Below, one piece after another: positions 1 to 64,000 of a stretch of DNA of 64,000 bases. The DNA comes from an uncultured Sideroxydans sp. Its GTDB lineage: Bacteria > Pseudomonadota > Gammaproteobacteria > Burkholderiales > Gallionellaceae. The stretch spans positions 1,917-65,916 of the forward strand of contig CAYROQ010000011.1 of the NCBI GenBank assembly GCA_964425955.1, in the 5' to 3' direction. The translations under genes were made by a program, and so were the position numbers. The notes beneath the pieces were generated by a model. It had not been told where the DNA came from, did no database searches, and worked only from the letters and a program-made list of their open reading frames with translations. The stretch's first letter is position 1, and each line of letters opens with the position of its first letter.

Positions 1-511
1 CGTCACGCTGGTCTCCGGCCCTACTGCCCTGGATAAACCTCTTGTTGCACAAGTAATGGAGGTCACCAGTGCCGCCGAAATGTTCGATGCTGTTAAAAAG
101 AGGGTGGCTGAAAACGACATGTTCATCGGTGTTGCGGCGGTAGCGGATTATCGTGTGGCCAAACCGCACGTTAACAAGATCAAAAAAGACGATGCCCCGC
201 TCACGCTGGAACTGATCCCCAACCCGGATATCCTTGCTTATGTCGCCAGCCAGCCGAATCCGCCGTTCTGTGTAGGATTTGCCGCAGAGACTGATAATCT
301 GCGCGAGCACGCCCTCTCCAAACGTAAGAAGAAAAACATACAATTGCTCGCCGCCAATCTCGCACAGACTGCTATCGGCAGCGACGACAACGAATTGGTA
401 TTGTTTGACGAAGCAGGTGAGCACGTCTTGCCTCGTAGCGACAAACTGACTTCGGCGCGTGCACTGATCCAACATGCCGCAAGACTTTACAAGAAAGGTA
501 ATACAAGATGA
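1..511 (+). CDS. coaBC: CoaBC (Dfp) phosphopantothenoylcysteine decarboxylase / phosphopantothenate-cysteine ligase, 3' fragment (5' end outside window)
   Basis: The frame is open from the window edge to the stop at 509-511. The translation ([51 protein letters not shown]) matches the C-terminal CoaB half of Dfp. The stop overlaps the dut ATG (ATGA), which is the classical dfp-dut pair. Confidence 0.85.
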
Positions 512-957
512 AAAAAGTGGATGTCAAGGTTCTCGACCCGAGACTGCATGATCAGCCACCGGCCTATTCGACACCCGGCTCTGCCGGCATCGACTTGCGT
601 GCCTGTATAGAAAGCAGCATGACTATACAACCCGGCCAATGCGAACTCATCCCCAGTGGCATTGCGTTGCATCTGAATGACCCGCACTATGCAGCGGTGA
701 TCTTGCCACGCTCCGGATTGGGACATAAACACGGCATCGTATTGGGAAATCTGGTGGGGCTGATCGATTCAGATTATCAGGGCCAGATTTTCATCTCTAT
801 CTGGAACCGCGGACATCACCCGTTCGCTCTGATGCCGATGGAGCGCGTCGCGCAATTGGTGATCATTCCGGTAGCGCAGGTGCAATTCAATCTCGTGGAA
901 GAATTCCCCGTTAGCCAACGCGGGAGCGGTGGATTTGGCAGCACCGGCAAACATTGA
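508..957 (+). CDS. dut: dUTP diphosphatase (dUTPase)
   Basis: 149 aa. The motifs [34 protein letters not shown] and [10 protein letters not shown] are typical of trimeric dUTPase. Confidence 0.95.
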
Positions 958-962
958 ATATT

Positions 963-1004
963 AAAAAAAATGGACAAGCCTGCGATGCGGACTTGTCCTT
1001 CTTA
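963..1004. terminator. Putative bidirectional rho-independent terminator between convergent genes
   Basis: A GGACAAG-N13-CTTGTCC hairpin (972-998) has an A8 run upstream and TTCTT downstream. It lies between dut (+) and the 1023..1979 gene (-). Confidence 0.55.
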
Positions 1005-1022
1005 ACGACCCCTGGTACCGGA

Positions 1023-1979
1023 TCAGTTTTTTAACTTCAGCTCCAACTCCGTATCATCGCCCTTGCGCACCGACACCTTTTCGGTGGCTACCTGATACCC
1101 CTCCAACTGGACATTTACTTCCCGCACACCTGCCCCGATCTCTGCATGCAACGGGGTCAATCCGTAGTACACCCCATCCACATAGACCTTGGCTCGAGAA
1201 GGGATGGAGCTGACAGAGAGCGTGCCGTTGCCTGCAACCGGTTCCGAAGCAGCAGATGCCGGAATTGCTGAAGATGCGGCACCAGGCATTGCATTGGAAT
1301 ACACGGTGACGCCATGCACCGGCTTGACACCCACTTCCAGGTTGAACAACTCGGGACGTGATGACATCAACACCGAAAGAATCGATTCGCTGGTCTTGGT
1401 TGTCGCGATGCCCAATTCCTTCCGCAAATAGTCGGCGACATCTTTTTTGCTGTTGCCGGAAACTCCTGCATAACGCTCGGATCTTTCCACCACCACACCC
1501 GACCAGATCACCTTGCCACTGGCGATTTCGGTCAGCGTCGATTCGATCGCAATATTGACGAAATCGCGATCTTTCACATCAATGCTCATTTCTTTGACTG
1601 AACCGGTCAATTGGAACTGAGCTGCCGGAGTATCCCCTGAAACCACCTCGATACCTGACTCGGCCAGCCGTTTCTTCAAAGACTCGACCACCAGTTCGGT
1701 CGCGTCACGGTCTGACCATATCGTTTTCCCGGTGAGGCCCAATATTCTGCTGGACGATGAACCCAAAAACCGCGGACCGTCAGACTGACGCGCATCCGAA
1801 TAGCCATTCAACCGAATGGTGAACGGGTATTTTTCTTTTTTTGCGTTGGCGCTTGGCTTGCTGTCTTCACGTATTCGGATCAAATTTCCCGACTCGGTTA
1901 TCGAGCCGAACATATTTGTGCAGCCTGTGACGGCTAGCGTGAACAGGCAACACACGGCAAGCAAGCGGAATTTCATCAT
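1023..1979 (-). CDS. Lipoprotein with C-terminal PEGA domain
   Basis: 318 aa. It has a signal peptide with the lipobox LAVTG-C. The C-terminus (SVSSIPSRAKVYVDGVYYGLTPL...VQLEGYQ) fits the PEGA domain pattern. I did not recognise the family of the N-terminal globular part. Confidence 0.7.
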   Translation of the reverse strand: MMKFRLLAVCCLFTLAVTGCTNMFGSITESGNLIRIREDSKPSANAKKEKYPFTIRLNGYSDARQSDGPRFLGSSSSRILGLTGKTIWSDRDATELVVESLKKRLAESGIEVVSGDTPAAQFQLTGSVKEMSIDVKDRDFVNIAIESTLTEIASGKVIWSGVVVERSERYAGVSGNSKKDVADYLRKELGIATTKTSESILSVLMSSRPELFNLEVGVKPVHGVTVYSNAMPGAASSAIPASAASEPVAGNGTLSVSSIPSRAKVYVDGVYYGLTPLHAEIGAGVREVNVQLEGYQVATEKVSVRKGDDTELELKLKN

Positions 1980-2054
1980 CGCAACCTCACTGTACTTACA
2001 GACGGAAGCGTAGTGACCGACGACGCGGTTTCGCAGCGCAACATTAATGGCAGA

Positions 2055-2651
2055 TCAACCGTGAGCGATGACAGATTCAATCTCGGAGAACGTGCGTGCC
2101 AGCTCGAAACTTTGCACCGGTGCCCCGAGTTGGCGGGCAATCTGGGTGATGGAAAACAGACCGCAAACCGACTGATGACCGTCTGGCGCTTCGGACGCTA
2201 CCAAGGTATGTTGCCGATTGGCTTTTTTCAGACTGGCCACGACATCCCCGACCCTTGCGTTCTTCACGTCCTGAATACTCAGCACTTCCAATTCGCGCTG
2301 GGTAGACATAATGTCGCGCACCATGATGTCCGCATGCGTTCCACCCATGTTCTGCAGAAAGTGCATGGGCTTCTCGCCCAGCACGTCGGTTGCCGTGATC
2401 AGCCCCGCGATTTGCTCGTTGTCATCCAACACCAGCAACATACGCACGCCATATTTGATCATCTTGGCATTGGCCTTATCCATTGACGTTCTGGCACGCA
2501 CACTGACCACAGAAATCTTGGTCAGATCGGTCATGACGTCTGTGGCAGGATTGCTCAACTTGACCCGCTCGGGCAGCGACTGAGTGGGGCGCAAGAACGA
2601 AGATCCTGTCTTCAACGGATTTGATTTCAATGCATTGTATTGCGTGGTCAT
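2055..2651 (-). CDS. CBS domain-pair protein
   Basis: 198 aa with two CBS-like repeats (VMTDL..VSVRARTSMDKANAKMIKYGVRMLLVLD and VRDIMST..VGDVVASLKKANRQHTLV). A GGAGGA Shine-Dalgarno sits upstream of the ATG at 2651. Confidence 0.75.
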   Translation of the reverse strand: MTTQYNALKSNPLKTGSSFLRPTQSLPERVKLSNPATDVMTDLTKISVVSVRARTSMDKANAKMIKYGVRMLLVLDDNEQIAGLITATDVLGEKPMHFLQNMGGTHADIMVRDIMSTQRELEVLSIQDVKNARVGDVVASLKKANRQHTLVASEAPDGHQSVCGLFSITQIARQLGAPVQSFELARTFSEIESVIAHG

Positions 2652-2683
2652 GTTTCCTCCTGTGGTAAATCTATAACTGTTAT

Positions 2684-3199
2684 TCAGCGTGGAATTTGCT
2701 GCTGTATCTGGGCGGGCTGAACCTTGGACGCCGGAAGAAAGCGCACCAGTTCGTTCAGTGCCAAGCGGTATACCTCGCGCTTGAATTCAATCACGTTGTC
2801 CAATTCGATCCAGTACTCATGCCAACGCCAGGCATCAAACTCCGGATGGTCGGACGCGCGCAACGAAACATCGCAATCACGTCCGACCAGCCGAAGCAAG
2901 AACCAAATCTGTTTTTGGCCTTTGTAATGCGAACGAGACTCTTTTTTTCCCCAATTCTGCGGCACATCGTAACGCATCCAATCGCGGGTTCGTCCCAGAA
3001 TCTGGACGTGGCAACTTAGCAGACCGACCTCCTCATGCAGTTCACGATACATCGCTTGCTCCGGCGTTTCGCCGTGCTGTATGCCGCCCTGCGGGAATTG
3101 CCAAGCGTCTTGCTTGATGCGCTTACCCCAAAATACCTGATTTTTTGCGTTAGTCAGAATGATGCCGACATTCGGGCGATAACCTTCACGGTCTATCAT
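2684..3199 (-). CDS. rppH: RNA pyrophosphohydrolase RppH (Nudix)
   Basis: I trimmed the start to the ATG at 3199 ([15 protein letters not shown], as in enterobacterial RppH). The Nudix box is [23 protein letters not shown]. Confidence 0.9.
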
Positions 3200-3319
3200 A
3201 TTCGCCCCACTCTGTTTTTCAATTGGGCGGATTGTTCCACAATTCGGCCACACTGGAAAGACGAAAACTGCTCCTTAAAGTAGAATCGCGCCCTCCAACC
3301 AGCACGACGAGTAGCGAAT

Positions 3320-5029
3320 ATGCGCGTTTCACAATTTTTCATCTCCACAATCAAAGAAGCCCCTTCCGAAGCCGAGCTGCCCAGTCATCGCCTGATGTTA
3401 CGTGCGGGATATATACGCAAACTTGCCAGCGGACTCTATACCTGGATGCCTCTGGGCCTGCGCGTCCTGCGCAAGGTGGAGGCAGTGGTACGCGAAGAGA
3501 TGAACAGGAGCGGCGGCATCGAATTATTGATGCCGGCTGTTCAACCGGCTGAATTATGGCAAGAGACCGGACGCTGGGACGTGTTCGGCCCGCAGATGCT
3601 CAAGATCCATGACCGCCACAATAATCTGTTCTGTTTCGGCCCCACGCACGAAGAAGTCATCACCGACATCGCCCGGCGTGAAATCAAGAGTTATCGCCAA
3701 TTACCGCTGAACTTCTATCAGATCCAAACCAAATTTCGCGATGAAGTGCGCCCGCGTTTCGGCGTGATGCGCGCCCGTGAATTCCTGATGAAAGATGCCT
3801 ACTCGTTCCATAGCAGCTTCGACAGTCTGGAACAGACTTACCGCGTGATGTACCAGACCTACACCCGCATCTTCACGCGTTTGGGATTACAGTTCCGCGC
3901 TGTATCGGCGGACACCGGCGCCATCGGCGGCAGTGGTTCACACGAGTTCCACGTGCTGGCGGATTCCGGGGAGGACGCATTGGCCTACTGCCCCACTTCT
4001 GACTACGCTGCGAATGTTGAATTGGCTGAAGCGCTTGCGCCTGCGTCACCACGGCAGCCACCCGCCGAAGCAATGCGCAACGTGGATACACCCAAGCAAA
4101 CCACGTGTGAGGATGTCGCAGCATTGCTGGGCATCTCCCTGCAACGCACCGTCAAACTGATTGCGCTGATGGCGGCAGACAAACTGCACATTTTGTTGCT
4201 ACGCGGCGACCACTCGCTGAACGAAGTCAAAGTCAGTAAATTGCCGGGTTTGACTGATTTTCGGTTTGCCCGCGAGGATGAGATTCGCGCATTCTTCAAT
4301 TGCCCACCCGGCTTCCTGGGGCCGGTCGGCATCGACCGTAGCTGCGTGAGCGTTATAGCCGACCGCACTGTGGCAGCCATGAGCGATTTTGTGGTCGGTA
4401 CGAATCTGCCAAAGTTCCACACCGCCGGTGTGAACTGGGTGCGCGATTTGCCTGAACCCGATCTGGTCGCCGATATCCGCAACGTGGTAACGGGTGACGC
4501 GGCGCCGCTTGGCCAAGGCACTTTGGAAATCTGCCGGGGCATCGAAGTCGGTCACATCTTCCAATTGCGCACCAAATATTCCGAAGCGCTGCAGGCCACG
4601 TATCTGGATGAGACCGGCAAAGCCCAAGTAATGGAGATGGGTTGTTATGGCATCGGCGTTTCGCGCATCGTGGCAGCCGCGATCGAACAGAATTTCGACG
4701 AACGCGGTATTACATTGCCCGCCGCAATGGCACCCTTCCAGGTCGCCATTGCGCCTATCGGCATCAAGAAAAGCGAGGCGGTACGCAACGCGGCGGAACA
4801 GCTCTATTCCGAGCTTACCGCCGCCGGTATCGAAGTATTGCTGGACGACCGTGACGAACGTCCCGGGGTGATGTTCGCCGACCTGGAACTGATTGGCATA
4901 CCGCACCGAATCGTCATCGGGGACCGCGGACTCAAAGAAGGCACGGCGGAATATCAGGGCAGGTGCGACACCACAGCTCAAACCGTAGCCTTGCAAGATG
5001 TCGCCAAGCTCGTACAATCCAAACTATGA
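3320..5029 (+). CDS. proS: Prolyl-tRNA synthetase (bacterial type with editing insertion)
   Basis: 569 aa. Class II motifs are present ([38 protein letters not shown]), with a central INS-like insertion and a C-terminal anticodon-binding domain. Confidence 0.95.
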
Positions 5030-5700
5030 AATCAGATCGAACAGGATGCGGTGTTCGGGATTCAGGATTCGAGAAGTTACACTCGATCTTGAATCCGCGA
5101 TTCTTGTTACTTGCCTCGGGTTTGTTTTGCTCGACCTGCGCATTTTCCGGTACACAACGTGAAGAAGCTTTATCCGCCAGCGTTCGCTCGATGATGCAAC
5201 ACGCCGTATCCGATCAAGCCGCTCCAAAATTGGCATTCTCTTCGCAACAGGAGGCACAGGCTTGGTTGGATGAGATGTCGCAGCGCCTGTCAAAAAAGAT
5301 ACCTGACGCTGAATACCGATTCGATCTGTTAAGCACGGTGCATTACGAGGCGACGCGGGCGGGGTTGGACCCGCACTTGGTATTGGGATTGATCGAGGTG
5401 GAGAGCGGCTTCCGAAAATACGCAATCTCCAAATCCGGCGCGCGCGGTTACATGCAGGTAATGCCGTTCTGGACCAAGGCGATTGGCGCACACGAGCATA
5501 ATTTGTTCCACCTGCGCACCAATCTACGCTACGGTTGCACCATCCTGCGCCACTACCTGGATATTGAAAAAGGTGATTTATACCGCGCCCTTGGGCGTTA
5601 CAACGGTAGCCTGGGAAAACCTGAATACCCCAATCTGGTCAAAACCGCCTGGAACAAACACTGGACACCCACGCCAAGTCGGCTCGCCCGCAATGGCTGA
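5026..5700 (+). CDS. Lytic transglycosylase (SLT domain) protein
   Basis: I placed the start at ATG 5026, which overlaps the proS stop. The N-terminus is hydrophobic. The catalytic motif [26 protein letters not shown] belongs to family-1 lytic transglycosylases. Confidence 0.8.
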
Positions 5701-5703
5701 TCT

Positions 5704-6165
5704 TCATTTATTGTTCTTCATGTACGACTCGACGCTGCTGCGCGTTACCATGCCCTGCTGATAACTGACCAACTCGCCCTGCGGGTTGTACATGTAAGTC
5801 GTCGGCAACACTTCCACCTCGCCAACTTGTGCTGCAAGTTCGTAATCTCCCAGCACGATCGGATAACTCACGTGGCGTTTGGCAACGAACTCTCTGACCG
5901 ACTTTTCGGATGAATCCAGCGCCACGCCGATTACCACCAAATCCGTCTTCTGGTGTGCTTCGTGCAATGCCACCAAGTCGGGTACTTCTTCCAGACAGGG
6001 CGGGCACCAAGTCGCCCAGAAATTCACCAGCACCCACTTGCCCCGGTAATCCTGCAAACGCTGTTGCTTGCCCTGCATGTCCTTGAACACAAAGGGCTGC
6101 GCGGTTGCGGCCAGTGCCAAGCTAAATAGCGTGACCGCAACCAATATTCTCACTCGGGATGACAT
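5704..6165 (-). CDS. Periplasmic thiol:disulfide oxidoreductase (TlpA/ResA/DsbE-like thioredoxin fold)
   Basis: The protein has a signal peptide and the active site VNFWATWCPPCLEEVP. The ATG at 6165 overlaps the upstream stop (ATGA). The ORF-track start at 6168 is a TTG. Confidence 0.85.
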   Translation of the reverse strand: MSSRVRILVAVTLFSLALAATAQPFVFKDMQGKQQRLQDYRGKWVLVNFWATWCPPCLEEVPDLVALHEAHQKTDLVVIGVALDSSEKSVREFVAKRHVSYPIVLGDYELAAQVGEVEVLPTTYMYNPQGELVSYQQGMVTRSSVESYMKNNK

Positions 6166-6749
6166 CAATGTCCTGATTTAGGATCTTCGGTCGTGTTATC
6201 CGCTTCATCAGCCTTGCCCGATCCGTGACCATCAGCCGCATGTGTCCAATACAGCGCCAAAGCAATCAACGCAATGGCCGCACCGAAATACACCAGGTCG
6301 ATTGGAGCCGCGATATGAATGTTCAGCGCCTCTTCAAACAGGGTCACGATCATGATCATCAGGATCACTTTCGCCAGCCGCGATTTCAGATCATCCAGAT
6401 TGCTGATCACCAGAATCTTGCTCGACGCTTTGCTGCCATGTGCCTGATCGATGTCGCTGATGAACAACTCGTACAAACCCAGCGAGAATATCAACATTAC
6501 GGTGGCCAACAGATAACCATCCACCACTTCGACGATGTGCGAGACCGTGCTGTCGTGCAAGGTTTTGCGCGCCTCTTCGGTCATTGAGGCATCGGCATAA
6601 TGCAGTGCGTGTTGAAACAAAAAGACCACGTCCACCGTCGCCATGTAGAAAATCGCGAAGCCTGCCAACAGACTTCCGACGACTGCGGTCAAAATCACAA
6701 ACCGGCTATTCCACAGTGCGCCTTCAAACAACGTTTCAAAAAACTTCAT
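6165..6749 (-). CDS. YqhA/UPF0114-like inner-membrane protein
   Basis: 194 aa with about 4 hydrophobic helices. The N-terminus MKFFETLFEGALWNSRFVIL resembles the YqhA family. An AGGAGA Shine-Dalgarno lies upstream. Confidence 0.6.
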   Translation of the reverse strand: MKFFETLFEGALWNSRFVILTAVVGSLLAGFAIFYMATVDVVFLFQHALHYADASMTEEARKTLHDSTVSHIVEVVDGYLLATVMLIFSLGLYELFISDIDQAHGSKASSKILVISNLDDLKSRLAKVILMIMIVTLFEEALNIHIAAPIDLVYFGAAIALIALALYWTHAADGHGSGKADEADNTTEDPKSGH

Positions 6750-6843
6750 TTATTTCTCCTGAAAAATCAATCCAAACATTCAAAGCAAAAATTAGGCGTC
6801 GCGCATTAAAGCTGAAAAGTGAAAACTCGGCAACTCTACACAA

Positions 6844-8054
6844 CTACTTTGCCCATATATCTTGCAGGGTCAAGCCGTTGGGCTCGGACAGTTGCTTTGC
6901 AATTCTGCCGAACCAAGTCTGGATATCCGCATCGTCGGTTTGCTTTGGCAGCAAACTCACATCGAGTAGAAACAGTCGTGTCAATTCGGACAATTGAATA
7001 TGTTCCGGACTTCGCACCATCCCCCATCCATGTCCGGAAAGTTTGCCCACCATCTTTGCACCGGCCAGCTTGTTCAGGATCGCTTCGACATCTTCGTACC
7101 CGATACGCAATTGTTTGGAGAGGCCGGGCAACTCCTGCACCTCACCATTTTGCATACCTTTGTGCATCAATTTAAGGATGCTCAGAGCGAAGTAGAGTCG
7201 TGCCGCCTGGTCAAGTTTCAAGGCGTGGGTGCTTCTCCAGTGCGACAGAGCCGCAGTGATGATCGCCCCAAACAAAAGCGTAAGCCACGACAGATAGATC
7301 CAAAGCAAAAAGATCGGCACGCTGGCAAAAGCGCCATACACCAGCTTGTAAGTAGGGAAGTGCGAAATGTAGAAAGCGAATGCGCGATTCATCGACTCGA
7401 ACGTGATTGATGCGATGACTCCCCCGATAACTGCATGGCGCAACGGAACGTAACGGTTTGGCACGACACGAAACAACAGCGTAAACGCGGCAGTAGTAAG
7501 CAGGACGGGTAGAAACTTCAGCATACTCACCCCGACTGCCGACATCTCTTTGGCATAACCGACCGACAAACCCACCAGCCATGATGTCAACGAAAGACTC
7601 CCGCCCACCAACAAAGGCGCCAGGGTGATTACTGCCCAATACACCAGAACACGCTGCAACATATTGCGCTGGCGGGTCACGCGGAAGATGCGGTGGAAGG
7701 CATTGTCAATCGTCAGCATCATCCACATCGCCGCGACTGCCAGGAACACGATACCCACTGCTTTGAGGCGGGAAGCACTTTCCGCAAATTGCTCCATGTA
7801 GCGGGAGATCATCTTGCCGCCAGTCTCCGGCAACATGTTCGACAAAACGAAGCTCTTGAGATTGGTCGACAGATCCGCGAAGACCGGAAATGCCGAGAAA
7901 ACGGTTAGCATGATGGTGATGAGAGGTACCAGCGACAGCAATGTGGTGAAAGTGAGGCTGGCCGCCATCTCGGCGCATCGATCCTGTTGCAGTCTCACGC
8001 CAACAAGACGCAAAAAACGGAAAGCGTCGTGCACACCCAGATTTGGAAGTTTCA
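6844..8054 (-). CDS. YihY/BrkB-family inner-membrane protein with C-terminal cytoplasmic extension
   Basis: The signature AASLTFTTLLSLVPLITIML is followed by multiple TM helices. The ATG at 8054 (MKLPN...) is preferred over the TTG at 8067. Confidence 0.8.
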
Positions 8055-8084
8055 TATTTTTGTACAACTACATAGAATGGCGGC

Positions 8085-8750
8085 ATGATAACCGACAAGA
8101 CTGAACCTCTAAACAACGCCCGTATCGCGCGTCAATTATTACGCGCCCACCGCTACGGCGCTCTCGGCACCTTGTCCAAAAAATTTGACGGCCATCCGTT
8201 CGGATCCATCACGCCTTACCTGGTGAATCAGGATGGCAGCCTGATGATACTGATCAGTGCCCTGGCCGAACATACCAAGAATATCCGGCATGACCCGAGA
8301 GTCAGTCTTATCACTCACAATCAGGACGATCCGCATATCCAAACCCAGGGGCGCATCACGCTGGTGGGTAACGCCAGTTTGTTCGCGGATCGTGAGCAAG
8401 CGGGCAAGCGTTATTTGCGCTATTTCCCCGAGGCGCAGACCTATTTCGACATGCCCGATTTCACCTTTTTTCGCATTGAACCGCTGGCGTTACGCTACAT
8501 CGGCGGCTTCGGAGACATCCATTGGGTGAAGGCAAACAACTATCTCGTTTCTGCCTACCCGCTCATCACGGAAGAGGATGTCTTGCTGGACCAGCTCAAC
8601 ACCTCCCGTTCAGCGGCGCAAGGCAAATTGATCGGCATTGATTGTGATGGTTATGATCTGCGTATCGAAGAACGTAATGTCCGCCATAATTTTTCGACAC
8701 CTGTGCTTGACGCTGTGCAGGTTATGCGGCAATTTCAGGAGCAGCCATAA
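8085..8750 (+). CDS. PNPOx-like split-barrel / DUF2470 protein (HugZ/HutZ-type, function unassigned)
   Basis: 221 aa. GALGTLSKKFDGHPFGSITPY, RVSL and GRITLVG fit the FMN-binding split-barrel fold. The C-terminal part resembles DUF2470 as found in haem-utilisation-type proteins. Confidence 0.65.
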   Translation: MITDKTEPLNNARIARQLLRAHRYGALGTLSKKFDGHPFGSITPYLVNQDGSLMILISALAEHTKNIRHDPRVSLITHNQDDPHIQTQGRITLVGNASLFADREQAGKRYLRYFPEAQTYFDMPDFTFFRIEPLALRYIGGFGDIHWVKANNYLVSAYPLITEEDVLLDQLNTSRSAAQGKLIGIDCDGYDLRIEERNVRHNFSTPVLDAVQVMRQFQEQP

Positions 8751-8773
8751 AAAGGGCATCGCGAACGATGCCC
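8748..8773 (-). terminator. Putative rho-independent terminator of the leuA transcription unit
   Basis: A GGGCATCG-N4-CGATGCCC hairpin (8754-8773) is followed on the minus strand by a T5 run (8749-8753). Confidence 0.55.
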
Positions 8774-8797
8774 AATCAAGCCCGGCCGGGAGTTTGC

Positions 8798-9115
8798 CTA
8801 TCCGCGCACGCCTTTCAATTGAACTGACCTGTCCGGCTCCTCATGCGGTTTCACCAGTACGTCATCCCCCTTATCCGTAACTGAAGAGGAAGTGTTCAAC
8901 GCATCGCTTTCATCGGTTCTTTTTGTTGGGGCGCCCTCTCTGATTGCCAGGGGAAGCATGTTATCCATGTTGACAGACGGTGACGTTTGCACCGCCATGG
9001 ACTTTGCTTTCCCCTTGCGACGCTGGGTATCTTGAGTCGAATTCGGCTCCACCGCATGCACCACACCCGGGAGCACCGCCCCCAAGAGCACCACTCTTGC
9101 GACTCGTCTTCTCAT
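8798..9115 (-). CDS. Hypothetical secreted protein
   Basis: About 105 aa with a signal peptide (RRRVARVVLLGAVLPGVVHA). The remainder is low-complexity and polar, and I recognised no family. It lies 22 nt downstream of leuA. Confidence 0.45.
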   Translation of the reverse strand: MRRRVARVVLLGAVLPGVVHAVEPNSTQDTQRRKGKAKSMAVQTSPSVNMDNMLPLAIREGAPTKRTDESDALNTSSSVTDKGDDVLVKPHEEPDRSVQLKGVRG

Positions 9116-9139
9116 CACGATCCCCTTCAGTTGGGGGCG

Positions 9140-10675
9140 TCACACTTGCGGGTGCGCCCGATCGGCTCCGGTATCCAGTTTGTTCAACGCATTCAAATAA
9201 GCTTTGGCGGATGCCACCACGATATCGGTGTCCGCCCCCTGCCCATTCACCACGCGACCACCTATCGCCAAACGCACCGTAACTTCACCCTGTGCATCCG
9301 TGCCACTGGTGATGTTGTTCACCGAATACAGCAACAACTCGGTGCCGCTGTGCACGATCTGTTCGATGGCCTGGAACGTCGCATCCACCGGACCACCGCG
9401 TTGCGCTTCGGCTTGATGTTCTTTGCCACCCACACTCAGCGTGACTTGAGCCTTGGGCAAAATTCCCGTTTCGGAATGGGCGCGCATGGAGACTAAACGG
9501 AAATGTTCGCTCACATGCGTCACCCCTTCGTTGCTCACCAATGCCTGAATATCCTCGTCAAAGATTTCGCTTTTGCGGTCGGCCAGTTCCTTGAATCGCG
9601 CAAACGCGGCATTTAACGCGTCTTCATTCTCCAGCACAATACCCAATTCCTGCAACCGGGTACGGAAGGCGTTGCGCCCGGATAATTTGCCCAATGACAA
9701 TTTGTTCGCGCCCCAACCCACATCCTCGGCACGCATGATCTCGTAAGTCTCGCGATGCTTCAACACACCGTCCTGATGGATTCCCGATTCGTGTGCGAAA
9801 GCGTTGGCACCAACAATGGCCTTGTTCGGCTGCACCGGATAACCGGTGATACTGGACACCAGTTTCGAGGTCGGCACGATCTGTGTGGTATCGATGGTCG
9901 TATCGCAGGTAAAGATGTCACGCCGCGTCTTCACCGCCATCACGATCTCTTCCAGCGCGGCATTGCCCGCGCGCTCGCCCAAACCGTTGATGGTGCATTC
10001 CACCTGGCGGGCGCCATTCATCACTGCGGCCAGGGAATTGGCGGAGGCCATACCCAAATCATTGTGGCAATGTGTGGACCAGATCACTTTGTCACTGTTG
10101 GGTACACGCGCGATCAACTGTTTGAACCGATCACCCCACAACACCGGGATGCTGTAACCCACGGTGTCCGGAACATTCAAGGTCTTGGCACCCGCCTTGA
10201 TGACCTCGTCGAATATACGCACCAGAAAGTCGATTTCCGAGCGCACCGCATCTTCAGCTGAAAACTCGACATCATCGGTATATTCACGCGCCAGTTTCAC
10301 CGCCGCGACGGCGCGCTCCACGACCTCATCCGGAGACATACGCAACTTCTTCTCCATATGGATGGGCGAAGTGGCGATGAAAGTGTGGATGCGTCCGCGT
10401 TTGGCCGGTTTGATCGCCTCGCCCGCTGCGCGGACATCTTTTTCACTCGCACGCGCCAAAGAACAAACCGTTGAACGCTCGATCACTTTGGCGATGCTAT
10501 GAATCGCATCGGCATCGCCGGGGCTGGCAGCAGCAAAGCCCGCCTCGATTACATCCACGCCCAGCTTTTCCAACTGGCGCGCGATGCGCAATTTCTCTTC
10601 TTTAGTCATGGATGCGCCGGGACTCTGCTCGCCGTCGCGCAAGGTTGTGTCGAATATGATTAATTTGTCAGTCAT
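9140..10675 (-). CDS. leuA: 2-isopropylmalate synthase
   Basis: 511 aa. [20 protein letters not shown] and HCHNDLGMA are present, together with a C-terminal LeuA regulatory/dimerisation domain. Confidence 0.95.
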
Positions 10676-11190
10676 GATTTACTCCATCGCAATTGTTTAT
10701 CCACGGCTCACACCAAACGAGCCGCCTGATTTGAAAACTTGGGGGTGGGTTTAGTTTGCGCGCGAGCGCAGTTCCGACACGTTACCGACGAAGTCGGCAG
10801 CTTGCGGGAGGAACTGCGATGCGCCCGCTCCCGCACCGGAGGGCTCCGCCCCACCGTGTCGCGGGCGCAGCTTCAGCGCCGCCAGCAGGCTGGAAGTGGA
10901 TTGCGATTGCGAGATGTGTCTTGAGAAGTGCATGGTCGCGAATATAGCTACTTTTATTTATGGGTGCAACAAATGCGCAAGTTCTGCCCTGGAAAACAAT
11001 TCACCCTGCTAGCCACAAGCCCACAAAGGCGGGATTCTTCAAGCATCACACCACTCGACTCTGCCGATACTTCTGCACCAACCCCACCCGATTCAGACAT
11101 TCTGCGGTATCGGGTGCTGATGTTTATCACATCATCAAGATCTCTTGCACCAATCTCACCTGGCCTGCGCTGAATGAGTACAGGGCGCCT

Positions 11191-12975
11191 CTAATTCGGA
11201 GCACCGCTCAGATCCAAATAGGCGACGACCTCGGATCCGTTTCCTCCATATTCCAAAATGTCGCAAATTCCCCTTAGAAGGCTGATTCCACGTCCATGTC
11301 TTACCAGGGTTTTACCCCCCCCGGGTTCCAATGCTGCGAAATCAAACCCTCCACCGCTGTCGCACATACGTATCTTTAACCAGTCTCCAAAACTCGACTG
11401 GATCCTTTCCAGACCGATCACGATCTGTCCCTCTCTCAGCCCGGCCAATCGCGCGGTACGTTCATCATAGTAGCGGCCCATACCATCCTCATGCTGTTTC
11501 AGGGCCGAGTCCAGTTTGAGCACGCCGTGATCCAATGCGTTGTTAAACAGTTCGGACAGCACCATGAAAATGGCACTGTCCGACTTGCCCGCTTCAATGG
11601 TGTTGGTGAGCCCGGTCAGCATGGGCACCACGTCCAGATATTTAAGTTGGGGGGCAGTCAATGTGAGATCCATTTTCCAGGTAACCTGATCGACCGAGTC
11701 TTCAATCTCTACGGCCGATTCATGCTGCGCAGCACTGGTCTTGGTCTCCTGATGCGGTAACGTTTTGGCAGGTGTAAACACGGCACAGTCTGCGCATACC
11801 AACGCGATGTCATCCCGGACGTGCTGGTTGCGCGATTTATCCGTGACGGATTGCACCAAGTACTCGAATTGGTTTGGCAGTTTGTGGCTTTCAAGCAGCC
11901 TCGCTTCCAGATCAAAAGCACTCCCCTGCTCCAGACCCAGTTCGGTCACACCATCCGAACACATGCACACACGACATTGTCTGCTGCCGTATTCATAATG
12001 CTCGATCGCGTTGTCAAAATCGCGTTCACCAAGCACACCCAGCGGCAAATGGGCCGACTTGAAACGGTGCAAGACGGCGCCATCCGCGTCCAGCACAAGC
12101 CCGTCCGGACAACCGCCATTCCAGGCCCGCACCGTGCGTTCCCGTGTATCAATTGCAATGACATTCGCAGCCACATATCGCGGGAGTGAGACGTATTTGC
12201 GCACCCGGTTATTCATCTCTTCCACAATGCTGGAGATATCAAATCCCTTCGCGGTCATCTTATAGAACGGCTCCACCACGGGCATGATAGTCAGTGCCGC
12301 CGCCAATCCATGGCCTGCGCTATCCGCCAGCATGACGTGCAAACAACCGTTGGGAGCACGCGCTGCGGCAATCAGATCACCGCCAAAATCCTCGGCCTGG
12401 ATCAGGTGAAACTTGACTGCCGCATCGGTGATGCGCTCAAGCGCGGACAATCTCTCCATAAATCGCACTGCAACAACCCGATCGTCTTCCACATGAGTCT
12501 GGAATTCGGCCAACTCTTTGTTCTGTAGCGACAATTGTGACAGCAAGCGCTGACGCTCATGCAGCGCTTTGATTTTGGCCTGCAACAATTCGAAGTGCAC
12601 CGGTTTGTGCAAATAGTCGTCCCCGCCGGCATGTAGTCCTTCAATGACATCCTCCGGCTTGGTCATCGCGGTCAGAAATACGATTGGAACCCGCCCCTGC
12701 TCCATCTGGCGCATTGCCCGTGCGGTATCGTAACCACTCATGGTCGGCATCATCACGTCCATCAGCACCATGTCCGGTTGCTGCTCGCGCAACAGTTCCA
12801 ACGCCCGTTGGGGGCCGTCGGCCAGTATAGGTACATGCCCCATTTTGCGCAGCATCGCCTCGATCACCAGGCGGTTGATGCGTTCGTCATCCACCAGCAA
12901 TATGCGCAAGGGAACGTGCGGCGAAAATTCGGAGTTAGGCACCTCCACCTCAATCCATCTTGAAAAGTTTGCCAA
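11191..12975 (-). CDS. Response-regulator receiver + PP2C (SpoIIE) phosphatase + RsbW-type HATPase Ser-kinase fusion (HsbR-like)
   Basis: 594 aa. The REC domain reads RILLVDDERINRLVIEAMLRKMGH...MVLMDVMMP. The PP2C/SpoIIE domain reads GGDLIAAARAPNGCLHVMLADSAGHGLAAAL...CSDGVTE. The C-terminal GHKL-like part reads LSELFNNALDHGVL...MCDSGGGFDF...GRGISLL. The start is uncertain, because the ORF-track start is a TTG that overlaps the STAS gene by 26 nt. Confidence 0.8.
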   Translation of the reverse strand: MANFSRWIEVEVPNSEFSPHVPLRILLVDDERINRLVIEAMLRKMGHVPILADGPQRALELLREQQPDMVLMDVMMPTMSGYDTARAMRQMEQGRVPIVFLTAMTKPEDVIEGLHAGGDDYLHKPVHFELLQAKIKALHERQRLLSQLSLQNKELAEFQTHVEDDRVVAVRFMERLSALERITDAAVKFHLIQAEDFGGDLIAAARAPNGCLHVMLADSAGHGLAAALTIMPVVEPFYKMTAKGFDISSIVEEMNNRVRKYVSLPRYVAANVIAIDTRERTVRAWNGGCPDGLVLDADGAVLHRFKSAHLPLGVLGERDFDNAIEHYEYGSRQCRVCMCSDGVTELGLEQGSAFDLEARLLESHKLPNQFEYLVQSVTDKSRNQHVRDDIALVCADCAVFTPAKTLPHQETKTSAAQHESAVEIEDSVDQVTWKMDLTLTAPQLKYLDVVPMLTGLTNTIEAGKSDSAIFMVLSELFNNALDHGVLKLDSALKQHEDGMGRYYDERTARLAGLREGQIVIGLERIQSSFGDWLKIRMCDSGGGFDFAALEPGGGKTLVRHGRGISLLRGICDILEYGGNGSEVVAYLDLSGAPN

Positions 12976-13267
12976 AATTGGCGATTATCAGGATCTTGCG
13001 CACCGTCTCGTTCGGCTTGCACAATTCCACGGTCTTGCCGGCTTCCTGCGCACGTTCGCGCATCAGCATCAGCATGCCCAGCGCGGAGCTGTCCAGATAT
13101 TCCACTTTGGAGAAATCGATGCGTATAGCCCGCACTGTTGTATCCGCCAGCAGAGGATTGTAGGCCGTCCGAAATTCTTTCTGCGTGTTGAAGTCAAACC
13201 GGCCGCCCAGATACATTGTTGCCATCCCGTCTGTCGTGGTGATATTGATCTGTGTTGTCATGGTCAT
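12950..13267 (-). CDS. STAS-domain anti-sigma-factor antagonist (HsbA/RsbV/SpoIIAA-like)
   Basis: 105 aa. The layout IRIDFSKVEYLDSSALGMLMLMRERAQEAG is typical of STAS. A candidate phospho-Ser lies in the DSSALG motif. Confidence 0.8.
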   Translation of the reverse strand: MTMTTQINITTTDGMATMYLGGRFDFNTQKEFRTAYNPLLADTTVRAIRIDFSKVEYLDSSALGMLMLMRERAQEAGKTVELCKPNETVRKILIIANFGKLFKMD

Positions 13268-13291
13268 CCTCCCGAATAGTTTCTAATTTTT

Positions 13292-14347
13292 TCACCGTGT
13301 AAATCGTGCCAGCACCCGTTGCGCCATGTCGCGTATGCCCACCACCTCATGCACCGCACCGATGTTGATGGCCTCGCGCGGCATGCCGAATACTACACAA
13401 GATGCCTCGTCCTGGGCCAAGTTATAGGCGCCCGCTTGGCGCATCTCAAGCATCCCAACCGCACCGTCCTTGCCCATTCCGGTGAGCATCACGCCGATGG
13501 CGTTAGACCCGGCTTGTTGTGCCACCGAGCGGAACAACACCTCGACCGAAGGCCGGTGATGATTGACCGGTTCGGATTGGCTCAATTCAGCGATGTAGTT
13601 GGTGCCGCTGCGCTTTAATAACAGATGGGAATGTCCGGGTGCGATATAGACATGCCCGGGCAATACCCGTTGATTGTGGGCAGCCTCGCACACGGTCATC
13701 TTGCACAATGTATCCAATCGCGCCGCGAAAGACTTGGTGAAAGCCTCGGGCATATGTTGCGTAACCAGGATGGCGGGCGTGTCCGCCGGCAGGGGGGTAA
13801 GAAATTCCTTGAGTGCTTCCGTGCCCCCGGTGGAAGCTCCCACCGCGATCAGTTTCTCGGTGGTCGTCAAACGGTTGCCGATGATCGGCAAATTCTGCGA
13901 CGGAAGCGATGCCTGTCTGGCCAGCGGACGCGACAGGAAAGCCACTTTGATCTTGGTGGCGATCTCTTCGGCATAGGCTTGCATACCCTCCGCCACACCC
14001 AGCTTGGGTTTGGAAACGAAATCGACCGCACCCAGTTCCAATGCACGCAGCGCAATCTCCGAACCGCGCTCGGTCAGACTGGAAATCATCAACACCGGCA
14101 TCGGTCGCAGGCGCATGATTTTTTCCAGAAACGTCAGCCCGTCCATCTGCGGCATCTCCACATCCAGCGTCAATACATCCGGATTCAGTGTCTTGATCAT
14201 CTCGCGTGCCATCAGCGGATTGCTGGCCACACCTACCGCCTCCATATCCGGCTGGCTGTTGATGATTTCTTTCAGAATGCTGCGGATCAGCGCCGAATCG
14301 TCGACGATGAGCACTCTGATTTTGCGCGGTTGTGTAATCTGATTCAT
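13292..14347 (-). CDS. cheB: Chemotaxis response regulator protein-glutamate methylesterase CheB
   Basis: 351 aa. An N-terminal REC domain ([13 protein letters not shown]...[12 protein letters not shown]) is joined to a methylesterase domain ([24 protein letters not shown]). Confidence 0.95.
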
Positions 14348-14426
14348 TTTAATAACCCATCAATCCGTCATCCCCGCCTGCGCGGGAGTGACGGACCTTT
14401 TTTGAAATACAAATTGATTGTGTTCA

Positions 14427-15035
14427 TCAAAACAATTCCACATCACCCTGCACATCGGAGTTCTTGATGCGTTGGCCGTATTGCAACTCGCGCTGCAGGA
14501 TGGTGTCGTTATGCGCCACCCGCAATTGCTTGACCAATGTACGTCCCGTCTGCGGGAAGTAATACACCTTGCGCGGGAACAGCCCAAGCAGATCCTCGGC
14601 CAGCAGAGCGATCTTTTCCGTCTGCAGGTAATCGATCACAAACTCGGCATTGCGTTGGCCCACATTCGCCACGGTGAAGCCACGCAACACATTGCCCCCG
14701 CCAAATACCTTGGCTTCCAGATTGCTGCGTTTCGCGCCTGTCTTGAGCAACTGGTTGATCATCAACTCCATCGCGTAAGTGCCGTAACGCGCCGATGTGC
14801 CGGTTGGCGCAGTTTCGGAATCGCTGCCCGGCAGCATGAAATGATTCATGCCACCTACGCCGCTGGTACGGTCGCGAATACACGCGGCGACACACGAACC
14901 CAGCACCGTCACCAGCACCATATCGCGCCCGGTCACGTAATATTCACCGGGCAATATCTTGACCGCATCCGATTTAAAGTTGCGGTCAAAATACTGGTTG
15001 GGTGAGAGCACTTCTTCGTAATTATGGTCGGGCAT
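14427..15035 (-). CDS. cheD: Chemoreceptor glutamine deamidase CheD
   Basis: I trimmed the start to the ATG at 15035 (MPDHNYEE...). The motifs VTVLGSCVAACIRD and GMNHFMLPG are present. The protein ends in GDVELF. Confidence 0.9.
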   Translation of the reverse strand: MPDHNYEEVLSPNQYFDRNFKSDAVKILPGEYYVTGRDMVLVTVLGSCVAACIRDRTSGVGGMNHFMLPGSDSETAPTGTSARYGTYAMELMINQLLKTGAKRSNLEAKVFGGGNVLRGFTVANVGQRNAEFVIDYLQTEKIALLAEDLLGLFPRKVYYFPQTGRTLVKQLRVAHNDTILQRELQYGQRIKNSDVQGDVELF

Positions 15036-15045
15036 GTCGTCCCCG

Positions 15046-15948
15046 TTACACGGTGAATTTGTGCGGCTTCGTTGATTGGCTCGGTGCAGTCTGATGATGC
15101 GTTGCTTTGAATCCGTGTGAAAGTTCGTACACCGTCTTGCCGCGCAGCTTGAAATACGCGTCGGCGTGATAGAAATTTTCCGAATGGCCGGCGAACAGCA
15201 GGCCGTCCTCACGCAGCAGGGGAGCGAACTTCTTCAAGATGGCAAGCTGTGTCTCCTTGTCGAAATAGATCATCACATTGCGACAGAAAATACCGTCCAG
15301 TCCGCCATGGATCGGCCACTTGGCATCCAGCAGATTCAATTGGCGAAAGGTGATCAGACGTTGCAGTTCCGGACGCACCTTGACTTGCCCGGTATGACTT
15401 CCCTCGCCTTTTAGAAAGAATTTTTTGAGTTTCTCGTCTTCCAGTTTCTCCACGCGATCAATCGAATACACCCCTTTGCGCGCCGTTTCCAGTACGTTGG
15501 TATCCAGATCGGTCGCCAGAATGGTGACCGGCGGAGTGAAACTTTTGAAGGCTTCAACCGCCGTCATGGCCATGGAGTACGCCTCCTCGCCGGTCGAACT
15601 GGCCGAGCACCACAACTCGATCGGATGACTGCCGCGTTGTTGGAGCATGTGCTCGGCCAGCAGCGGAAAGTGGTGCGGTTCGCGAAAGAACGAGGTGAGA
15701 TTCGTGGTCAGAGAGTTAACGAACGCTTCCCACTCCTGCTCGTCGTTTTGCTCCAGCCGTTGCAGGTATGCACCGAACGTCCGGATGCCCGTAGCACGCA
15801 GGCGGCGCGACAGGCGGCTATAGACCAGTTCCTGTTTGCTGTCGCTCAGTGTGATGCCGGCATGCTCATGGATCATTTTGCGCACCCGGTGAAAATCCTG
15901 GGTGGTGAAATGAAACTCTCTGCTGTCCGGATCTTTCATCTCTGCCAT
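15046..15948 (-). CDS. cheR: Chemotaxis protein methyltransferase CheR
   Basis: The ATG at 15948 (MAEMKD...) is preferred over the TTG at 15966. The SAM-binding region is ELWCSASSTGEEAYSMAM..ILATDLD..FCRNVMIYFD. Confidence 0.93.
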   Translation of the reverse strand: MAEMKDPDSREFHFTTQDFHRVRKMIHEHAGITLSDSKQELVYSRLSRRLRATGIRTFGAYLQRLEQNDEQEWEAFVNSLTTNLTSFFREPHHFPLLAEHMLQQRGSHPIELWCSASSTGEEAYSMAMTAVEAFKSFTPPVTILATDLDTNVLETARKGVYSIDRVEKLEDEKLKKFFLKGEGSHTGQVKVRPELQRLITFRQLNLLDAKWPIHGGLDGIFCRNVMIYFDKETQLAILKKFAPLLREDGLLFAGHSENFYHADAYFKLRGKTVYELSHGFKATHHQTAPSQSTKPHKFTV

Positions 15949-16004
15949 ATTATTTACCCAACCCAATTTATCTTAGGAGCGGGCCATGACCGCGCCTGCA
16001 GTTC

Positions 16005-18872
16005 TTAAAATTCTTTCCAGTCGCCCTCTTCATCATCTTCTACCGCTGCGGGTAACGGGCGCGTACTGCGTTTCACCGGCGCGGGTTTCGGCGCCGCCGG
16101 TTTTGCCGGGGGCAGTTGGCGGGGAGCGCTGCGCACCGCTGCAATCGCGCGGGGTGCCTCCCCCGATAACGTGAAACTGCACATCATTTGAGCCAGCGCC
16201 TGTGCCTGCTCTTCCATCGACTCTGCCGCTGCGGCGGCTTCCTCGACCAGCGCCGCGTTCTGCTGGGTCACATCGTCCATCTGGGTGATCGCGGTGTTCA
16301 CCTGCTCAATGCCCTGACTCTGCTCGGACGAGGCGGCCGTGATCTCGCCCATGATGTCGGTCACGCGCTTGACGGCGTTGACCACTTCTTCCATGGTCTT
16401 GCCGGCCTTGTCCGCAAGCTCGGTGCCCAGGGTGACTTTGTCGACCGAGTCGCCGATCAGCGTCTTGATTTCTTTCGCCGCCGCCGCGCTGCGTTGGGCC
16501 AGGTTGCGCACTTCGGAGGCCACCACGGCAAATCCGCGTCCCTGTTCGCCTGCGCGTGCGGCTTCCACGGCGGCGTTCAGCGCCAGGATGTTGGTCTGGA
16601 AGGCGATGCCGTCGATGACGCTGATGATGTCGGCGATTTTCTTCGAGCTGTCACTGATGGACGACATGGTGTGCACGACTTGATTCACCACGTCGCCGCC
16701 TTTGGCCGCGACGTCGGAGGCGCCTACCGCCAGTTGGTTGGCCTGCCTGGCGTTTTCGGCGTTCTGTTTCACGGTCGAGGTGAGTTGTTCCATGCTGGCG
16801 GCAGTCTCTTCCAGACTGGAGGCTTGTTCTTCGGTGCGCTGCGACAGGTCGGTGTTGCCCGAGGCGATCTCTTTGGAGGCGGTGTTGATGGTGTCGGCCG
16901 CTTCTTTGATGCGGCTGATGGTCTCGGTCAGTTGCGCTACCGTGGCGTTCGAGTCTTCTTTCAATTGTCCGAACGTGCCCTGGTAATCCCCGCTCATAGT
17001 CTGGGTCAGGTCGCCATTGGACAACGCACCCAACACCCGCGCCACTTCTTCCAGTCCAACCGAGCTGGTCTCCAACAACTGGTTGATGTTCTGTGCCATT
17101 TGCAAAAAGAATCCGCTTTTACCTTCCAGCGTGATGCGTTGCGTAAAATCTCCGCGTGCTGCGGCCGCAACGATGTTGGCGATTTCTTCTTCCACCGCCA
17201 ACTCGATGGTGCGGTCTATCCATTCCACTGCCGAGCCCAGGTGGTCGCCTTTGTCATTGACCACCGCGCTCACCGTCAGCGTAAAGGTGCGGCCACCCAT
17301 CTTGATGGTGGCTTTTTGCGAACCGCGCAGGCGTTCCAGTATCTGTGCCTGATGTGCCGGATTCTTGTGGAACTGGTCGATATTGGAACCCAGCAGATTA
17401 TTCGCGTCGAAGTTGGGGAAGTCTTTGCGGATGGCTTCCTGCGCCGCCCGGAACATCTCGGTGATCGCCTTGTTCATGTAGATAATGTTGCGGTGCTTGT
17501 CTGCGATCATCACGTTGGTACTGACGTTGTCCAAGCCGATCTTGACGCGCGTCACCTCGTCATTGATGCGCCGGGCATCCGATACCTCGAAACCCATGCG
17601 GATCTGCATCGCCTTCATCGAGTACAACAACAAGCCGACTTCATCATCGCGTTTGACCGCGATCACATCGTGATAATGGCCTTGCGAGATACGCGTAAGT
17701 TGTTCCCGCGCGGTGCGGATCGGCTCCAGCACGGCCCGCAACAACAGCCAGGCCAAAATGAGCGCGAGGCCGGTCGAACCGGCGAACAATGCCACTTGAA
17801 TTTCTTCGCCCGTCTTTGACGCTTCCGCTGACTTCTCGTAGGCGTGGATCGCGCCTAACTTCTCATGCTCGGCTTGTGCCGCGATCGTTTCCTTGGCTTC
17901 CTGCAAGCGTGGATTGATAACCTCCAGCAGCAATACACCGGCGTTTTCAAATTCCCCAAGCCGGATAAATTCGGCTGCCGGAAGGATGCCTTCCTTGACA
18001 TAGGTCTCGCGCGCCGATTTGACCTTGGCCAGCAAGGCCCTGCCTTTTTCCGAATGCGCGTTTTCATCCAGCACGCGCATCACTTCATCGATGTCTGCTT
18101 TATTCTTGCTGATCGCCTCAAGATGTTTCGCGACGGGATGATCGTGAAGCCGGGCAAATTTACCTTTTGGATCATGTTGTAACGCCAGCATGATCTGCGC
18201 CCGGTTGTCCGCCAACAGGAACTGCAGGCGATTAACCTCGCTGTTTAATAACAAACGCCGGGTGGCCACGTCCCGGAACTGGTCGGACGTTTGTTGCACC
18301 GTAAGATAATTGAAGATCCCGGAGATCACCATCGCCGCAATCATGATCACGAACACACTGATCATGCGATTGCGTATGGTCATGTGCGACAGGCTGCGCT
18401 TGAAACCGTGATACATGCCACTGCCCACTGCCTTGCCTTCGAGGATGCGCAAACCGCCCTGCTTGCCTTCACGGAACAGACGATAAACTGCTTCGTGGGC
18501 TTCGATCTGCGCCCGCGTCGGTTTACTGCGTACTGACATGTAACCGATGCAACTGCCGCCCTCGAAAATGGGCGTGGCGTTGGCGATGACCCAGTAGAAC
18601 CCCCCGTCTTTGCGCCGGTTCTTCACCAATCCTGTCCACGGCCTGCCGGCTTTTAAGGTACGCCACAGATCGTCGAACGCCTCCACCGGCATGTCGGGAT
18701 GACGCACCAGATTGTGCGGCTGCCCAATCAATTCCTTTTCGGTGAATCCACTGGCTTCGATGAAGTCAGGGTTGACGTAGGTGATCAATCCCTTGGGATC
18801 GGTCTTGGAAACGATGGAAGAACCCTCTTTGAGTTCGTACTCGACGTTGGTTACGGGCAAATTGGTTCGCAT
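16005..18872 (-). CDS. Methyl-accepting chemotaxis protein: N-terminal cytoplasmic PAS, TM-bounded helical sensor, PAS, HAMP array, MA domain, C-terminal DWKEF
   Basis: I chose the ATG at 18872 with a GAGGAG Shine-Dalgarno, because the ORF-track start is a TTG. The Aer-like PAS reads [35 protein letters not shown]. The signalling hairpin reads [39 protein letters not shown]. The C-terminus is a Pro/Ala-rich linker followed by DWKEF. Confidence 0.92.
16198..16952. repeat. 755-bp block identical to 19430..20184 (copy A, inside the MCP signalling domain)
   Basis: The offset is 3232 nt. The sense protein and two antisense ORF-track translations (16339..16683 = 19571..19915; 16702..16986 = 19934..20218 except the last residues) are identical. 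I checked the flanks by eye: mismatches occur at 16197/19429 and 16953/20185. Confidence 0.9.
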
Positions 18873-18927
18873 GACTACTCTCCTCAAAACTTATTTGGTC
18901 AATTTTCCAACACTTAATCGGCAAGCC

Positions 18928-21612
18928 CTAAGTTTGTCTCTCCGGCAACTTGAGTCCCGAATTAACTACGGTGGTCCCGTCTTCCACTTTCGATTGCAAT
19001 GTTCGGATAGCTTTCACGGTCTTGGTCGAATACTGAAAAAAATCCCCGCCCAATTTGTGCATGGCTTCGTCTTTGTTATGGTCATGCACACATTGCACGA
19101 TATGCCCGACACTGCTGTGGAAATCCGCATGATTTTTCTTCAGCTCCGCATATTCTTGCAGCTTGGAATAACGACTGGCATCACCGTACAACCAATTTCC
19201 CAACGGGCACACATCATCGCGCGAGACCTTGCTGACTTCGAGTTGCTCATTGCTGACGCCCTTGATGTAGTCGATCAGGCGCACCTTCCACTTGGTATGC
19301 GCATTGACGGCATCATCAAACGAAAAAGCCGTATCACCAACGACCTTGGCGGGCAAACGCGAAACGGGGGCAAGTAACTTTGCCGGCTTGTCCCCGGACA
19401 GGCGGAAGGTGGACAACATCTGAGCCAGTGCCTGTGCCTGCTCTTCCATCGACTCTGCCGCTGCGGCGGCTTCCTCGACCAGCGCCGCGTTCTGCTGGGT
19501 CACATCGTCCATCTGGGTGATCGCGGTGTTCACCTGCTCAATGCCCTGACTCTGCTCGGACGAGGCGGCCGTGATCTCGCCCATGATGTCGGTCACGCGC
19601 TTGACGGCGTTGACCACTTCTTCCATGGTCTTGCCGGCCTTGTCCGCAAGCTCGGTGCCCAGGGTGACTTTGTCGACCGAGTCGCCGATCAGCGTCTTGA
19701 TTTCTTTCGCCGCCGCCGCGCTGCGTTGGGCCAGGTTGCGCACTTCGGAGGCCACCACGGCAAATCCGCGTCCCTGTTCGCCTGCGCGTGCGGCTTCCAC
19801 GGCGGCGTTCAGCGCCAGGATGTTGGTCTGGAAGGCGATGCCGTCGATGACGCTGATGATGTCGGCGATTTTCTTCGAGCTGTCACTGATGGACGACATG
19901 GTGTGCACGACTTGATTCACCACGTCGCCGCCTTTGGCCGCGACGTCGGAGGCGCCTACCGCCAGTTGGTTGGCCTGCCTGGCGTTTTCGGCGTTCTGTT
20001 TCACGGTCGAGGTGAGTTGTTCCATGCTGGCGGCAGTCTCTTCCAGACTGGAGGCTTGTTCTTCGGTGCGCTGCGACAGGTCGGTGTTGCCCGAGGCGAT
20101 CTCTTTGGAGGCGGTGTTGATGGTGTCGGCCGCTTCTTTGATGCGGCTGATGGTCTCGGTCAGTTGCGCTACCGTGGCGTTCGAATCGTCCTTGAGGCGG
20201 CCGAACGTGCCTTTGTAATCATTGCTGATGGTCTCGGTCAGGTCGCCGTGAGCGAGCGCGCCCAGTACACGCACCACTTCGTCCAGGCCAACCTCACTCG
20301 TCTCTAGCAGCCGGTTCATGTCTTCGGCCAACTTCAGAAAGAATCCTTCTTTCCCCGTCAGACTGATGCGGCGTGCGAAATCGCCGTTCGCCGCCGCTTC
20401 TACAATGTTGGATACTTCCGCCTCGGCCAACAGTTGATCGGTTACATCGATCCATTGACCCACCGTACCTAGCTTGTCACCCGCTTCGGTAATGATGGGG
20501 GTGGTCACCACATCGTAGTTGCGCCCACCCAACACCAGCCTGGTGCGCATCGTCGATGTCAGATTACGCAACCGGGTGATAGCGGCCTGCGGATCGGCAT
20601 AGAACACCCCGATGCTGCCCCCGACCACCTTGTCGGCCACAAATGCCGGATTTTCCTGCTGGAAAGCTTTCTCGTATTTGCGCAAAACATCGCGTAATGC
20701 ATGATTGATATAGATCACCTTGCCATCGCTATTTGCCACCCGCACACACATGGTCACATTGTCGAGGGCACATTTCAGTCTCGACAATTCGCGCGCCGCG
20801 CGTTCGTCTTCTTCCTGGCGTTCCACCAACTTGGCCTGCATCGTTTTCATCATCGCCATCAAACTGGTGGTGTCGCCCGTTTTGACATTGACCGTTTGGG
20901 AAAAATCATCTGCCGCGATACGGCTTGCGGCTTCTGCCGCCTCTGCCGGTTCGCCACCCAGCTGTTTGAGCAGATTGCGGACGATCCACTGCCCCACGAA
21001 CAAAACAAAAACACCGCCGACCAAAATGATCGCGATCAATAAAACGGTGCGGCGCTGAATGACTTCTGCCGCCTCGGCTTCATCCTTCGCGGTCTTCTCA
21101 TTGACCTTGACCACCAAATCATCGATCACCTGACGGTGGGCGCGATATTTTTGATCGAGCATGACCAAAGCGATTTGTGCGGCTGCCTTGTCACCCCGTT
21201 GGATTGCCGGAATAAAACGTTCATCACGCACATCCAGGAACGCTTTCCCGGGAGTGTAAGAATCAACCAGAATCAGCTCTTTAATTTTTCCTTCCGACAG
21301 TTTTTCTGACCAGTATTTGTGGCGCTCTTCGTAATCGATCCGGAGTTGTTTACTCTTCGCGACCAGTGCGGGAATCTCTTTGGCATCTGCCTGCAAAAGT
21401 TGCAGCACGACGAAGTAGGCTTCGATCAGATATTCGGGGGGAGGAAGGATGTCGGCGACCAAATCTTTTTGTAGCACGACACCTTTGTAGATTGGGCCGT
21501 TTACTTTGACCAGATTCAATGTGGTTAAGGCCACTGCGCCCACCACGATGAAACTAATTGCAAAAACACCCAACAGGAGGATAAACCGATTTGTCACTCG
21601 CATAGTGTTCAT
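18928..21612 (-). CDS. Methyl-accepting chemotaxis protein: periplasmic helical sensor, HAMP, PAS, HAMP array, MA domain, C-terminal CZB (zinc-binding) domain
   Basis: 894 aa with two TM segments (aa ~10-32 and ~190-212). The MA domain is identical to that of the neighbouring MCP. The C-terminal 130 aa carry the CZB pattern. Confidence 0.92.
18931..19326 (-). other. CZB (chemoreceptor zinc-binding) domain at the MCP C-terminus
   Basis: The sequence is [12 protein letters not shown]...[13 protein letters not shown]...KKNH-ADFH. The spacing is H-x29-C-x25-H-x3-H (ligands 30, 26 and 4 residues apart). As I recall, the 3His/1Cys zinc site of DgcZ/TlpD-type CZB domains has very similar spacing. 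Confidence 0.75.
19430..20184. repeat. 755-bp block identical to 16198..16952 (copy B)
   Basis: See copy A for the evidence. Confidence 0.9.
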
Positions 21613-21630
21613 GGCGATTCCTTCAGTGTG

Positions 21631-22128
21631 TTAATTCGCTGCCACTTCATCCGTCAGCGCCATCTCGGCACTCGACATCAGCTTCTCGATATCCACCAGG
21701 ATCAGCATATGATCGGCCACCGTACCCAAGCCCAGGATGTAGCGCGTGTCCAGGGCGGCGGAAAGATTTGGCGCGGGATGGATCTGTTCCGCTTTCAGTG
21801 TGAGCACGTCGGATACGCTATCCACCACGATGCCCACGATACGGCTGCCCAGATTGAGGATGATGACCACAGTGAACTGGTCATACTCGATCGCTGCCAT
21901 ATTGAATTTGATGCGCAGATCCACGATGGGCACGATGGTGCCGCGCAGATTGATCACGCCTTTGATGAAATTGGGCGTGTTGGCAATGCTGGTGACCGCG
22001 TCATACCCGCGTATCTCCTGCACCTTCAAGATATCGATGCCGTATTCCTCTTTACCCAGGGTGAAGGTCAGGAACTCGTTGTTGGCGAGCCCCGCACCGC
22101 CCATCGAATGATTTTCTGTCGTCGCCAT
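21631..22128 (-). CDS. cheW: Chemotaxis coupling protein CheW
   Basis: The ATG at 22128 has an AAGGAG Shine-Dalgarno, whereas the ORF-track start is a GTG. The CheW fold signature reads [25 protein letters not shown]...[16 protein letters not shown]. Confidence 0.93.
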
Positions 22129-22223
22129 TTGTTTCTCCTTGTGCACTTTCCTCGCTTCGCGGGTGCGAATTTATTTGCACCTACTCCCATCCGGCTTCTC
22201 TATTGAAAAAAGGGGGAATTCCA

Positions 22224-24251
22224 TCACGCCGCCAATCGATTTTGCTGTGACGGTGTCATACTTAACGCCGCCACATCCAGGATCAATGCCACTTTGCCAT
22301 CGCCCATGATGGTTGCGCCGGAGATACCCGGCAACTTGCGGTAATTCGATTCCAGGCTCTTGATCACGACCTGGTGTTGGCCCAACAATTCGTCCACCCA
22401 CAGCGCGACTTTCCGGCCTTCCGCTTCAACGATGACCACCACGTCGCCCACCGATGAGGTCGTGTCCAGCGGTAGATTGAACAACGCTCGCATCGATACC
22501 AGCGGCAGATATTCGCCGCGCACATGGATCATGTGGCCTTTGCCACTCACACTGCGTGTATCCGTTTCGCCAATGAGCAGCGACTCGATGATGTTGGTCA
22601 GCGGGATGATGTAAGTCTCGGCACCGACCGCAACCGACAGGCCATCAAGTATCGCCAGTGTGAGCGGCAGACGGATGGTGATGCGGGTTCCCAGGCCTTC
22701 CATCGAATTCAATTCGATACGTCCGCCAAGCGCCGCGATATTGCGCTTGACCACGTCCATGCCGACACCGCGCCCGGATACATCGGTGACCACTTCAGCC
22801 GTGGAGAATCCCGGTTCAAAGATCAGCATCCATACTTCCTGATCGGTGATGTCATCGCGCACCGGCAGGCCGCGCTCAATCGCCTTGCTCAAGATCCTGC
22901 CGCGATTCAACCCTGCTCCGTCGTCGGAAACTTCGATCACCACGTTGCCACCCTGGTGCGCGGCTTGCAGGGTGATGGTGCCTTTGGCCGGCTTGCCGGC
23001 AGCGAGGCGTTTCTCCGGATTTTCGATGCCATGATCGAGGCTGTTGCGCACCAGATGTGTGAGCGGATCGGCGATTTTCTCGATCAACCCTTTGTCCAGC
23101 TCGGTGCCTTCGCCCAGGGTTTTCAGCTCAACCTGTTTGCCCAACTTTCCCGCCAAGTCGCGCACCACACGCGGGTAGCGGCTGAACACAAACGAGATCG
23201 GCAACATGCGCACCGACATCACCACTTCCTGCAGGTCGCGCGTGTTGCGTTCCAGCTGGCGCAAGCCGCTTTGCATTTTTTCGTACATGACGTCATCCAT
23301 CTCGGATGCCGACTGCGCCAGCATCGCCTGTGTGATAACCAGTTCGCCGATAAGATTGATCAGCTGGTCAACCTTCTCGACATTCACGCGGATAGAGGTA
23401 TCGGCAGCGGCGGGAGCGGCCTTGTCGCTACTGCGGCGGCCCACTTGCACGGCTTCCTCTGCCGTATCGGTGGCACGCCGGCCCGGATTTTGCGTTTCCG
23501 CGTGGCTGTCTTGCTCGGTTGGCTGGGGTTTGAGTTTTTTGAAGAATCCGTAACCTTGTTTGGCTTCCTGCCTGGCGGTCACTTGTGCCGGCAGTTCCTC
23601 GACCTCGGTAAAAAATCCATAATCCTCTTCGCTGAGGAGGATCGTTTGGGGAGCGGGTGATTCACTCTTTTGGGGAGCGTCGTCAAAAAATCCGAAGGCC
23701 GCTTCCGTGTTGGCCTGTATCGCACCCGGCACATCGTCATCGAAGAAACCGTAGACATCTTCCGTAGTTGGCTGTGCGGAGCTCGGCTCATCCTCGAAGA
23801 ATCCAAAAGCCGTCTCTGCGGGCGCGACCGTTGCAGAAGTTGCCGGGGCTGCCTGGGAGGTGCCGCGCCCGTTCAGTTCGGCCAGTTTGTCGCACGCCAT
23901 CTTGACCTCGATCGGCTCAACATGACCTTCGCCGCGATGGGCAGCCAATTGCATATGGATGACGTCACCCGCCTCCAGAAACACATTAACCATTTCGTCG
24001 GTCAACTGCATCTCGTGTTTGCGCAACTTGTCCAACAGGTTTTCCAGCACATGCGTCACTTCCACCATGTCTTGAAAACCAAAAGTTCCGGCCCCCCCTT
24101 TGATGGAATGCGCCGCACGAAAGACGGCATTCAAATCATCGTCACTGGGTTGGGTGACATCCAACCCCAGCAGCAACGATTCCATTGAAGCCAGATGCTC
24201 CGCCGCTTCCTCAAAGAACACCTGATAGAACTGGGAGAGATCGATGGACAC
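22224..24251 (-). CDS. cheA: Chemotaxis histidine kinase CheA (copy 1, 675 aa)
   Basis: The Hpt domain is FRAAHSIKGGAGTFGF. It is followed by a long acidic/repetitive P2 linker, HATPase motifs ([27 protein letters not shown]) and a C-terminal CheW-like P5 domain. The start is a GTG. Confidence 0.93.
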   Translation of the reverse strand: MSIDLSQFYQVFFEEAAEHLASMESLLLGLDVTQPSDDDLNAVFRAAHSIKGGAGTFGFQDMVEVTHVLENLLDKLRKHEMQLTDEMVNVFLEAGDVIHMQLAAHRGEGHVEPIEVKMACDKLAELNGRGTSQAAPATSATVAPAETAFGFFEDEPSSAQPTTEDVYGFFDDDVPGAIQANTEAAFGFFDDAPQKSESPAPQTILLSEEDYGFFTEVEELPAQVTARQEAKQGYGFFKKLKPQPTEQDSHAETQNPGRRATDTAEEAVQVGRRSSDKAAPAAADTSIRVNVEKVDQLINLIGELVITQAMLAQSASEMDDVMYEKMQSGLRQLERNTRDLQEVVMSVRMLPISFVFSRYPRVVRDLAGKLGKQVELKTLGEGTELDKGLIEKIADPLTHLVRNSLDHGIENPEKRLAAGKPAKGTITLQAAHQGGNVVIEVSDDGAGLNRGRILSKAIERGLPVRDDITDQEVWMLIFEPGFSTAEVVTDVSGRGVGMDVVKRNIAALGGRIELNSMEGLGTRITIRLPLTLAILDGLSVAVGAETYIIPLTNIIESLLIGETDTRSVSGKGHMIHVRGEYLPLVSMRALFNLPLDTTSSVGDVVVIVEAEGRKVALWVDELLGQHQVVIKSLESNYRKLPGISGATIMGDGKVALILDVAALSMTPSQQNRLAA

Positions 24252-24264
24252 GATTTTCTCTCGG

Positions 24265-24630
24265 TTATCCGATGCACTTCTTCACGACTTCCAGCAGCTT
24301 GGCCGGATCAAACGGTTTCACCAGCCAACCGGTGGCGCCCGCCGCTTTGCCCTGTGCTTTCATCGCGTCGCCCGATTCGGTGGTCAGCATCAGGATCGGT
24401 ACCGCTTTATAGCTGGGCAAACTGCGCAGTGTCTTGATCAGGGTGAGGCCGTCCATGCGCGGCATGTTCTGGTCGGTCAAGACCAGATCGGCATTTTTCG
24501 CCTTGGCCTTGTCCAGCCCATCCTGGCCGTCCACCGCTTCGATCACCTCGTAACCCGCCCCTTTGAGCGTGAAAGTTACCATCTGCCGGATAGAGCCGGA
24601 ATCGTCAACCGTGAGTATCGTCTTTGCCAT
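24265..24630 (-). CDS. cheY: Chemotaxis response regulator CheY (copy 1, 121 aa)
   Basis: This is a single REC domain: ILTVDDSGSIRQMV...LVLTDQNMPRMDG...MLTTES...KAAGATGWLVKPF. Confidence 0.9.
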   Translation of the reverse strand: MAKTILTVDDSGSIRQMVTFTLKGAGYEVIEAVDGQDGLDKAKAKNADLVLTDQNMPRMDGLTLIKTLRSLPSYKAVPILMLTTESGDAMKAQGKAAGATGWLVKPFDPAKLLEVVKKCIG

Positions 24631-24678
24631 TTCTTTCTCCCTCAGTCATTCAACAATCCAATCCATAACTTGCGCCTG

Positions 24679-25872
24679 CTAAAACAACTCAACATCCCCC
24701 GTGGTCATGCTTTCCTGCCGCACCGGTTTGCTTCTATTTGTTGAGTTGGCTCGCGAAAGAAGCTCGTTGACCTCGTTCAGCATCTGTTCTTTCATTTCGC
24801 GGGATGCTTGTTCGCCGTGGCGCGAACTGTCCGACCATTCGCCCAGTTTGTCCCATGCCGCATGGATGCTCTCCATCCGCTCCGACGAGTGTTGCAAGAG
24901 CTGGTTCATCATGTCCTGGAATTGAAGCGAAGTGATCGCCTTCCTCACCACAGTTTCAACCTCTTCAGTGATCTTGGATTGCTCAGCCAGTGCCACCGCC
25001 ATATCACGATTGATTTCCTGTGCGTGTGACATGGTGGTTGACAAGCGCTCCTGGGATTTCAAAGCAAACTCCATGTCCAGCGAGGCCATCTGATTGATGG
25101 ACACTTCTGCATCGCTGATCGAGGTGTGCATCAAATTGATGTTGCCCCGAATCGCTTTACTGAAATGCTCTGCCCTTGCCGAAAGCTTGCGCACTTCGTC
25201 CGCCACCACCGCAAAACCGCGCCCCGCCTCGCCGGCGCGAGCCGCTTCGATGGCGGCATTCAACGCCAACAAGTTGGTTTGTTTCGAGATGGAATCGATC
25301 TCGCCCAATCCCTCCAGCACTTTTTGCACCTGCTGGCTCACCGTCTCCATCTTCTCGACCAACTCCATACCTGCCTTGCTGTTGTTGAGAATACTTCCCA
25401 CCAGAGACTGCAACGTCTCTGCTGTCTCGGTCATGAATTCATGCAGGAGCGAATCCGAACTTTCCCGGCTATTGGTCTGATGCTCCAATACCGCATTGGA
25501 TGAGTTTCGCTGCGCCTCGATCAGCTTGTGCATGCCCGAAAAACTCTCAAGCAATTTTTCGATCGCATGCGCCAGCAAACTTTTCGCCTGCTCCAGATCT
25601 TCATTGGCGCCGGCAAACTGCTGTGCAAATTGCGGATGAGTCTGCAACACAACAATCTCGACCGCACTCTCAAATTTCGGCGTCTCGGGCAACTGTTCTC
25701 CCAAAGCGTGAACCCGGCGAGCGATGTTCCAAACCACCACAGCCACCAACACTGAGATCGTTGCATGCATCAACAGGCTACCCATCCCCAAGTCGACCCA
25801 TTGCGACAGCATATGGGCCACACCCGCCACGAACAGCACGGCAAGCAATTTCGGGAAGTAGTTCTTGGTCAT
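24679..25872 (-). CDS. Short methyl-accepting chemotaxis-like protein without a ligand-binding domain
   Basis: 397 aa. Two closely spaced N-terminal TM helices form a hairpin, and no HAMP is recognised. The signalling hairpin is [40 protein letters not shown] later LQFQDMMNQ motif is present, and the protein ends in GDVELF. Confidence 0.85.
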
Positions 25873-25880
25873 ATTTCCTC

Positions 25881-27779
25881 CTAGCTCCCCATCCGTTCCA
25901 TCAATAATTCTTTGATATCGAGTATCAACACGATATCGCCTTCGCTGGACATCGTGACACCTGCCACGCCCTTGGGCCTGAAGGTATCCAGGGATTTGAT
26001 CACCACATCGTCGTGACCCGCGAAGCCATCTGCCGACAGGATGAAATTGTTGCTGCCGATCTGCATCAGCACACCCACCTCGGGCGTACCCTGCTGCTCC
26101 CAGCCGATGAGTTGCGCCAACGGCAACACGGGTAACACCTCGCCGCGCACGACCATGGTGGCGCGACCGGATACTTGTTGCAGCTGTTCCGGGGTGACGG
26201 AAAGGATCTCGCGCACCATGGAAAGGGGCACCGCAAAAGATTGCTCGCCCAAGCGCAGTATCAAAACGGGCAAGATCGCCAGAGTTAAAGGTAGTGAAAT
26301 GGTGAGCAAAGTTCCTTTGCCCGGCTCGGATTGAATCGCCACATTTCCGTTGAGTTTTTGGATGTTGGTCCGCACCACATCCATACCTACACCGCGTCCG
26401 GATACGCTCGAAATCTCATCCTTCGTCGAGAATCCGGGCAAGAAAATCAATTCCAGACACTGGCTCTCATCCAGCGTGTTCGCCACCTCATTGGTGATGA
26501 GTCCTTTCTCGATCGCCTTGCTGCGGATCACTTCGGGACGCATTCCTTTCCCGTCATCGGCAATCGTGATCACGATGTGGTCACCTTCCTGCTTGGCTGA
26601 AAGTTCAACCAGACTCTTTTCCGGCTTGCCCGCAGCGATACGTTCTTGCAACGTTTCCACACCATGATCGACCGCGTTGCGCACCAGGTGAACGAGCGGG
26701 TCGTTCAGGTCCTCAATCATGGTCTTGTCCATTTCGGTATCCTCGCCGGACAGAACCAATTCGACGTCTTTGCCTAAAGACCGTGCCAAGTCACGCGCAA
26801 GACGGGGGTATTTTTTGAACAGGCGACCGATGGGTTGCATGCGTGTCTTCATCACCGCGTTCTGCAGATTCACCACCAGCATATCCAACTGTGAAACGGC
26901 CTGATCCAGCTCGCGCAGAGTCTCTGCATCTTTTCGTCCCTGCAGAATGTCCGAACGCAAATGGGTCAACCGATTCTTGGTCAATCCGATTTCGCCGGAC
27001 AGATTCAACACCTGATCCAACCTTTCGGTATCCACGCGAATGGTGGTTTCTTTGGATTCCGCAGAGGGGACATCTCCTCCCCGACGGCCTACTGTCGCAC
27101 CCGGAACATCGGTATTGCGCCGCCCGAATGCTTTCTTGGTGGACTCTTCCTCATTGATAGCCTGCTTGATCTGCTCCGGATCACGCTTCACCCCCAACTG
27201 CTCGACGATGTCATTGCCGGTGATCGCTTTATAGAGAGCATCCCAGTCCACGCTCTCCGTTCCCGGATGTTCAGAACCGGGCGGAACGGGGTTGTGAACA
27301 GCGTCTTGAGTCTGCTCCGCTGTCGTGCGCGGAGCCGGTGAGACATCAGGAAATTTTTGCGCAAGGGGATTTTTGACCACAACCGGTTTTCCATCGAGAA
27401 CCGATTGCAGTGCGGCAATGATGTCATCGGGTGCCGCCGTCGGCTGCTGATTCTTTTGCAGCGAACCAAACATGCGACGCACTTCTGAAGTGGCGGCAAA
27501 AATCACATCCATCAACTCCGCACTCAAGACAAGTTGGTTGTTACGCAACTTGTCGAAAAGGTTCTCGGTGAGATGGCACAAGGTGACCAGTTCGTTGGCA
27601 TTCAAAAAACCAGCCCCGCCTTTGATGGTATGGAATCCGCGAAAGACCTCGTTCAACAGACCGGCATCCTGTGGACGTTTTTCCAGCTCCATCAATTTGC
27701 TGTCAACATCGGAAAGCATATCCCCCGCTTCCATCAAGAAGTCGCTCAACAGGTCTTCCATTCCGGCGAAATCGTTCAT
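25881..27779 (-). CDS. cheA: Chemotaxis histidine kinase CheA (copy 2, 632 aa)
   Basis: The Hpt domain is [14 protein letters not shown]. HATPase motifs are present ([27 protein letters not shown]), followed by a C-terminal CheW-like domain. An AGGAG Shine-Dalgarno lies upstream. Confidence 0.93.
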
Positions 27780-27795
27780 TGCTGACTCCTATTCA

Positions 27796-27869
27796 GTTAA
27801 GGGAGAAGAGGTAAGGGAGAAGGGTTCAAACTTTCGCGCCATTGCCACCCTTCCCTCTTCTCCCTTAAC
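27796..27869. repeat. REP-like imperfect palindrome in the cheZ-cheA spacer (related to 55395..55461)
   Basis: The arms are GTTAAGGGAGAAGAGG(TAAGGGAGAA)GGGT and ACCCTTCCCTCTTCTCCCTTAAC, around a GC-rich loop. On the minus strand the purine-rich arm starts right after the cheZ stop. Confidence 0.6.
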
Positions 27870-27879
27870 CCTTCTCATC

Positions 27880-28611
27880 TTAAAACCCCAAACTTTCCAG
27901 CAGATCGTCCACTTGGTCCTGGCTGGTCACCACATCATTGCGTCCCGAAGCGTTGATCACCGGTCCATTCAGCAACCCGGAATGGATTTCCGCTTTGACA
28001 GCGGCGGGCGCGTTCTCCAACAGCAGCGCCAACAGTTGTTGTTCCATTTCTTGGGTCACTTGAATAATCTTTTTGATGACTTGTCCGGTGAGGTCCTGGA
28101 AGTCCTGCGCCATCATGATTTCTGTCAGATAGGCGTTGGTCGTCTTGGTCTGTTTGGGCATCTCATGCAGAAACGCGTGGGTCTTCGTTACCAGTTCTTT
28201 GAACTGCTGCACATCGAGTTTCTTCTCGAACAACATGTCCCACTGCGAAGCCAGACGATGCGATTCCACTCCCAATTTATCCACGACCGGTTGCGCGGCC
28301 TCGGTGGCATTCAACACACGTTCCGCCGCCTGCTGCGTCAGCGTCGCCACATAGTTCAAACGGTCGCGCGCGTCGGGAATGGTCGATGCCGCTTTTTCGA
28401 TCTCTTTGTGTAATCCCAATTCGCGCAGCGTGTCGTGCAGCTTGCGTGCGATATGCCCTACCTGGTTGATCACTTTTTCCTGCTCGGCCTCGGCGTTAAA
28501 GACAAGCACTTTCGCGGATTCCGGTTTGGATTGTTCGGAATTCGCGGCGATGATGCTGTCGAACAATGCTTCTAGATCGTCCGAGTCCTGGGTTGCAGTG
28601 TTAGTTGCCAT
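27880..28611 (-). CDS. cheZ: CheY-P phosphatase CheZ
   Basis: 243 aa. The signature MMAQDFQDLTGQVIKKI carries the catalytic Gln region. The C-terminus DQVDDLLESLGF looks like the acidic/amphipathic CheY-binding peptide. Confidence 0.9.
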   Translation of the reverse strand: MATNTATQDSDDLEALFDSIIAANSEQSKPESAKVLVFNAEAEQEKVINQVGHIARKLHDTLRELGLHKEIEKAASTIPDARDRLNYVATLTQQAAERVLNATEAAQPVVDKLGVESHRLASQWDMLFEKKLDVQQFKELVTKTHAFLHEMPKQTKTTNAYLTEIMMAQDFQDLTGQVIKKIIQVTQEMEQQLLALLLENAPAAVKAEIHSGLLNGPVINASGRNDVVTSQDQVDDLLESLGF

Positions 28612-28618
28612 GTTCGCC

Positions 28619-29017
28619 TCACTTGTTAAGGTGCGGAAATGCCGCGAATATCTTCTTCAACTTCTCATCCAGAGTGGCTGCCGTGAAGGGTTTGACGATG
28701 TATCCGGATGCACCAGCCTGTGCCGCTTCGATGATGTTTTCCTTTTTGGCCTCCGCCGTCACCATCAATACCGGCAGATGTTTGAGGTTGGTGTCTGCTC
28801 GTATCCCGCGCAACAGTTCGATGCCGGTCATGTTGGGCATGTTCCAGTCGGTCACCACAAAATCGAATTGATCCGAGCGCAATTTGTTGAGCGCATCGAT
28901 CCCATCCTCGGCTTCTTGCACATTGGCAAAACCCAGTTCTTTGAGAAGATTGCGCACGATACGTCGCATCGTGGAGAAATCATCCACCACCAAAATTTTT
29001 GTGTTCTCAATTCCCAT
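28619..29017 (-). CDS. cheY: Chemotaxis response regulator CheY (copy 2, 132 aa)
   Basis: I trimmed the start to the ATG at 29017, which has an AGGAG Shine-Dalgarno. The sequence [24 protein letters not shown]...[13 protein letters not shown]...[21 protein letters not shown] closely resembles enterobacterial CheY. Confidence 0.93.
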
Positions 29018-29095
29018 TTCAATCTCCTGCTTTGGTTGTATTACGCAGACCTGTCTGCGCCCCACAACTGCGGCGACATGCCGCCGCACTCCATA

Positions 29096-30043
29096 TCAGA
29101 TCAACAACGGTCTGAGAGTCGATGACAATATCGACGAGTCGAACTTGGGCACGTAGTAGTCCACACCTACCCGTTTACCCATTGCGCGATTCGCTTCCGA
29201 CGAAAGTGACGAGTGCATCACCACGGGAATTCCCTCGAATCGAGAATCCATCTTGATGTTCTGGGTCAACACATAGCCGTCCATTTCCGGCATTTCGGCA
29301 TCCGTCAGGATCACCTGTATCTGGTCATGCAGATTGATCCCGGCACTTTGTGCTGCTTCAGCCATCGCTCTCAGTCGCTCCCATGCTTCACGGCCATTGT
29401 TGGTCTGGATATGTTTAACGCCCATCTTGTCCAGTACCTCGACAATCTTACGGCGCGCGATCATCGAGTCATCCGCGAAAAAGACGCACAATTCATGTCC
29501 ATATTCCACCGGCTCTACATTGCCAACCAACGCCTCACCAAAGGCATCGGACAATATCTGCTCCACATCGAGGATCGAGACCAGCGTTCCGTCCGGCAAC
29601 TCGGTGATCGCGGTGATCAGTGCTCCTTTGTCCGAGAGCATGCCTTCGGTCGCGCGAACCTTGTCCCAGTCCACACGGATGATTCGATCAACTCCTTTGA
29701 CCAGAAATCCCAAAATGTGGGTGTTGTATTCAGCCACCAACATGGTCTGGTGCCGAACCGGCACCTCCATACCCATGAATCTGGCCAGATTCAGTACCGG
29801 AATCACGTGTCCGCGCAGACTCACTATTCCGTCCACCCCCCGCGGCATATTGGGCGTGCGGGTGATTTTGCCGGCATTGCACACTTCCTTAACCTTGAAC
29901 ACGTTGATACCGAATTTTTCCTCGCTGCCCAAACTGAATAGCAATATTTCCATCTTGTTGGTGCCGGCCAGATTGGTACGCGCATCGACCTGATCCAACA
30001 AACCGTCTTGGCTGGTGTTCAAAATTTCGTCTGTATAGGTCAT
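29096..30043 (-). CDS. cheV: CheV (CheW-like domain + receiver domain), copy 1
   Basis: 315 aa. An N-terminal CheW-like domain (MEILLFSLGSEEKFGINVFKVKEV) is joined to a C-terminal REC domain (VFFADDSMIARRKI...ILTDAEMPEMDG). Confidence 0.9.
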   Translation of the reverse strand: MTYTDEILNTSQDGLLDQVDARTNLAGTNKMEILLFSLGSEEKFGINVFKVKEVCNAGKITRTPNMPRGVDGIVSLRGHVIPVLNLARFMGMEVPVRHQTMLVAEYNTHILGFLVKGVDRIIRVDWDKVRATEGMLSDKGALITAITELPDGTLVSILDVEQILSDAFGEALVGNVEPVEYGHELCVFFADDSMIARRKIVEVLDKMGVKHIQTNNGREAWERLRAMAEAAQSAGINLHDQIQVILTDAEMPEMDGYVLTQNIKMDSRFEGIPVVMHSSLSSEANRAMGKRVGVDYYVPKFDSSILSSTLRPLLI

Positions 30044-30057
30044 ATGCTTCTCCTTGC

Positions 30058-31002
30058 TCAGGCCAACAGACGCGTCAGCGTCTCTGCCAATCTTTGCGGT
30101 TCGAACTTGGGTACGTATTCATCCACACCAACCGTTTTTCCCAGCTGCTGATTGGATGAACTGGATAAGGAGGAATGCATCAGTACGGGAATGCCGTTGA
30201 AACGTTTGTCCGCTTTGATCTTTCGCGTCAGCATGTAGCCATCCATTTCCGGCATCTCCACGTCGGTGAGGATCACCTGCACCAAATCTTTGAGCGGTGT
30301 GTGTGAAGAGTCCGCATATTCGGCCAGTTTGGAAAGCTCCAGCCAGGCTTGGCGGCCATTGATTGCGGCGATAGATTTCACGCCCATCGCATCCAGCGTG
30401 CGCTGGATCTGATGACGCGCCACTGTCGAGTCATCCGCAAAAAATACGGTACGGTTGTCTTTCCCGATATTTCTGACGGCTTTGAAAATCATGTCGTCCG
30501 TGCCAAAACGCGCCGTCTCCGCCAATACCTTTTCAACATCCATCATCATGACCAGACGCCCGTCTTTCAATTCCGTAATCGCCGTCACCAGCCCGCCCAG
30601 TTCCGCCACCAACATTGCCGGTGGGACGCGCATGGATGACCAGTCCAGACGCAGAATATTGTCAACGGCCTTGACCAGAAAACCCTGGGTATGTCCGTTA
30701 TATTCGGTGACGATCATGATCCCCGCTTTATCATCCGTCTGAATTCCGGCATATTTAGCCAGGTCGATCACCGGAACCAACACTCCGCGCAGACTGACCA
30801 TGCCTTCCACGGATTCCGGCATCTCGGGTGCACGCGTGATCTGTGGGATGCGCATCACCTCACGCACCTTGAACACGTTGATGCCGTAAGTCTCCTGTCT
30901 CCCGGTCCGGTTATCCAAACCGAGTGTGAACATGAGGATCTCCAGCTTGTTGGTGCCGGCCAGTTTGGTTCGTGCATCAATGTTTTTTAGCAAGTCAGAC
31001 AT
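30058..31002 (-). CDS. cheV: CheV (CheW-like domain + receiver domain), copy 2
   Basis: 314 aa with the same architecture as copy 1 (LEILMFTLG...YGINVFKVREV; VFFADDSTVARHQI...ILTDVEMPEMDG). Confidence 0.9.
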   Translation of the reverse strand: MSDLLKNIDARTKLAGTNKLEILMFTLGLDNRTGRQETYGINVFKVREVMRIPQITRAPEMPESVEGMVSLRGVLVPVIDLAKYAGIQTDDKAGIMIVTEYNGHTQGFLVKAVDNILRLDWSSMRVPPAMLVAELGGLVTAITELKDGRLVMMMDVEKVLAETARFGTDDMIFKAVRNIGKDNRTVFFADDSTVARHQIQRTLDAMGVKSIAAINGRQAWLELSKLAEYADSSHTPLKDLVQVILTDVEMPEMDGYMLTRKIKADKRFNGIPVLMHSSLSSSSNQQLGKTVGVDEYVPKFEPQRLAETLTRLLA

Positions 31003-31017
31003 GACTGTCCTCCAGAG

Positions 31018-32640
31018 TTACACTTTGAATCGGCCTACTGCCGTTTGCAATTCAGTGGCCAACTTATCCAGCAACATGATTCCCTGTTCGGATTGGGTAA
31101 TCGCCGTGTGGTTTGCCTCAGCCATTTGGGCAATACGCTCCACATTTTTGGCGATCTCGTTGCTCGCTTTGCTCTGCTCTTCCACCGCTGTTGCAATGTC
31201 ATTTACTCCCGACGCGGCATGTTCCACCGACTGCCCGGCCTGTCCCAGCACAACAGAAACTTCGTCTATATGGCGTTGTGTCGATTGCAAAGAACTAAGT
31301 CCATTCTGTACTGAGTGTTCGACTTGAGTTGATTGTTCTTCCAGAGTCTGGGTGATTCGGTCGATCTCGTTGGCCGATTGGGCGGATTTCTCCGCCAGCT
31401 TTCTCACCTCATCGGCGACTACGGCAAATCCGCGCCCCTGTTCACCGGCACGCGCAGCCTCAATCGCCGCATTCAATGCCAGCAGATTGGTCTGTTCCGC
31501 GATATCCTTAACCTGCTGGGTCATGCTCGCAATCGAATGCGCGCTTTCGATAAATTCGTTTACCGACTTGGCGATTTGGCTGACGGTACGTTCAATCTCC
31601 CTAATCTCAACGATCATCTCGCCGGTACTCTTGTTGCCTTCACGGGTGTGCAGCAGACTCTGTTCAGAAAGCTGCCTAACAGAGGCCGTGTTATCCGACA
31701 CCGAGTTGATACTGACGGTGACTTGCTCAACCGCCGCCGCCGTCGAAGCCGCCGCTTCGCTCTGCGCCAAAGAACTGCGTGTGATTTGTGACGAGGAGGC
31801 CGCCAGTTGTGTGGCCGTCCCGCTGACGCTGTCCGCGTTGTTGCGCACTTGAGCAACAACTTGCCGGAGATTGTCCATCAGCGAGTTGAACGCAACACCC
31901 GCCTGTGAGACCTCGTCGCTGCCGATTACGTTGACCGTTCGGGTCAGATCGCCATCCTCGACTGTGCGCCTCATCACATCCCGCATTTCACCGGTCGAAC
32001 GGGCGATTCCAATGATGATCGAGTAAGCCAATAGTGTGCCCCCAACCAAACCCAGCAGCAGGATCGTGGCCGAAACCGTGAGCAGGGTTGCAGCGACGTC
32101 GAGCCCATCGTCGTACAAATTTTTTGCTTCGCGTTCCTGCAGCTCAATCAATGCGTCAACCTGCACTTTAAGTTGCTCATACAACGGCCTGATACTTTGA
32201 CCTTGGATGAGTTTCATTCTTTCGATATCACGTTTCCCCATTGCAACCAAAGCGGGGTTTATCCCCTCCTCGACAAAACGCTGCCTGGTTTCGGCAAATT
32301 TCGCCGCGAGGACTTTCTCTTCTTCGGTCAGATAGGTTGCCATGTACGCTTCCCACAGCTTACTAATCTGATCCCGGTTGGCCTCGATCTCATAAATCAG
32401 GTTGGGAATTTCTTCCGGGTGAATTACCCCATTGGCGATTGCGAGCCGATTGCGCAAATTTTTTCTGGCGATGTCATTCAATTGCGCGACCGGAATCAGC
32501 CTGTCGTTATAGATCGAGCGCAAAGATTGGTTCGAGTGATTGGCGGTAACCACCCCCAACACACTGATAAAAACGGACAGCACCATCAATATCAGGACCA
32601 GTCCGATCAGCCTTGTTTTAATTGTCAAGTTACGCATCAT
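31018..32640 (-). CDS. Methyl-accepting chemotaxis protein with 4-helix-bundle-type periplasmic sensor
   Basis: I trimmed the start to the ATG at 32640 ([10 protein letters not shown]...) with a GGGAG Shine-Dalgarno, which removes the 38-nt overlap with the upstream MCP. The protein has two TM segments, a HAMP domain and the signalling hairpin [39 protein letters not shown]. Confidence 0.9.
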
Positions 32641-32683
32641 TCCAACTCCCGATCCAGATTTCGCAACCGTCGGGTTGCCATTT

Positions 32684-34324
32684 TTAAATTTTGAATTTCG
32701 CAACCGAGTTCTGAAGCTCATGGCCCATTCGGCTCAGTTCCGCGATATCGCGTGAAGACTGCTCGATCGCCGCATAGTTGCTTTCCGCCATCCGCGCTAT
32801 TCGTTCGACGTGCTGTGCAATGTCAGCGCTGGCCTTACCTTGCTCACTGACCGATTCGGCAATTTCAGCTACGCCCAGATTTGATTCTTTGACTGCCGAA
32901 CCGGCTTCCGTCAACACGGCGGACATCGCTTCCACATGTTTGTGTGTTGACAGCAATGACTGCTCACCCGATGCGATCGCCTGTTCCACTCTCGAGGATT
33001 TCTCATCCAGTTTGCTGGTCACTTTGTCGATCTCGCTGGCTGATTGGGCGGATTTCTCGGCAAGCTTCCTGACCTCGTCGGCCACCACGGCGAACCCACG
33101 ACCCTGCTCACCCGCCCGAGCCGCTTCGATTGCCGCATTCAATGCCAGAAGATTTGTCTGATCGGCGATGTCTTTTACTTGTTGAGTCATGCTGGCGATG
33201 GTGCGCGTGCTTTCCACGAATTCATTTGCAGCCAGCGCGATCTGTTGAACTGCACCTTCGATGCAACGGATCTCTTGCACCATCTCGGCAACACTACTGT
33301 TTCCCAGCTCGGTTTGCTTTAGGCTTTTTTCGGATAATTTCCGCACAATATGCGTGTTCTCGGAAACCGAATTGATGCTTGCCGTCACCTCCTCGACCAC
33401 TGATGCAGTCGAAATAGCGGCATCACTTTGGGCGCGCGAACTACTGGTTATGCCTGTAGACGTATCCGCGATATGTTTTGCCGTCTCATTCATTCGCTCT
33501 GAATTTGTCAGAACATTGCGAATAATCCCGGTGAAACTGTCGATTAATGCATTGAATGCCGCAGCCGTCTGACCGACCTCATCCTTACTCCGAATCTCCA
33601 CTCTTCGCGTCAGGTCTCCATCCGCTTGCATCGCCAGCATGGTTTGCTGCAATTCACGCGTGGGGAGCGTCACCTGGTTGATCAGCCAGCCGATAACAAA
33701 AAACAACATCACCTGTATGAGCAGTTGACCGCCCCAAAGCAGGGCACTGGCTTTTTGCATAGCCTGATATTCGGCCGTTATATCCAGTGTCACACTGACT
33801 GCTCCAATCACCGCGCCATCGGGTACCGAGTGGCATTGAAGACAGTTAGTACCTGTCCCGCGAAAGTCTTTTGCAGCTGCAAATGGCTCGACTACACGCA
33901 GCAGATGTTTGCCATTTATTTCTGTTGCTTTACTTTGTTGCTGTCCGGATTGCAGAGCCATCCTGTCCAGTTCATCTTGCGCCTGGGCCTCTTTATCGCC
34001 TTCACCATACTGTTGCTGAATGGACAGGCCGCGGATCAATCTCAATTCGTTCGCGTTGCTTGAAACGGCCATCTTCTTCACAAATATTCGTCGCTGTTCA
34101 GCATCACTGATTGTTCCGTTCAGCATCATCATGTTCAATCCGTTGAAAACTCCGTCAGCCGGTATAGCAGCCCGATTTATTGCATCTTCCAGAACTCTTA
34201 CTTCGTATTGCTGGAAGGCCCAACGCTGGGCAAAAACCAGTACCACAAGCAGCAATACCTGAATCGGAATCTGCAACTTGTTTTTTATTGACAGTTCACT
34301 CCACCACTTGCTCATTTTGATCAC
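32684..34324 (-). CDS. Methyl-accepting chemotaxis protein with periplasmic CxxCH (putative haem-c, DUF3365/Tll0287-like) sensor domain
   Basis: 546 aa. TM1 lies at aa ~17-33 and TM2 at ~195-217, with [17 protein letters not shown] between them. HAMP and MA domains follow. The start could instead be MSKWW at 34315. Confidence 0.88.
33830..33844 (-). other. CLQCH haem-c attachment motif in the periplasmic domain of the MCP
   Basis: The reverse complement of 33830..33844 is TGTCTTCAATGCCAC, which encodes C-L-Q-C-H (aa 161-165). Confidence 0.8.
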
Positions 34325-34348
34325 CTCATTGTTCGGTTCTCTTATCGT

Positions 34349-35974
34349 TCAGACTTTAAATCTGCCGACCGTCTTGCTCAGATTCTCCGACAACGTCTCC
34401 ATAGATTTGACTGCCGCCACGGTGCGTTTGACAACGGTATTTCCCTGACTGGCCATCGTTGCAATCTGATCAACATTCCGTGCGATCTCTTGTGTCGAAT
34501 CACGCTGTTTGTTGACGGATTGCGATATCTCTTCCAAACCATGATTGACTTTTTCAACCGATGCGTTTGCTTCAGTCAGGACACCCGCAACTTCTTTTAT
34601 GTGCTCCTGACTGCTTTGCAATGCAACCAGCCCCCGCTGCACGGTTCGTTCTACTTGACTGGACTGCCCTCCCAACAACTGTGTGACCTCATCAATCTGT
34701 GAAGCGGAGTGTGCAGATTTTTCGGCCAATTTGCGCACTTCATCCGCCACCACTGCAAAGCCTCGGCCCTGCTCACCCGCACGAGCGGCCTCGATGGCGG
34801 CATTCAAGGCTAGGAGGTTGGTTTGTTCCGCAATATCGCGTACCTGCTGGGTCATACTTGTAATGCTTTGGGTGTTGTTTACAAATTCACCTACCGCTGT
34901 TGCGATCTCCTTTACTGCGATTTCCACACGTTCAATCTCCTGCACCATCTCCTGCAAACTCGCCTGACCACGATTGGCGCGTTCAAGTGTTTCCGCCGAT
35001 AGTCTTGCGACTCTATCCGCGCTATCCGCAACCATCGCCCCGCTGCTGCTAACTTGTTCAACCGTGCCTGATGTTATGTTCGCGGTATCAGATTGTTTCT
35101 GCGAGCCCAGCGAAAGTTCTTCAGCGTCAAGGGCAAGCGAATGCGCCGCGCTGGCAACATGCTTGGCATGCCCCTCCACTTGACTGACAATCACCTGGAA
35201 ACTATTGGCCAGATCATTGAACGATCGTGCTGTCTTGCCGATCTCATCCTGACTCCTGACCAGAACGCGCTTGGAAAGATCGCCGTCCGCCTGCATCGCC
35301 TGCATCACTTTTTGCAATTCCTGTGTGGGACGTATGACCAGGCTGATCAACCATCCGATCAGGAAATACAGGATCACTTGCACACCGATCTGTGCCGTCC
35401 AGAGAATGACGTTGGCGCGATTCATTACTGCAAACTCTTCGGTGATGTCCACTGTGATACTCGCCGCCCCATTCACTGTCCCCTCGGGGACGGTATGGCA
35501 CATCAGACAGTTGGTACCTCTGAAATTCTTTTGCGCAATGAAGGGAACCACGACACGCAACGAGTTCTTGCCATTGGATGCCAATAATCTGGTTTGCTCT
35601 TTTCCGGAGGACAACGCCAGGCGATCCAAATCATCCTTAGCCTGCTCAGTCGGTAATCCCGGGCCGAATTGATCTTGTACCGGTTTGTTTCTGATCACTC
35701 TAAGGTCGATTACATGATCTGAAGCACCCATCTTGTCCACGTACAGTTTGCGCTGGTCTGCATCGCTGATGATGCCGTTGAGCATCAGCATGTTGAGGCC
35801 GTTTAATACGCCATCCGCCGACACCACCGCTTTTTGGCGCGCTTCTTCCAATACCCGCTCCTCGAACTTGTCCAGAGCTGTACGCTGAGCCATGATCATG
35901 ATCACCAGCAAAATAAACTGGATCGGAAATTGCAGCTTGTTCTTTAGCGAAAGTTTGCTCCACCAATCATTCAT
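34349..35974 (-). CDS. Methyl-accepting chemotaxis protein with periplasmic CxxCH (putative haem-c) sensor domain, paralogue of 32684..34324
   Basis: 541 aa with the same layout as its paralogue. [16 protein letters not shown] lies between the two TM helices. The N-terminus [19 protein letters not shown] parallels [19 protein letters not shown]. Confidence 0.9.
35495..35509 (-). other. CLMCH haem-c attachment motif in the periplasmic domain of the MCP
   Basis: The reverse complement of 35495..35509 is TGTCTGATGTGCCAT, which encodes C-L-M-C-H (aa 156-160). Confidence 0.8.
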
Positions 35975-36027
35975 GATCTTCCCCTGTCCGGTGTTGTTGC
36001 ATAAAAATAATTCCCTCGGCTATGTTC

Positions 36028-36054
36028 ATTTCGGCATGGCAATGTTGTTCTTTA
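36028..36054 (-). promoter_or_regulatory. Candidate sigma28 (FliA) promoter for the MCP/che genes, overlapping the motB stop codon
   Basis: The minus strand reads TAAAGAAC-N11-GCCGAAAT, against the consensus TAAAGTTT-N11-GCCGATAA. It lies about 55 nt upstream of the MCP ATG at 35974. Confidence 0.5.
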
Positions 36055-37062
36055 ATGCCCGGTCGGCTGGGCAACTGGTTGGGCAACCTGCTGGACAGCT
36101 GCATCATTCGTCGCTGCCGGAACGCCGGAAGCGCCAAGCGCTTCTCCCACATCACCATTCTCTGCATCAATTTGCACAGTCCCTCCATCCTGCTGCGCTG
36201 CCTCTTCCGCTTTTTTGTTCATTACGATGATGCTGATACGGCGATTGATCGGATTTTGCGGCTGCTCCTTGTCGAACAGCACGGCGGATGACAGTCCGAC
36301 TACTCGAACGATTTTTTCGTCGCCTAAACCTCCCACAATCAGCTCGCGGCGAGAGGCGTTGGCACGGTCTGCGGACAACTCCCAATTGCTGTAGCGTCCT
36401 CCTGCGGTGACATATGCCTGTGCATCGGTGTGCCCCGACAGGCTGATTTTGTTGGGCATCTCATTCAGCATCTTGCCGATTTCCCGCAAAATATCGCGCG
36501 TGTAATCTTCCAACTTCGCACTGCCGCTCTGGAACATCGGGCGGTTCTTTTCATCCACGATTTGAATGCGCAATCCTTCAGTGGTCAGATCCAAAAGAAT
36601 CTGTTTTTTGAATTGCTGGAGTTTTTTGTTGTTCTCGATCGAGGCTTCGATGGTCTTTTTCAATTCCCTCAGATGATCGATTTCTTTTTTGGCTTCCAAG
36701 CGCAGAAATTCTTCATTGGCCGCCTTCAGGTTGATGGTTTTCTTTTCCGAAGGCAGCTCCCCCTCCTTGACCTGACCTTCGGTACGCGTAAGATCTTTAC
36801 CGCCTCCCTTGATGATGCTGGAACTGTCACCGCTACCTGAACCGCCCATCAGAGCGACTTTCAATGGCGTTTTAAAATATTCTGCAATTCCCTGCAGGTC
36901 ACCTTTGGCAGTCGAACCCAACAACCACATGAGTAAAAAGAACGCCATCATCGCTGTCACAAAGTCCGCATAGGCGATCTTCCACGCGCCTCCGTGATGC
37001 CCCCCGGCCACCTTTTTGATGCGCTTGATTACGATGGGGCGCTTGTTTTTGTCGTCAGCCAT
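36052..37062 (-). CDS. motB: Flagellar stator protein MotB
   Basis: 336 aa. The N-terminus contains HHGGAWKIAYADFVTAMMAFFLLMWL with the conserved plug/TM Asp. The OmpA-like C-terminal part reads SGHTD...SNWELSADRANASRREL. Confidence 0.93.
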   Translation of the reverse strand: MADDKNKRPIVIKRIKKVAGGHHGGAWKIAYADFVTAMMAFFLLMWLLGSTAKGDLQGIAEYFKTPLKVALMGGSGSGDSSSIIKGGGKDLTRTEGQVKEGELPSEKKTINLKAANEEFLRLEAKKEIDHLRELKKTIEASIENNKKLQQFKKQILLDLTTEGLRIQIVDEKNRPMFQSGSAKLEDYTRDILREIGKMLNEMPNKISLSGHTDAQAYVTAGGRYSNWELSADRANASRRELIVGGLGDEKIVRVVGLSSAVLFDKEQPQNPINRRISIIVMNKKAEEAAQQDGGTVQIDAENGDVGEALGASGVPAATNDAAVQQVAQPVAQPTGH

Positions 37063-37082
37063 GACTCAACGATTTCTATTTT

Positions 37083-37937
37083 TTAACGTTTTTGTTTGAC
37101 GTGTTCTTCCAGTTCGGCGAAGCCCGGGCGATCGGTCGAGTTCAGCACCTTGCGCCCAAACTCCACGGCCATCGCCGGTGCATATCCGTTGAGATTGGCG
37201 AGCAACACGACTTTGACCGCCTGGAACATCTTGCTGCCTTCCTCGGCTTTCTGTTCCAGTGTCGCTGCAAGAGGCCCGACGAAACCGTATGCCAGCAATA
37301 TCCCAAGAAATGTTCCAACCAGTGCATGAGCAATCAATATTCCAAGTTCCGCAGGAGGAATGCCGACAGACTCCATAGTATGAACAACGCCCATCACCGC
37401 AGCGACGATACCGAATGCCGGCATACCATCCCCCAGCTTGGCTATAACGTGTGATGAAACCATTGCTTCGTGGTGATGCGTTTCGATCTCGAGATCCATC
37501 AGGTTCTCGATCTCCATCGCGTTGAGATTTCCACTCACCATGATCCGCAAATAATCGGTGATGAACTCGACCACATGGTGGTCTGAAAGTATCTTGGGGT
37601 ACTTGCTGAAGATCGGGCTGTCTTCGGGCTTCTCAACATCACCCTCAATGGACATCATGCCTTCCTTGCGCACTTTGCCCAGCAGTTCGTACATGAGTGC
37701 CATCAGCTCCATGTAAGTTTCTTTGCTGTATTTGGCACCTTTAAATACATTTGGCAGGTCTTTGAATGTCGCTTTGACCGCCTTCATGGTATTTCCCACT
37801 AACAGTGCACCCATGGCTCCACCGCCAATCATCAACACCTCAACCGGCTGCCAAAGGCCACCCAGGTGCCCCCCGGCTATAGCGTATCCACCGAACACCG
37901 AACCCAGAACCACAATATAGCCAACGATCACTAACAT
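37083..37937 (-). CDS. motA: Flagellar stator protein MotA
   Basis: 284 aa with four TM helices. The sequence PAFGIVAAVMGVVHTM...LGILIAHALVGTFLGILLAYGFVGP is typical of MotA/TolQ/ExbB-type MotA. Confidence 0.93.
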   Translation of the reverse strand: MLVIVGYIVVLGSVFGGYAIAGGHLGGLWQPVEVLMIGGGAMGALLVGNTMKAVKATFKDLPNVFKGAKYSKETYMELMALMYELLGKVRKEGMMSIEGDVEKPEDSPIFSKYPKILSDHHVVEFITDYLRIMVSGNLNAMEIENLMDLEIETHHHEAMVSSHVIAKLGDGMPAFGIVAAVMGVVHTMESVGIPPAELGILIAHALVGTFLGILLAYGFVGPLAATLEQKAEEGSKMFQAVKVVLLANLNGYAPAMAVEFGRKVLNSTDRPGFAELEEHVKQKR

Positions 37938-38116
37938 GATTCACCCCGTCGCTTTTGCATTTGAAATTGCACCACTGAATCCTATCAGCCAAAAAATTCG
38001 TTCATCCCACGAACAACTGGATATTTCCATGACTTTTCATGTTCTGTATCCGGTAACGAAAAAGCCGCCACTCCTGAGATAACTCTTCAGTAGTAGCGGC
38101 GGCGGCAATTCTTTCT

Positions 38117-38662
38117 TTAGGCGGCAGCGAGTTCGGCCAATGCTGCTTTCTTGGTTTTTCCTGCACGCGAGGGAGGGCGGCAAATTCCGCAGATATACTC
38201 GTCATAGAGTTCATTGGTATGTATAACGAACTGTCCGCCGCAATCCTTGCAGGTAGTAAGTTGCAACATGCCCGCATCAAAAAAACGTATCAGAAACCAA
38301 GCCCGGGTAACACTCAGTACCGGTTCACCGCCGCTCACTTCGATCTGTTCAAGGTACAAACGATAACTCTTGATCAGTGCTTCTACGCCAAGCAGATTGG
38401 CGTTCTTCAATAAATATTGGTGTACGCCCATGAACAGGGATGAGTGGATGTTCGGTAGCCAACTCATAAACCAGTCCGTTGAATAGGGCAACATGCCTTT
38501 TGATGGAGATTCGCCCTTGACTTCCTTATAGAGTCGCAGGAGCCGCTCACGACTGAGATGAGTCTCTTCCTGCAACAGCTGCAAGCGAGCACCCAATTCG
38601 ATCAGTTCTACTGCGATTTGAATCTCGCGCGCCTCGTTCACCACACTCGTGTTTCGCATCAT
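38117..38662 (-). CDS. flhC: Flagellar master regulator subunit FlhC
   Basis: 181 aa. The sequence EIQIAVELIELGARLQLLQEETHLSRERLLRLYKEVKG is followed by the zinc cluster C..C(GG)...CGIC in the C-terminal part. Confidence 0.9.
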   Translation of the reverse strand: MMRNTSVVNEAREIQIAVELIELGARLQLLQEETHLSRERLLRLYKEVKGESPSKGMLPYSTDWFMSWLPNIHSSLFMGVHQYLLKNANLLGVEALIKSYRLYLEQIEVSGGEPVLSVTRAWFLIRFFDAGMLQLTTCKDCGGQFVIHTNELYDEYICGICRPPSRAGKTKKAALAELAAA

Positions 38663-38671
38663 CGTCTCCGG

Positions 38672-38992
38672 CTATGCGGCGAGCAATTCTGCAGGCTGAC
38701 CGGCCATCAGAATGGTGGTATGTGTCTGAGACATCATGCGGTCTTTGTTGTAATCGGTGATCATGTTCAACAGCAACCGTTCATCAAAACGGAATCTGCA
38801 CAGAAGCATATTGGATGCTGCCATCTTTAACATCTGCGCCGGTGAAAGGCCTACGATCAATTCGGCCAACTCATCACTGACTCCCAAACGAAAGATCGCA
38901 CTTGCTTTGTCGTCCCTGATCATTTGTTGAGCCAGCATCATGTATGAGAGATTGGTTTCCTTGATTTCTTCGTGAATTTGATTGGTGTTCAT
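38672..38992 (-). CDS. flhD: Flagellar master regulator subunit FlhD
   Basis: I trimmed the start to the ATG at 38992 (MNTNQIHEEIKETNLSYMMLAQQMI...). The sequence FRLGVSDELAELIVGLSPAQMLKMAASNMLLCRFRFD is FlhD-like. Confidence 0.88.
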   Translation of the reverse strand: MNTNQIHEEIKETNLSYMMLAQQMIRDDKASAIFRLGVSDELAELIVGLSPAQMLKMAASNMLLCRFRFDERLLLNMITDYNKDRMMSQTHTTILMAGQPAELLAA

Positions 38993-39107
38993 TTCAGCCC
39001 CCTCGCTTAAACAGTTTGGTGTCTCATTTCGACGGTCGCATTTTGCGAGAGGTAGGTGCATAAGAAAATCGGTGATTTTCTGATATTCATGTAGGGAAAA
39101 AACCTAC

Positions 39108-39147
39108 AAAAAAATGAGCCGCTCCTGTATGCAAGCAGGAACGGCTC
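39108..39147 (-). terminator. Putative rho-independent terminator downstream of the 39299..40924 gene, inside the flhD upstream region
   Basis: The minus strand has the hairpin GAGCCGTTCCTG-N8-CAGGAGCGGCTC (one mismatch), followed by ATTTTTTT. Confidence 0.55.
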
Positions 39148-39298
39148 GGGGGGGAGTGCCAATCACCGCGAGGGGGCACGGTCAGAAGCACAGATCACGT
39201 ATCGGCGCTGTTAGAATTAACTTTAGCGATTTCTTGAAATATTTTATAGTGCCGCTATCCTTCTGAATTATTGAAATAATTATTCCAGCGTCGCGGAG

Positions 39299-40924
39299 TT
39301 ACTTTCCAGATGGTGACACCATCAGGCAAGCTACGAAATTATTCAACCGGCAACTAAGTATCATCTCAGCTCTGAATTCCTCTTTTCGTCCCAATTGTCT
39401 CAAGACCATCCCCTTACCAAAATGATATCGGTCATCATTTCCATTGATGGAAATGGCTGCATCAAACTGCGCCAGCGCTTCCTGTAATCGGCCCGAGTTT
39501 CTGTACGCCTCGGCCAGCAAGTGATGTATCGGGGCGAGTTGCGGACTTAACGATACAGAGCATTCGAAATCTTTCGCTGCCTCGTCCCACTTTTTCTGTG
39601 CCAACAAAGCTTGACCTCGGTTGTAGTAAACCCGATCAGCACCGGCGACACGATCATGTTTCAACAATATCGCCGCGTCGTTCCACAGCCGATAGCTGTC
39701 CGCAAAGACCCACAACCGATTCCAAGCCAGAGGAATGAGCATCACAACCAAACATCCAAAAATCAATTTCGTTTTGATTGTGGGGAATTCCATCATTAAC
39801 AAAGGTACAAAAATGAGCATTCCCGGCATCCACAAATAGCTGCGGTAGAGAACGAACGGCTCCTGCACACGAATGCCAACCAACTCAATGCCGAACTGCA
39901 ACCAAGGGTAGAGCAGTGCAAACCCGATCAAACCCATTTTCCCTCCACGCAATAACCATCTTGTCGCAACAATGCCGTAAACCATGAACGCTAGCAGGCA
40001 CATCCAGCCGTACCAGTCGGTCGAAGTTGTAACAAAGGGTTCGCGCATATCCACCGACATCCACGATACGTTCGGAAATATCCACAAAAAGAGGTATTTG
40101 AAAAACAAACCTGCTTGCGTCATTGCGCTTAACAAATGCAACATTGGCGTGCTTGCCAACAGGCCTTGTTGCTCAAACAATTCTGCCGCCATGGGTTCAT
40201 AGGCAATACCCAACACCCCGCGTGAACGCAACGTCACCAGCACGGCTACCGCGAATAATGCACTCCAAGTCAGCCACAAAGCGCGCTTCGATATGGATAT
40301 CTTTGATCGCAGCAAAAGCGTCAACGATGCCAGGATTGCGGGAGCAAGAAAACTGTGCTCTTTGGAGAATACCGCCAGGAAGTAACATGTAACTGAGAGA
40401 ACCAACCAGCGTATTTGGCCTGTCAGCATTCCTCTCAAGTAAGCCATTTGCATCAACAGTACGAACAAGGTCGCCATCACGATGCTGCGCTGGATGGTAT
40501 AGCCAACTGCAAACACGGCGACGGGATGTACAGCAAATATCAGCGCAGCGATCCACGCACCCAGTATGAGTTCCGGTGAGTTTTGGCGATCTTGATTCAC
40601 TGCCCCGACAATCTTGCGCAACACGTAAAAAACCAAAATCGTGTTGGTTGCATGCAACAGCAGATTGCCCAAGTGAAAAAAGTGCGGCACAACATCACTG
40701 AAGACTTCCTCTGTCCATCCAAGAGAGTAATAGGGAAACCAACGCAGATTGAATTGAAATATCGAATGCGCATACTGACCCGGTATTACACCCGTGAAGA
40801 AATTCAGGTCATCGAAGAAAAACGGATTGCCCAAAAACGGCAAATAGACGCAGCAGCAAGCTACAAAAAGTGACAACACCCAACCGCGGTCATGTTGGTG
40901 AAAGTATCGGATTATTTTTTGCAT
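39299..40924 (-). CDS. Polytopic membrane protein with C-terminal TPR repeats (GT-C/PMT-TMTC-like putative glycosyltransferase)
   Basis: 541 aa with about 11-13 TM helices. An acidic FFFDDLNF motif follows TM1, as in GT-C enzymes. The C-terminal ~130 aa form TPR-like repeats (YYNRGQALLAQKKWDEAAKDFECSVSLSP; LLAEAYRNSGRLQEALAQFDAAISIN). Confidence 0.6.
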   Translation of the reverse strand: MQKIIRYFHQHDRGWVLSLFVACCCVYLPFLGNPFFFDDLNFFTGVIPGQYAHSIFQFNLRWFPYYSLGWTEEVFSDVVPHFFHLGNLLLHATNTILVFYVLRKIVGAVNQDRQNSPELILGAWIAALIFAVHPVAVFAVGYTIQRSIVMATLFVLLMQMAYLRGMLTGQIRWLVLSVTCYFLAVFSKEHSFLAPAILASLTLLLRSKISISKRALWLTWSALFAVAVLVTLRSRGVLGIAYEPMAAELFEQQGLLASTPMLHLLSAMTQAGLFFKYLFLWIFPNVSWMSVDMREPFVTTSTDWYGWMCLLAFMVYGIVATRWLLRGGKMGLIGFALLYPWLQFGIELVGIRVQEPFVLYRSYLWMPGMLIFVPLLMMEFPTIKTKLIFGCLVVMLIPLAWNRLWVFADSYRLWNDAAILLKHDRVAGADRVYYNRGQALLAQKKWDEAAKDFECSVSLSPQLAPIHHLLAEAYRNSGRLQEALAQFDAAISINGNDDRYHFGKGMVLRQLGRKEEFRAEMILSCRLNNFVACLMVSPSGK

Positions 40925-40933
40925 TTATTGACG

Positions 40934-40965
40934 CACAAAAAACGAACCCCTCCGCAGAGGGGTTC
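40934..40965 (-). terminator. Rho-independent terminator of the pilin gene
   Basis: The perfect hairpin GAACCCCTC-N4-GAGGGGTTC (40944-40965) is followed on the minus strand by GTTTTTTG. Confidence 0.75.
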
Positions 40966-40986
40966 GTCTAGCAACATAAACTTCAA

Positions 40987-41478
40987 TTACACGCAGTTAT
41001 AGTATTTCTTAGCAACTGTTGAAGTAACTGTAGTGCTAGCAGTTGTGCAAGGCCATGTAATTCCAGTTCCGCCAACCAGTGCGGTCTGGACCAAGATCAG
41101 ACCATCAATGCCAGTTCCAACACCAGTGCCGGCAAATGTCAACGACAGCACTCCACCTGCGTCCACAGTGATCGAAGCCAATTCGGCGGGCACAATCGGG
41201 ATGTAAGTCAAGCCAAGGGAACTCCACAGATCGCCTGCTGTTACAGCAGTTTGAGTCGTTGCCGTGCTGGTGATGCTCGCACTTGGAAAGCTACCATTCT
41301 CTTGGTAGTACTGCACCATTGCCAGTTTCAAAGGATCCAGAGTGGAGGTCACTTTGGACAACTTGGCCTTAGTCACATAGTCCTGATAAGCCGGAATTGC
41401 CACCGCAGCCAGAATACCGATGATCGCAACCACGATCATCAATTCAATCAGCGTAAAACCTTTTTGAACTTGCTTCAT
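40987..41478 (-). CDS. pilA: Type IVa pilin
   Basis: 163 aa. The class III leader and N-terminal helix read [37 protein letters not shown]-terminal Cys pair (WPC...YNC) is present, along with several Ser/Thr-rich tracts. An AAGGAG Shine-Dalgarno lies upstream. Confidence 0.9.
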
Positions 41479-41547
41479 AATTTTTCTCCTTGGAGGATTT
41501 TAAATTTTCCCTTAGCGGGATACACACACGGTGTGCGGGCGAATACT

Positions 41548-41563
41548 AGCAGGTTACATGCCA
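41548..41563 (-). promoter_or_regulatory. Candidate sigma54 (-24/-12) promoter upstream of the pilin gene
   Basis: The minus strand reads TGGCATGTAACCTGCT, against the consensus TGGCAC-N5-TTGCW. The GG and GC dinucleotides have the correct spacing. The site lies about 70 nt upstream of the ATG. Confidence 0.5.
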
Positions 41564-41653
41564 CCGTCAATATGTACTGTTAGGCACTGCTTCAAGCTGC
41601 AATTTGGTAACCCGACCTACGAAATGCGCAAGATGACTGACGTTTTTTGTCAG

Positions 41654-43288
41654 TCACGGGACGTATCCGGGAATCTTGCTTTCATCGACCGCATCAATTT
41701 GTTCAGCCGCCAAAAAACGGTGTGCATATTCCAAGTAGACTTTTTCGCGAATGAACACATCGAACAGGTCGGGATCAATGTGACCACTTTCTTTGAACTT
41801 GCCTAAAATATTCAGCGATTCAGTCAGCGTTTTGCCTTCTTTATACGGGCGATCTTTGGCGGTAAGCGCCTCAAAGATGTCGGCAATGCCCATCAATCTC
41901 GCCTGTACTGACATTTGTTCACGCGTCAGGCCTTTGGGGTAACCCTTGCCATCCATCCGCTCATGATGCCCGCCGGCGTATTCGGGCACACGTTTTAGGT
42001 GATTTGGCCATGGCAGTGATTCCAACATCTTGATGGTGACCAGGATGTGGTGGTTGATGATCTGGCGCTCATTAGCCGTCAGCGTGCCGGCTCTGATCGT
42101 CAGGTTTTCGAGTTCTTCCGCAGTAAGAAAATCAACCCGTTCGCCCTGCACGTTGCTCCATTGGTACTGGGCGATCCGTAGCACGTGTGCCACGTCGGAC
42201 TCAGACATCTTCTCTGTACCAATATTTGAATGACGCAGAAATTCACGGTCTTCGTCGAGTTGCCGGACAGTGCTCTCAAATTCATCCTGCGTTTTGATTC
42301 CACGTAAGTATTCGATCTCCGCGTCCCGTTTCAGCACTTCGAAGCGCGTATCAACCAAGTGGATCCGATCAAAGATGGTTTGTAATTTGGTTGATTTATC
42401 GACCACGTGTACCGGCGTCGTGATCTTGCCGCAATCGTGCAACAAACCCGCGATCTTCAATTCGTAGCGATCTTTGTCGGTCAGGTTAAAGTCTTTTAAC
42501 GAGCCGTGTTTGGAACGGTTCGCCGCTTCAGCCAGCATCATGGTCAGCGTTGGCACCCGTTCGCAATGTCCGCCGGTGTAAGGCGACTTGTCGTCGATCG
42601 CGGTGTTGATAAGACTGATGAAGGATTCAAAAAGATCTTCAAGTTGCTGGATCAGCCGACGATTGCTGATTGCAATGGCAGCCTGGGAGGCCAGTGATTC
42701 AAGCAGTTTCTGGTCGTCTTTCGAGAACCTCAACACCTTGCCTGTAGCTGCTTCCGTCGCATTGATGAGCTGCAACACACCAATGATCTCGTTATCGTGA
42801 TTGCGCATCGGCACGGCAAGGAAAGAGCGGGAATGGTAGCCGGTCTTGGCATCGAATTTTTTGGTGCCGGAAAAGTCGTATCCCGCCGCAATGTAGGCGT
42901 CCGAGATATTCACCGTCTCCCCGCTTAATGCCGCGTGGCTGACCACCATCGCGTTATTGGGCTGGCCGTCAACATAGAGTTGAATCGGGTAGAACGGAAT
43001 CGGAACGCCCGACGTTCCGCCCATGCGAATCTTGAGCGAATCGTTGCTAAGGATCTCAAAGGTCAGTATCTGTTTCTCGACATCCACCAGATACAACGTC
43101 CCGGCATCCGCATTGGTGATTTTCTTGGCTGCATCCAGAATATTTTCCAGCAGGCGATTGATATCGCGCTCGCTGGACAACGCGGCACCGATGGCATTCA
43201 GATTGCTCAGGCGGTTGAGTAATCCTTCCACCATGGCGCGCTGTTCTTTTTCTTGCGCCTTGAAGGAAATCATTCTGGTGTTATCCAT
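41654..43288 (-). CDS. GAF domain + HD-GYP domain protein (putative c-di-GMP phosphodiesterase)
   Basis: 544 aa. The GAF domain reads LLENILDAAKKITNADAGTLYLVD...SFLAVPMRNHDNEIIGVLQLIN. The HD motif is GLLHDCGK and the GYP motif is GGHHERMDGKGYPKGL. Confidence 0.88.
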   Translation of the reverse strand: MDNTRMISFKAQEKEQRAMVEGLLNRLSNLNAIGAALSSERDINRLLENILDAAKKITNADAGTLYLVDVEKQILTFEILSNDSLKIRMGGTSGVPIPFYPIQLYVDGQPNNAMVVSHAALSGETVNISDAYIAAGYDFSGTKKFDAKTGYHSRSFLAVPMRNHDNEIIGVLQLINATEAATGKVLRFSKDDQKLLESLASQAAIAISNRRLIQQLEDLFESFISLINTAIDDKSPYTGGHCERVPTLTMMLAEAANRSKHGSLKDFNLTDKDRYELKIAGLLHDCGKITTPVHVVDKSTKLQTIFDRIHLVDTRFEVLKRDAEIEYLRGIKTQDEFESTVRQLDEDREFLRHSNIGTEKMSESDVAHVLRIAQYQWSNVQGERVDFLTAEELENLTIRAGTLTANERQIINHHILVTIKMLESLPWPNHLKRVPEYAGGHHERMDGKGYPKGLTREQMSVQARLMGIADIFEALTAKDRPYKEGKTLTESLNILGKFKESGHIDPDLFDVFIREKVYLEYAHRFLAAEQIDAVDESKIPGYVP

Positions 43289-43305
43289 GTTTCATTCTCT
43301 TCAAA

Positions 43306-45702
43306 TTACTTGATACAAACTGCGCGCACTTGATGGATATCGGTAATGCCGCTCAATACTTTTTCAATCCCGTCCTGTTTCAGTGTGCGCATCCCCTCTT
43401 CCAGGGCAATCGCAAAAAGTTCGGCCACACGTGCATGCTCCTGTATGGCTTTTTTCACCGGGTCTGTCCCGATCAGCAACTCGTGCAAACCGACCCGCCC
43501 CCGGTAACCTGTTCCTGAACACTTTTCGCAGCCCACCTTTTCGTAAAGCGTGATCTGACCTTTATCGTCACTGAATAACTTGACCCACTCCGCATAAAGA
43601 TTCTTGTACGCAGTGTTCGGATCCATCTTCCACGTCGCGGTGTTCATCAACTCAAGTGCATATTCCGACAGCAACGCTTTGATCTCATCCTGCGTGGCCA
43701 CATGTGCCTTTTTGCAGTCCTTGCACAAACGCTTGGCCAGGCGTTGCGCCAGGATGCCCAGCAACGCATCGGCAAAATTGAAGGGATCCATGCCCATATC
43801 CAACAAACGGATGATAGATTCCGGTGCGCTGTTGGTGTGCAAGGTGGCGAACACCAGGTGCCCCGTAAGGGATGCTTCGATACCCGTCGCCACGGTTTCT
43901 TTGTCGCGCATTTCACCGACCATAATCACATCGGGATCTGCACGCAAAAATGCCCGCATGATGGTGGCGAAGTCCAGTCCAGCCTTCTTGTTGATTTGTA
44001 CCTGGCGCAAACCTTTTTGGGTAATTTCTACCGGGTCTTCAGCTGTCCAAATCTTGGTGTCCGGCGTGTTGATATGTTTCAAAATCGAATGCAACGTAGT
44101 GGTCTTGCCTGAACCGGTTGGACCGCAGACGAAGAACAATCCGTACGGCTTGGAAACCGTCTGTTTGACGAGTTTGAGGTTACGCTCGGAGAAGCCCATC
44201 TTGTCCAGCGGGATCGGATCGCCGGAAGCCAATATACGCATCACCACGTCTTCCACTCCGCCCTGCGAAGGTATGGTCGCAACACGAAGTTCGATGTCCA
44301 ACGGCCCGTATTTCTTGAATTTTATCTTGCCGTCCTGCGGCTTGCGCTTCTCGGAGATATCAAGGTCGCACATGATCTTGAGGCGCGTCACCAATGCATT
44401 GCGATAGTTTGATGGAACCTCGATGTAATTCAACAGCGAGCCATCCTTGCGCACACGGATCAACGTTTTTCCCTTACCGGGAGCGGGTTCGATATGAATA
44501 TCCGATGCACCCATCTTGTAGGCATCCACGATAATCTTGTTGACCAGTTTGACCAGTTCGTTGTCTGCCGCAGCACTGACATCGTCCTGGTTAAGACTGC
44601 TCATTTCTTCGTCTTCATCGCCACCCAATGAAGTGAGCAAATCATCAACAGAACCTTCCATATCCGAGAAGCTTCCCGTGATATCGCCTACTCCGCCACC
44701 GCCACCTCCATAGAACAGATCCAGAGTGGCACGGAACTCGCGCAGGGTGCAGACTTTGTAGATCAGCCTGTTTTTGGGAAAGATGTTATTGACGACGCGC
44801 GATGCTTGGATCCTCTCAGGATCCGTTGTCAGTATGACTACCCCATCGGGGCTGTCATCGATCGGCACCCAATGACTGCTCTCAACGTATTCGCGTTTCA
44901 GATTTCTCAGCAATTCGGTGGGTTTGATACGATCGCCCTTGTGAGGCTCATAGGGCACGCCGAAGAAATTCGAGAGCGCCTTGCCCAGCGAATCCGGTTT
45001 GACCTGAAATTCGTCCAACAATACATCTTCAACGTCCACGCCTTTGCGTCTTGCCGTGCGCGTTGCCAATTCGAATTCTGCCGCAGACATCACAGCGTCT
45101 GACACCAGATAATCGTATTTGGTCTTGACCGACCCAGCCTGTTGCTGGCGCTGGCGTAATGCCACGGCCAAGGTTTGTGCCAACTCACGCGCACCTTCCT
45201 CTACCATGACCGGGAAGGGCAATCCCGCCTTGTTGTTGATGACCTGCATCACCCCGACCAGATCACCGTTTTCCTCGACGATCGGGGCGACCAGCATCTG
45301 TTTGGTGCGGTATCCGGTGCGCTTGTCCACATCCTGCAGGAAATGCAACGTGGCGCTGTGCAAGGACAATTCCTGCGCGTCGTAGACATCCTTCAGATTG
45401 AGCAGCTTTTTATTGAATGCGGCAAAGCCCGCGATACTCTGTTCGGCGATGGGGAGTTTAAGATCCTTGAAAGAGTTCAGTCCGGTCTTGACCTTCGAAA
45501 CCAGTGACGCCTTGTCATCCCCCACCACATAGATGGTGAGACGGTCGGCGTTGAACAAGGCGCAGATGTCTTTGCTGACATCCAGCATGATCTCGTCGAT
45601 GTTGCTGGTCGCATGGATTTTGTTGGTGACATGATTGAGGCTGCGGGTGAACTCCAGCCTGACCCCCATCTCACTTGCACTACCCTGCACTGGACTATTC
45701 AT
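43306..45702 (-). CDS. GspE/PilB-family secretion ATPase with N-terminal GAF domain
   Basis: 798 aa. The N-terminal GAF domain reads IMLDVSKDICALFNADRLTIYVV...MLVAPIVEENGDLVGVMQVIN. A T2SSE_N-like region follows (VSDAVMSAAEFELATRTARRKGVDVEDVLLDEF). Walker A is GPTGSGKTTT, Walker B/Asp box is DPDVIMVGEMRD, the His box is GHLVFATLHTN, and a CxxC...CxxC tetracysteine motif is present. Confidence 0.88.
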   Translation of the reverse strand: MNSPVQGSASEMGVRLEFTRSLNHVTNKIHATSNIDEIMLDVSKDICALFNADRLTIYVVGDDKASLVSKVKTGLNSFKDLKLPIAEQSIAGFAAFNKKLLNLKDVYDAQELSLHSATLHFLQDVDKRTGYRTKQMLVAPIVEENGDLVGVMQVINNKAGLPFPVMVEEGARELAQTLAVALRQRQQQAGSVKTKYDYLVSDAVMSAAEFELATRTARRKGVDVEDVLLDEFQVKPDSLGKALSNFFGVPYEPHKGDRIKPTELLRNLKREYVESSHWVPIDDSPDGVVILTTDPERIQASRVVNNIFPKNRLIYKVCTLREFRATLDLFYGGGGGGVGDITGSFSDMEGSVDDLLTSLGGDEDEEMSSLNQDDVSAAADNELVKLVNKIIVDAYKMGASDIHIEPAPGKGKTLIRVRKDGSLLNYIEVPSNYRNALVTRLKIMCDLDISEKRKPQDGKIKFKKYGPLDIELRVATIPSQGGVEDVVMRILASGDPIPLDKMGFSERNLKLVKQTVSKPYGLFFVCGPTGSGKTTTLHSILKHINTPDTKIWTAEDPVEITQKGLRQVQINKKAGLDFATIMRAFLRADPDVIMVGEMRDKETVATGIEASLTGHLVFATLHTNSAPESIIRLLDMGMDPFNFADALLGILAQRLAKRLCKDCKKAHVATQDEIKALLSEYALELMNTATWKMDPNTAYKNLYAEWVKLFSDDKGQITLYEKVGCEKCSGTGYRGRVGLHELLIGTDPVKKAIQEHARVAELFAIALEEGMRTLKQDGIEKVLSGITDIHQVRAVCIK

Positions 45703-45717
45703 CTACTTTCCCTGTCT

Positions 45718-46794
45718 TTATTGTTGTTGCGTCTTGGGTACCGACCACAAACCGTTTTCCAAAACATAGGTGTCATAACCTGCCTGCGCCAGGATGAATG
45801 CAGCTGCCGCACTTCGACGTCCACTTTGGCAATAGGCAATATAAGCGTTCGATTTGTTTAATACATTGATCGCATTTCGAATGTCATTCAATGGTACGTT
45901 GATCGCGTTGGGCAATTTGTCATAGCGAAATTCCGGCGGATGGCGCACATCCAGCCAGATCGCACCCTGCGAGATTTTCTGCTTCGCTTCCTGAAAATCG
46001 ATACGTCGCAGCAACGGCTCTTTCATCAACTCCTGGAAATCCTGTTTCTTCAACCGCAACAATACGCCGTTGCTTTTCATCGAGACTGTGGCGTTTCGCT
46101 TGGATTCCGAGATAAGTGCTTCTTCGCCGAATACATCTCCGGCTTTTAGTTCCGCCAAAATAAGATTGGCTCCTCCTACCAAACGCGAGACCTGTGCGCG
46201 ACCACTCTCGATAAGGTAATAATAATCGCCTTCCTCTCCCTCGCGAATGATCACATCTTTTTCCCAAACTGCGAGCGCCTCGACCCTGCCGAGTAATTTT
46301 CCGATATTCGCGGGCGGTAGGTGCGCGAAAGGCCCATGGTTCAGATTCTCTGCGCTGAACATGCCAGAATTAAGCAACCTGCGCACGGATGCTTCCGGGC
46401 CATCCTTGTCGTGATTGGGTTTGGCATCATCCTGGTTGGCGAACTGATCCCACGTCACCATCCTGTCCAGCAATTCATCATCCACTCTTAGCAACTGCAC
46501 CAGACTCAAGGCCTTGGACGAACGGATCGCCGGCTGGCGCTTGCCTATCGGATGTCTGGCCCACTCGGAATTAGCCCGAATCACCACACGATTACCGTCG
46601 ATGTAGTCAACCTCCAATTCACCCCGCAACAGGTAGACCGACTGCCCGTCCAGCGAACGCTCCGCAAAGGGGTCCTGACCGGGCGCGATACTTTCCACGT
46701 GACAATAATCAAGTATTTCACGCAGGCGTACCGGACTAAAAGAGGAAATAGGTTCCAATGCAGCCAGCACACGGATGTCCAATACATTGTTCAT
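45718..46794 (-). CDS. Tandem cyclic-nucleotide-binding domains + C-terminal rhodanese domain protein
   Basis: 358 aa. The second cNMP domain is canonical (GDYYYLIESG...GDVFGEEALIS..RNATV), while the first is degenerate. The rhodanese domain reads IWLDVRHPPEF...YIAYCQSGRRSAAAAFIL and carries the active-site Cys. Confidence 0.8.
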   Translation of the reverse strand: MNNVLDIRVLAALEPISSFSPVRLREILDYCHVESIAPGQDPFAERSLDGQSVYLLRGELEVDYIDGNRVVIRANSEWARHPIGKRQPAIRSSKALSLVQLLRVDDELLDRMVTWDQFANQDDAKPNHDKDGPEASVRRLLNSGMFSAENLNHGPFAHLPPANIGKLLGRVEALAVWEKDVIIREGEEGDYYYLIESGRAQVSRLVGGANLILAELKAGDVFGEEALISESKRNATVSMKSNGVLLRLKKQDFQELMKEPLLRRIDFQEAKQKISQGAIWLDVRHPPEFRYDKLPNAINVPLNDIRNAINVLNKSNAYIAYCQSGRRSAAAAFILAQAGYDTYVLENGLWSVPKTQQQ

Positions 46795-46807
46795 ATTCGC
46801 GTTTCGA

Positions 46808-47572
46808 TCAAAGTTCGAATTTCTGTCCGTTTTTCAAAATCCGGGGGGCCAGACCCCGCACTTTTTCGCTGATCTCGCGCATCGTCAATTCGACCTCACC
46901 TGGCTTCAGATGTGTGATGTAGATTTCCGGGCGCAATTCAAGTTTATCCAACTCGATTGCAAGCAAACTTGGGCAAAGGTGTTTGGATAAAACTGCCAAT
47001 TCTTTTTCAGCATCAGAAAAAGCGGTTTCAACGATGAGATAGCGCAGATTGCCAATCTGATTCACCGCCCGCCAAAATGCATCACACGTAGTGGTATCGC
47101 CGCTGAATACCAAACTGCATTTTCCGCTGTCAATGTGAAATCCCACGGCAGGTACCACGTGATTGACGGGTAGCGGAGTCAGCTTTCTGCCACTCAAATC
47201 CACTGTCTTTCCCAGTTTGATTTCCTCGTAACGCATCACCGGTTGATTGAGGTTGGGAATCGCCGCGAAATCGGGCCATATCTCCCAATTAAAAATATGC
47301 GTTTGCAGTATGGCCAGCGTCTCGGCAGTGGCATGAATGTTCAGAGGCTTGTTGCGCAAGAATCCAACACTATCTACCAGCAACGGCAGGCAGGCGATGT
47401 GATCGAGATGGGAGTGTGTGATGAAAATATGATCGATCCGGCTCATTTCCGCCAGACTTAATTCGCCTAATCCGGTACCCGCATCGATCAATACATCGTG
47501 ATCCAATAAGAAAGACGTCGTGCGAGAATTCCCACCGATGCCTCCGCTACAGCCTAATACTCTGAGATTCAT
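46808..47572 (-). CDS. Metallo-beta-lactamase-fold, class-II-like 3',5'-cyclic-nucleotide phosphodiesterase
   Basis: 254 aa. MNLRVLGCSGGIGG...LIDAGTG...IFITHSHLDHIACLPLLVDS closely approaches the class II PDE signature HxHLDH. No signal peptide is present. Confidence 0.7.
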   Translation of the reverse strand: MNLRVLGCSGGIGGNSRTTSFLLDHDVLIDAGTGLGELSLAEMSRIDHIFITHSHLDHIACLPLLVDSVGFLRNKPLNIHATAETLAILQTHIFNWEIWPDFAAIPNLNQPVMRYEEIKLGKTVDLSGRKLTPLPVNHVVPAVGFHIDSGKCSLVFSGDTTTCDAFWRAVNQIGNLRYLIVETAFSDAEKELAVLSKHLCPSLLAIELDKLELRPEIYITHLKPGEVELTMREISEKVRGLAPRILKNGQKFEL

Positions 47573-47582
47573 CGAGATTTAC

Positions 47583-49814
47583 TCATTTTGTTTTGAAGAC
47601 GAAAACTCCGTCCCAATTTTCCCCCGGTGGGTTCCTACGGCAAAAAGCCACTCTCTCGGCGTAGACCTTATACAGCTTGCTTTGCGGATTCATGTTGCAC
47701 AAACTCAGAAGTTGCAATTCCGCTTTATCCCAATCCTGCTTGCGATACAGCTTCAATACTTGGTGAAATAGCTTGAGTTCCTCCAACACCTCCATAGCGA
47801 CTTCCGAATTCAGCCCGATCGGTTCGAAGATCGTCACCGGTTTCTCTTTGCCCTTGACACGGACTAAATCAACTTCACGGTAGGCAAACTCGGGAGCTGC
47901 AAGTTTGGTCAATTCTCCAACCAGCATCTGTGCTCCGTATTCCTTGGTGATACCTTCCAATCTGGAAGCGAGGTTCACCGCATCACCCATCACCGTATAG
48001 GCCACTCGCACTTCCGAACCCATGTTTCCCACGCTGACACGCCCGGTGTTGATACCCACACCAATTTGTATTTCAGGCCATCCGCGCGATTTGAAATGCG
48101 GCTGAAGTTCAGCCAATGCTCGCTGCATCTCCAGACCCGCCATGATCGCGTTATACGCATGCCTCTCATCCGCCAACGGTGCCCCCCAGAATGCCATGAT
48201 GCAATCGCCCATGTACTTGTCGATCGTGCCGCGTTGCTTATAGATGATGCGTGAGAGCGGGGTCAGAAACTCATTCATCAACAGTGACAATTCTTTGGGC
48301 TCAAGCCCTTCGGATATCGTAGTAAACCCGCGCACATCTGAAAACAGGATGGACATCTCGCGGCTTTCGCCCTCCATCGAGACAGCTCCGGGATTCTTCG
48401 CCATTTCATCAACCAATTCACCAGGGACGTATTGACCAAACAAGCCGGTGATCTGTTTCTTTGCGCGTGATTCCACGAAATAGCCAAAGGTCATGTTCAA
48501 GGCGAACAAGGTCAGAATCATGAGGATGCCGCCAGCCAATGGCAATGCGATATCTCCGCTGGACCACAGCCATTTATTCAGCACAATATCGGCCATGATC
48601 ATGCCGATTGTGACCAGCATTCCCCGCACCGGACTCAATAGCGGCAAAATCAGACTCAAGGTCAATCCTATGAGCAGCAACAAAACAACGTTCGCACCCA
48701 CAACATATGGCGGATTCTGTTTCACACTCTGGCTGAGGATGCCGCTGACCATATTCGCATGCACCTCCACACCGGGATACACCTCGCCCACAGGGGTAGT
48801 TCGCATATCCATCAATCCGGGAGCAGAAGTACCGACCAAAACGATCTTGTTTTGCAAGTCTGCGACCTGAACGCGCTCACTTAACACATCTGAAACCGAA
48901 ATATAGCGGAACGTCCCGCGCCCTCCGCGAAAGGGGACCAATGCACTGACTTCCCCATCAACGGGTATATTCAAGTTACCTTGCGGCGACTCCAGCGTGA
49001 GCCATTCCAGCCCGCCGTAGTCTTTGTTCTGCCCCGTCACGAAACCGGGTACCAACTTGGGCATGTCCAACACGGAACGCACCACAGCCAGCGAAAGTGA
49101 TTCGTAATAATTGCCGTTGTGTTCAACGATCATTGGAATACGTCGAACCACTCCGTCAAAATCAACAACGGGATTGAAATGTCCCGCGCTGGCAGCTTTT
49201 ATTTGCAGTTCGGGCAGGTTGGCGCCGAAACTGTCCCACTTCATGAAGTTGATCGAACGGCCTTTGAACGAACCGGCAGTAAATGCCGGTTCCGGAAGTG
49301 CGCCAGAGGTACTGGCCGTAACGCCCGATTCGCTATTGCTGAAGTAATAACCCAAAACCACTTTGCGCTGCTCGAGCTTGCTGGCAAACATCGCGTCATA
49401 TTCAAGATGCGGCTGCACTTGGCTCAACACCGTCTGGAACTGCTCGACATCTTTAAATTGTTTTTGACCTAACTCCTGCAGAACTTTCAAACCCGAACTG
49501 GTGTCTTTTTCAGCAAAGACCACGTCGAAACCGACTACGGCCACATTGTAGTGATCGAACAGTTCGTCCATGAGTTTGGAAAGTTTGTCCCGTCCCCATG
49601 GCCAACGACCTTCCTGTTTCAGACTTTTTTCATCGATGTCCAGTATGACAATACGATCATCGGAGTCGTGCGGCAGGGTAAGCCTCATCCTGTAGTCATA
49701 CAATTTCGCATCAGCAAATTGTACAAAACCAAGGTTGTAGAACTTAGCTGCATCGCCGATAAATAGCAGAACTGCCAAGAACCCCAAGCCAATGAGAAGT
49801 GCGTGCTTTTTCAT
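47583..49814 (-). CDS. CHASE2 sensor - class III adenylate/guanylate cyclase
   Basis: 743 aa. The CHASE2 hallmark is RIVILDIDEKSLKQEGRWPWGRDKLSKLMDEL. A TM block lies at about aa 365-440. The cyclase domain reads MSILFSDVRGFTTISE...TIDKYMGDCIMAFWGAP...GINTGRVSVGNMGS..AYTVMGDAVNLASRLEG. Confidence 0.88.
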   Translation of the reverse strand: MKKHALLIGLGFLAVLLFIGDAAKFYNLGFVQFADAKLYDYRMRLTLPHDSDDRIVILDIDEKSLKQEGRWPWGRDKLSKLMDELFDHYNVAVVGFDVVFAEKDTSSGLKVLQELGQKQFKDVEQFQTVLSQVQPHLEYDAMFASKLEQRKVVLGYYFSNSESGVTASTSGALPEPAFTAGSFKGRSINFMKWDSFGANLPELQIKAASAGHFNPVVDFDGVVRRIPMIVEHNGNYYESLSLAVVRSVLDMPKLVPGFVTGQNKDYGGLEWLTLESPQGNLNIPVDGEVSALVPFRGGRGTFRYISVSDVLSERVQVADLQNKIVLVGTSAPGLMDMRTTPVGEVYPGVEVHANMVSGILSQSVKQNPPYVVGANVVLLLLIGLTLSLILPLLSPVRGMLVTIGMIMADIVLNKWLWSSGDIALPLAGGILMILTLFALNMTFGYFVESRAKKQITGLFGQYVPGELVDEMAKNPGAVSMEGESREMSILFSDVRGFTTISEGLEPKELSLLMNEFLTPLSRIIYKQRGTIDKYMGDCIMAFWGAPLADERHAYNAIMAGLEMQRALAELQPHFKSRGWPEIQIGVGINTGRVSVGNMGSEVRVAYTVMGDAVNLASRLEGITKEYGAQMLVGELTKLAAPEFAYREVDLVRVKGKEKPVTIFEPIGLNSEVAMEVLEELKLFHQVLKLYRKQDWDKAELQLLSLCNMNPQSKLYKVYAERVAFCRRNPPGENWDGVFVFKTK

Positions 49815-49876
49815 GTACCTCTCTTCTCCTCAACTCAAGGCTTGATCAGACTAATGGTCAACCTGCTTGCTCTGAA

Positions 49877-50647
49877 TCAGGCTTTGAAATAGAACTCCAT
49901 CTTGATACCGGCCAGTTCAATAATGTCATGATCATTCAACTGATGCGGCTGCTCGCCCGCTGAAGACCCATTCACCAAAGGAAAACTGCCTCCTTCAACG
50001 TGTGTGATGAAATATCCATGAGGGCGGCGCGCAAGTACGGCCACCTGTACGCCGGGCTTCCCTAGTGTGGTGAGGTTCTTGCTGAGCTCCAGCTCTTTAC
50101 CCAGATTAGGGCCATTCAGAATCTGTATCACGGCTGCCGGTGTTTGGTTGACTACCGGAGCAGGAGTCGCGGGTGAAACATCGACCTTTGGGGAAGTCGC
50201 ATTGAATTTTGTGGTCGATTCATGTTTGGGCACACCACTCACCACATCGACTTGGGTTCGGTTAAAACTCTCATCCGCTTTGGGAGCGGGTGACCCCTTG
50301 ACTGGTGCACGCAACACCATGGTCTTTTCGAAATCGTCAGCCGATGTCTGGGTTGGCTGGTCGTTCAAATATTTAAGTTTGTATTTTCCGATTTCAATGA
50401 TGTCGCTATTCTGAAGAAAATGCTTTTGTGTGGACAGTCCGTTGACAATGGAGCCATTGGTGCTGCCCAAATCTTCAAAGAATGAGTCGTTCAAAATAGT
50501 GATGATGGCCGCATGCTCGCTGCTCACAGCCAAGTTGTCTATGACAATATCATTGTGCGGTTTGCGCCCTATAGTGGTCCGCTCTTTGGTAAGCGGATAC
50601 TCTTTGATCACCGCCCCGTCCATACTCAGTATCAGTTTTGCCGACAT
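49877..50647 (-). CDS. FHA-domain protein (N-terminal canonical FHA, C-terminal FHA-like domain)
   Basis: 256 aa. The N-terminal FHA reads TTIGRKPHNDIVIDNLAVSSEHAAI...DLGSTNGSIVNG...IIEIGKYKL. A Pro/Thr-rich linker follows. The C-terminal part (LTTLGKPGVQVAVL...LVNG...IIELAGIKMEF) is less canonical. Confidence 0.82.
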   Translation of the reverse strand: MSAKLILSMDGAVIKEYPLTKERTTIGRKPHNDIVIDNLAVSSEHAAIITILNDSFFEDLGSTNGSIVNGLSTQKHFLQNSDIIEIGKYKLKYLNDQPTQTSADDFEKTMVLRAPVKGSPAPKADESFNRTQVDVVSGVPKHESTTKFNATSPKVDVSPATPAPVVNQTPAAVIQILNGPNLGKELELSKNLTTLGKPGVQVAVLARRPHGYFITHVEGGSFPLVNGSSAGEQPHQLNDHDIIELAGIKMEFYFKA

Positions 50648-50678
50648 TTCAATTTTCCTGTATTAACTTGTTACAGCT

Positions 50679-51506
50679 TCAATTCTTAAACCAAGATTTC
50701 AACTTCGTCCACCATCCTTTGGGAGTGGCATAACTCGCCTTGACCTTGACCAGAACTACGGACACATTATCGCGACCACCGTTGTCATTTGCCTGTTCCA
50801 GCAGCTGACTGGCCGCCAGCGTCAGGTTGCCCCGCAGCATCTGTACCGTGGAGCAGATATCTTCATCCTCCACCATATCGTTCAATCCATCCGAGCAGAA
50901 CAGGTAGATGTCATCGACCTCAACCTTATGTACATGCAATTCCGGAACCACATCGGCCTCGACACCCACCGCGCGGGTCACCAGATTCTTGTTTTTTGAT
51001 AGTTTTGCCAGTTCTTTGCTGATGACACCGCTATCAATCTGATCCTGCAACAGAGAGTGGTCTCGCGTGATGGTTTCCAATACCTCCCCACGCAGGCGAT
51101 ATAGGCGTGAATCTCCCACGTGCGCAACAACCAGACGGTCATCGTAGAATAAACCGGCAACGATGGTGGTTCCCATTCCCGCATATTGTGGTTGACTTTG
51201 CGCAGCGTTGAAAATGGAAAGATTGGCCTTCTTAACATTGTCGCGCAATAACACCACTCCGAACTCGTCACCTGATGCCACGTCCGTCTTCGCCGGATCA
51301 ACTTCTTCGAGGCGGTGCCTGATCTCGCTGGTCAGCACAGAAACCGCAATGCCGCTGGCAACTTCACCCGCGTTATATCCACCCATTCCGTCAGCGAGTA
51401 CAACGAGGCCGTGCTGCGCATCAAAGGCCAGGCTATCCTCATTATGTGAACGCACCATACCCGGATGGGTTTGGCTGACTATCTCCAGCGCCTCATTCAC
51501 GTTCAC
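50679..51506 (-). CDS. PP2C-family Ser/Thr protein phosphatase
   Basis: 275 aa. The start is a GTG with a GAGGA Shine-Dalgarno. The motifs are HPGMVRSHNEDS, VLADGMGGYNAGEVAS, HVGDSRLY, FCSDGL and GGRDNVSVVLV. Confidence 0.9.
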   Translation of the reverse strand: MNVNEALEIVSQTHPGMVRSHNEDSLAFDAQHGLVVLADGMGGYNAGEVASGIAVSVLTSEIRHRLEEVDPAKTDVASGDEFGVVLLRDNVKKANLSIFNAAQSQPQYAGMGTTIVAGLFYDDRLVVAHVGDSRLYRLRGEVLETITRDHSLLQDQIDSGVISKELAKLSKNKNLVTRAVGVEADVVPELHVHKVEVDDIYLFCSDGLNDMVEDEDICSTVQMLRGNLTLAASQLLEQANDNGGRDNVSVVLVKVKASYATPKGWWTKLKSWFKN

Positions 51507-51528
51507 GTCCTGTCCTCGCCCTTGTTAT

Positions 51529-54051
51529 TCATTTCAGTGTCGCAGCACACTGCCGAAGCGCCTCTGCCATCGCCGCGCCATTTTCATACCGGTCTTCAAC
51601 CTTCTTCGCAATTGCCTTTTCGATTATGGCGACCACACATGGCGGGACATCCGGGTTGATCATCAGAATGTCCGTTGGCGGTTCATTGGCGATTCTGAAC
51701 ATCAATTGCGCCATCGAATCACCCACGAAAGGAAGCTTACCACACGCCATTTGGTAGAGACTCACTCCCAGCGAGAACAGATCGGATTGTCCGCCGATCT
51801 TGGCTCCCGACAGCTGTTCCGGTGACATGTAGGAGGGGGTTCCCAACACCATGCCGGTCTTGGTTTTACTGGAATCGGTGATGCGCGCGATGCCGAAGTC
51901 GGTCACCTTAACGGTATCGCTTTCCAGGTCGTACATGATATTGGCCGGTTTGATATCGCGGTGCACCACATTCAACGAATGTGCATAACCCAGAGCTTCT
52001 GCCACGCGCGCCACGATACTCAGCACCTGTGGCAAAGGCAGCAGACTGTCCGGCTTGGTGTACGCCACCAGATCCTTGCCTTTGAGGAATTCCATGGCGA
52101 TATAGGCCAAGTCATGCTCCTCACCGGCATCGTACATGGTGACGATGTGCGGATGGTTCAATCGGCCGGCTGTCTCGGCTTCACGGAAGAAGCGGGCTTT
52201 CACCTCTTCCAATTCATCCGCCTCGAACTCCTGCGCCAATGCCATGGTCTTGATCGCCACGACGCGGCTGATCTTGGGATCTTTGCCGAGATACACCACC
52301 CCCATGGCACCCTTGCCCAACTCCTTCTCGATCTGGTAGCGCCCCAACATCGGCTTGGCCATCCCGACCTGATCCAGCTTCATCGTGCTGTCATTGCCCC
52401 TGCCGGATGACCCGCCGAGAATAATCGTTTCTGCCATGGCTTTGGATTGCGCGGTCCGAGCTTCCAGATCGCGGAATTTCGGATTGTGGTCGGCCATATA
52501 TTTGAACACCGACTCCGCCTTGTTGAACTGGCGTTTGCGCTCAAAATCCAAACCGAGGTTGTATAAAACGTCCATCAAACTATCGTCCAGCGGCACCTTG
52601 CGGAACTTGTCGAAAGCCATATCAAGCTGGCCTTGCCCCTGGAAGGCCAAACCCAACATCCTGTTGCTTTCGGCCGAATCGGCATCGGATTTTTCCTTGC
52701 CTTTTTCGGTCATCAGGAAACGTTTGGTCGTCAGCAACAAATGACCGACCAGCAGAAGTGCGGCAGGCAACATCAATTGCAGCCACATCGCTTGCGTTGT
52801 CATGAGCACAAAATGGATCGCCAGCAACAACACGAATAGTCCGCCGGTGATCGCGGCCCCCAGGCCGGCGCTCAAGCGTGGCAACAACAAGATCAGATAC
52901 AAAGCAACCGTCAAGAATATACCCAGTTCCGCCCACGCGCCCCAACTGGGAGTGATGAAGAAATCTTGCTTCAAGATGCTGGAGACAGAATGTGCCAGCG
53001 TGAGTACCGGCGGTGTCGCCGCAGAGATGGGAGTGACCTGCGTCGCACCGACACCTGCTGCGGTTGAACCGATCAAAACGATCTTGTCCCTGTATTTTTC
53101 TGGCGGGATCTTGCCGGTCAACACATCGTAAAAGGAGTCCACTTGAAAAGCGGGTTTGTCATCCCGGTCAGCATAAAAATACGTAAACATTCGCAGCGCC
53201 GGATCCGTCGCGATACTGAGATTACCCAGCTTGACACCCTCACCCAAGGTCACGTTGATATCCTTTGGCTCAAGGTTCAGGCTCTTCGCTGCGATCATCA
53301 ACGACAGGGAAGGATAGTACTGGTCGTAATAACCCACCACCAGAGGCTCGGTGCGTATCCCTCCGTCAACATCGGGAGTGGCGTTCAGATGACCGATTGC
53401 GACAGCCTGTTGTCCCAGCACAGGGATCGGAAACAGCGCATTGAATGACGGGACTGGCAACGGCGCATCGGCAGAACCCTGCACATTCACCAGATTATTT
53501 TTCACAACAAAGTCAGGCAAGGGCGAATCCGGATTGCCTTGGGGCTCACCCAACTCAAAATACAAGCCGAGCAATACATTGTTGACCTTGGCCATGCTCT
53601 CGGCCAATTTTTGATCATTATCCAGATGCAGTAACGCATCCTGCATCAAGCCTTGCAGCTCTTTCCATTCGGCCGGATTGGTATTCTTAAGGGAGGTCTT
53701 TTCAAGAACGCTGGCGATATTGAGGATGTAGTCCAGGCCTGCATCTACTTGCGGCTCGAAGAATAGGGCGGTCTGTCCGACGACTTTAGGCTGACCTTCG
53801 GCCAGTATCTCCAGCATCTTCCCCTGAATCTCACGCGGCCAAGGCCAACGTCCAATATTCGCGATGCTGGTATCATCAATAGCAATCACGGCAATCTTGT
53901 CGCTGGGAGTGCGTGTTGAGGCCACGACTCCCCAGTCATAGGCTTTGCGCTCCAAACTCTGGACAACTCCCGTATTTCCGCTAAACAAAAATACCAGGGC
54001 GACAACTAAAGCAGTGAACCAGTCTGATTTATGAAAGGATGTTTTTCTCAT
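51529..54051 (-). CDS. CHASE2 sensor - TM - helical repeat - Hanks-type Ser/Thr protein kinase (kinase at the C-terminus)
   Basis: 840 aa. The CHASE2 hallmark is KIAVIAIDDTSIANIGRWPWPREIQGKMLEIL. TM helices lie at about aa 375-450. The kinase motifs are LGKGAMGVVYLG, VAIKTM, HRDIKPANIM, VTDFGIA and GTPSYMSPEQ. Confidence 0.9.
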   Translation of the reverse strand: MRKTSFHKSDWFTALVVALVFLFSGNTGVVQSLERKAYDWGVVASTRTPSDKIAVIAIDDTSIANIGRWPWPREIQGKMLEILAEGQPKVVGQTALFFEPQVDAGLDYILNIASVLEKTSLKNTNPAEWKELQGLMQDALLHLDNDQKLAESMAKVNNVLLGLYFELGEPQGNPDSPLPDFVVKNNLVNVQGSADAPLPVPSFNALFPIPVLGQQAVAIGHLNATPDVDGGIRTEPLVVGYYDQYYPSLSLMIAAKSLNLEPKDINVTLGEGVKLGNLSIATDPALRMFTYFYADRDDKPAFQVDSFYDVLTGKIPPEKYRDKIVLIGSTAAGVGATQVTPISAATPPVLTLAHSVSSILKQDFFITPSWGAWAELGIFLTVALYLILLLPRLSAGLGAAITGGLFVLLLAIHFVLMTTQAMWLQLMLPAALLLVGHLLLTTKRFLMTEKGKEKSDADSAESNRMLGLAFQGQGQLDMAFDKFRKVPLDDSLMDVLYNLGLDFERKRQFNKAESVFKYMADHNPKFRDLEARTAQSKAMAETIILGGSSGRGNDSTMKLDQVGMAKPMLGRYQIEKELGKGAMGVVYLGKDPKISRVVAIKTMALAQEFEADELEEVKARFFREAETAGRLNHPHIVTMYDAGEEHDLAYIAMEFLKGKDLVAYTKPDSLLPLPQVLSIVARVAEALGYAHSLNVVHRDIKPANIMYDLESDTVKVTDFGIARITDSSKTKTGMVLGTPSYMSPEQLSGAKIGGQSDLFSLGVSLYQMACGKLPFVGDSMAQLMFRIANEPPTDILMINPDVPPCVVAIIEKAIAKKVEDRYENGAAMAEALRQCAATLK

Positions 54052-54165
54052 GTGCGCCTTGCGGTGATCTTGTAATTTCTGAGGTTTCTCGGGTCATGCG
54101 CCGCAGATACTAAAACATTTTTCAATCTCAGACCATACCCGATTGATTTATCAGTAAATTGAAAT

Positions 54166-54594
54166 TTATTTACGGGTGATCGTGACGGGCACTTTCGCCA
54201 GATTAGCCACTTTGCTGGTCACCGACCCCAGCAACAAATTGGCCAGACTTTCATGACCTTGAGCCCCCACGACGATCTGATCCACGCCCTGTTCTTCGGC
54301 ATATTGCAAAATGGCTTCGGCCGGTTGACCGATGCTGATGTGGTATTGATAGGGTAGCTCGGCAGCTTCCAATGCGGAGCGGGCCACTTTCAAAGCCTCC
54401 ATGCCCTGCTCACGGTAGTAGTCGTTGATCGTATCCTGGTTGATGAACAACTTGACGTTACCCGCTGCCACATTCCATTGCACATTCAACAAAAACAACT
54501 GCGGACTGTTCGCCAATTCTTTCGATAACTTGATGGCGTAGTTCACCGCACTGATTGCGTTGTCAGATCCGTCGACCGGAATCAAAATTTTCAT
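54166..54594 (-). CDS. Universal stress protein (UspA family)
   Basis: I trimmed the start to the ATG at 54594 (MKILIPVDGSDNA...) with an AGGAG Shine-Dalgarno. The ATP-binding type motif is VVGAQGHESLANLLLGSVTSKV. Confidence 0.88.
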   Translation of the reverse strand: MKILIPVDGSDNAISAVNYAIKLSKELANSPQLFLLNVQWNVAAGNVKLFINQDTINDYYREQGMEALKVARSALEAAELPYQYHISIGQPAEAILQYAEEQGVDQIVVGAQGHESLANLLLGSVTSKVANLAKVPVTITRK

Positions 54595-54608
54595 TTTTCT
54601 AGCTCCTG

Positions 54609-55346
54609 TCATTTTTTATTTGAAGTATCAACCCGCTCATCCACCAGATCCACAACTTGAACCTCGGCTCTTCTTTGCAATGCCAGCCATTTGCCCACCG
54701 CCAGCACCAACACCGCACACGCTATCGGAATCAACCAATGCAACGCATGCTGTGTTTCCAGAAGTGGAAGCAACACGGGCTCCCCAACCAGCATCTCACC
54801 GGCCACGTAGCCCAGCAACGCTCCGCCGGCCAATATGATCAAGGGGAAGCGGTCGATCATTTTCAACACCAGCTGACTGCTCCACGCGATCAGCGGAATA
54901 CTGATAAGCAGACCGAATACCAGCAAGAACACGTTGCCTTTTGCTGCCGCTGCGACACCCAGCACATTGTCCAGACTCATCACAAAATCGGCGATGATGA
55001 TGGTCTTCACCGCTGCCCACAATTGCGTTTCTGCCTTGATATTGCCTTCGCCGTGCCCTTCTTCTTCCGGCAGAATCAGCTTGACGCCGATCCACAACAA
55101 CAAAGCCGCTCCGACCAGCTTTAGGTAAGGCAAAGACAATAGACTCACCGCAAAAAACGTCAACACAACACGCAAACCGATCGCGCCGCCGACCCCGTAC
55201 ATAATGCCTTTACGTCTCTGAGCATCGGGTAAATTTCGACAGGCCAGCGCGATCACCACCGCGTTATCACCCGACAACAAAAGATCGATCATTATGATCT
55301 TGAATACATCCACCCAAAACTGCGGTGCTGAGAACATCTCTAACAT
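54609..55346 (-). CDS. TerC-family integral membrane protein
   Basis: 245 aa with about 7 TM helices. The repeated acidic intramembrane motifs LLSGDNAVVIAL and VMSLDNVLGVAA are typical of TerC/YjbE-type proteins. Confidence 0.85.
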   Translation of the reverse strand: MLEMFSAPQFWVDVFKIIMIDLLLSGDNAVVIALACRNLPDAQRRKGIMYGVGGAIGLRVVLTFFAVSLLSLPYLKLVGAALLLWIGVKLILPEEEGHGEGNIKAETQLWAAVKTIIIADFVMSLDNVLGVAAAAKGNVFLLVFGLLISIPLIAWSSQLVLKMIDRFPLIILAGGALLGYVAGEMLVGEPVLLPLLETQHALHWLIPIACAVLVLAVGKWLALQRRAEVQVVDLVDERVDTSNKK

Positions 55347-55394
55347 TTACAAACCTTTCTAGGGAGGGGATAAGGGGGCGCACCTGCGGCGCTC

Positions 55395-55461
55395 AAGGAA
55401 GAAGGGTAAATAGCGTTGCGCTACCGCGCAAATACTCTTCTCCCTTCTCTCCTCTACCTTC
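55395..55461. repeat. REP-like imperfect palindrome in the sucD-terC spacer (related to 27796..27869)
   Basis: The arms are AAGGAAGAAGGGTA and TACTCTTCTCCCTT, around the inner hairpin TTGCGC-TACC-GCGCAA. On the minus strand the purine-rich GAGAAGG...AAGGGAGAAGAG begins at the sucD stop, just as it does after cheZ. Confidence 0.55.
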
Positions 55462-56343
55462 TCATGTTTTCAACACTTTTTGCATGGTGCGTCCCATTTC
55501 CGCCGGATTACGCGTGATGTGGATACCGCATTCTTCCATCACGTCCAGCTTCTCGTTCGCACCGCCTTGACCTCCGGAAATGATCGCGCCGGCATGTCCC
55601 ATACGTTTACCCGGCGGTGCTGTGACGCCCGCGATAAAGCCGACCACCGGTTTACGCATATTGTCCTTGATCCAGCGCGCGCATTCTTCCTCATCACTGC
55701 CGCCGATCTCACCCACCATCACCACTGCATCCGTATCGGGGTCATCGTTGAACAGCCTCATCACTTCAAGATGTTTCAGGCCATTGATCGGATCACCGCC
55801 GATACCCACACAAGACGACTGTCCCATACCCAGGGCAGAAAGTTGCCCCACGGCCTCGTAGGTCAGCGTGCCGGAACGAGACACCACGCCAATACGTCCC
55901 TTCTTGTGGATGTGGCCGGGCATGATGCCGATCTTGATCTCATCCGGCGTAATCAGACCGGGGCAATTTGGCCCAAGCAGTATTGTTTTACTGCCACGCA
56001 TTTTGTAACGCGTCTTCAACATGTCATGCACCGGAATCCCTTCGGTGATGCAGATGACCAGATCCAGTTCGGCTTCCACCGCTTCGTTGATCGCTGCCGC
56101 CGCGCCCGAGGGTGGTACATAGATCACCGAAACCGTCGCACCGGTGGCTATTTTTGCATCGAGGACGCTGGCATACACCGGTATACCCTCGAATTCTTCA
56201 CCGGCTTTTTTCGGATTCACGCCCGCTACAAAACAATTCGCACCGTTCGCGTAACTCTTGCAATGGAAAGTGTGGAACTGGCCGACCTTGCCGGTCATGC
56301 CTTGGGTGATAACCTTTGTGCCTTTGTTGATAAGGATGCTCAT
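55462..56343 (-). CDS. sucD: Succinyl-CoA synthetase alpha subunit
   Basis: 293 aa. The sequence reads [36 protein letters not shown] and MGHAGAII (phospho-His loop). The ATG overlaps the sucC stop. Confidence 0.95.
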
Positions 56344-57509
56344 TTTTGACCTCCCGCTGCCGCAACCACTTTTTGCGCCGCATCCGCCATATCGTTACCG
56401 GAAATAATAGGCAATCCCGATTCTGCCAGGATCTTCTTTCCCAGCTCCACGTTGGTTCCCTCCAGACGCACCACCAGCGGCACTTTGAGGCTGACCTCGC
56501 GTGCTGCCGCGACCACCCCTTCGGCGATCACATCACACTTCATGATGCCGCCAAAGATATTCACCAGGATCGCTTTGAGATTGGGATTCTTCAGCATCAG
56601 CTTGAACGCCTCGGTGACTTTCTCCTTGCTTGCACCGCCGCCCACATCCAGAAAATTCGCCGGATTCCCGCCATAGAGTTTTATGATGTCCATGGTTGCC
56701 ATCGCCAGCCCGGCACCGTTCACCAGGCAGCCAATATTTCCGTCGAGTTGAATGTAGGCCAAGTCAAATTTTGAAGCCTCGATCTCGGCCGGATCTTCCT
56801 CATCCAGATCACGCATCGCGACCAACTCAGGATGGCGGTACAGCGCATTCGAATCAAAATTGAACTTGGCATCCAAAGCGATCACGTTATTGTCGGCGGT
56901 CAGCACCAGAGGATTGATCTCCGCCAGCATCGCATCTTTCTCCACGAAGGCACGATACAAACCTTGCAGAACCTTGACTGCCTCGCCGGTTGCCACATCC
57001 GGGATACCGATATCGCGTGCGACTTTTGTGGCCTCGGTTGCGGTCAGGCCGGATTGCGGATCGATACGAACTTTGTGGATTTTTTCCGGCGAATGTTTGG
57101 CGACTTCTTCGATCTCCATACCGCCCTCGCTACTCGCCAGCAAGGTCACACGTTGTGATCCGCGATCCACCACCATGCCCAGATAGAATTCCCTGACGAT
57201 CTGCGCGCCCTCTTCGATAAGCAGTCTGCGCACCACTTGTCCTTCGGCTCCGGTCTGATGCGTGATCAGATGCATGCCCAGAATCTGCCCGGCGTATAAG
57301 CGAACCTCTTCCAAGGATTTGGCCACCTTCACACCGCCGCCCTTGCCGCGTCCACCCGCGTGAATTTGCGCCTTGACCACCCAAACCTTGCCGCCCAATT
57401 GCCGTGCGGCAGCAACCGTCTCTTCAACACTGAAGCATGCAACACCGCGTGGTGTCGGCACATCAAATCCGCGCAATATCTCTTTCCCCTGATGCTCATG
57501 AATCTTCAT
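56340..57509 (-). CDS. sucC: Succinyl-CoA synthetase beta subunit
   Basis: 389 aa. The sequence reads [38 protein letters not shown], and [15 protein letters not shown] is also present. Confidence 0.95.
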
Positions 57510-57561
57510 TTAGCCCCCTTCAAGATTGTCGGAATTTACCAGACTACACACGAATTCGTTT

Positions 57562-57604
57562 TACCAAAATGAAACGGGGTCACCGGATATAGTCCGGCGA
57601 CCCC
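57562..57604 (-). terminator. Rho-independent terminator after the barrel gene
   Basis: The minus strand has the hairpin GGGGTCGCCGG-N7-CCGGTGACCCC, followed by GTTTCATTTTGG. Confidence 0.65.
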
Positions 57605-57630
57605 TTGCTACTTATTCTCAGCCAATCACC

Positions 57631-59781
57631 TCAGAAATCCCAGCGTACCCCGCCTGAGAAAAAGAAACGTGTCGTCTTGTTCGTTTGTTGCCCACCGCCA
57701 TAATTGGTAATTTCATACCCCACATCGGCATCCAGAGTGATCTGCTCCTTGATCCGATACGCTCCGCGCACCATGGGCGAAAAACGTTTCGTGGTGCCAC
57801 CGAACTGATCCTTCTGGTTATACAACTGCATCGAAGAATCGATTGCCCAGCCCTGCTTAAGCTGGGTGTGGTTGTACAGGAACAGCGAAAGCCCGTTGAC
57901 CGCGCTGCTGGTATTGAGTGTGGTGCTAGCCGACCAAATGTCACCTACCTGCAACAGATTGCTGCCGATCACTTGCCCCGTGATGCTTTTCTCTGTGCCA
58001 CGGCTTGCAGAGGCAGGCAGAACGCCCTCAAGTGCCGTTTCTCCACTGGCACTCAACCCGGTGATGCTGGACAAACGAATATCTCCGCCCACTTGCCATT
58101 TGTCTTTATACGGGAGTGTCACACCCAACTGCCCACTATTGGCAGTGGCTGTACGTGCCAGTGCCAAACTGCGCAGGCTGCTTGCCGAAGTCGCCTGCAA
58201 CAGCGCATTGATGGAAGATGTACCCGCTCCGTTCAGTGCATTGCGGATACTTAATGACGGCGTCTTGCGATGATCGAGCATGAAATTAACCATGGCATTC
58301 GATACATCGACAGTACCCATCACCTGCGCGGCATTCAGTGCTTTGAAATTCGCGTCGTAGTCCACCAAGGCGAAATAGGATTTCTTATCCTGGTAATACC
58401 TCCACTCGGCACCCACCGCGCGACGATCCAACAACCCGTCCACATTCTGATTAATGCCGTAGAAAGACATCGCACCCGCATCGACACTTGCCCCGAAAAA
58501 TGTGGGTTTGCTACCCGTGGAATAATCCGCCAATGTGCCCGCCACACCGTTGAAACGCAAATCCTGCGAGTCACCATAAGAACCGGCCAATCCGTCGAAG
58601 CGACCCATGACACCGCCGCCATAAGCGGACTGCCGCCCCACACGCAACAGGTAACTCTGTTTACGGCTCTTGATTTCGCCGTAGGCAGAACTCACGCGGT
58701 TGATGCTGGACTTATTGGATAACAGATTCAGCGTGTTCACATCCCGGAACACCAGACGACCGTCGTAGTCTTCGCTGAGATAACGCTCGGAAGCATCCAC
58801 GCTGCTGATCAGCATGGACTGATCGGTCATAGAGGTGGAAATGGTCTCGGGCGCATTGTTGAAAGTCTGGGTCGTATCGAACTTGGATCGACCATAGTAG
58901 TAACGCGACGAGATACTGCCGAAAGTCACCAAACGTGCCTTTTGTGTTTTCTCTTTGGTCTCGATGATGCCAACCTCGGTGTCTTTGCCGGACATACTTG
59001 CCAAGCGTTGCGCCACTTGCGCAGCGCCTTCGCCGTCCGGATACAGCCTCAAGTACAGTTCATATTCGACCCGTGCTTTGTCCAGCTGCTTGGCACGTTC
59101 ACGCGCCACCCCCACCCATTCCTGACCGTCTTGTGAAAAATCATTGGGCGGCAACAACAGCAATTTGTTGAACGCATCCACGGCCGCTTCGTTGTTCTTC
59201 GCCACCAAGGCTTCTCGCCCCCGCACCATCAGGGTGCGTGCCTGCGCGTTGATATCCAACATGGCAGCCGCTTCGCTGGTAAGCGATTCCGCAGCTACTG
59301 CGGCGGGTGCCGGTTTGATGGCAGGCAGCAGGGGTAACGGTCCCGTGGCCATCGGTCTTTTCTCGGGCCGGATGGTGACCAATAAACTGCGGTTGTCTTT
59401 GCCAACCGCCACACTGTATTCGGCTTCGCGCGAGAACTGCACGACAAGTTTTGGCTTGGTTTGCTGGTCACGTGTTGTCACGGTAAAGCTCGGAATGAGA
59501 TTGGAAGGAGGTGATTTCCTAACCTCGTTATCCACCCAGTTCTCAGTATTCGTCGCACCCTGTACGCGGTCATAGAAGATTTCCAGCGTCTTGCCGTGGC
59601 TCTCGGGGAAATGGCGCTGATACTGAACCGGTCCGGTCAAACGGATTGTGGCGACGACGCCTTGCTCACGAAACTCAAGACCCACGTCATCCAAAGGCTG
59701 CGCTTCTGCAACGGTGCAACCCATCCACACCCATAAAACCAACAAAAACCGTTTCAATTTTGAAACTTGACCGATAGCCAT
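57631..59781 (-). CDS. Outer-membrane beta-barrel protein with N-terminal AMIN-like and TPR-like modules
   Basis: 716 aa with a signal peptide (LLVLWVWMGCTVAEA). Aa ~30-140 form a beta-rich module (ATIRLTGPVQY...KTLEIFYD...LLVTIRPE) that I call AMIN-like only tentatively. Aa ~170-260 are helical and TPR-like. Aa ~285-716 form Gly/Ser/Tyr-rich strands of alternating polarity ending in GGVRWDF, with the terminal aromatic residue typical of OMPs. Confidence 0.7.
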   Translation of the reverse strand: MAIGQVSKLKRFLLVLWVWMGCTVAEAQPLDDVGLEFREQGVVATIRLTGPVQYQRHFPESHGKTLEIFYDRVQGATNTENWVDNEVRKSPPSNLIPSFTVTTRDQQTKPKLVVQFSREAEYSVAVGKDNRSLLVTIRPEKRPMATGPLPLLPAIKPAPAAVAAESLTSEAAAMLDINAQARTLMVRGREALVAKNNEAAVDAFNKLLLLPPNDFSQDGQEWVGVARERAKQLDKARVEYELYLRLYPDGEGAAQVAQRLASMSGKDTEVGIIETKEKTQKARLVTFGSISSRYYYGRSKFDTTQTFNNAPETISTSMTDQSMLISSVDASERYLSEDYDGRLVFRDVNTLNLLSNKSSINRVSSAYGEIKSRKQSYLLRVGRQSAYGGGVMGRFDGLAGSYGDSQDLRFNGVAGTLADYSTGSKPTFFGASVDAGAMSFYGINQNVDGLLDRRAVGAEWRYYQDKKSYFALVDYDANFKALNAAQVMGTVDVSNAMVNFMLDHRKTPSLSIRNALNGAGTSSINALLQATSASSLRSLALARTATANSGQLGVTLPYKDKWQVGGDIRLSSITGLSASGETALEGVLPASASRGTEKSITGQVIGSNLLQVGDIWSASTTLNTSSAVNGLSLFLYNHTQLKQGWAIDSSMQLYNQKDQFGGTTKRFSPMVRGAYRIKEQITLDADVGYEITNYGGGQQTNKTTRFFFSGGVRWDF

Positions 59782-59871
59782 TCTTTAATCCCCCCACGAT
59801 TCGATGTAACTTCAACAACCAAATAACCAGGCTGCCCTGCCTATAGTTTCGCGACCGTTAGAACAGAATAA

Positions 59872-60942
59872 TTAATTCCACTTAGTGTATGCGGTTCCCT
59901 GATTTCCCAAAGGCCTGTGACACCCGCTTGCGGAACAATCCCCGCCAGGGTTGGCAACCTTATCAGGATTATGCAGGCTATTTAACTTCTGCATTTTTCC
60001 AAGGTAGTTATTTGCCAAGTGACAAGTCGTACAAGTAGAAGATACATAGGTGTGCAAAGTTGCTCCCGTCACCACCGCATTACCAATACCGGAAGTATGA
60101 CAGGCCGTACAACTCGCCGAGGCGTTGTAGGGAATGTGGTTGGCCGGTTTAGCGCCAAGCGCGCCCGCGAATGATATTGTGCTCAGGTGACATTGATTGC
60201 ATTCCATGGGCCAACCTATAAAACTGTTGTGGCTGATTGGCCAACCTTTCGCGACCGATCCATTATGGCAACTCGAACAAGCTCCCCCCGTGTTGTGTTT
60301 AAAACGAGCGGGTAACCAACTGTTAAACCCGTGGCAGGAATCACACTCAAGAGTCCCTTTAAGCGCAGGAGCCGCGTGACTTGCCGGTTTGCGGTTTGAA
60401 ATGGAAACATCCGGGCTGCTGATGTGGCAAGTTGAGCACGTACCTGCCGCTATTTCCGTGTGATTCCAGCTTGCAGGCAACCATGCGGAGGATCGGTGAC
60501 AACTGTCACAAGTTTTGGATGCTTTGTTTCCGGCGGAATGACTGGACGGCTTGCTTCTGGAAAGCCTGCCGTTATGGCAGATTTCACACTTTCCCGGTTG
60601 CGCATTCGCATGGTTAAACCGTGCGCCAATGAAAGTTGCCGTGTTGAAGTGGCAGGTTTCACAGGGTGCATCGGTCACGATATGGGCACTGGATTTTGGT
60701 GTTGCCACAATGCGTTTACCCAATGCGTGGCAACCGTCACACGCTTTCGGTGTGCCTTTGAAAACACCTCCGATGTGGCAGGTTTCGCAAGCGGCTGTGG
60801 CATGACCGCCAGTGAGTGGAAACCCCGTCGACATATGGTTAAAGTCGCGTCCACTCAGTTGAGTTTCGGCCATGACCTGAAGAGAAAATACAGCTAATGC
60901 GATGAAAAACAAGTTGCCCGCAATTCGAACTGGTCGTTTCAT
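59872..60942 (-). CDS. Multihaem cytochrome c (11 CXXCH + 1 CX4CH), secreted
   Basis: 356 aa with a signal peptide (FFIALAVFSLQVMA). The motifs in order are CETCH, CDGCH, CETCH, CEICH, CDSCH, CSTCH, CDSCH, CSSCH, CNQCH, CTACH, CTTCH, followed by CSASGCH. A GGAGG Shine-Dalgarno lies upstream. Confidence 0.9.
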   Translation of the reverse strand: MKRPVRIAGNLFFIALAVFSLQVMAETQLSGRDFNHMSTGFPLTGGHATAACETCHIGGVFKGTPKACDGCHALGKRIVATPKSSAHIVTDAPCETCHFNTATFIGARFNHANAQPGKCEICHNGRLSRSKPSSHSAGNKASKTCDSCHRSSAWLPASWNHTEIAAGTCSTCHISSPDVSISNRKPASHAAPALKGTLECDSCHGFNSWLPARFKHNTGGACSSCHNGSVAKGWPISHNSFIGWPMECNQCHLSTISFAGALGAKPANHIPYNASASCTACHTSGIGNAVVTGATLHTYVSSTCTTCHLANNYLGKMQKLNSLHNPDKVANPGGDCSASGCHRPLGNQGTAYTKWN

Positions 60943-61189
60943 GAACTACCTCCGTCAGTTAAACGATGCCCTGTAATTCAAATTTAAAATCAAATTTTTC
61001 GTCTTGACTTGGAACAACAAAGTTAAGTTCTTGAAGCTCTAACCCGGCGAGAAACATCTGGGCAACCCAATCCAATCCCTGAAGTTGTATACAAATTACC
61101 TCTCGACAATTCAATAATTTCTTTACGACTATGCCCCAAGCGGCGAGCCGCGCATTGATTGAATGCGCGGCTCCAAGTCTATTCATAAC

Positions 61190-62365
61190 CTACCAGCCCC
61201 CATAACTGCCAGAGTTCGAATGTTCGTGACAGCCCGTGCAGTTGTTCCCGCTACTTCCGTCATGCGATTTTCTGGTTTCTTGATTGTTTCCCGTGTAACT
61301 GTTGGGGGTGATATGGCAGGTTGCACAGGTACGCGAAGCAACACTGTTGGCATGCAATACGGTTACATTGACCTTTGCCAATCCAGTATGGCAATTACTG
61401 CAGTTAGCTCCCGGATTGAACGGAATGTGGTTGCTCGGCATAGCACCTAACGCGCCCAAGAATGTCGTTGTTGAAAGGTGGCACTGATTACATTCTATCG
61501 TTGTCACAACGTGACCAGAACTCTTGCCAATGGCTAACGTACCATTGTGGCAACTTGAGCAAACTGCCGTTGTATTGTGGTTGTAGCGGGCAGGCGACCA
61601 TCCGCTGGTAACGTGACAATCTTCACACGGTTTTTGGCCTTTGATCGCGGCGGCTGTGTGGCTCGCGGGTTTGCCCGTCGCTGCACTGCCATTGTGACAA
61701 CTTGAACAGACTGCAGGCTTATTGTGTTTGAAACGAGCCGGTGACCAACCGGTGAAATAATGGCAGTCGTCACATTCGTTGATACCCTTGATCAGTGGTG
61801 CCGCGTGGCTTGCCGGTTTGCTTATTTCACTTTGCCCACCCGGAATGTGGCAGGTCGTACACGTTCCCGGACCGACTCCGTTGTGGTTCCAACTTGCCGG
61901 TAGCCAAGCACTTGAACGATGGCAACTGTCACAGGCTTCCGTCAGTTTCTTGCCGTTGCTATGTGAAGAAGGTTTGGTAATGGAGAGTCTGCCGTTATGG
62001 CAGATGTCGCATTTTCCCGTTTGCGCATTCGCATGGTTAAAACGGGCGCCGTAGAACGTGGCGGTGTTGAAGTGGCAAGTCTCGCACGGCGCATCGGTCA
62101 CGATGTGTGCACTGGATTTGGGCGTCGCCACGATGGCTTTCCCCAACGCATGGCAACCGTCACAGTTTCTGGGTAAACCTTTGAACACACCGCCGATGTG
62201 GCAGGTCTCGCAGGCTGCCGTGGCATGCCCTCCGGAGAGTGGAAAACCCGTGGACATATGATTGAAGTCGCGTCCGGCGAGTTGCGATTCTGCCACGACT
62301 TGAAGTGAAAGTGCGGTTAGCGCGATGGCAATCACGTTGCCCAAAATTCGTCCTAGTCGTTGCAT
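61190..62365 (-). CDS. Multihaem cytochrome c (14 CXXCH), secreted, paralogue of 59872..60942
   Basis: 391 aa with a signal peptide (VIAIALTALSLQVVA). I counted 14 CXXCH motifs by eye. By eye, most of the first ~160 aa are identical to the 356-aa paralogue. A GGAGG Shine-Dalgarno lies upstream. Confidence 0.9.
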   Translation of the reverse strand: MQRLGRILGNVIAIALTALSLQVVAESQLAGRDFNHMSTGFPLSGGHATAACETCHIGGVFKGLPRNCDGCHALGKAIVATPKSSAHIVTDAPCETCHFNTATFYGARFNHANAQTGKCDICHNGRLSITKPSSHSNGKKLTEACDSCHRSSAWLPASWNHNGVGPGTCTTCHIPGGQSEISKPASHAAPLIKGINECDDCHYFTGWSPARFKHNKPAVCSSCHNGSAATGKPASHTAAAIKGQKPCEDCHVTSGWSPARYNHNTTAVCSSCHNGTLAIGKSSGHVVTTIECNQCHLSTTTFLGALGAMPSNHIPFNPGANCSNCHTGLAKVNVTVLHANSVASRTCATCHITPNSYTGNNQETRKSHDGSSGNNCTGCHEHSNSGSYGGW

Positions 62366-62413
62366 GAACCACCTCCGTCAGTTATCGATACCCTGTAATA
62401 CAAGTTTTACAAA

Positions 62414-64000
62414 CTATTTCTTTTTGACCACAACCTTGCCGGTTTCCTTGCCCGCCACCACCACACCCAGCTTTATATCTTTCCAAGTGTTGCCGTCATG
62501 GCAACGGTCGCAGCGGTCACCGAAATTCCCGTTGTGAACGTCATCCCGGTCATGACAACTGCCACAGGAGCTGGACAACACCACTTTCTTATCCATCGGT
62601 TTGCTGTGGCACGAATAACATTTGTTTGCCGATTTCTTGTGTGGTCCGTCCAGTTTGAAATCGGTCTTGTTGTGGTCGAAGTCCCAAGTTTCCCACGAGC
62701 GCGTAGAGTGGCAGACCTGACATTCGGTTCCCAGGCGGCGCTTGTGAACATCGTCTTTTTCATGACAGCCCATACATTCTTTGGGGGCATCCTTGAACAA
62801 AGGCGTCAGGTGACACTTCTTGCAGGCAACCAGAAAGTGCCTTCCCAGTAGCGGGTATTTGGACATGCGCTGATGGTCGAACGTGGTCTTGTTCCAAGAT
62901 TCCGCTCCGTGACAGGTCTCGCATTTTTTGCCTTCCTGTCCTTTATGCTTGTCGTCTTTCTCGTGACAGGAGAAACAATCCATCGGCAACTTGTCTTTGA
63001 CCAGATCACCCTTATGGCAGGCGGTACATTTCAGCGGCGCGGGTGATTTGTGCTTGCCGAGTAACGGGAATTTGGTCTTCTTATCGTGATCGAAGACCGA
63101 CTTCTTCCAATCATTTTCGTCGTGACACGTCTCGCATTTGGTGCCGAATTTGCCCTTGTGCGACTTGTCGTCGTCTTTCTTGTGGCAAGCGATACACGTC
63201 ATTTCGAGCTTGTCTTTATACAAGTCTCCTTTGTGGCAGCTGGTGCATTTCAGCGGCGCGCGGTGTTTTCCCAGCAGCGGGAATTTGGTTTTTTTCTCAT
63301 GATCGAAGGTGATCTCTTTCCAATCTTTTTCGGTATGGCAGGTCTCGCACTTCGGCCCAAATTTCCCCTTATGAGCCTTGTCGTCATCTTTCTTGTGGCA
63401 GGCATTACACAGCTTGGGGGTGCCTTTATATTTTTTGTCGATATGGCATTTATCGCACTTCACTTCTTCATGCTTGCCCAATAACTTGAACTCGGTCTTG
63501 TCGTGATCGAACTTGGTCGTTTTCCAGTCTTTTTCACTATGGCACTTGGCGCAGTCTGTACCCAGCTTGCCCTTGTGAGCCTTGACGTCATCTTGCTTGT
63601 GACACGCGACACAGGTCTTCGGGGTATCTTTGTATTTGTGCTCGATGTGGCATTTGACGCACTTCACATCGACGTGTTTGCCCAGCAATTTGAAATGGGT
63701 CTTGTCGTGGTCGAACTCGGTGGTCTTCCAGTCTTTGTCGATATGGCACTTGGCACAATCCGTCCCCAGACCGCCTTTGTGTTTGTCGTCTTTTTTGTGA
63801 CAGTCGTTGCAGTAGGTCGGTGCCTGGCTGAATTTCTTGTCCGGTTTGTGGCAGCTGGTGCATTTCACCTTTTCGCCCAGGTGAGCGCCCTTAAGGACAA
63901 AGTCGGTTTGTTTGTGATCGAACTTGGCGTGATCGAATTCCGCAATCTTGGCATCACGGCCTTTGTGTTCGGTGTGACATTCCTTGCATTCTTTTGCTGC
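62414..64000 (-). CDS. Large multihaem cytochrome c built from tandem trihaem (c7/c3-like) modules, 5' end outside window
   Basis: The frame stays open to the window edge. My own translation upstream of the ORF-track GTG reads AAKECKECHTEHKGRDAKIAEFDHAKFDHKQTDFVLKGAHLGEKV. There are 21 CXXCH motifs in the 484 tracked residues plus at least 1 upstream. The recurring unit is CxxCH..DWK...FDHDKT.F.LLGKH...C.KCH...YK..PK.C..CHKKDD..HKGK.G. Confidence 0.9.
   Translation of the reverse strand, partial: AAKECKECHTEHKGRDAKIAEFDHAKFDHKQTDFVLKGAHLGEKVKCTSCHKPDKKFSQAPTYCNDCHKKDDKHKGGLGTDCAKCHIDKDWKTTEFDHDKTHFKLLGKHVDVKCVKCHIEHKYKDTPKTCVACHKQDDVKAHKGKLGTDCAKCHSEKDWKTTKFDHDKTEFKLLGKHEEVKCDKCHIDKKYKGTPKLCNACHKKDDDKAHKGKFGPKCETCHTEKDWKEITFDHEKKTKFPLLGKHRAPLKCTSCHKGDLYKDKLEMTCIACHKKDDDKSHKGKFGTKCETCHDENDWKKSVFDHDKKTKFPLLGKHKSPAPLKCTACHKGDLVKDKLPMDCFSCHEKDDKHKGQEGKKCETCHGAESWNKTTFDHQRMSKYPLLGRHFLVACKKCHLTPLFKDAPKECMGCHEKDDVHKRRLGTECQVCHSTRSWETWDFDHNKTDFKLDGPHKKSANKCYSCHSKPMDKKVVLSSSCGSCHDRDDVHNGNFGDRCDRCHDGNTWKDIKLGVVVAGKETGKVVVKKK

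Follow-up and report, generated by a model that had tools for sequence, protein, structure and literature searches.

Conserved and modular eight-gene cluster of Gallionellaceae and relatives with a possible role in cAMP-dependent control of a type IV pilus motor and c-di-GMP turnover

Analysis of a 64,000-nt window, the whole stretch of DNA under study, revealed that eight genes (g1 to g8) form a conserved, tightly spaced set and are not chance neighbours. In what we consider the leading interpretation, held with about even confidence, the unit represents the most complete version of a signalling operon that is modular and conserved by lineage; reacting to a cue at the cell envelope, it most likely acts as a switch for the assembly of type IV pili and the turnover of c-di-GMP. 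In iron-oxidising Gallionellaceae and some related Betaproteobacteria, the motor ATPase of a type IV pilus and an enzyme that degrades c-di-GMP would apparently be under the control of cAMP and protein phosphorylation. A literature search found no paper describing this combination of genes, in line with the first-pass annotation of this DNA, which had not recognised it as a described system.

Intergenic gaps between the eight minus-strand ORFs amount to 22, 31, 62, 10, 13, 15 and 17 nt and match exactly those annotated before (Table 1). In a Pfam HMM scan, the domain families of all eight proteins, as named in the first-pass annotation, were above gathering scores, with the exception of two domain copies in g3 and g6, and motif inspection found complete catalytic motifs in every enzyme of the unit. 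The earlier statement that no platform protein, secretin, prepilin peptidase or transcription factor is encoded within the eight-gene span was borne out.

Table 1. Coordinates of the eight-gene unit and of features downstream of it.
Feature	Position	Strand	Characteristics and basis
g1, membrane sensor kinase	51529..54051	-	N-terminal TM, CHASE2 aa 17-385, Hanks-type Ser/Thr kinase aa 572-823; Pfam
g2, PP2C Ser/Thr phosphatase	50679..51506	-	GTG start; DGMGG39-43; Pfam PP2C/PP2C_2
g3, FHA protein	49877..50647	-	canonical FHA aa 24-87; Pfam
g4, CHASE2-TM-class III (IIIb-type) predicted adenylyl cyclase	47583..49814	-	Pfam CHASE2 and Guanylate_cyc; structure alignments
g5, metallo-beta-lactamase-fold hydrolase, candidate cyclic-nucleotide phosphodiesterase	46808..47572	-	Pfam Lactamase_B_2, PDEase_II (partial)
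g6, CNB-rhodanese protein	45718..46794	-	cNMP_binding and Rhodanese; Pfam, alignment A1, AF2 and Foldseek
g7, PilB/GspE-type ATPase	43306..45702	-	GAF aa 35-182, MshEN-like 247-335, ATPase 379-792; Pfam, PDB matches
g8, predicted GAF-HD-GYP phosphodiesterase	41654..43288	-	Pfam GAF and HD/HD_5; alignment to PmGH (4MCW)
Inverted repeat TGACTGAC-N7-GTCAGTCA	41634..41656	-	starts within g8 stop codon; no T-run
Sigma54-type -24/-12 element TGGCATgtaacCTGCT (TGGCAT-N5-CTGCT)	41548..41563	-	~70 nt upstream of pilin start
Type IVa pilin	40987..41478	-	Pfam Pilin, N_methyl; 175 nt downstream of g8
541-aa multi-pass membrane protein with C-terminal TPR repeats	39299..40924	-	downstream of pilin; TPR families, hydropathy
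Strong intrinsic-terminator-like hairpin	39116..39147	-	12-bp stem, T-run; ends pilin/TPR unit before flhD

Conservation was counted in 82 non-redundant loci with sufficient flanking sequence. Genes 1 to 8 are complete and colinear in 67 of them, a result that argues against chance juxtaposition; their sources are Gallionellaceae, unassigned contigs of soil metagenomes and one MAG of Azovibrio (Rhodocyclaceae), and the flanking genes differ in some. Other loci lack g6 alone (9/82), g1, g4 and g6 (3/82) or g5 (1/82), or retain only g5, g7 and g8 (2/82). Both the ATPase g7 and the HD-GYP protein g8 are found in 82/82 loci and the candidate phosphodiesterase (PDE) g5 in 81/82. The absence of g5 from Ca. 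Ferrigenium straubiae was counted against a pilus switch, as was the occurrence of more distant GAF-MshEN-ATPases in unrelated contexts with no PDE or HD-GYP genes. Variants devoid of either CHASE2 protein, or reduced to PDE, ATPase and HD-GYP protein, contradict the 'self-contained cascade' proposed previously: the cluster is modular, with the eight-gene form as its most complete version and a core that obtains its input from elsewhere, and, as cyclase-less variants exist, cAMP need not originate from the operon.

A chance juxtaposition, or merely inherited synteny, of unrelated signalling genes is already disfavoured and appears extremely improbable. The housekeeping genes upstream of the unit (sucCD, TerC, Usp) are likewise syntenic in Gallionellaceae, and part of the cluster conservation is therefore vertical inheritance. 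However, at a protein identity of 50-70%, lineages whose flanking genes differ keep the same gene order, and the complete set of eight genes also occurs in a soil lineage (ATPase identity 63-71%), most loci of which have no sucCD/TerC/Usp flank. Gene spacing is conserved as well, at 5-60 nt among related loci, and is just as close in Ferrigenium and Azovibrio and in a marine MAG. Also, losses are modular, affecting both CHASE2 genes together or g6 alone, and in locus L087 the genes for cyclase, PDE, GAF-ATPase and GAF-HD-GYP protein are rearranged yet still together.

The first-pass annotation had placed a type IV pilin gene with a sigma54-like promoter 175 nt downstream of the unit, and both are located there. 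As TGGCAC-N5-yTGCT, the element is conserved in about 50/65 and 38/57 related loci (about 88 in all), and in 54/65 and 39/57 loci the pilin gene is the next one after g8, so that its description as a neighbour needs revision and the pilin has to be considered a conserved part of the locus. The predicted pilin possesses the leader MKQVQKG|FTLIELM with Glu+5, a Ser/Thr-rich C-terminal half and two C-terminal cysteines (Cys144/Cys162), and gives a weak, sub-threshold Pfam match to ComP_DUS.

Genes g4 to g6 might produce, remove and bind cAMP. When aligned to Cya2 (2W01), IlaC (6FHT) and P. aeruginosa CyaB (3R5G, E 2.8e-36), the g4 catalytic domain displays the key residues D493, K533, D537, T607, N614 and R618. 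In Cya2, GTP specificity is conferred by Glu/Gly, whereas g4 has Lys/Thr at these positions, and its signature (Lys533/Thr607) is adenylyl rather than guanylyl. Therefore, g4 is predicted to form cAMP, which the MBL-fold protein g5 would hydrolyse, as judged from what is known of these families. The partial PDEase_II match makes g5 a candidate PDE; its motif is HSHLDH53-58, yeast PDE1 (4OJV) is a distant match, and Anti-Pycsar_Apyc1 is among the precomputed matches of g5 orthologues. A score of 43.9 with NF041851, far under the cut-off of 400, was counted against the PDE assignment. For g6, previously described as having tandem cNMP-binding domains, the canonical domain at aa 179-258 passes Pfam (FGEEAL222-227, RNAT233-236), but the N-terminal domain fails by sequence and is a degenerate, CNB-like one, with an invariant motif (SEWARHPIGKRQP76-88) and a CNB-like strand order in an AF2 model of low confidence. 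In Foldseek, the g6 model aligned over about 270 columns with tandem-CNB PKA/PKG regulatory subunits. With the catalytic Cys322 (CQSGRR) of its rhodanese domain, g6 would be an optional accessory tying cAMP to persulfide/sulfur-transfer activity.

Besides the canonical CNB domain of g6, the GAF domains of g7 and g8 would serve as cAMP receptors, making three in all if family knowledge applies. The g7 GAF matched the cAMP-binding GAFs of Anabaena CyaB2 (E 6e-26), followed by those of PDE2A, PDE6 and PDE10A, with which it has the TGYRT and IAG motifs in common, while the g8 GAF matched those of PDE5 and CyaB2. Among solved structures, the GAFs of CyaB2 and of mammalian PDE2/5/6/10 are the nearest relatives of the two domains (shared motifs TGY(R/H)(T/S) and IAG), although the output domains differ, being a T2SSE ATPase and HD-GYP here. 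Both GAFs resemble cNMP-binding GAFs most closely, but sequence is an unreliable guide to GAF ligands. In a conserved pilus-linked cluster, they might instead sense cGMP, some other nucleotide or a ligand that is no nucleotide, with cyclase and PDE acting via the CNB-rhodanese protein or on targets outside the operon. GAF ligands are diverse, that of the PmGH GAF is unknown in the literature, the NKFDE-type motif of g7 appears only partly kept when read by eye, and both GAF proteins persist in clusters without cyclase and g6. Nevertheless, we judge this unlikely: the best solved relatives are exclusively cyclic-nucleotide-binding, matches to histidine-kinase, enzyme I and DevS GAFs are far weaker, the cyclase signature is not guanylyl, and the accompaniment of both GAF proteins by g5 in nearly all loci, even without the cyclase, is hard to explain unless the ligand is a cyclic nucleotide.

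Among the eight genes, g7 shows the highest identity (63-98%, median 83%), which is exceeded by that of the flanking sucD (91%). For this GAF-GspE/PilB ATPase of the first-pass annotation, GAF and T2SSE domains pass Pfam, but an MshEN domain (39.7 bits) had been overlooked; an acidic Gly/Ser-rich linker connects it to the ATPase, which contains Walker A (527-534), Walker B/Asp box (589-597) and His box (613-617) as well as CKDC660-663 and CEKC725-728, about 60 aa apart. Its best solved relatives are the extension ATPases PilB and PilF, but g7 remains under the NCBIfam equivalog cut-offs for PilB (468 versus 675.65) and GspE (432 versus 630.25) alike, indicating a divergent paralogue. This was counted against the pilus switch, as was the absence of a PilC/PilM-type partner gene from the cluster. 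For Sideroxydans ES-1 and Gallionella ES-2, clusters apart from any such locus are described that contain the PilMNOPQ, minor-pilin and PilT/U genes. Possibly, g7 drives another filament or secretion machine (type II-secretion-like or a competence pilus) or is mainly a nucleotide-sensing regulator, which would fit the sub-cut-off scores, the lack of an adjoining platform gene, the unusual insertion of about 60 aa between the two CxxC motifs, a degenerate Walker A in some distant family members and the ComP_DUS match of the pilin. We consider this quite unlikely, as the pilin gene keeps its place next to the unit, on the downstream side, in different lineages, g7 has intact catalytic motifs, constraint on g7 is the strongest within the unit and pilus extension ATPases are its closest solved relatives. 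In the favoured pilus-switch reading, the PilB-like hexameric motor would be gated by cAMP bound to its GAF and, together with a pilus platform encoded elsewhere, would polymerise the adjacent pilin, as family knowledge suggests.

Like MshE and PilB, in which MshEN mediates control by c-di-GMP, g7 carries an N-terminal second-messenger module on a PilB/GspE-family ATPase and has kept the MshEN fold. In contrast to them, its MshEN domain lacks the c-di-GMP motif RLGxxL(V/I)xxG(I/F)(L/V)xxxxLxxxLxxQ, which is found in 0/140 orthologues, and a direct action of c-di-GMP on the ATPase, as considered previously, is therefore unlikely. With a cNMP-type GAF as its additional sensor, g7 would presumably bind cAMP and not c-di-GMP.

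Tlr0485 from Thermosynechococcus vulcanus is a GAF-HD-GYP protein whose c-di-GMP PDE activity is reportedly activated by cAMP via its GAF, and the same logic is proposed for g8. With Tlr0485 and PmGH from Persephonella marina, g8 shares the GAF and HD-GYP architecture and complete HD (HD284-285) and HHExxDGxGYP (HHERMDGKGYP441-451) motifs. Unlike them, g8 has a ~95-aa insertion separating the HD and GYP motifs, which may be related to that described for LIC_11189, and shares an operon with a presumptive cAMP source, a cAMP sink and a pilus ATPase. HD-GYP motifs do not reveal substrate range, and the second-best solved match of g8 is the Vibrio cGAMP-specific V-cGAP3 (5Z7C, E 6.5e-20), so g8 might act on 3'3'-cGAMP or be a non-catalytic receptor, and c-di-GMP would be no output of the unit. 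This seems very unlikely given that the best solved match over the full length is the c-di-GMP PDE PmGH, that metal and GYP motifs are complete, that Tlr0485 provides a precedent and that Sideroxydans ES-1 and Gallionella ES-2 each have more than 40 GGDEF/EAL proteins according to the literature. Activated by cAMP, g8 would degrade c-di-GMP and bias cells away from the sessile state.

The remaining genes might constitute an accessory phospho-threonine branch. In g1, three TM helices are predicted at about 372-440 from hydropathy and the kinase motifs VAIK601, HRD697-699, DFG718-720 and SPE743-745 are present, while g2 scores 235.4 bits with NCBIfam Stp1_PP2C_phos (cut-off 230). The 'double-FHA' description of g3 holds for its N-terminal domain (GR27-28, SSEH42-45, NG64-65), which passes Pfam, but not for the C-terminal domain (~aa 170-256) behind a Ser/Thr/Pro-rich linker, which is sub-threshold at 18 bits. 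The latter aligned with the N-terminal FHA (hhalign probability 46%, E 2e-4), lacks the pThr-binding residues GR and SxxH and is a degenerate FHA-like domain; matches of g3 include TagH/VI_FHA and Yop-YscD_cpl. In PpkA/PppA/Fha1 of H1 type VI secretion, too, a membrane Hanks kinase with extracytoplasmic sensor, a PP2C and an FHA scaffold stand beside a secretion-type component, whereas g1-g3 have a CHASE2 sensor, no type VI secretion genes and a PilB-like ATPase as presumed target machine; the likeness is one of functional analogy only. The g1-g3 branch, dispensable in natural variants, probably targets the linker of g3 or that of g7. We infer the order of the cascade, including kinase targets and GAF ligands.

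In P. aeruginosa (Pil-Chp/CyaB/CpdA/Vfr), cAMP from a membrane class IIIb cyclase is similarly tied to type IV pili and reset by a dedicated PDE. There, cAMP works transcriptionally, through Vfr. In contrast, the present unit encodes no transcription factor and has receptor domains fused to the motor ATPase and the HD-GYP enzyme, a CHASE2 instead of a MASE2 sensor and an MBL-fold PDE instead of the CpdA type.

Downstream of g8, the inverted repeat is a possible transcript end. The 541-aa membrane protein, which matches TPR families only, is possibly a pilin-modifying enzyme; its gene co-occurs in part of the loci, and a PglL-type gene takes its place in locus L085.

Eight minus-strand ORFs were found at exactly the coordinates implied by the first-pass annotation, and the spacers between them (22, 31, 62, 10, 13, 15 and 17 nt) proved equally exact. 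All Pfam assignments for these ORFs and for the pilin gene that follows them passed the gathering thresholds, the NCBIfam calls were consistent with them and the catalytic motifs were complete in the translations of the cluster's enzymes; among the domains proposed earlier, only a second FHA domain in g3 and a first cyclic nucleotide-binding (CNB) domain in g6 escaped detection by Pfam. A promoter/terminator scan revealed no terminator-like site in the seven intergenic gaps; inside coding sequence the stems were all weak (5-6 bp), and promoter-like matches occurred at chance level. Also, an Rfam scan of 38-56 kb, including riboswitches such as c-di-GMP-I/II, gave nothing at E<=1. The spacer of 114 nt between the Usp gene and g1 lacks a convincing promoter consensus and, therefore, read-through from Usp into g1 may be possible.

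Coordinates (window numbering) and Pfam domains of the signalling cluster and its surroundings
Feature	Position	Strand	Domains or remarks
Eight-gene cluster (g1-g8)	41654-54051	-	
g1		-	CHASE2 + Pkinase
g2		-	PP2C
g3		-	FHA
g4		-	CHASE2 + Guanylate_cyc
g5		-	Lactamase_B_2/PDEase_II
g6	45718-46794	-	cNMP_binding + Rhodanese
g7	43306-45702	-	GAF + MshEN + T2SSE
g8		-	GAF + HD/HD_5
Sigma54-type element TGGCATgtaacCTGCT (GG-N10-GC type)	41563-41548		predicted; g8-pilin spacer
Downstream ORF			Pilin/N_methyl
541-aa multi-pass membrane protein	39299-40924	-	C-terminal TPR repeats; 3' of pilin
Strong terminator-like hairpin	39147-39116		closes pilin/TPR pair
Flagellar/chemotaxis block	16005-39061	-	
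Usp + TerC	54166-55346	-	
716-aa protein	57631-60942	-	range includes the adjacent multihaem cytochrome; 5' of sucCD

In tblastn searches with the window proteins, the eight genes were colinear wherever the contig was long enough. When each GTDB species was represented by a single genome, scanning gave 84 loci, all from Gallionellaceae; in metagenomes, the N-terminus of the ATPase (as a 3-sequence alignment) retrieved at least 528 relatives. A homologue search with a diverse N-terminal ATPase alignment returned mostly gene fragments, useful only as entry points to contigs. Genes 1-8 were all present in 67 of 82 non-redundant loci with enough flank, pooled from the fetched loci, of which the best 80 per scan had been kept, a choice that favours close relatives. 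Nine of the 82 lack only g6, three retain g2, g3, g5, g7 and g8 with both CHASE2 genes and g6 absent, two are reduced to g5, g7 and g8, and one, verified in Ca. Ferrigenium straubiae, lacks only g5. In this last locus (L069, from the complete genome of strain KS; locus positions 9874-10001) the PDE gene is absent altogether, leaving 126 nt between the cyclase and the CNB-rhodanese gene, and it is the sole locus of the set without a PDE gene. A MAG of Azovibrio restrictus (Rhodocyclaceae) carries a seven-gene form followed by two pilins, and a soil lineage with an ATPase identity of 63-71% has all eight genes, mostly without the TerC/Usp/sucCD flank. Intergenic gaps are equally tight in Ferrigenium, in a marine MAG and in Azovibrio. 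The ATPase gene g7 is the most conserved of the eight (63-98% identity, with a median of 83% that lies below the 91% of sucD, a housekeeping gene of the flank). For the CNB-rhodanese protein, homologues show 74-100% identity, those named belonging to Sideroxydans, Ferrigenium, Sideroxyarcus and other Gallionellaceae. Among the signalling loci of Gallionellaceae, this cluster ranks with the best conserved. A chance juxtaposition of the eight genes is therefore excluded by the conserved order, the modular losses and the tight gaps across lineages. The first-pass annotation had named as evidence against a single unit a gene order conserved in no relative, internal promoters or terminators and domains failing HMM thresholds, and, apart from the second FHA and the first CNB domain, none of these was encountered.

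A 163-aa ORF that starts 175 nt 3' of g8 has the features of a type IVa pilin: a short leader ending in Gly, Phe+1, Glu+5 and a C-terminal disulfide. The spacer contains an inverted repeat starting in the stop codon of g8, and the sigma54-like promoter proposed for the pilin corresponds to a GG-N10-GC element that is kept in relatives. Type IVa pilins start within about 0.1-0.9 kb 3' of g8 in 54/65 and 39/57 loci, and TGGCAC-N5-yTGCT lies upstream of the pilin in about 50 and 38 of those loci, respectively, including those of Azovibrio and of the soil lineage. The pilin gene belongs to the locus. We consider it probable that the locus is a conserved, co-functioning and pilus-linked signalling cluster. 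In the published genome analysis of Sideroxydans ES-1 and Gallionella ES-2, the gene clusters for PilMNOPQ, minor pilins, MSH and PilT/U are located at other chromosomal sites, and the eight-gene signalling cluster is not mentioned.

The product of g7 belongs to the PilB/GspE (T2SSE) superfamily (377 bits) and displays a Walker A motif (GPTGSGKT527-534), a Walker B/Asp box (DPDVIMVGE589-597), a His box (TGHLV613-617) and a tetracysteine motif (CKDC660 and CEKC725). Its scores stay below the equivalog cut-offs for both PilB (TIGR02538, 468.1 vs 675.65 bits) and GspE (TIGR02533, 432.2 vs 630.25 bits) and, therefore, g7 is a divergent paralogue and not a canonical PilB or GspE; among solved structures, its core most resembles the extension ATPases PilB and PilF. 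In the zinc-binding module (residues 660-728), an insertion places about 60 residues between the two CxxC pairs, a feature common to the closer relatives P0131, P0133, P0152, P0157 and P0165 and missing from more distant GAF-ATPases. The description of g7 in the first-pass annotation had to be extended by an MshEN domain, which is divergent (Pfam fold match of 39.7 bits). The published c-di-GMP motif of MshEN domains, a tandem 24-residue RLGxxL(V/I)xxG(I/F)(L/V)xxxxLxxxLxxQ, is absent from g7 of the window and was found in 0/140 orthologues, and 5HTL is not among the PDB matches. The idea that the HD-GYP protein feeds c-di-GMP information to the MshEN domain of g7 is therefore rejected.

The GAF domain of g7 best matches both cAMP-binding GAFs of Anabaena CyaB2 (1YKD, E 6e-26), followed by the GAF of PmGH and then those of PDE2A, PDE6 and PDE10A, and it shares with them the ADRxTI, IAG, TGYRT and GVxQxxN motifs. 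Similarly, the GAF of g8 matches the GAFs of PDE5 and CyaB2 (1YKD, E 1e-13) and, as judged from sequence similarity, both domains resemble the cNMP-binding GAFs of the CyaB2/PDE2 type. The remainder of g8 is an HD-GYP domain, predicted to be a c-di-GMP phosphodiesterase of the PmGH/Tlr0485 type (HD_5, 142.5 bits), with the HD motif at 284-285 and the HHExxDGxGYP motif, as HHERMDGKGYP, at 441-451; g8 aligns end to end with PmGH (E 7e-32) except for an insertion of about 95 aa. An insertion in a GAF-associated HD-GYP domain has been described for LIC_11189.

A source of cAMP is predicted for the same cluster. The g4 product carries the residues expected of a class III adenylyl cyclase of subclass IIIb (metal-binding D493 and D537, substrate-defining K533 and T607, transition-state N614 and R618) and its best solved relatives are Synechocystis Cya2, the engineered adenylyl form of Cya2 and CyaB of P. 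aeruginosa. The two residues that set substrate specificity, Glu and Gly in Cya2, are Lys533 and Thr607 in g4, which by residue identity is the class IIIb adenylyl pattern. The PDE candidate g5 contains the metal site of the metallo-beta-lactamase fold (HxHxDH, as HSHLDH53-58), yet its PDEase_II match of 49.9 bits is partial (profile positions 81-148 of 340), its score against NF041851 is 43.9 bits with a cut-off of 400 and its solved relatives are all distant, yeast PDE1 being matched at E 6.6e-6.

In g6, the canonical CNB cassette (FGEEAL...RNAT) is present, and the rhodanese domain (Pfam, 52.6 bits) has the characteristics of a sulfurtransferase, with catalytic Cys322 and its loop C322-QSGRR invariant in 12/12 aligned homologues. 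The earlier claim of tandem cNMP-binding domains holds in part. The first domain has no Pfam match and is undetectable by sequence, and in hhalign the N-domain of g6 is not significantly related to its CNB domain (0.4%). At the fold level, the N-domain has a CNB-like strand order in an AF2 model of modest quality (pLDDT 60; about 80 for residues 30-110), for which Foldseek aligned about 270 columns to tandem-CNB regulatory subunits of PKA/PKG, a result that is indicative and not proof. Within this degenerate domain an invariant stretch, SEWARHPIGKRQP-x-IRS(A/S) (residues 76-93), looks like an extended phosphate-binding cassette in which Glu and Arg-Ser are retained, and the domain may bind a ligand other than cAMP.

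The first three genes encode a module of Hanks-type Ser/Thr kinase, PP2C phosphatase and FHA protein. The kinase motifs VAIK, HRD, DFG and SPE are all present in g1, and g2 contains the PP2C metal motif DGMGG and passes the NCBIfam cut-off for Stp1-type PP2C equivalogs (235.4 vs 230); g3 has the GR...SxxH...NG motifs of an FHA domain. The designation of g3 as a double-FHA protein had to be given up: its C-terminal domain has no Pfam FHA match, reaches 18 bits to Yop-YscD_cpl over 22 residues and lacks pThr-binding residues, since compared with the first FHA domain GR is changed to GK and SxxH is deleted. In hhalign the two domains matched with 46% probability (E 2e-4), and an AF2 model made without alignment was weak (pLDDT 48); the C-terminal domain may have an FHA-like fold, but it is not a canonical FHA domain. 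The trio resembles PpkA/PppA/Fha1 of type VI secretion by analogy of mechanism only, and no type VI secretion genes occur in the window region examined, so that the cluster is not assigned to that pathway.

The wider family of the ATPase was surveyed with its N-terminal 380 residues, which gave 238 protein clusters (50% identity) at E<=1e-30, including full-length GAF(x1-3)-MshEN-T2SSE proteins at 29-48% identity. In some full-length relatives (P0131, P0218, P0234 and P0258) the Walker A motif is degenerate, and these are probably pseudo-ATPases. Other proteins consist of GAF-MshEN alone, with no ATPase domain (L087, locus positions 10001-11185; L172, 10001-11344). The one in L087 adjoins a CHASE2 cyclase gene, on a contig where this gene and those for the PDE, the GAF-HD-GYP and the GAF-ATPase stand in another order and orientation and a separate rhodanese is also encoded. 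If the whole GAF-ATPase family were tied to cAMP genes, distant members should have them as neighbours, but no PDE, HD-GYP or cyclase genes lie beside those placeable on contigs; examples are a Nitrospinota contig ending at the gene itself, a neighbourhood that includes a GAF-PAS histidine kinase, a locus of tandem paralogues and a stand-alone GAF-MshEN protein. On these placeable members the family-wide link is rejected and, therefore, the operon is specific to one betaproteobacterial clade of the GAF-MshEN-ATPase family.

A cAMP-gated motor would unite these components. In such a model cAMP would be made by g4 and removed by g5, its readers being the GAF domains in g7 and g8 together with the second CNB domain in g6, and g7, as a PilB-like hexamer, would polymerise the neighbouring pilin with the help of a platform encoded outside the cluster. 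The g8 protein would lower c-di-GMP as cAMP rises, and g6 would be an optional branch coupling cAMP to rhodanese activity. The loss of both CHASE2 genes together in three loci suggests that g1 and g4 might serve one shared cue. By analogy with PpkA/PppA/Fha1, g1, g2 and g3 would add a reversible phospho-threonine input, with the Ser/Thr-rich linkers of g3 and g7 as candidate substrates. A Ser/Thr of the g7 linker (LLTSLG) is absent from one minimal-cluster locus (L129), a single case that we do not count as evidence. None of the domain families is unusual by itself, and precedents exist for parts of the logic: MshE and PilB for a pilus ATPase under second-messenger control, CyaB/Vfr for cAMP effects on pili, Tlr0485 for an HD-GYP protein responding to cAMP and PpkA/PppA/Fha1 for a secretion machine switched by phospho-threonine. 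We give the full model about even chances; that g7 is a cAMP-gated pilus extension motor within a lineage-wide surface-behaviour switch of iron-oxidising Gallionellaceae and relatives is put forward more tentatively.

To our knowledge, the second messenger so far established to control type IV pilus motors is c-di-GMP (through MshEN or FimX/PilZ), and cAMP is known to act on them at the level of transcription only. If g7 is indeed gated by cAMP, this would be the first instance in which a cyclic mononucleotide controls a type IV pilus ATPase directly and not through transcription. With a cNMP-type GAF attached to the motor, cAMP would gain a post-translational route, and cross-talk from cAMP to c-di-GMP would have a hard-wired node, the motor being encoded together with its own cyclase, PDE and HD-GYP protein of a cAMP-responsive type. 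In open-access papers and bioRxiv we found no PilB-family ATPase described with a fused cNMP-type GAF and, with searches for CHASE2 and Sideroxydans or for Gallionellaceae pili and cyclic nucleotides, no description of the eight-gene operon; given this scope, absence there is no proof of novelty. Genetic work on Gallionellaceae, which must keep their place in Fe(II)/O2 gradients, is difficult; the cluster proteins are rich in soluble domains and directly testable in vitro. In addition, the cues perceived by CHASE2 domains could be sought in the defined setting of this cluster.

The membrane/TPR gene 3' of the pilin is also present in about 46 related loci, and the architecture of its product may be akin to that of TfpW-like GT-C enzymes. 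In L085 a gene of the PglL/Wzy_C O-oligosaccharyltransferase type sits at its place, and the C-terminal half of the pilin is rich in Ser/Thr, which suggests interchangeable pilin-glycosylation cassettes. The large block directly 3' contains flhDC, motAB, at least six MCPs (one with a PAS and one with a CZB zinc-binding domain), two CheV and two CheA genes. In about 30 related loci, and not in Azovibrio, the flagellar master regulator is the immediate neighbour of the pilus-signalling operon. On the same strand, 5' of g1, lie Usp, TerC, sucDC, a 716-aa protein of no clear domain content and then a multihaem cytochrome. Usp and TerC remain attached even in minimal PDE-ATPase-HD-GYP variants (L085, L129) and are absent beside the cluster in Azovibrio and the soil lineage. 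The 716-aa protein, with weak TPR matches only in Pfam, adjoins the cytochrome (356 aa, Cytochrome_C7/c3 repeats), and the two could matter for extracellular electron transfer in an iron oxidiser.

Follow-up and report, generated by a model that had tools for sequence, protein, structure and literature searches.

Does the run of multihaem cytochrome genes at the end of this window encode an electron conduit across the outer membrane, and to which class would such a conduit belong? The window is the whole stretch of DNA that was analyzed (64,000 nucleotides). The cluster very probably forms the distal end of a porin-cytochrome operon of the PCC3 type, carried by an uncultured, Sideroxydans/Sideroxyarcus-like member of the Gallionellaceae. 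The PCC3 assignment rests on architecture, motifs and counts and not on direct alignment to Slit_0867-0870, Slit_1446-1449, Lcho or CL21. PCC3 is a predicted cell-envelope electron wire of iron-oxidising bacteria and was named in 2017 (He et al. 2017).

Gene cluster and encoded proteins

ORF calls in the window gave four genes (g1, g2, g3 and g4), all co-directional on the minus strand. The gaps g1/g2, g2/g3 and g3/g4 are 48, 247 and 90 nt. Within the window, g1 contains 22 CXXCH motifs, g2 contains 14, g3 contains 11 plus one CX4CH, and g4 contains none. Every cysteine of the cytochromes sits in a haem motif, with 12 to 24 CXXCH-type motifs per protein. This density in g1 to g3 is far beyond chance. 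Pfam identified c7/c3-type multihaem domains in all three. The earlier note had listed the genes, haem counts, gaps and terminator, and every detail that could be checked was right. The features are as follows.

62414 to 64000, minus strand: g1, the 3' 528 codons of a multihaem cytochrome of the PCC3 "periplasmic" kind; the reading frame is still open where the window stops.
61190 to 62365, minus strand: g2, 391 aa with 14 CXXCH, of the PCC3 "extracellular MHC" family (motif count, composition and Pfam).
61145 to 61173, minus strand: perfect 12-bp hairpin, 17 nt past the g2 stop, with no T-run (RNA fold).
59872 to 60942, minus strand: g3, 356 aa, a paralogue of g2 with 11 CXXCH and 1 CX4CH (motif count and alignment).
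59701 to 59781, minus strand: g4 signal peptide, residues 1-27, MAIGQVSKLKRFLLVLWVWMGCTVAEA followed by QPL (by eye).
59368 to 59694, minus strand: g4 N-terminal beta-sandwich, residues 30-138, eight strands, with no family assignment (AlphaFold2, pLDDT ~65-80).
58996 to 59277, minus strand: g4 TPR-like helical domain, residues 169-262, five helices (AlphaFold2, pLDDT 85-91).
57634 to 58935, minus strand: g4 outer-membrane beta-barrel, residues 283-716, ~22 strands, ending in WDF (AlphaFold2 and DSSP).
57566 to 57604, minus strand: intrinsic terminator closing the operon, with a 12-bp stem (57604-57576, 9 GC pairs), a 5-nt loop and the T-run tail GTTTCATTTT.

The short gaps and the single strong terminator support an operon. 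The terminator after g4 is the sole strong terminator-like site on the minus strand of the region. The hairpin between g2 and g3 folds at -29.6 kcal/mol (z = -4.15), and 0 of 200 shuffles were equally stable. It may affect RNA stability or act as a partial attenuator. Because of this strong hairpin and the 247-nt gap around it, co-transcription of all four genes is predicted, not proven.

The start of g1 lies ~237 nt past the window end. Contig L001 overlaps the window by 12,811 nt without a single mismatch and reaches beyond 64000, and the complete g1 was retrieved from it. It encodes 607 aa with a signal peptide and 24 CXXCH. The protein is Lys/Asp-rich and consists of eight tri-haem modules of ~68 aa (boundaries at 114, 181, 249, 319, 392, 460 and 528), with 25.3 aa per haem. 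Pfam placed Cytochrome_C7 in nine stretches of it.

The g2 protein is A/G/S/T/N-rich and has c7, c3 and Paired_CXXCH matches in Pfam. Its alignment with the N-terminal part of a 107-haem cytochrome, encoded next to a distant TPR-barrel relative, gave 37% identity (E 2e-54). The N-terminal ~145 aa of g3 are 83% identical to those of g2, and the C-terminal part is 46% identical. Relative to g3, g2 contains an extra 46-aa di-haem unit. Identity at third codon positions is just 54%, which argues for an old duplication and not for gene conversion. Both proteins are Ala/Gly/Ser/Thr-rich, an "extracellular-type" composition, and neither has a lipobox. By eye, g2, g3 and g4 have Sec-like N-termini, with basic residues and a hydrophobic stretch followed by VVA before E, VMA before E and AEA before Q, respectively. 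That g2 and g3 are extracellular is a prediction.

The g4 ORF (57631-59781, minus strand) encodes 716 aa with the C-terminus GGVRWDF. The cysteine in its signal peptide does not mark a lipobox, since it is not kept in orthologues. The AlphaFold2 model had a mean pLDDT of 78, with most of the barrel (~433 aa) at 80-95. The earlier note had read a strand-rich C-terminal region of ~430 aa as a barrel and left its strand number to be predicted; DSSP found 22 strands at residues 283-715, with a helical insert at 512-542. Foldseek against the PDB retrieved only generic outer-membrane barrels (FimD usher, TonB-dependent receptors and OccK) at TM 0.2-0.35. Pfam TPR_9, TPR_2 and TPR_16 were sub-threshold on g4 (E 0.003-0.02), and its homologues bear precomputed TPR or YfiO matches. 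The beta-sandwich had no Pfam match at E<=10 and no match in a PDB profile search. It is strongly conserved among close orthologues and absent or replaced in many distant relatives; the TPR domain and the barrel are the core conserved across 1,711 cluster representatives.

Agreement with PCC3

The earlier note placed any inner-membrane partner beyond 64000, and a predicted one is encoded just there. On contig L001, a gene for a 287-aa inner-membrane protein precedes g1, so that the full PCC3-type unit reads inner-membrane protein, g1, g2, g3, g4 and terminator. The protein contains five hydrophobic helices; its WX3HX13H motifs lie at residues 78 and 262 and its SGXXG motif at 119. This motif set holds in 32 of 34 orthologues. 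It is the published diagnostic of the PCC3 inner-membrane protein, with five TM helices, SGXXG and 2xWX3HX13H (He et al. 2017). Sequence and fold searches detected no relative, and the AlphaFold2 model was poor (pLDDT 58); haem-b binding is therefore a prediction from the motifs.

Gene content and order agree with PCC3, as does the composition of g2 and g3, since the PCC3 extracellular cytochrome was described as A/G/S/T-rich (He et al. 2017). Published haem numbers are 21/24/27 for the periplasmic cytochrome and 10-18 or 26-35 for the outer one (Hoover et al. 2023). The two copies in Sideroxydans sp. CL21 have 24+14 and 24+12 haems. In L. cholodnii SP-6 the periplasmic cytochrome has 24 haems in eight RADAR repeats, with which the module boundaries of g1 almost coincide, and the porin has 22 predicted TM strands. 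The cluster shares with the PCC3 of these two strains and of S. lithotrophicus ES-1 (Slit_0867-0870 and Slit_1446-1449) the four component types and their order, the ~300-aa inner-membrane protein with its motifs, a 21/24/27-haem periplasmic cytochrome built from ~66-68-aa repeats, an A/G/S/T-rich outer cytochrome of 10-18 haems, a 22-strand porin and the bacterial family. The find is real and not new: it is one more PCC3 copy, as the earlier note had allowed.

Identical gene order was found in ~50 Gallionellaceae loci, whose cytochromes have 21/24/27 and 11-18 haems. Across 54 related loci, g1-like proteins have 21, 24 or 27 haems and nearly all g2/g3-like proteins have 9-18, with 29 in one (L055). 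The linkage of barrel and cytochromes includes seven loci in other genomic contexts (L004, L010, L047, L052, L055, L060 and L062).

Three features differ from described PCC3. The outer cytochrome is present here as two tandem paralogues (14 and 12 haems), an arrangement seen in seven loci of this analysis and noted once before, for Leptothrix. The PCC3 papers searched contain no description of the beta-sandwich and TPR domains of the porin, or of a conserved divergent ferredoxin-flavoprotein gene.

The cluster follows the same logic as MtrCAB, MtoAB and PioAB, in which electrons cross the outer membrane by way of a multihaem cytochrome in the periplasm, a barrel and, for Mtr, a further cytochrome on the cell surface. 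It is not Mtr-like in its parts, as first suspected. DmsE/MtrA scored 46 bits against an NCBIfam cut-off of 192 and OmcA/MtrC scored 29 against 209, and the g4 barrel had no Pfam match to MtrB_PioB. Haem numbers are 24/14/12 here and 10/10 in the Mtr type, the barrel has ~22 strands and not 26, and the outer cytochromes are not lipoproteins. In place of CymA/ImoA, the cluster has its own predicted di-haem-b-type inner-membrane partner. Like the poly-c7 "nanowire" cytochromes of Geobacter (such as GSU1996), g1 chains tri-haem c7/c3-type modules. That relation, and any to Desulfovibrio Hmc/Tmc/Nhc, is at the domain level alone, and those systems have no outer-membrane barrel; HmcA scored 20 bits, where the cut-off is 400, and 1OFW, a nine-haem cytochrome, matched at E 0.0012. 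Membership of Mtr, Cyc2, Uet, PCC4 and BcsC/PgaA was tested in each case and rejected in each.

Alternative readings

Instead of the quinone pool, or in addition to it, the conduit could be coupled to cytoplasmic NAD(P)(H). The di-haem inner-membrane protein and the flavoprotein, which is membrane-anchored and ferredoxin/FNR-like, would then form a split NOX/FRE-like or Hmc/Tmc-like transmembrane module, and PCC3 would mainly export reducing equivalents to acceptors outside the cell or balance redox, not take up electrons from Fe(II). We consider this unlikely. All 36 loci with sufficient flanking sequence have the flavoprotein gene divergently oriented beside that of the inner-membrane protein. 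They belong to the one betaproteobacterial lineage in which the linkage was tested, and six of them are in other genomic contexts, without flanking sucCD and queCE synteny. The flavoprotein has 431 aa. Its N-terminal TM helix precedes the residues KRKK, and it also has a 2x[4Fe-4S] domain and an FAD/NAD(P) domain of TrxR fold. The bulk is predicted to be cytoplasmic. The TrxR-fold domain is nearest to YpdA/Bdr and TrxR-type ferredoxin-NADP reductases and contains no CxxC. The constant adjacency of the two genes is a hint of coupling to NAD(P)H. Between its TM4 and TM5, the inner-membrane protein has a helical insert of ~130 aa, predicted to be cytoplasmic, that could dock a partner. The HX13H pair is common to the NOX/FRE ferric-reductase domain, and related MHC+IMP clusters contain an "other redox protein" of 412-425 aa (He et al. 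2017). Both PCC3 clusters of S. lithotrophicus ES-1 are down-regulated on Fe(II) versus thiosulfate, and their higher level on thiosulfate also favors this reading.

The likeness to NOX/FRE is one of motif only, with two HX13H pairs on two TM helices and an FAD/NAD(P)-binding protein encoded adjacently; however, the inner-membrane protein had no Pfam Ferric_reduct match, and the polypeptides are separate, with a 2x[4Fe-4S] domain interposed. Should the flavoprotein link hold, the set of a multihaem protein in the periplasm, a cytochrome b in the membrane and an FeS protein in the cytoplasm would parallel Hmc/Tmc. Divergent adjacency is not co-transcription, however. The role of the flavoprotein could also be an unrelated one in thiol or redox chemistry. 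NAD(P)H dumping would be costly for Gallionellaceae, most of which are obligate lithoautotrophs.

The earlier note had also considered a poorly characterised or new class. The first description stands, as the function of PCC3 is itself predicted. A new class, distinct from all named types, is highly improbable. In its favor, neither the barrel nor the inner-membrane protein falls in a family of Pfam, NCBIfam or the PDB, no solved structure is related to the cytochromes at E<0.001, and the added modules of the barrel are unmentioned in the PCC3 papers searched; against this, each PCC3-defining feature that could be tested is present, and taxon, haem counts and gene order fit the 2023 and 2025 descriptions of PCC3 in Gallionellaceae.

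In BcsC, PgaA and PelB, a C-terminal barrel comes after a TPR-like domain. That g4 is a TPR-porin of this kind for polysaccharide or other export, with the cytochromes as unrelated periplasmic neighbors, is barely credible: it shares their architecture and has weak TPR and BamD matches, but its barrel has ~22 strands versus 16-18, BcsC, PgaA and AlgE are absent among its top 50 Foldseek matches, no glycosyltransferase or export genes are nearby, and the barrel, which the earlier note would have expected beside non-cytochrome genes in such a case, adjoins multihaem cytochrome genes and not polysaccharide genes in ~50 loci of various contexts, and does so even in very distant relatives.

Predicted electron path

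The evidence supports the prediction of an outer-membrane electron conduit made of a porin and multihaem cytochromes, with PCC3 as the preferred class. Fe(II) minerals are the electron source that the literature proposes for PCC3. On magnetite, both PCC3 clusters of S. lithotrophicus ES-1 were expressed at low levels and not induced. The PCC3 expression data do not support a role with soluble Fe(II).

In the proposed path, the inner-membrane protein would carry electrons across the cytoplasmic membrane through two b-haems, held by two HX13H pairs on TM3 and TM5. The eight tri-haem c7-like modules of g1 would form a wire of sufficient length to reach across the periplasm. The conserved six-haem N-terminal module of g2 and/or g3 may dock to g1 and the ~22-strand barrel, with the variable C-terminal di-haem repeats turned outward. 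On the periplasmic side, the beta-sandwich and the TPR domain of g4 may keep the assembly together. If this is true, the cluster would provide an insulated haem path that links the cytoplasmic membrane to donors or acceptors outside the cell.

Gene cluster and its continuation past the window

Four minus-strand genes (g1 to g4) lie near the 3' end of the window. They encode a multihaem 'periplasmic' cytochrome (g1), two paralogous outer cytochromes (g2 and g3) and a TPR-barrel outer-membrane protein (g4). ORFs and motif counts place the four co-directional genes, their haem counts, the gaps between them and the terminator where the earlier note had put them. The features of the cluster and of its continuation on an overlapping contig (L001) are as follows.

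L001 3383-4678 (~1.35-2.65 kb beyond window position 64000), minus in the locus: gene for an FeS-flavoprotein, 431 aa
L001 4909-5772, outside the window: gene for a hydrophobic inner-membrane protein (IMP), 287 aa, ending 22 nt upstream of g1
From 62414, frame open to the window end, minus: g1, 22 CXXCH in the in-window part
61190-62365, minus: g2, ORF of 391 aa, 14 CXXCH
61145-61173, minus: perfect 12-bp hairpin, -29.6 kcal/mol, z = -4.15, 17 nt past the g2 stop, no T-run
59872-60942, minus: g3, ORF of 356 aa, 11 CXXCH and one CX4CH
57631-59781, minus: g4, ORF of 716 aa, 0 CXXCH, single Cys
57604-57566, minus: terminator, 12-bp GC-rich hairpin and T-run

The intergenic gaps from g1 to g4 are 48, 247 and 90 nt. 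Repeated cytochrome c7/c3 domains were found in g1 to g3 with Pfam, and g4 gave TPR matches that were all below threshold. The hairpin at 57604-57566 is the sole strong terminator-like site on the minus strand in the region. The hairpin in the 247-nt gap is separated from g3 by AT-rich sequence. It may serve RNA stability, or it may mark an internal promoter or attenuator. A 75-aa ORF between g2 and g3 on L001 was rejected as spurious, as its sequence is of low complexity and not protein-like.

L001 is a 50-kb metagenome contig with the same genes and was located by exact-protein look-up. It overlaps the window by 12,811 nt with 0 mismatches. Because it is identical over the full overlap, it stands in for the sequence past 64000. 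The inner-membrane partner that had been expected beyond that position was found there, as the 287-aa protein.

The cluster is followed 3' of g4 by sucCD, terC, a universal stress protein gene (usp) and a CHASE2 Ser/Thr kinase gene. The remainder of the 64-kb window contains no other multihaem or EET genes. The sucCD, terC and usp genes are syntenic with the cluster in most close relatives. Downstream of them on the minus strand lies a set of signalling genes (49877-54051), for the 840-aa CHASE2 Ser/Thr kinase, a PP2C phosphatase of 275 aa and a third protein of 256 aa.

Assignment to PCC3

Porin-cytochrome c complex 3 (PCC3) was defined as a porin, a Thr/Ser/Ala/Gly-rich extracellular multihaem cytochrome (MHC), a repeat-built periplasmic MHC with a very low residue-to-haem ratio and an inner-membrane protein of about 300 aa (He et al. 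2017, PMC5566968). Of the five transmembrane (TM) helices of that protein, TM4 carries SGXXG, and TM3 and TM5 each carry WX3HX13H (PMC5566968). In Gallionellaceae, 26 complete and 11 partial copies were reported, with 21, 24 or 27 haems in the periplasmic subunit and 10-18 or 26-35 in the extracellular one (Hoover et al. 2023, PMC10734462).

(a) IMP. The 287-aa protein is of the PCC3 size and has five hydrophobic segments (10-33, 40-64, 83-101, 98-126 and 264-282). It contains WFRWH-X13-H at residue 78, SGTFG at 119 and WHIFH-X13-H at 262, on the helices where PCC3 has them. These motifs are kept in 32 of the 34 orthologues. It has no Pfam match at E<=1 except a spurious SAM match, no NCBIfam family and no relative in a profile search of the PDB. 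Its AlphaFold2 (AF2) model has a pLDDT of 58, and the Foldseek matches (ABC-transporter helices, E>0.07) are meaningless. A ferric-reductase (FRD/NOX) domain was considered for it. With no PF01794 match and no PDB relative, only the likeness of the HX13H pairs is left.

(b) g1. The full protein, taken from L001, has 607 aa, including a signal peptide, and contains 24 CXXCH, or 25.3 aa per haem, close to the PCC3 ratio of ~26 and within its range of ~21-27 haems. It is Lys/Asp-rich and consists of eight tri-haem modules of ~68 aa each, with boundaries at 114, 181, 249, 319, 392, 460 and 528. The PCC3 periplasmic cytochrome of L. cholodnii SP-6 also has 24 haems, and its RADAR repeats (113, 181, 255, 324, 392, 462 and 528) nearly coincide with these boundaries.

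(c) g2 and g3. Both contain haem-bearing di-haem repeat units and are rich in Thr, Ser, Ala and Gly (A+G+S+T ~40% of each), as in the extracellular MHC of PCC3. Both have a Sec-type signal peptide and no lipobox; their extracellular placement is a prediction. For the cytochromes of the cluster, no solved structure came up as a relative at E<0.001.

(d) g4. The barrel gene adjoins multihaem genes in the window and in about 50 related loci. Its model has 22 strands, and 22 are predicted for the PCC3 porin of L. cholodnii SP-6.

The cluster agrees with PCC3 on every point on which it could be checked and is very probably a member. The assignment is by architecture, motifs, counts and taxon, and not by alignment to the reference proteins (Slit_0867-0870, Slit_1446-1449 and those of L. 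cholodnii), and here lies its chief uncertainty. The earlier note had inferred an electron conduit of a possibly new class. The cluster is real and was correctly described, and the functional guess was correct. The new class falls away, since the IMP motifs, the repeats of g1, the haem counts and the composition of g2 and g3 all fit published PCC3.

Porins of the BcsC/PgaA/PelB type combine TPR repeats with a barrel of 16-18 strands and are encoded with polysaccharide synthesis genes. The TPR-barrel layout of g4 recalls them. The g4 barrel has ~22 strands, its neighbours are cytochromes in all contexts, and no protein of this type was among its top Foldseek matches. The prospect that barrel relatives would lie beside non-cytochrome genes was likewise not borne out in the ~50 loci.

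PCC4 is also a porin-cytochrome name to be weighed, and it is defined by cytochromes with 4, 5 and 10 haems; those encoded here have 24, 14 and 12. Uet was taken as undecahaem UetJ with UetA (4 haem), UetDEG (3 haem), PPIase and NHL proteins. The cluster and its flanks lack genes for tri- or tetra-haem cytochromes, a PPIase or NHL proteins, and both PCC4 and Uet are excluded.

The view that the genes are not Mtr-like holds. Scores for the DmsE/MtrA family (TIGR03508) were 45.9 bits for g2, 33.9 for g3 and 9.1 for g1, against a cut-off of 192.2. Those for OmcA/MtrC (TIGR03507) were 29.2 and 20.2 bits against 209.3, and the lipobox is absent. An MtrB/PioB porin is not indicated by any Pfam match of g4, and MtrB was absent among the top 50 Foldseek matches. 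Cyc2, a fused monohaem cytochrome-porin, is dismissed by the lack of CXXCH in g4 and its one Cys.

Modular components across related loci

Homologues of g4 were found in Gallionellaceae MAGs (Sideroxyarcus, Sideroxydans and Gallionella), labelled "TPR repeat protein" or hypothetical. A genome scan with the g4 alignment retrieved 54 loci. All were from MAGs, mostly annotated to Gallionellaceae, and their genes were identified by BLAST with the L001 proteins. Where the flank is long enough, the order is nearly always the same: a divergent flavoprotein gene, an IMP gene (~298 aa), a g1-like gene, one or two g2/g3-like genes and the TPR-barrel gene. Clusters with divergent barrels and without sucCD or queCE keep the same gene unit (L004, L010, L047, L052, L055 and L060). 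The barrels of the first five are 32-69% identical to g4.

(a) Periplasmic cytochrome. The g1-like cytochromes of the related loci contain 21, 24 or 27 haem motifs.

(b) Outer cytochromes. Nearly all g2/g3-like cytochromes contain 9-18 motifs, and one contains 29. The first ~145 residues, with six haems, are conserved (83% between g2 and g3, family mean 71%). Past them, paralogues of the family share just 30-46% identity and vary in length by di-haem units; g2 and g3 differ by one 46-aa unit. Third-codon identity between g2 and g3 is only 54%, so the duplication is old and gene conversion between them is ruled out. Tandem outer-cytochrome paralogues are present in about 7 of the 54 loci (L012, L019, L022, L024, L028, L038 and L053), and in L053 the second copy follows the barrel gene. 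The pairs compared (L012, L019, L022 and L038) have the N-terminal six-haem module in common and differ strongly in the C-terminal part. Judged from this pattern, docking probably takes place through the N-terminal module, and the substrate would be met by the variable repeats of the C-terminal part.

(c) TPR-barrel protein. The AF2 model of g4 was built from a 17-sequence alignment and has a mean pLDDT of 78. Its signal peptide is followed by a beta-sandwich at residues 30-138, then by five TPR-like helices at 169-262 and last by a barrel at 283-715, in which DSSP counts 22 strands and a helical insert occupies 512-542. Foldseek retrieved generic barrels and no specific family, and no Pfam family matched g4 at E<=1 beyond weak TPR. 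For the beta-sandwich, neither Pfam (E<=10) nor a profile search of the PDB gave a match. It may bear a likeness to AMIN domains, on which no assignment is made. When 1.84 billion cluster representatives (50%-identity clusters) were searched with a profile, 1,711 relatives of g4 scored E<=0.001. TPR and barrel form the conserved core of the family, because in many of these relatives the alignment starts at the TPR domain and other N-terminal extensions precede it (many are 800-1,090 aa). The relatives, L062 10001-13276 among them, differ in their N-terminal periplasmic module, and one has a faint SPOR match. As read from these alignments, the beta-sandwich is one of several interchangeable N-terminal domains.

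(d) Unusual loci. Two partial clusters consist of a TPR-barrel gene and one g2-type cytochrome gene (L005 8387-12079 and L030 4575-8058). Their upstream flanks (~8 kb in L005, ~4.5 kb in L030) contain no g1, IMP or flavoprotein gene. The L030 cluster directly follows cpoB-queE-queC. These clusters may correspond to the 'partial PCC3' of Hoover et al. On a 730-kb contig, L058 (1-12115) contains two tandem TPR-barrel genes (764 and 704 aa), each preceded by cytochrome genes. The arrangement appears to be a PCC3-like array, either duplicated or composite. L062, from JGI metagenome 3300045970, encodes a 2,883-aa Thr/Ala/Gly/Ser-rich cytochrome at 1283-9934, with 106 CXXCH and one CX3-4CH. Its gene lies between those of a c7-type cytochrome and a 1,091-aa TPR-barrel relative, and this large cytochrome shares 37% identity with g2 at its N-terminus. 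The largest number known was given as 85 haems by He et al. 2017 (PMC5566968).

Flavoprotein neighbour and possible function

Gene content, motifs, modularity, linkage and, from the AF2 model, the barrel fold are established for the PCC3 cluster. The IMP would bind two b-haems, and g1 would span the periplasm, as also proposed by Hoover et al. 2023 (PMC10734462). An outer cytochrome would thread through or cap the g4 barrel. The TPR and beta-sandwich domains of g4 would organise the periplasmic side.

At its N-terminus the flavoprotein has a TM helix and then KRKK; it further contains a 2x[4Fe-4S] domain and a TrxR-fold FAD/NAD(P) domain. The last is closest to YpdA/Bdr and TrxR-type ferredoxin-NADP reductases and has no CxxC. 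The flavoprotein gene lies divergently beside the IMP gene wherever the flank is long enough (36 of 36 loci), and six of these clusters are in other genomic contexts. The PCC3 literature searched does not mention it as a component. He et al. 2017 (PMC5566968) noted "other redox proteins" of 412-425 aa beside porin-less MHC and IMP clusters.

The IMP has a ~130-aa helical insert that is probably cytoplasmic. This insert, the flavoprotein and the NOX/FRE-like HX13H pairs together suggest NAD(P)(H) coupling. PCC3 could then be a six-part pathway that links NAD(P)(H) in the cytoplasm with the cell surface and bypasses the quinone pool. We consider both the coupling and the pathway unlikely. Electrons would pass from the flavoprotein to the di-haem-b IMP, the 24-haem wire, one or two outer cytochromes and the TPR-barrel.

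Among the multihaem systems of neutrophilic iron oxidisers, PCC3 is one of the main ones still unexplained, without demonstrated function and described as functionally unverified in the 2025-2026 literature. In Sideroxydans lithotrophicus ES-1, both PCC3 clusters are down-regulated on Fe(II) relative to thiosulfate and are not induced on magnetite. The barrel family is widespread, at 1,711 clusters, and its loci reach >100 haems per protein. The window is just one more instance of PCC3; the modular rules and the flavoprotein partner deserve more attention. In the comparison of ~55 loci, the haem number varies by threes in the periplasmic wire and by twos in the outer cytochrome. The outer cytochromes share a six-haem module, the porin has periplasmic domains, and the FeS-flavoprotein gene is always with the IMP gene (36/36). 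A functional link to the flavoprotein, if true, would alter the expected physiology of PCC3. The NAD(P)(H) pathway, if true, would explain the absent Fe(II) response in ES-1. In lithoautotrophs PCC3 would then serve to export electrons or to balance redox, or it would take electrons up by a route linked directly to pyridine nucleotides.
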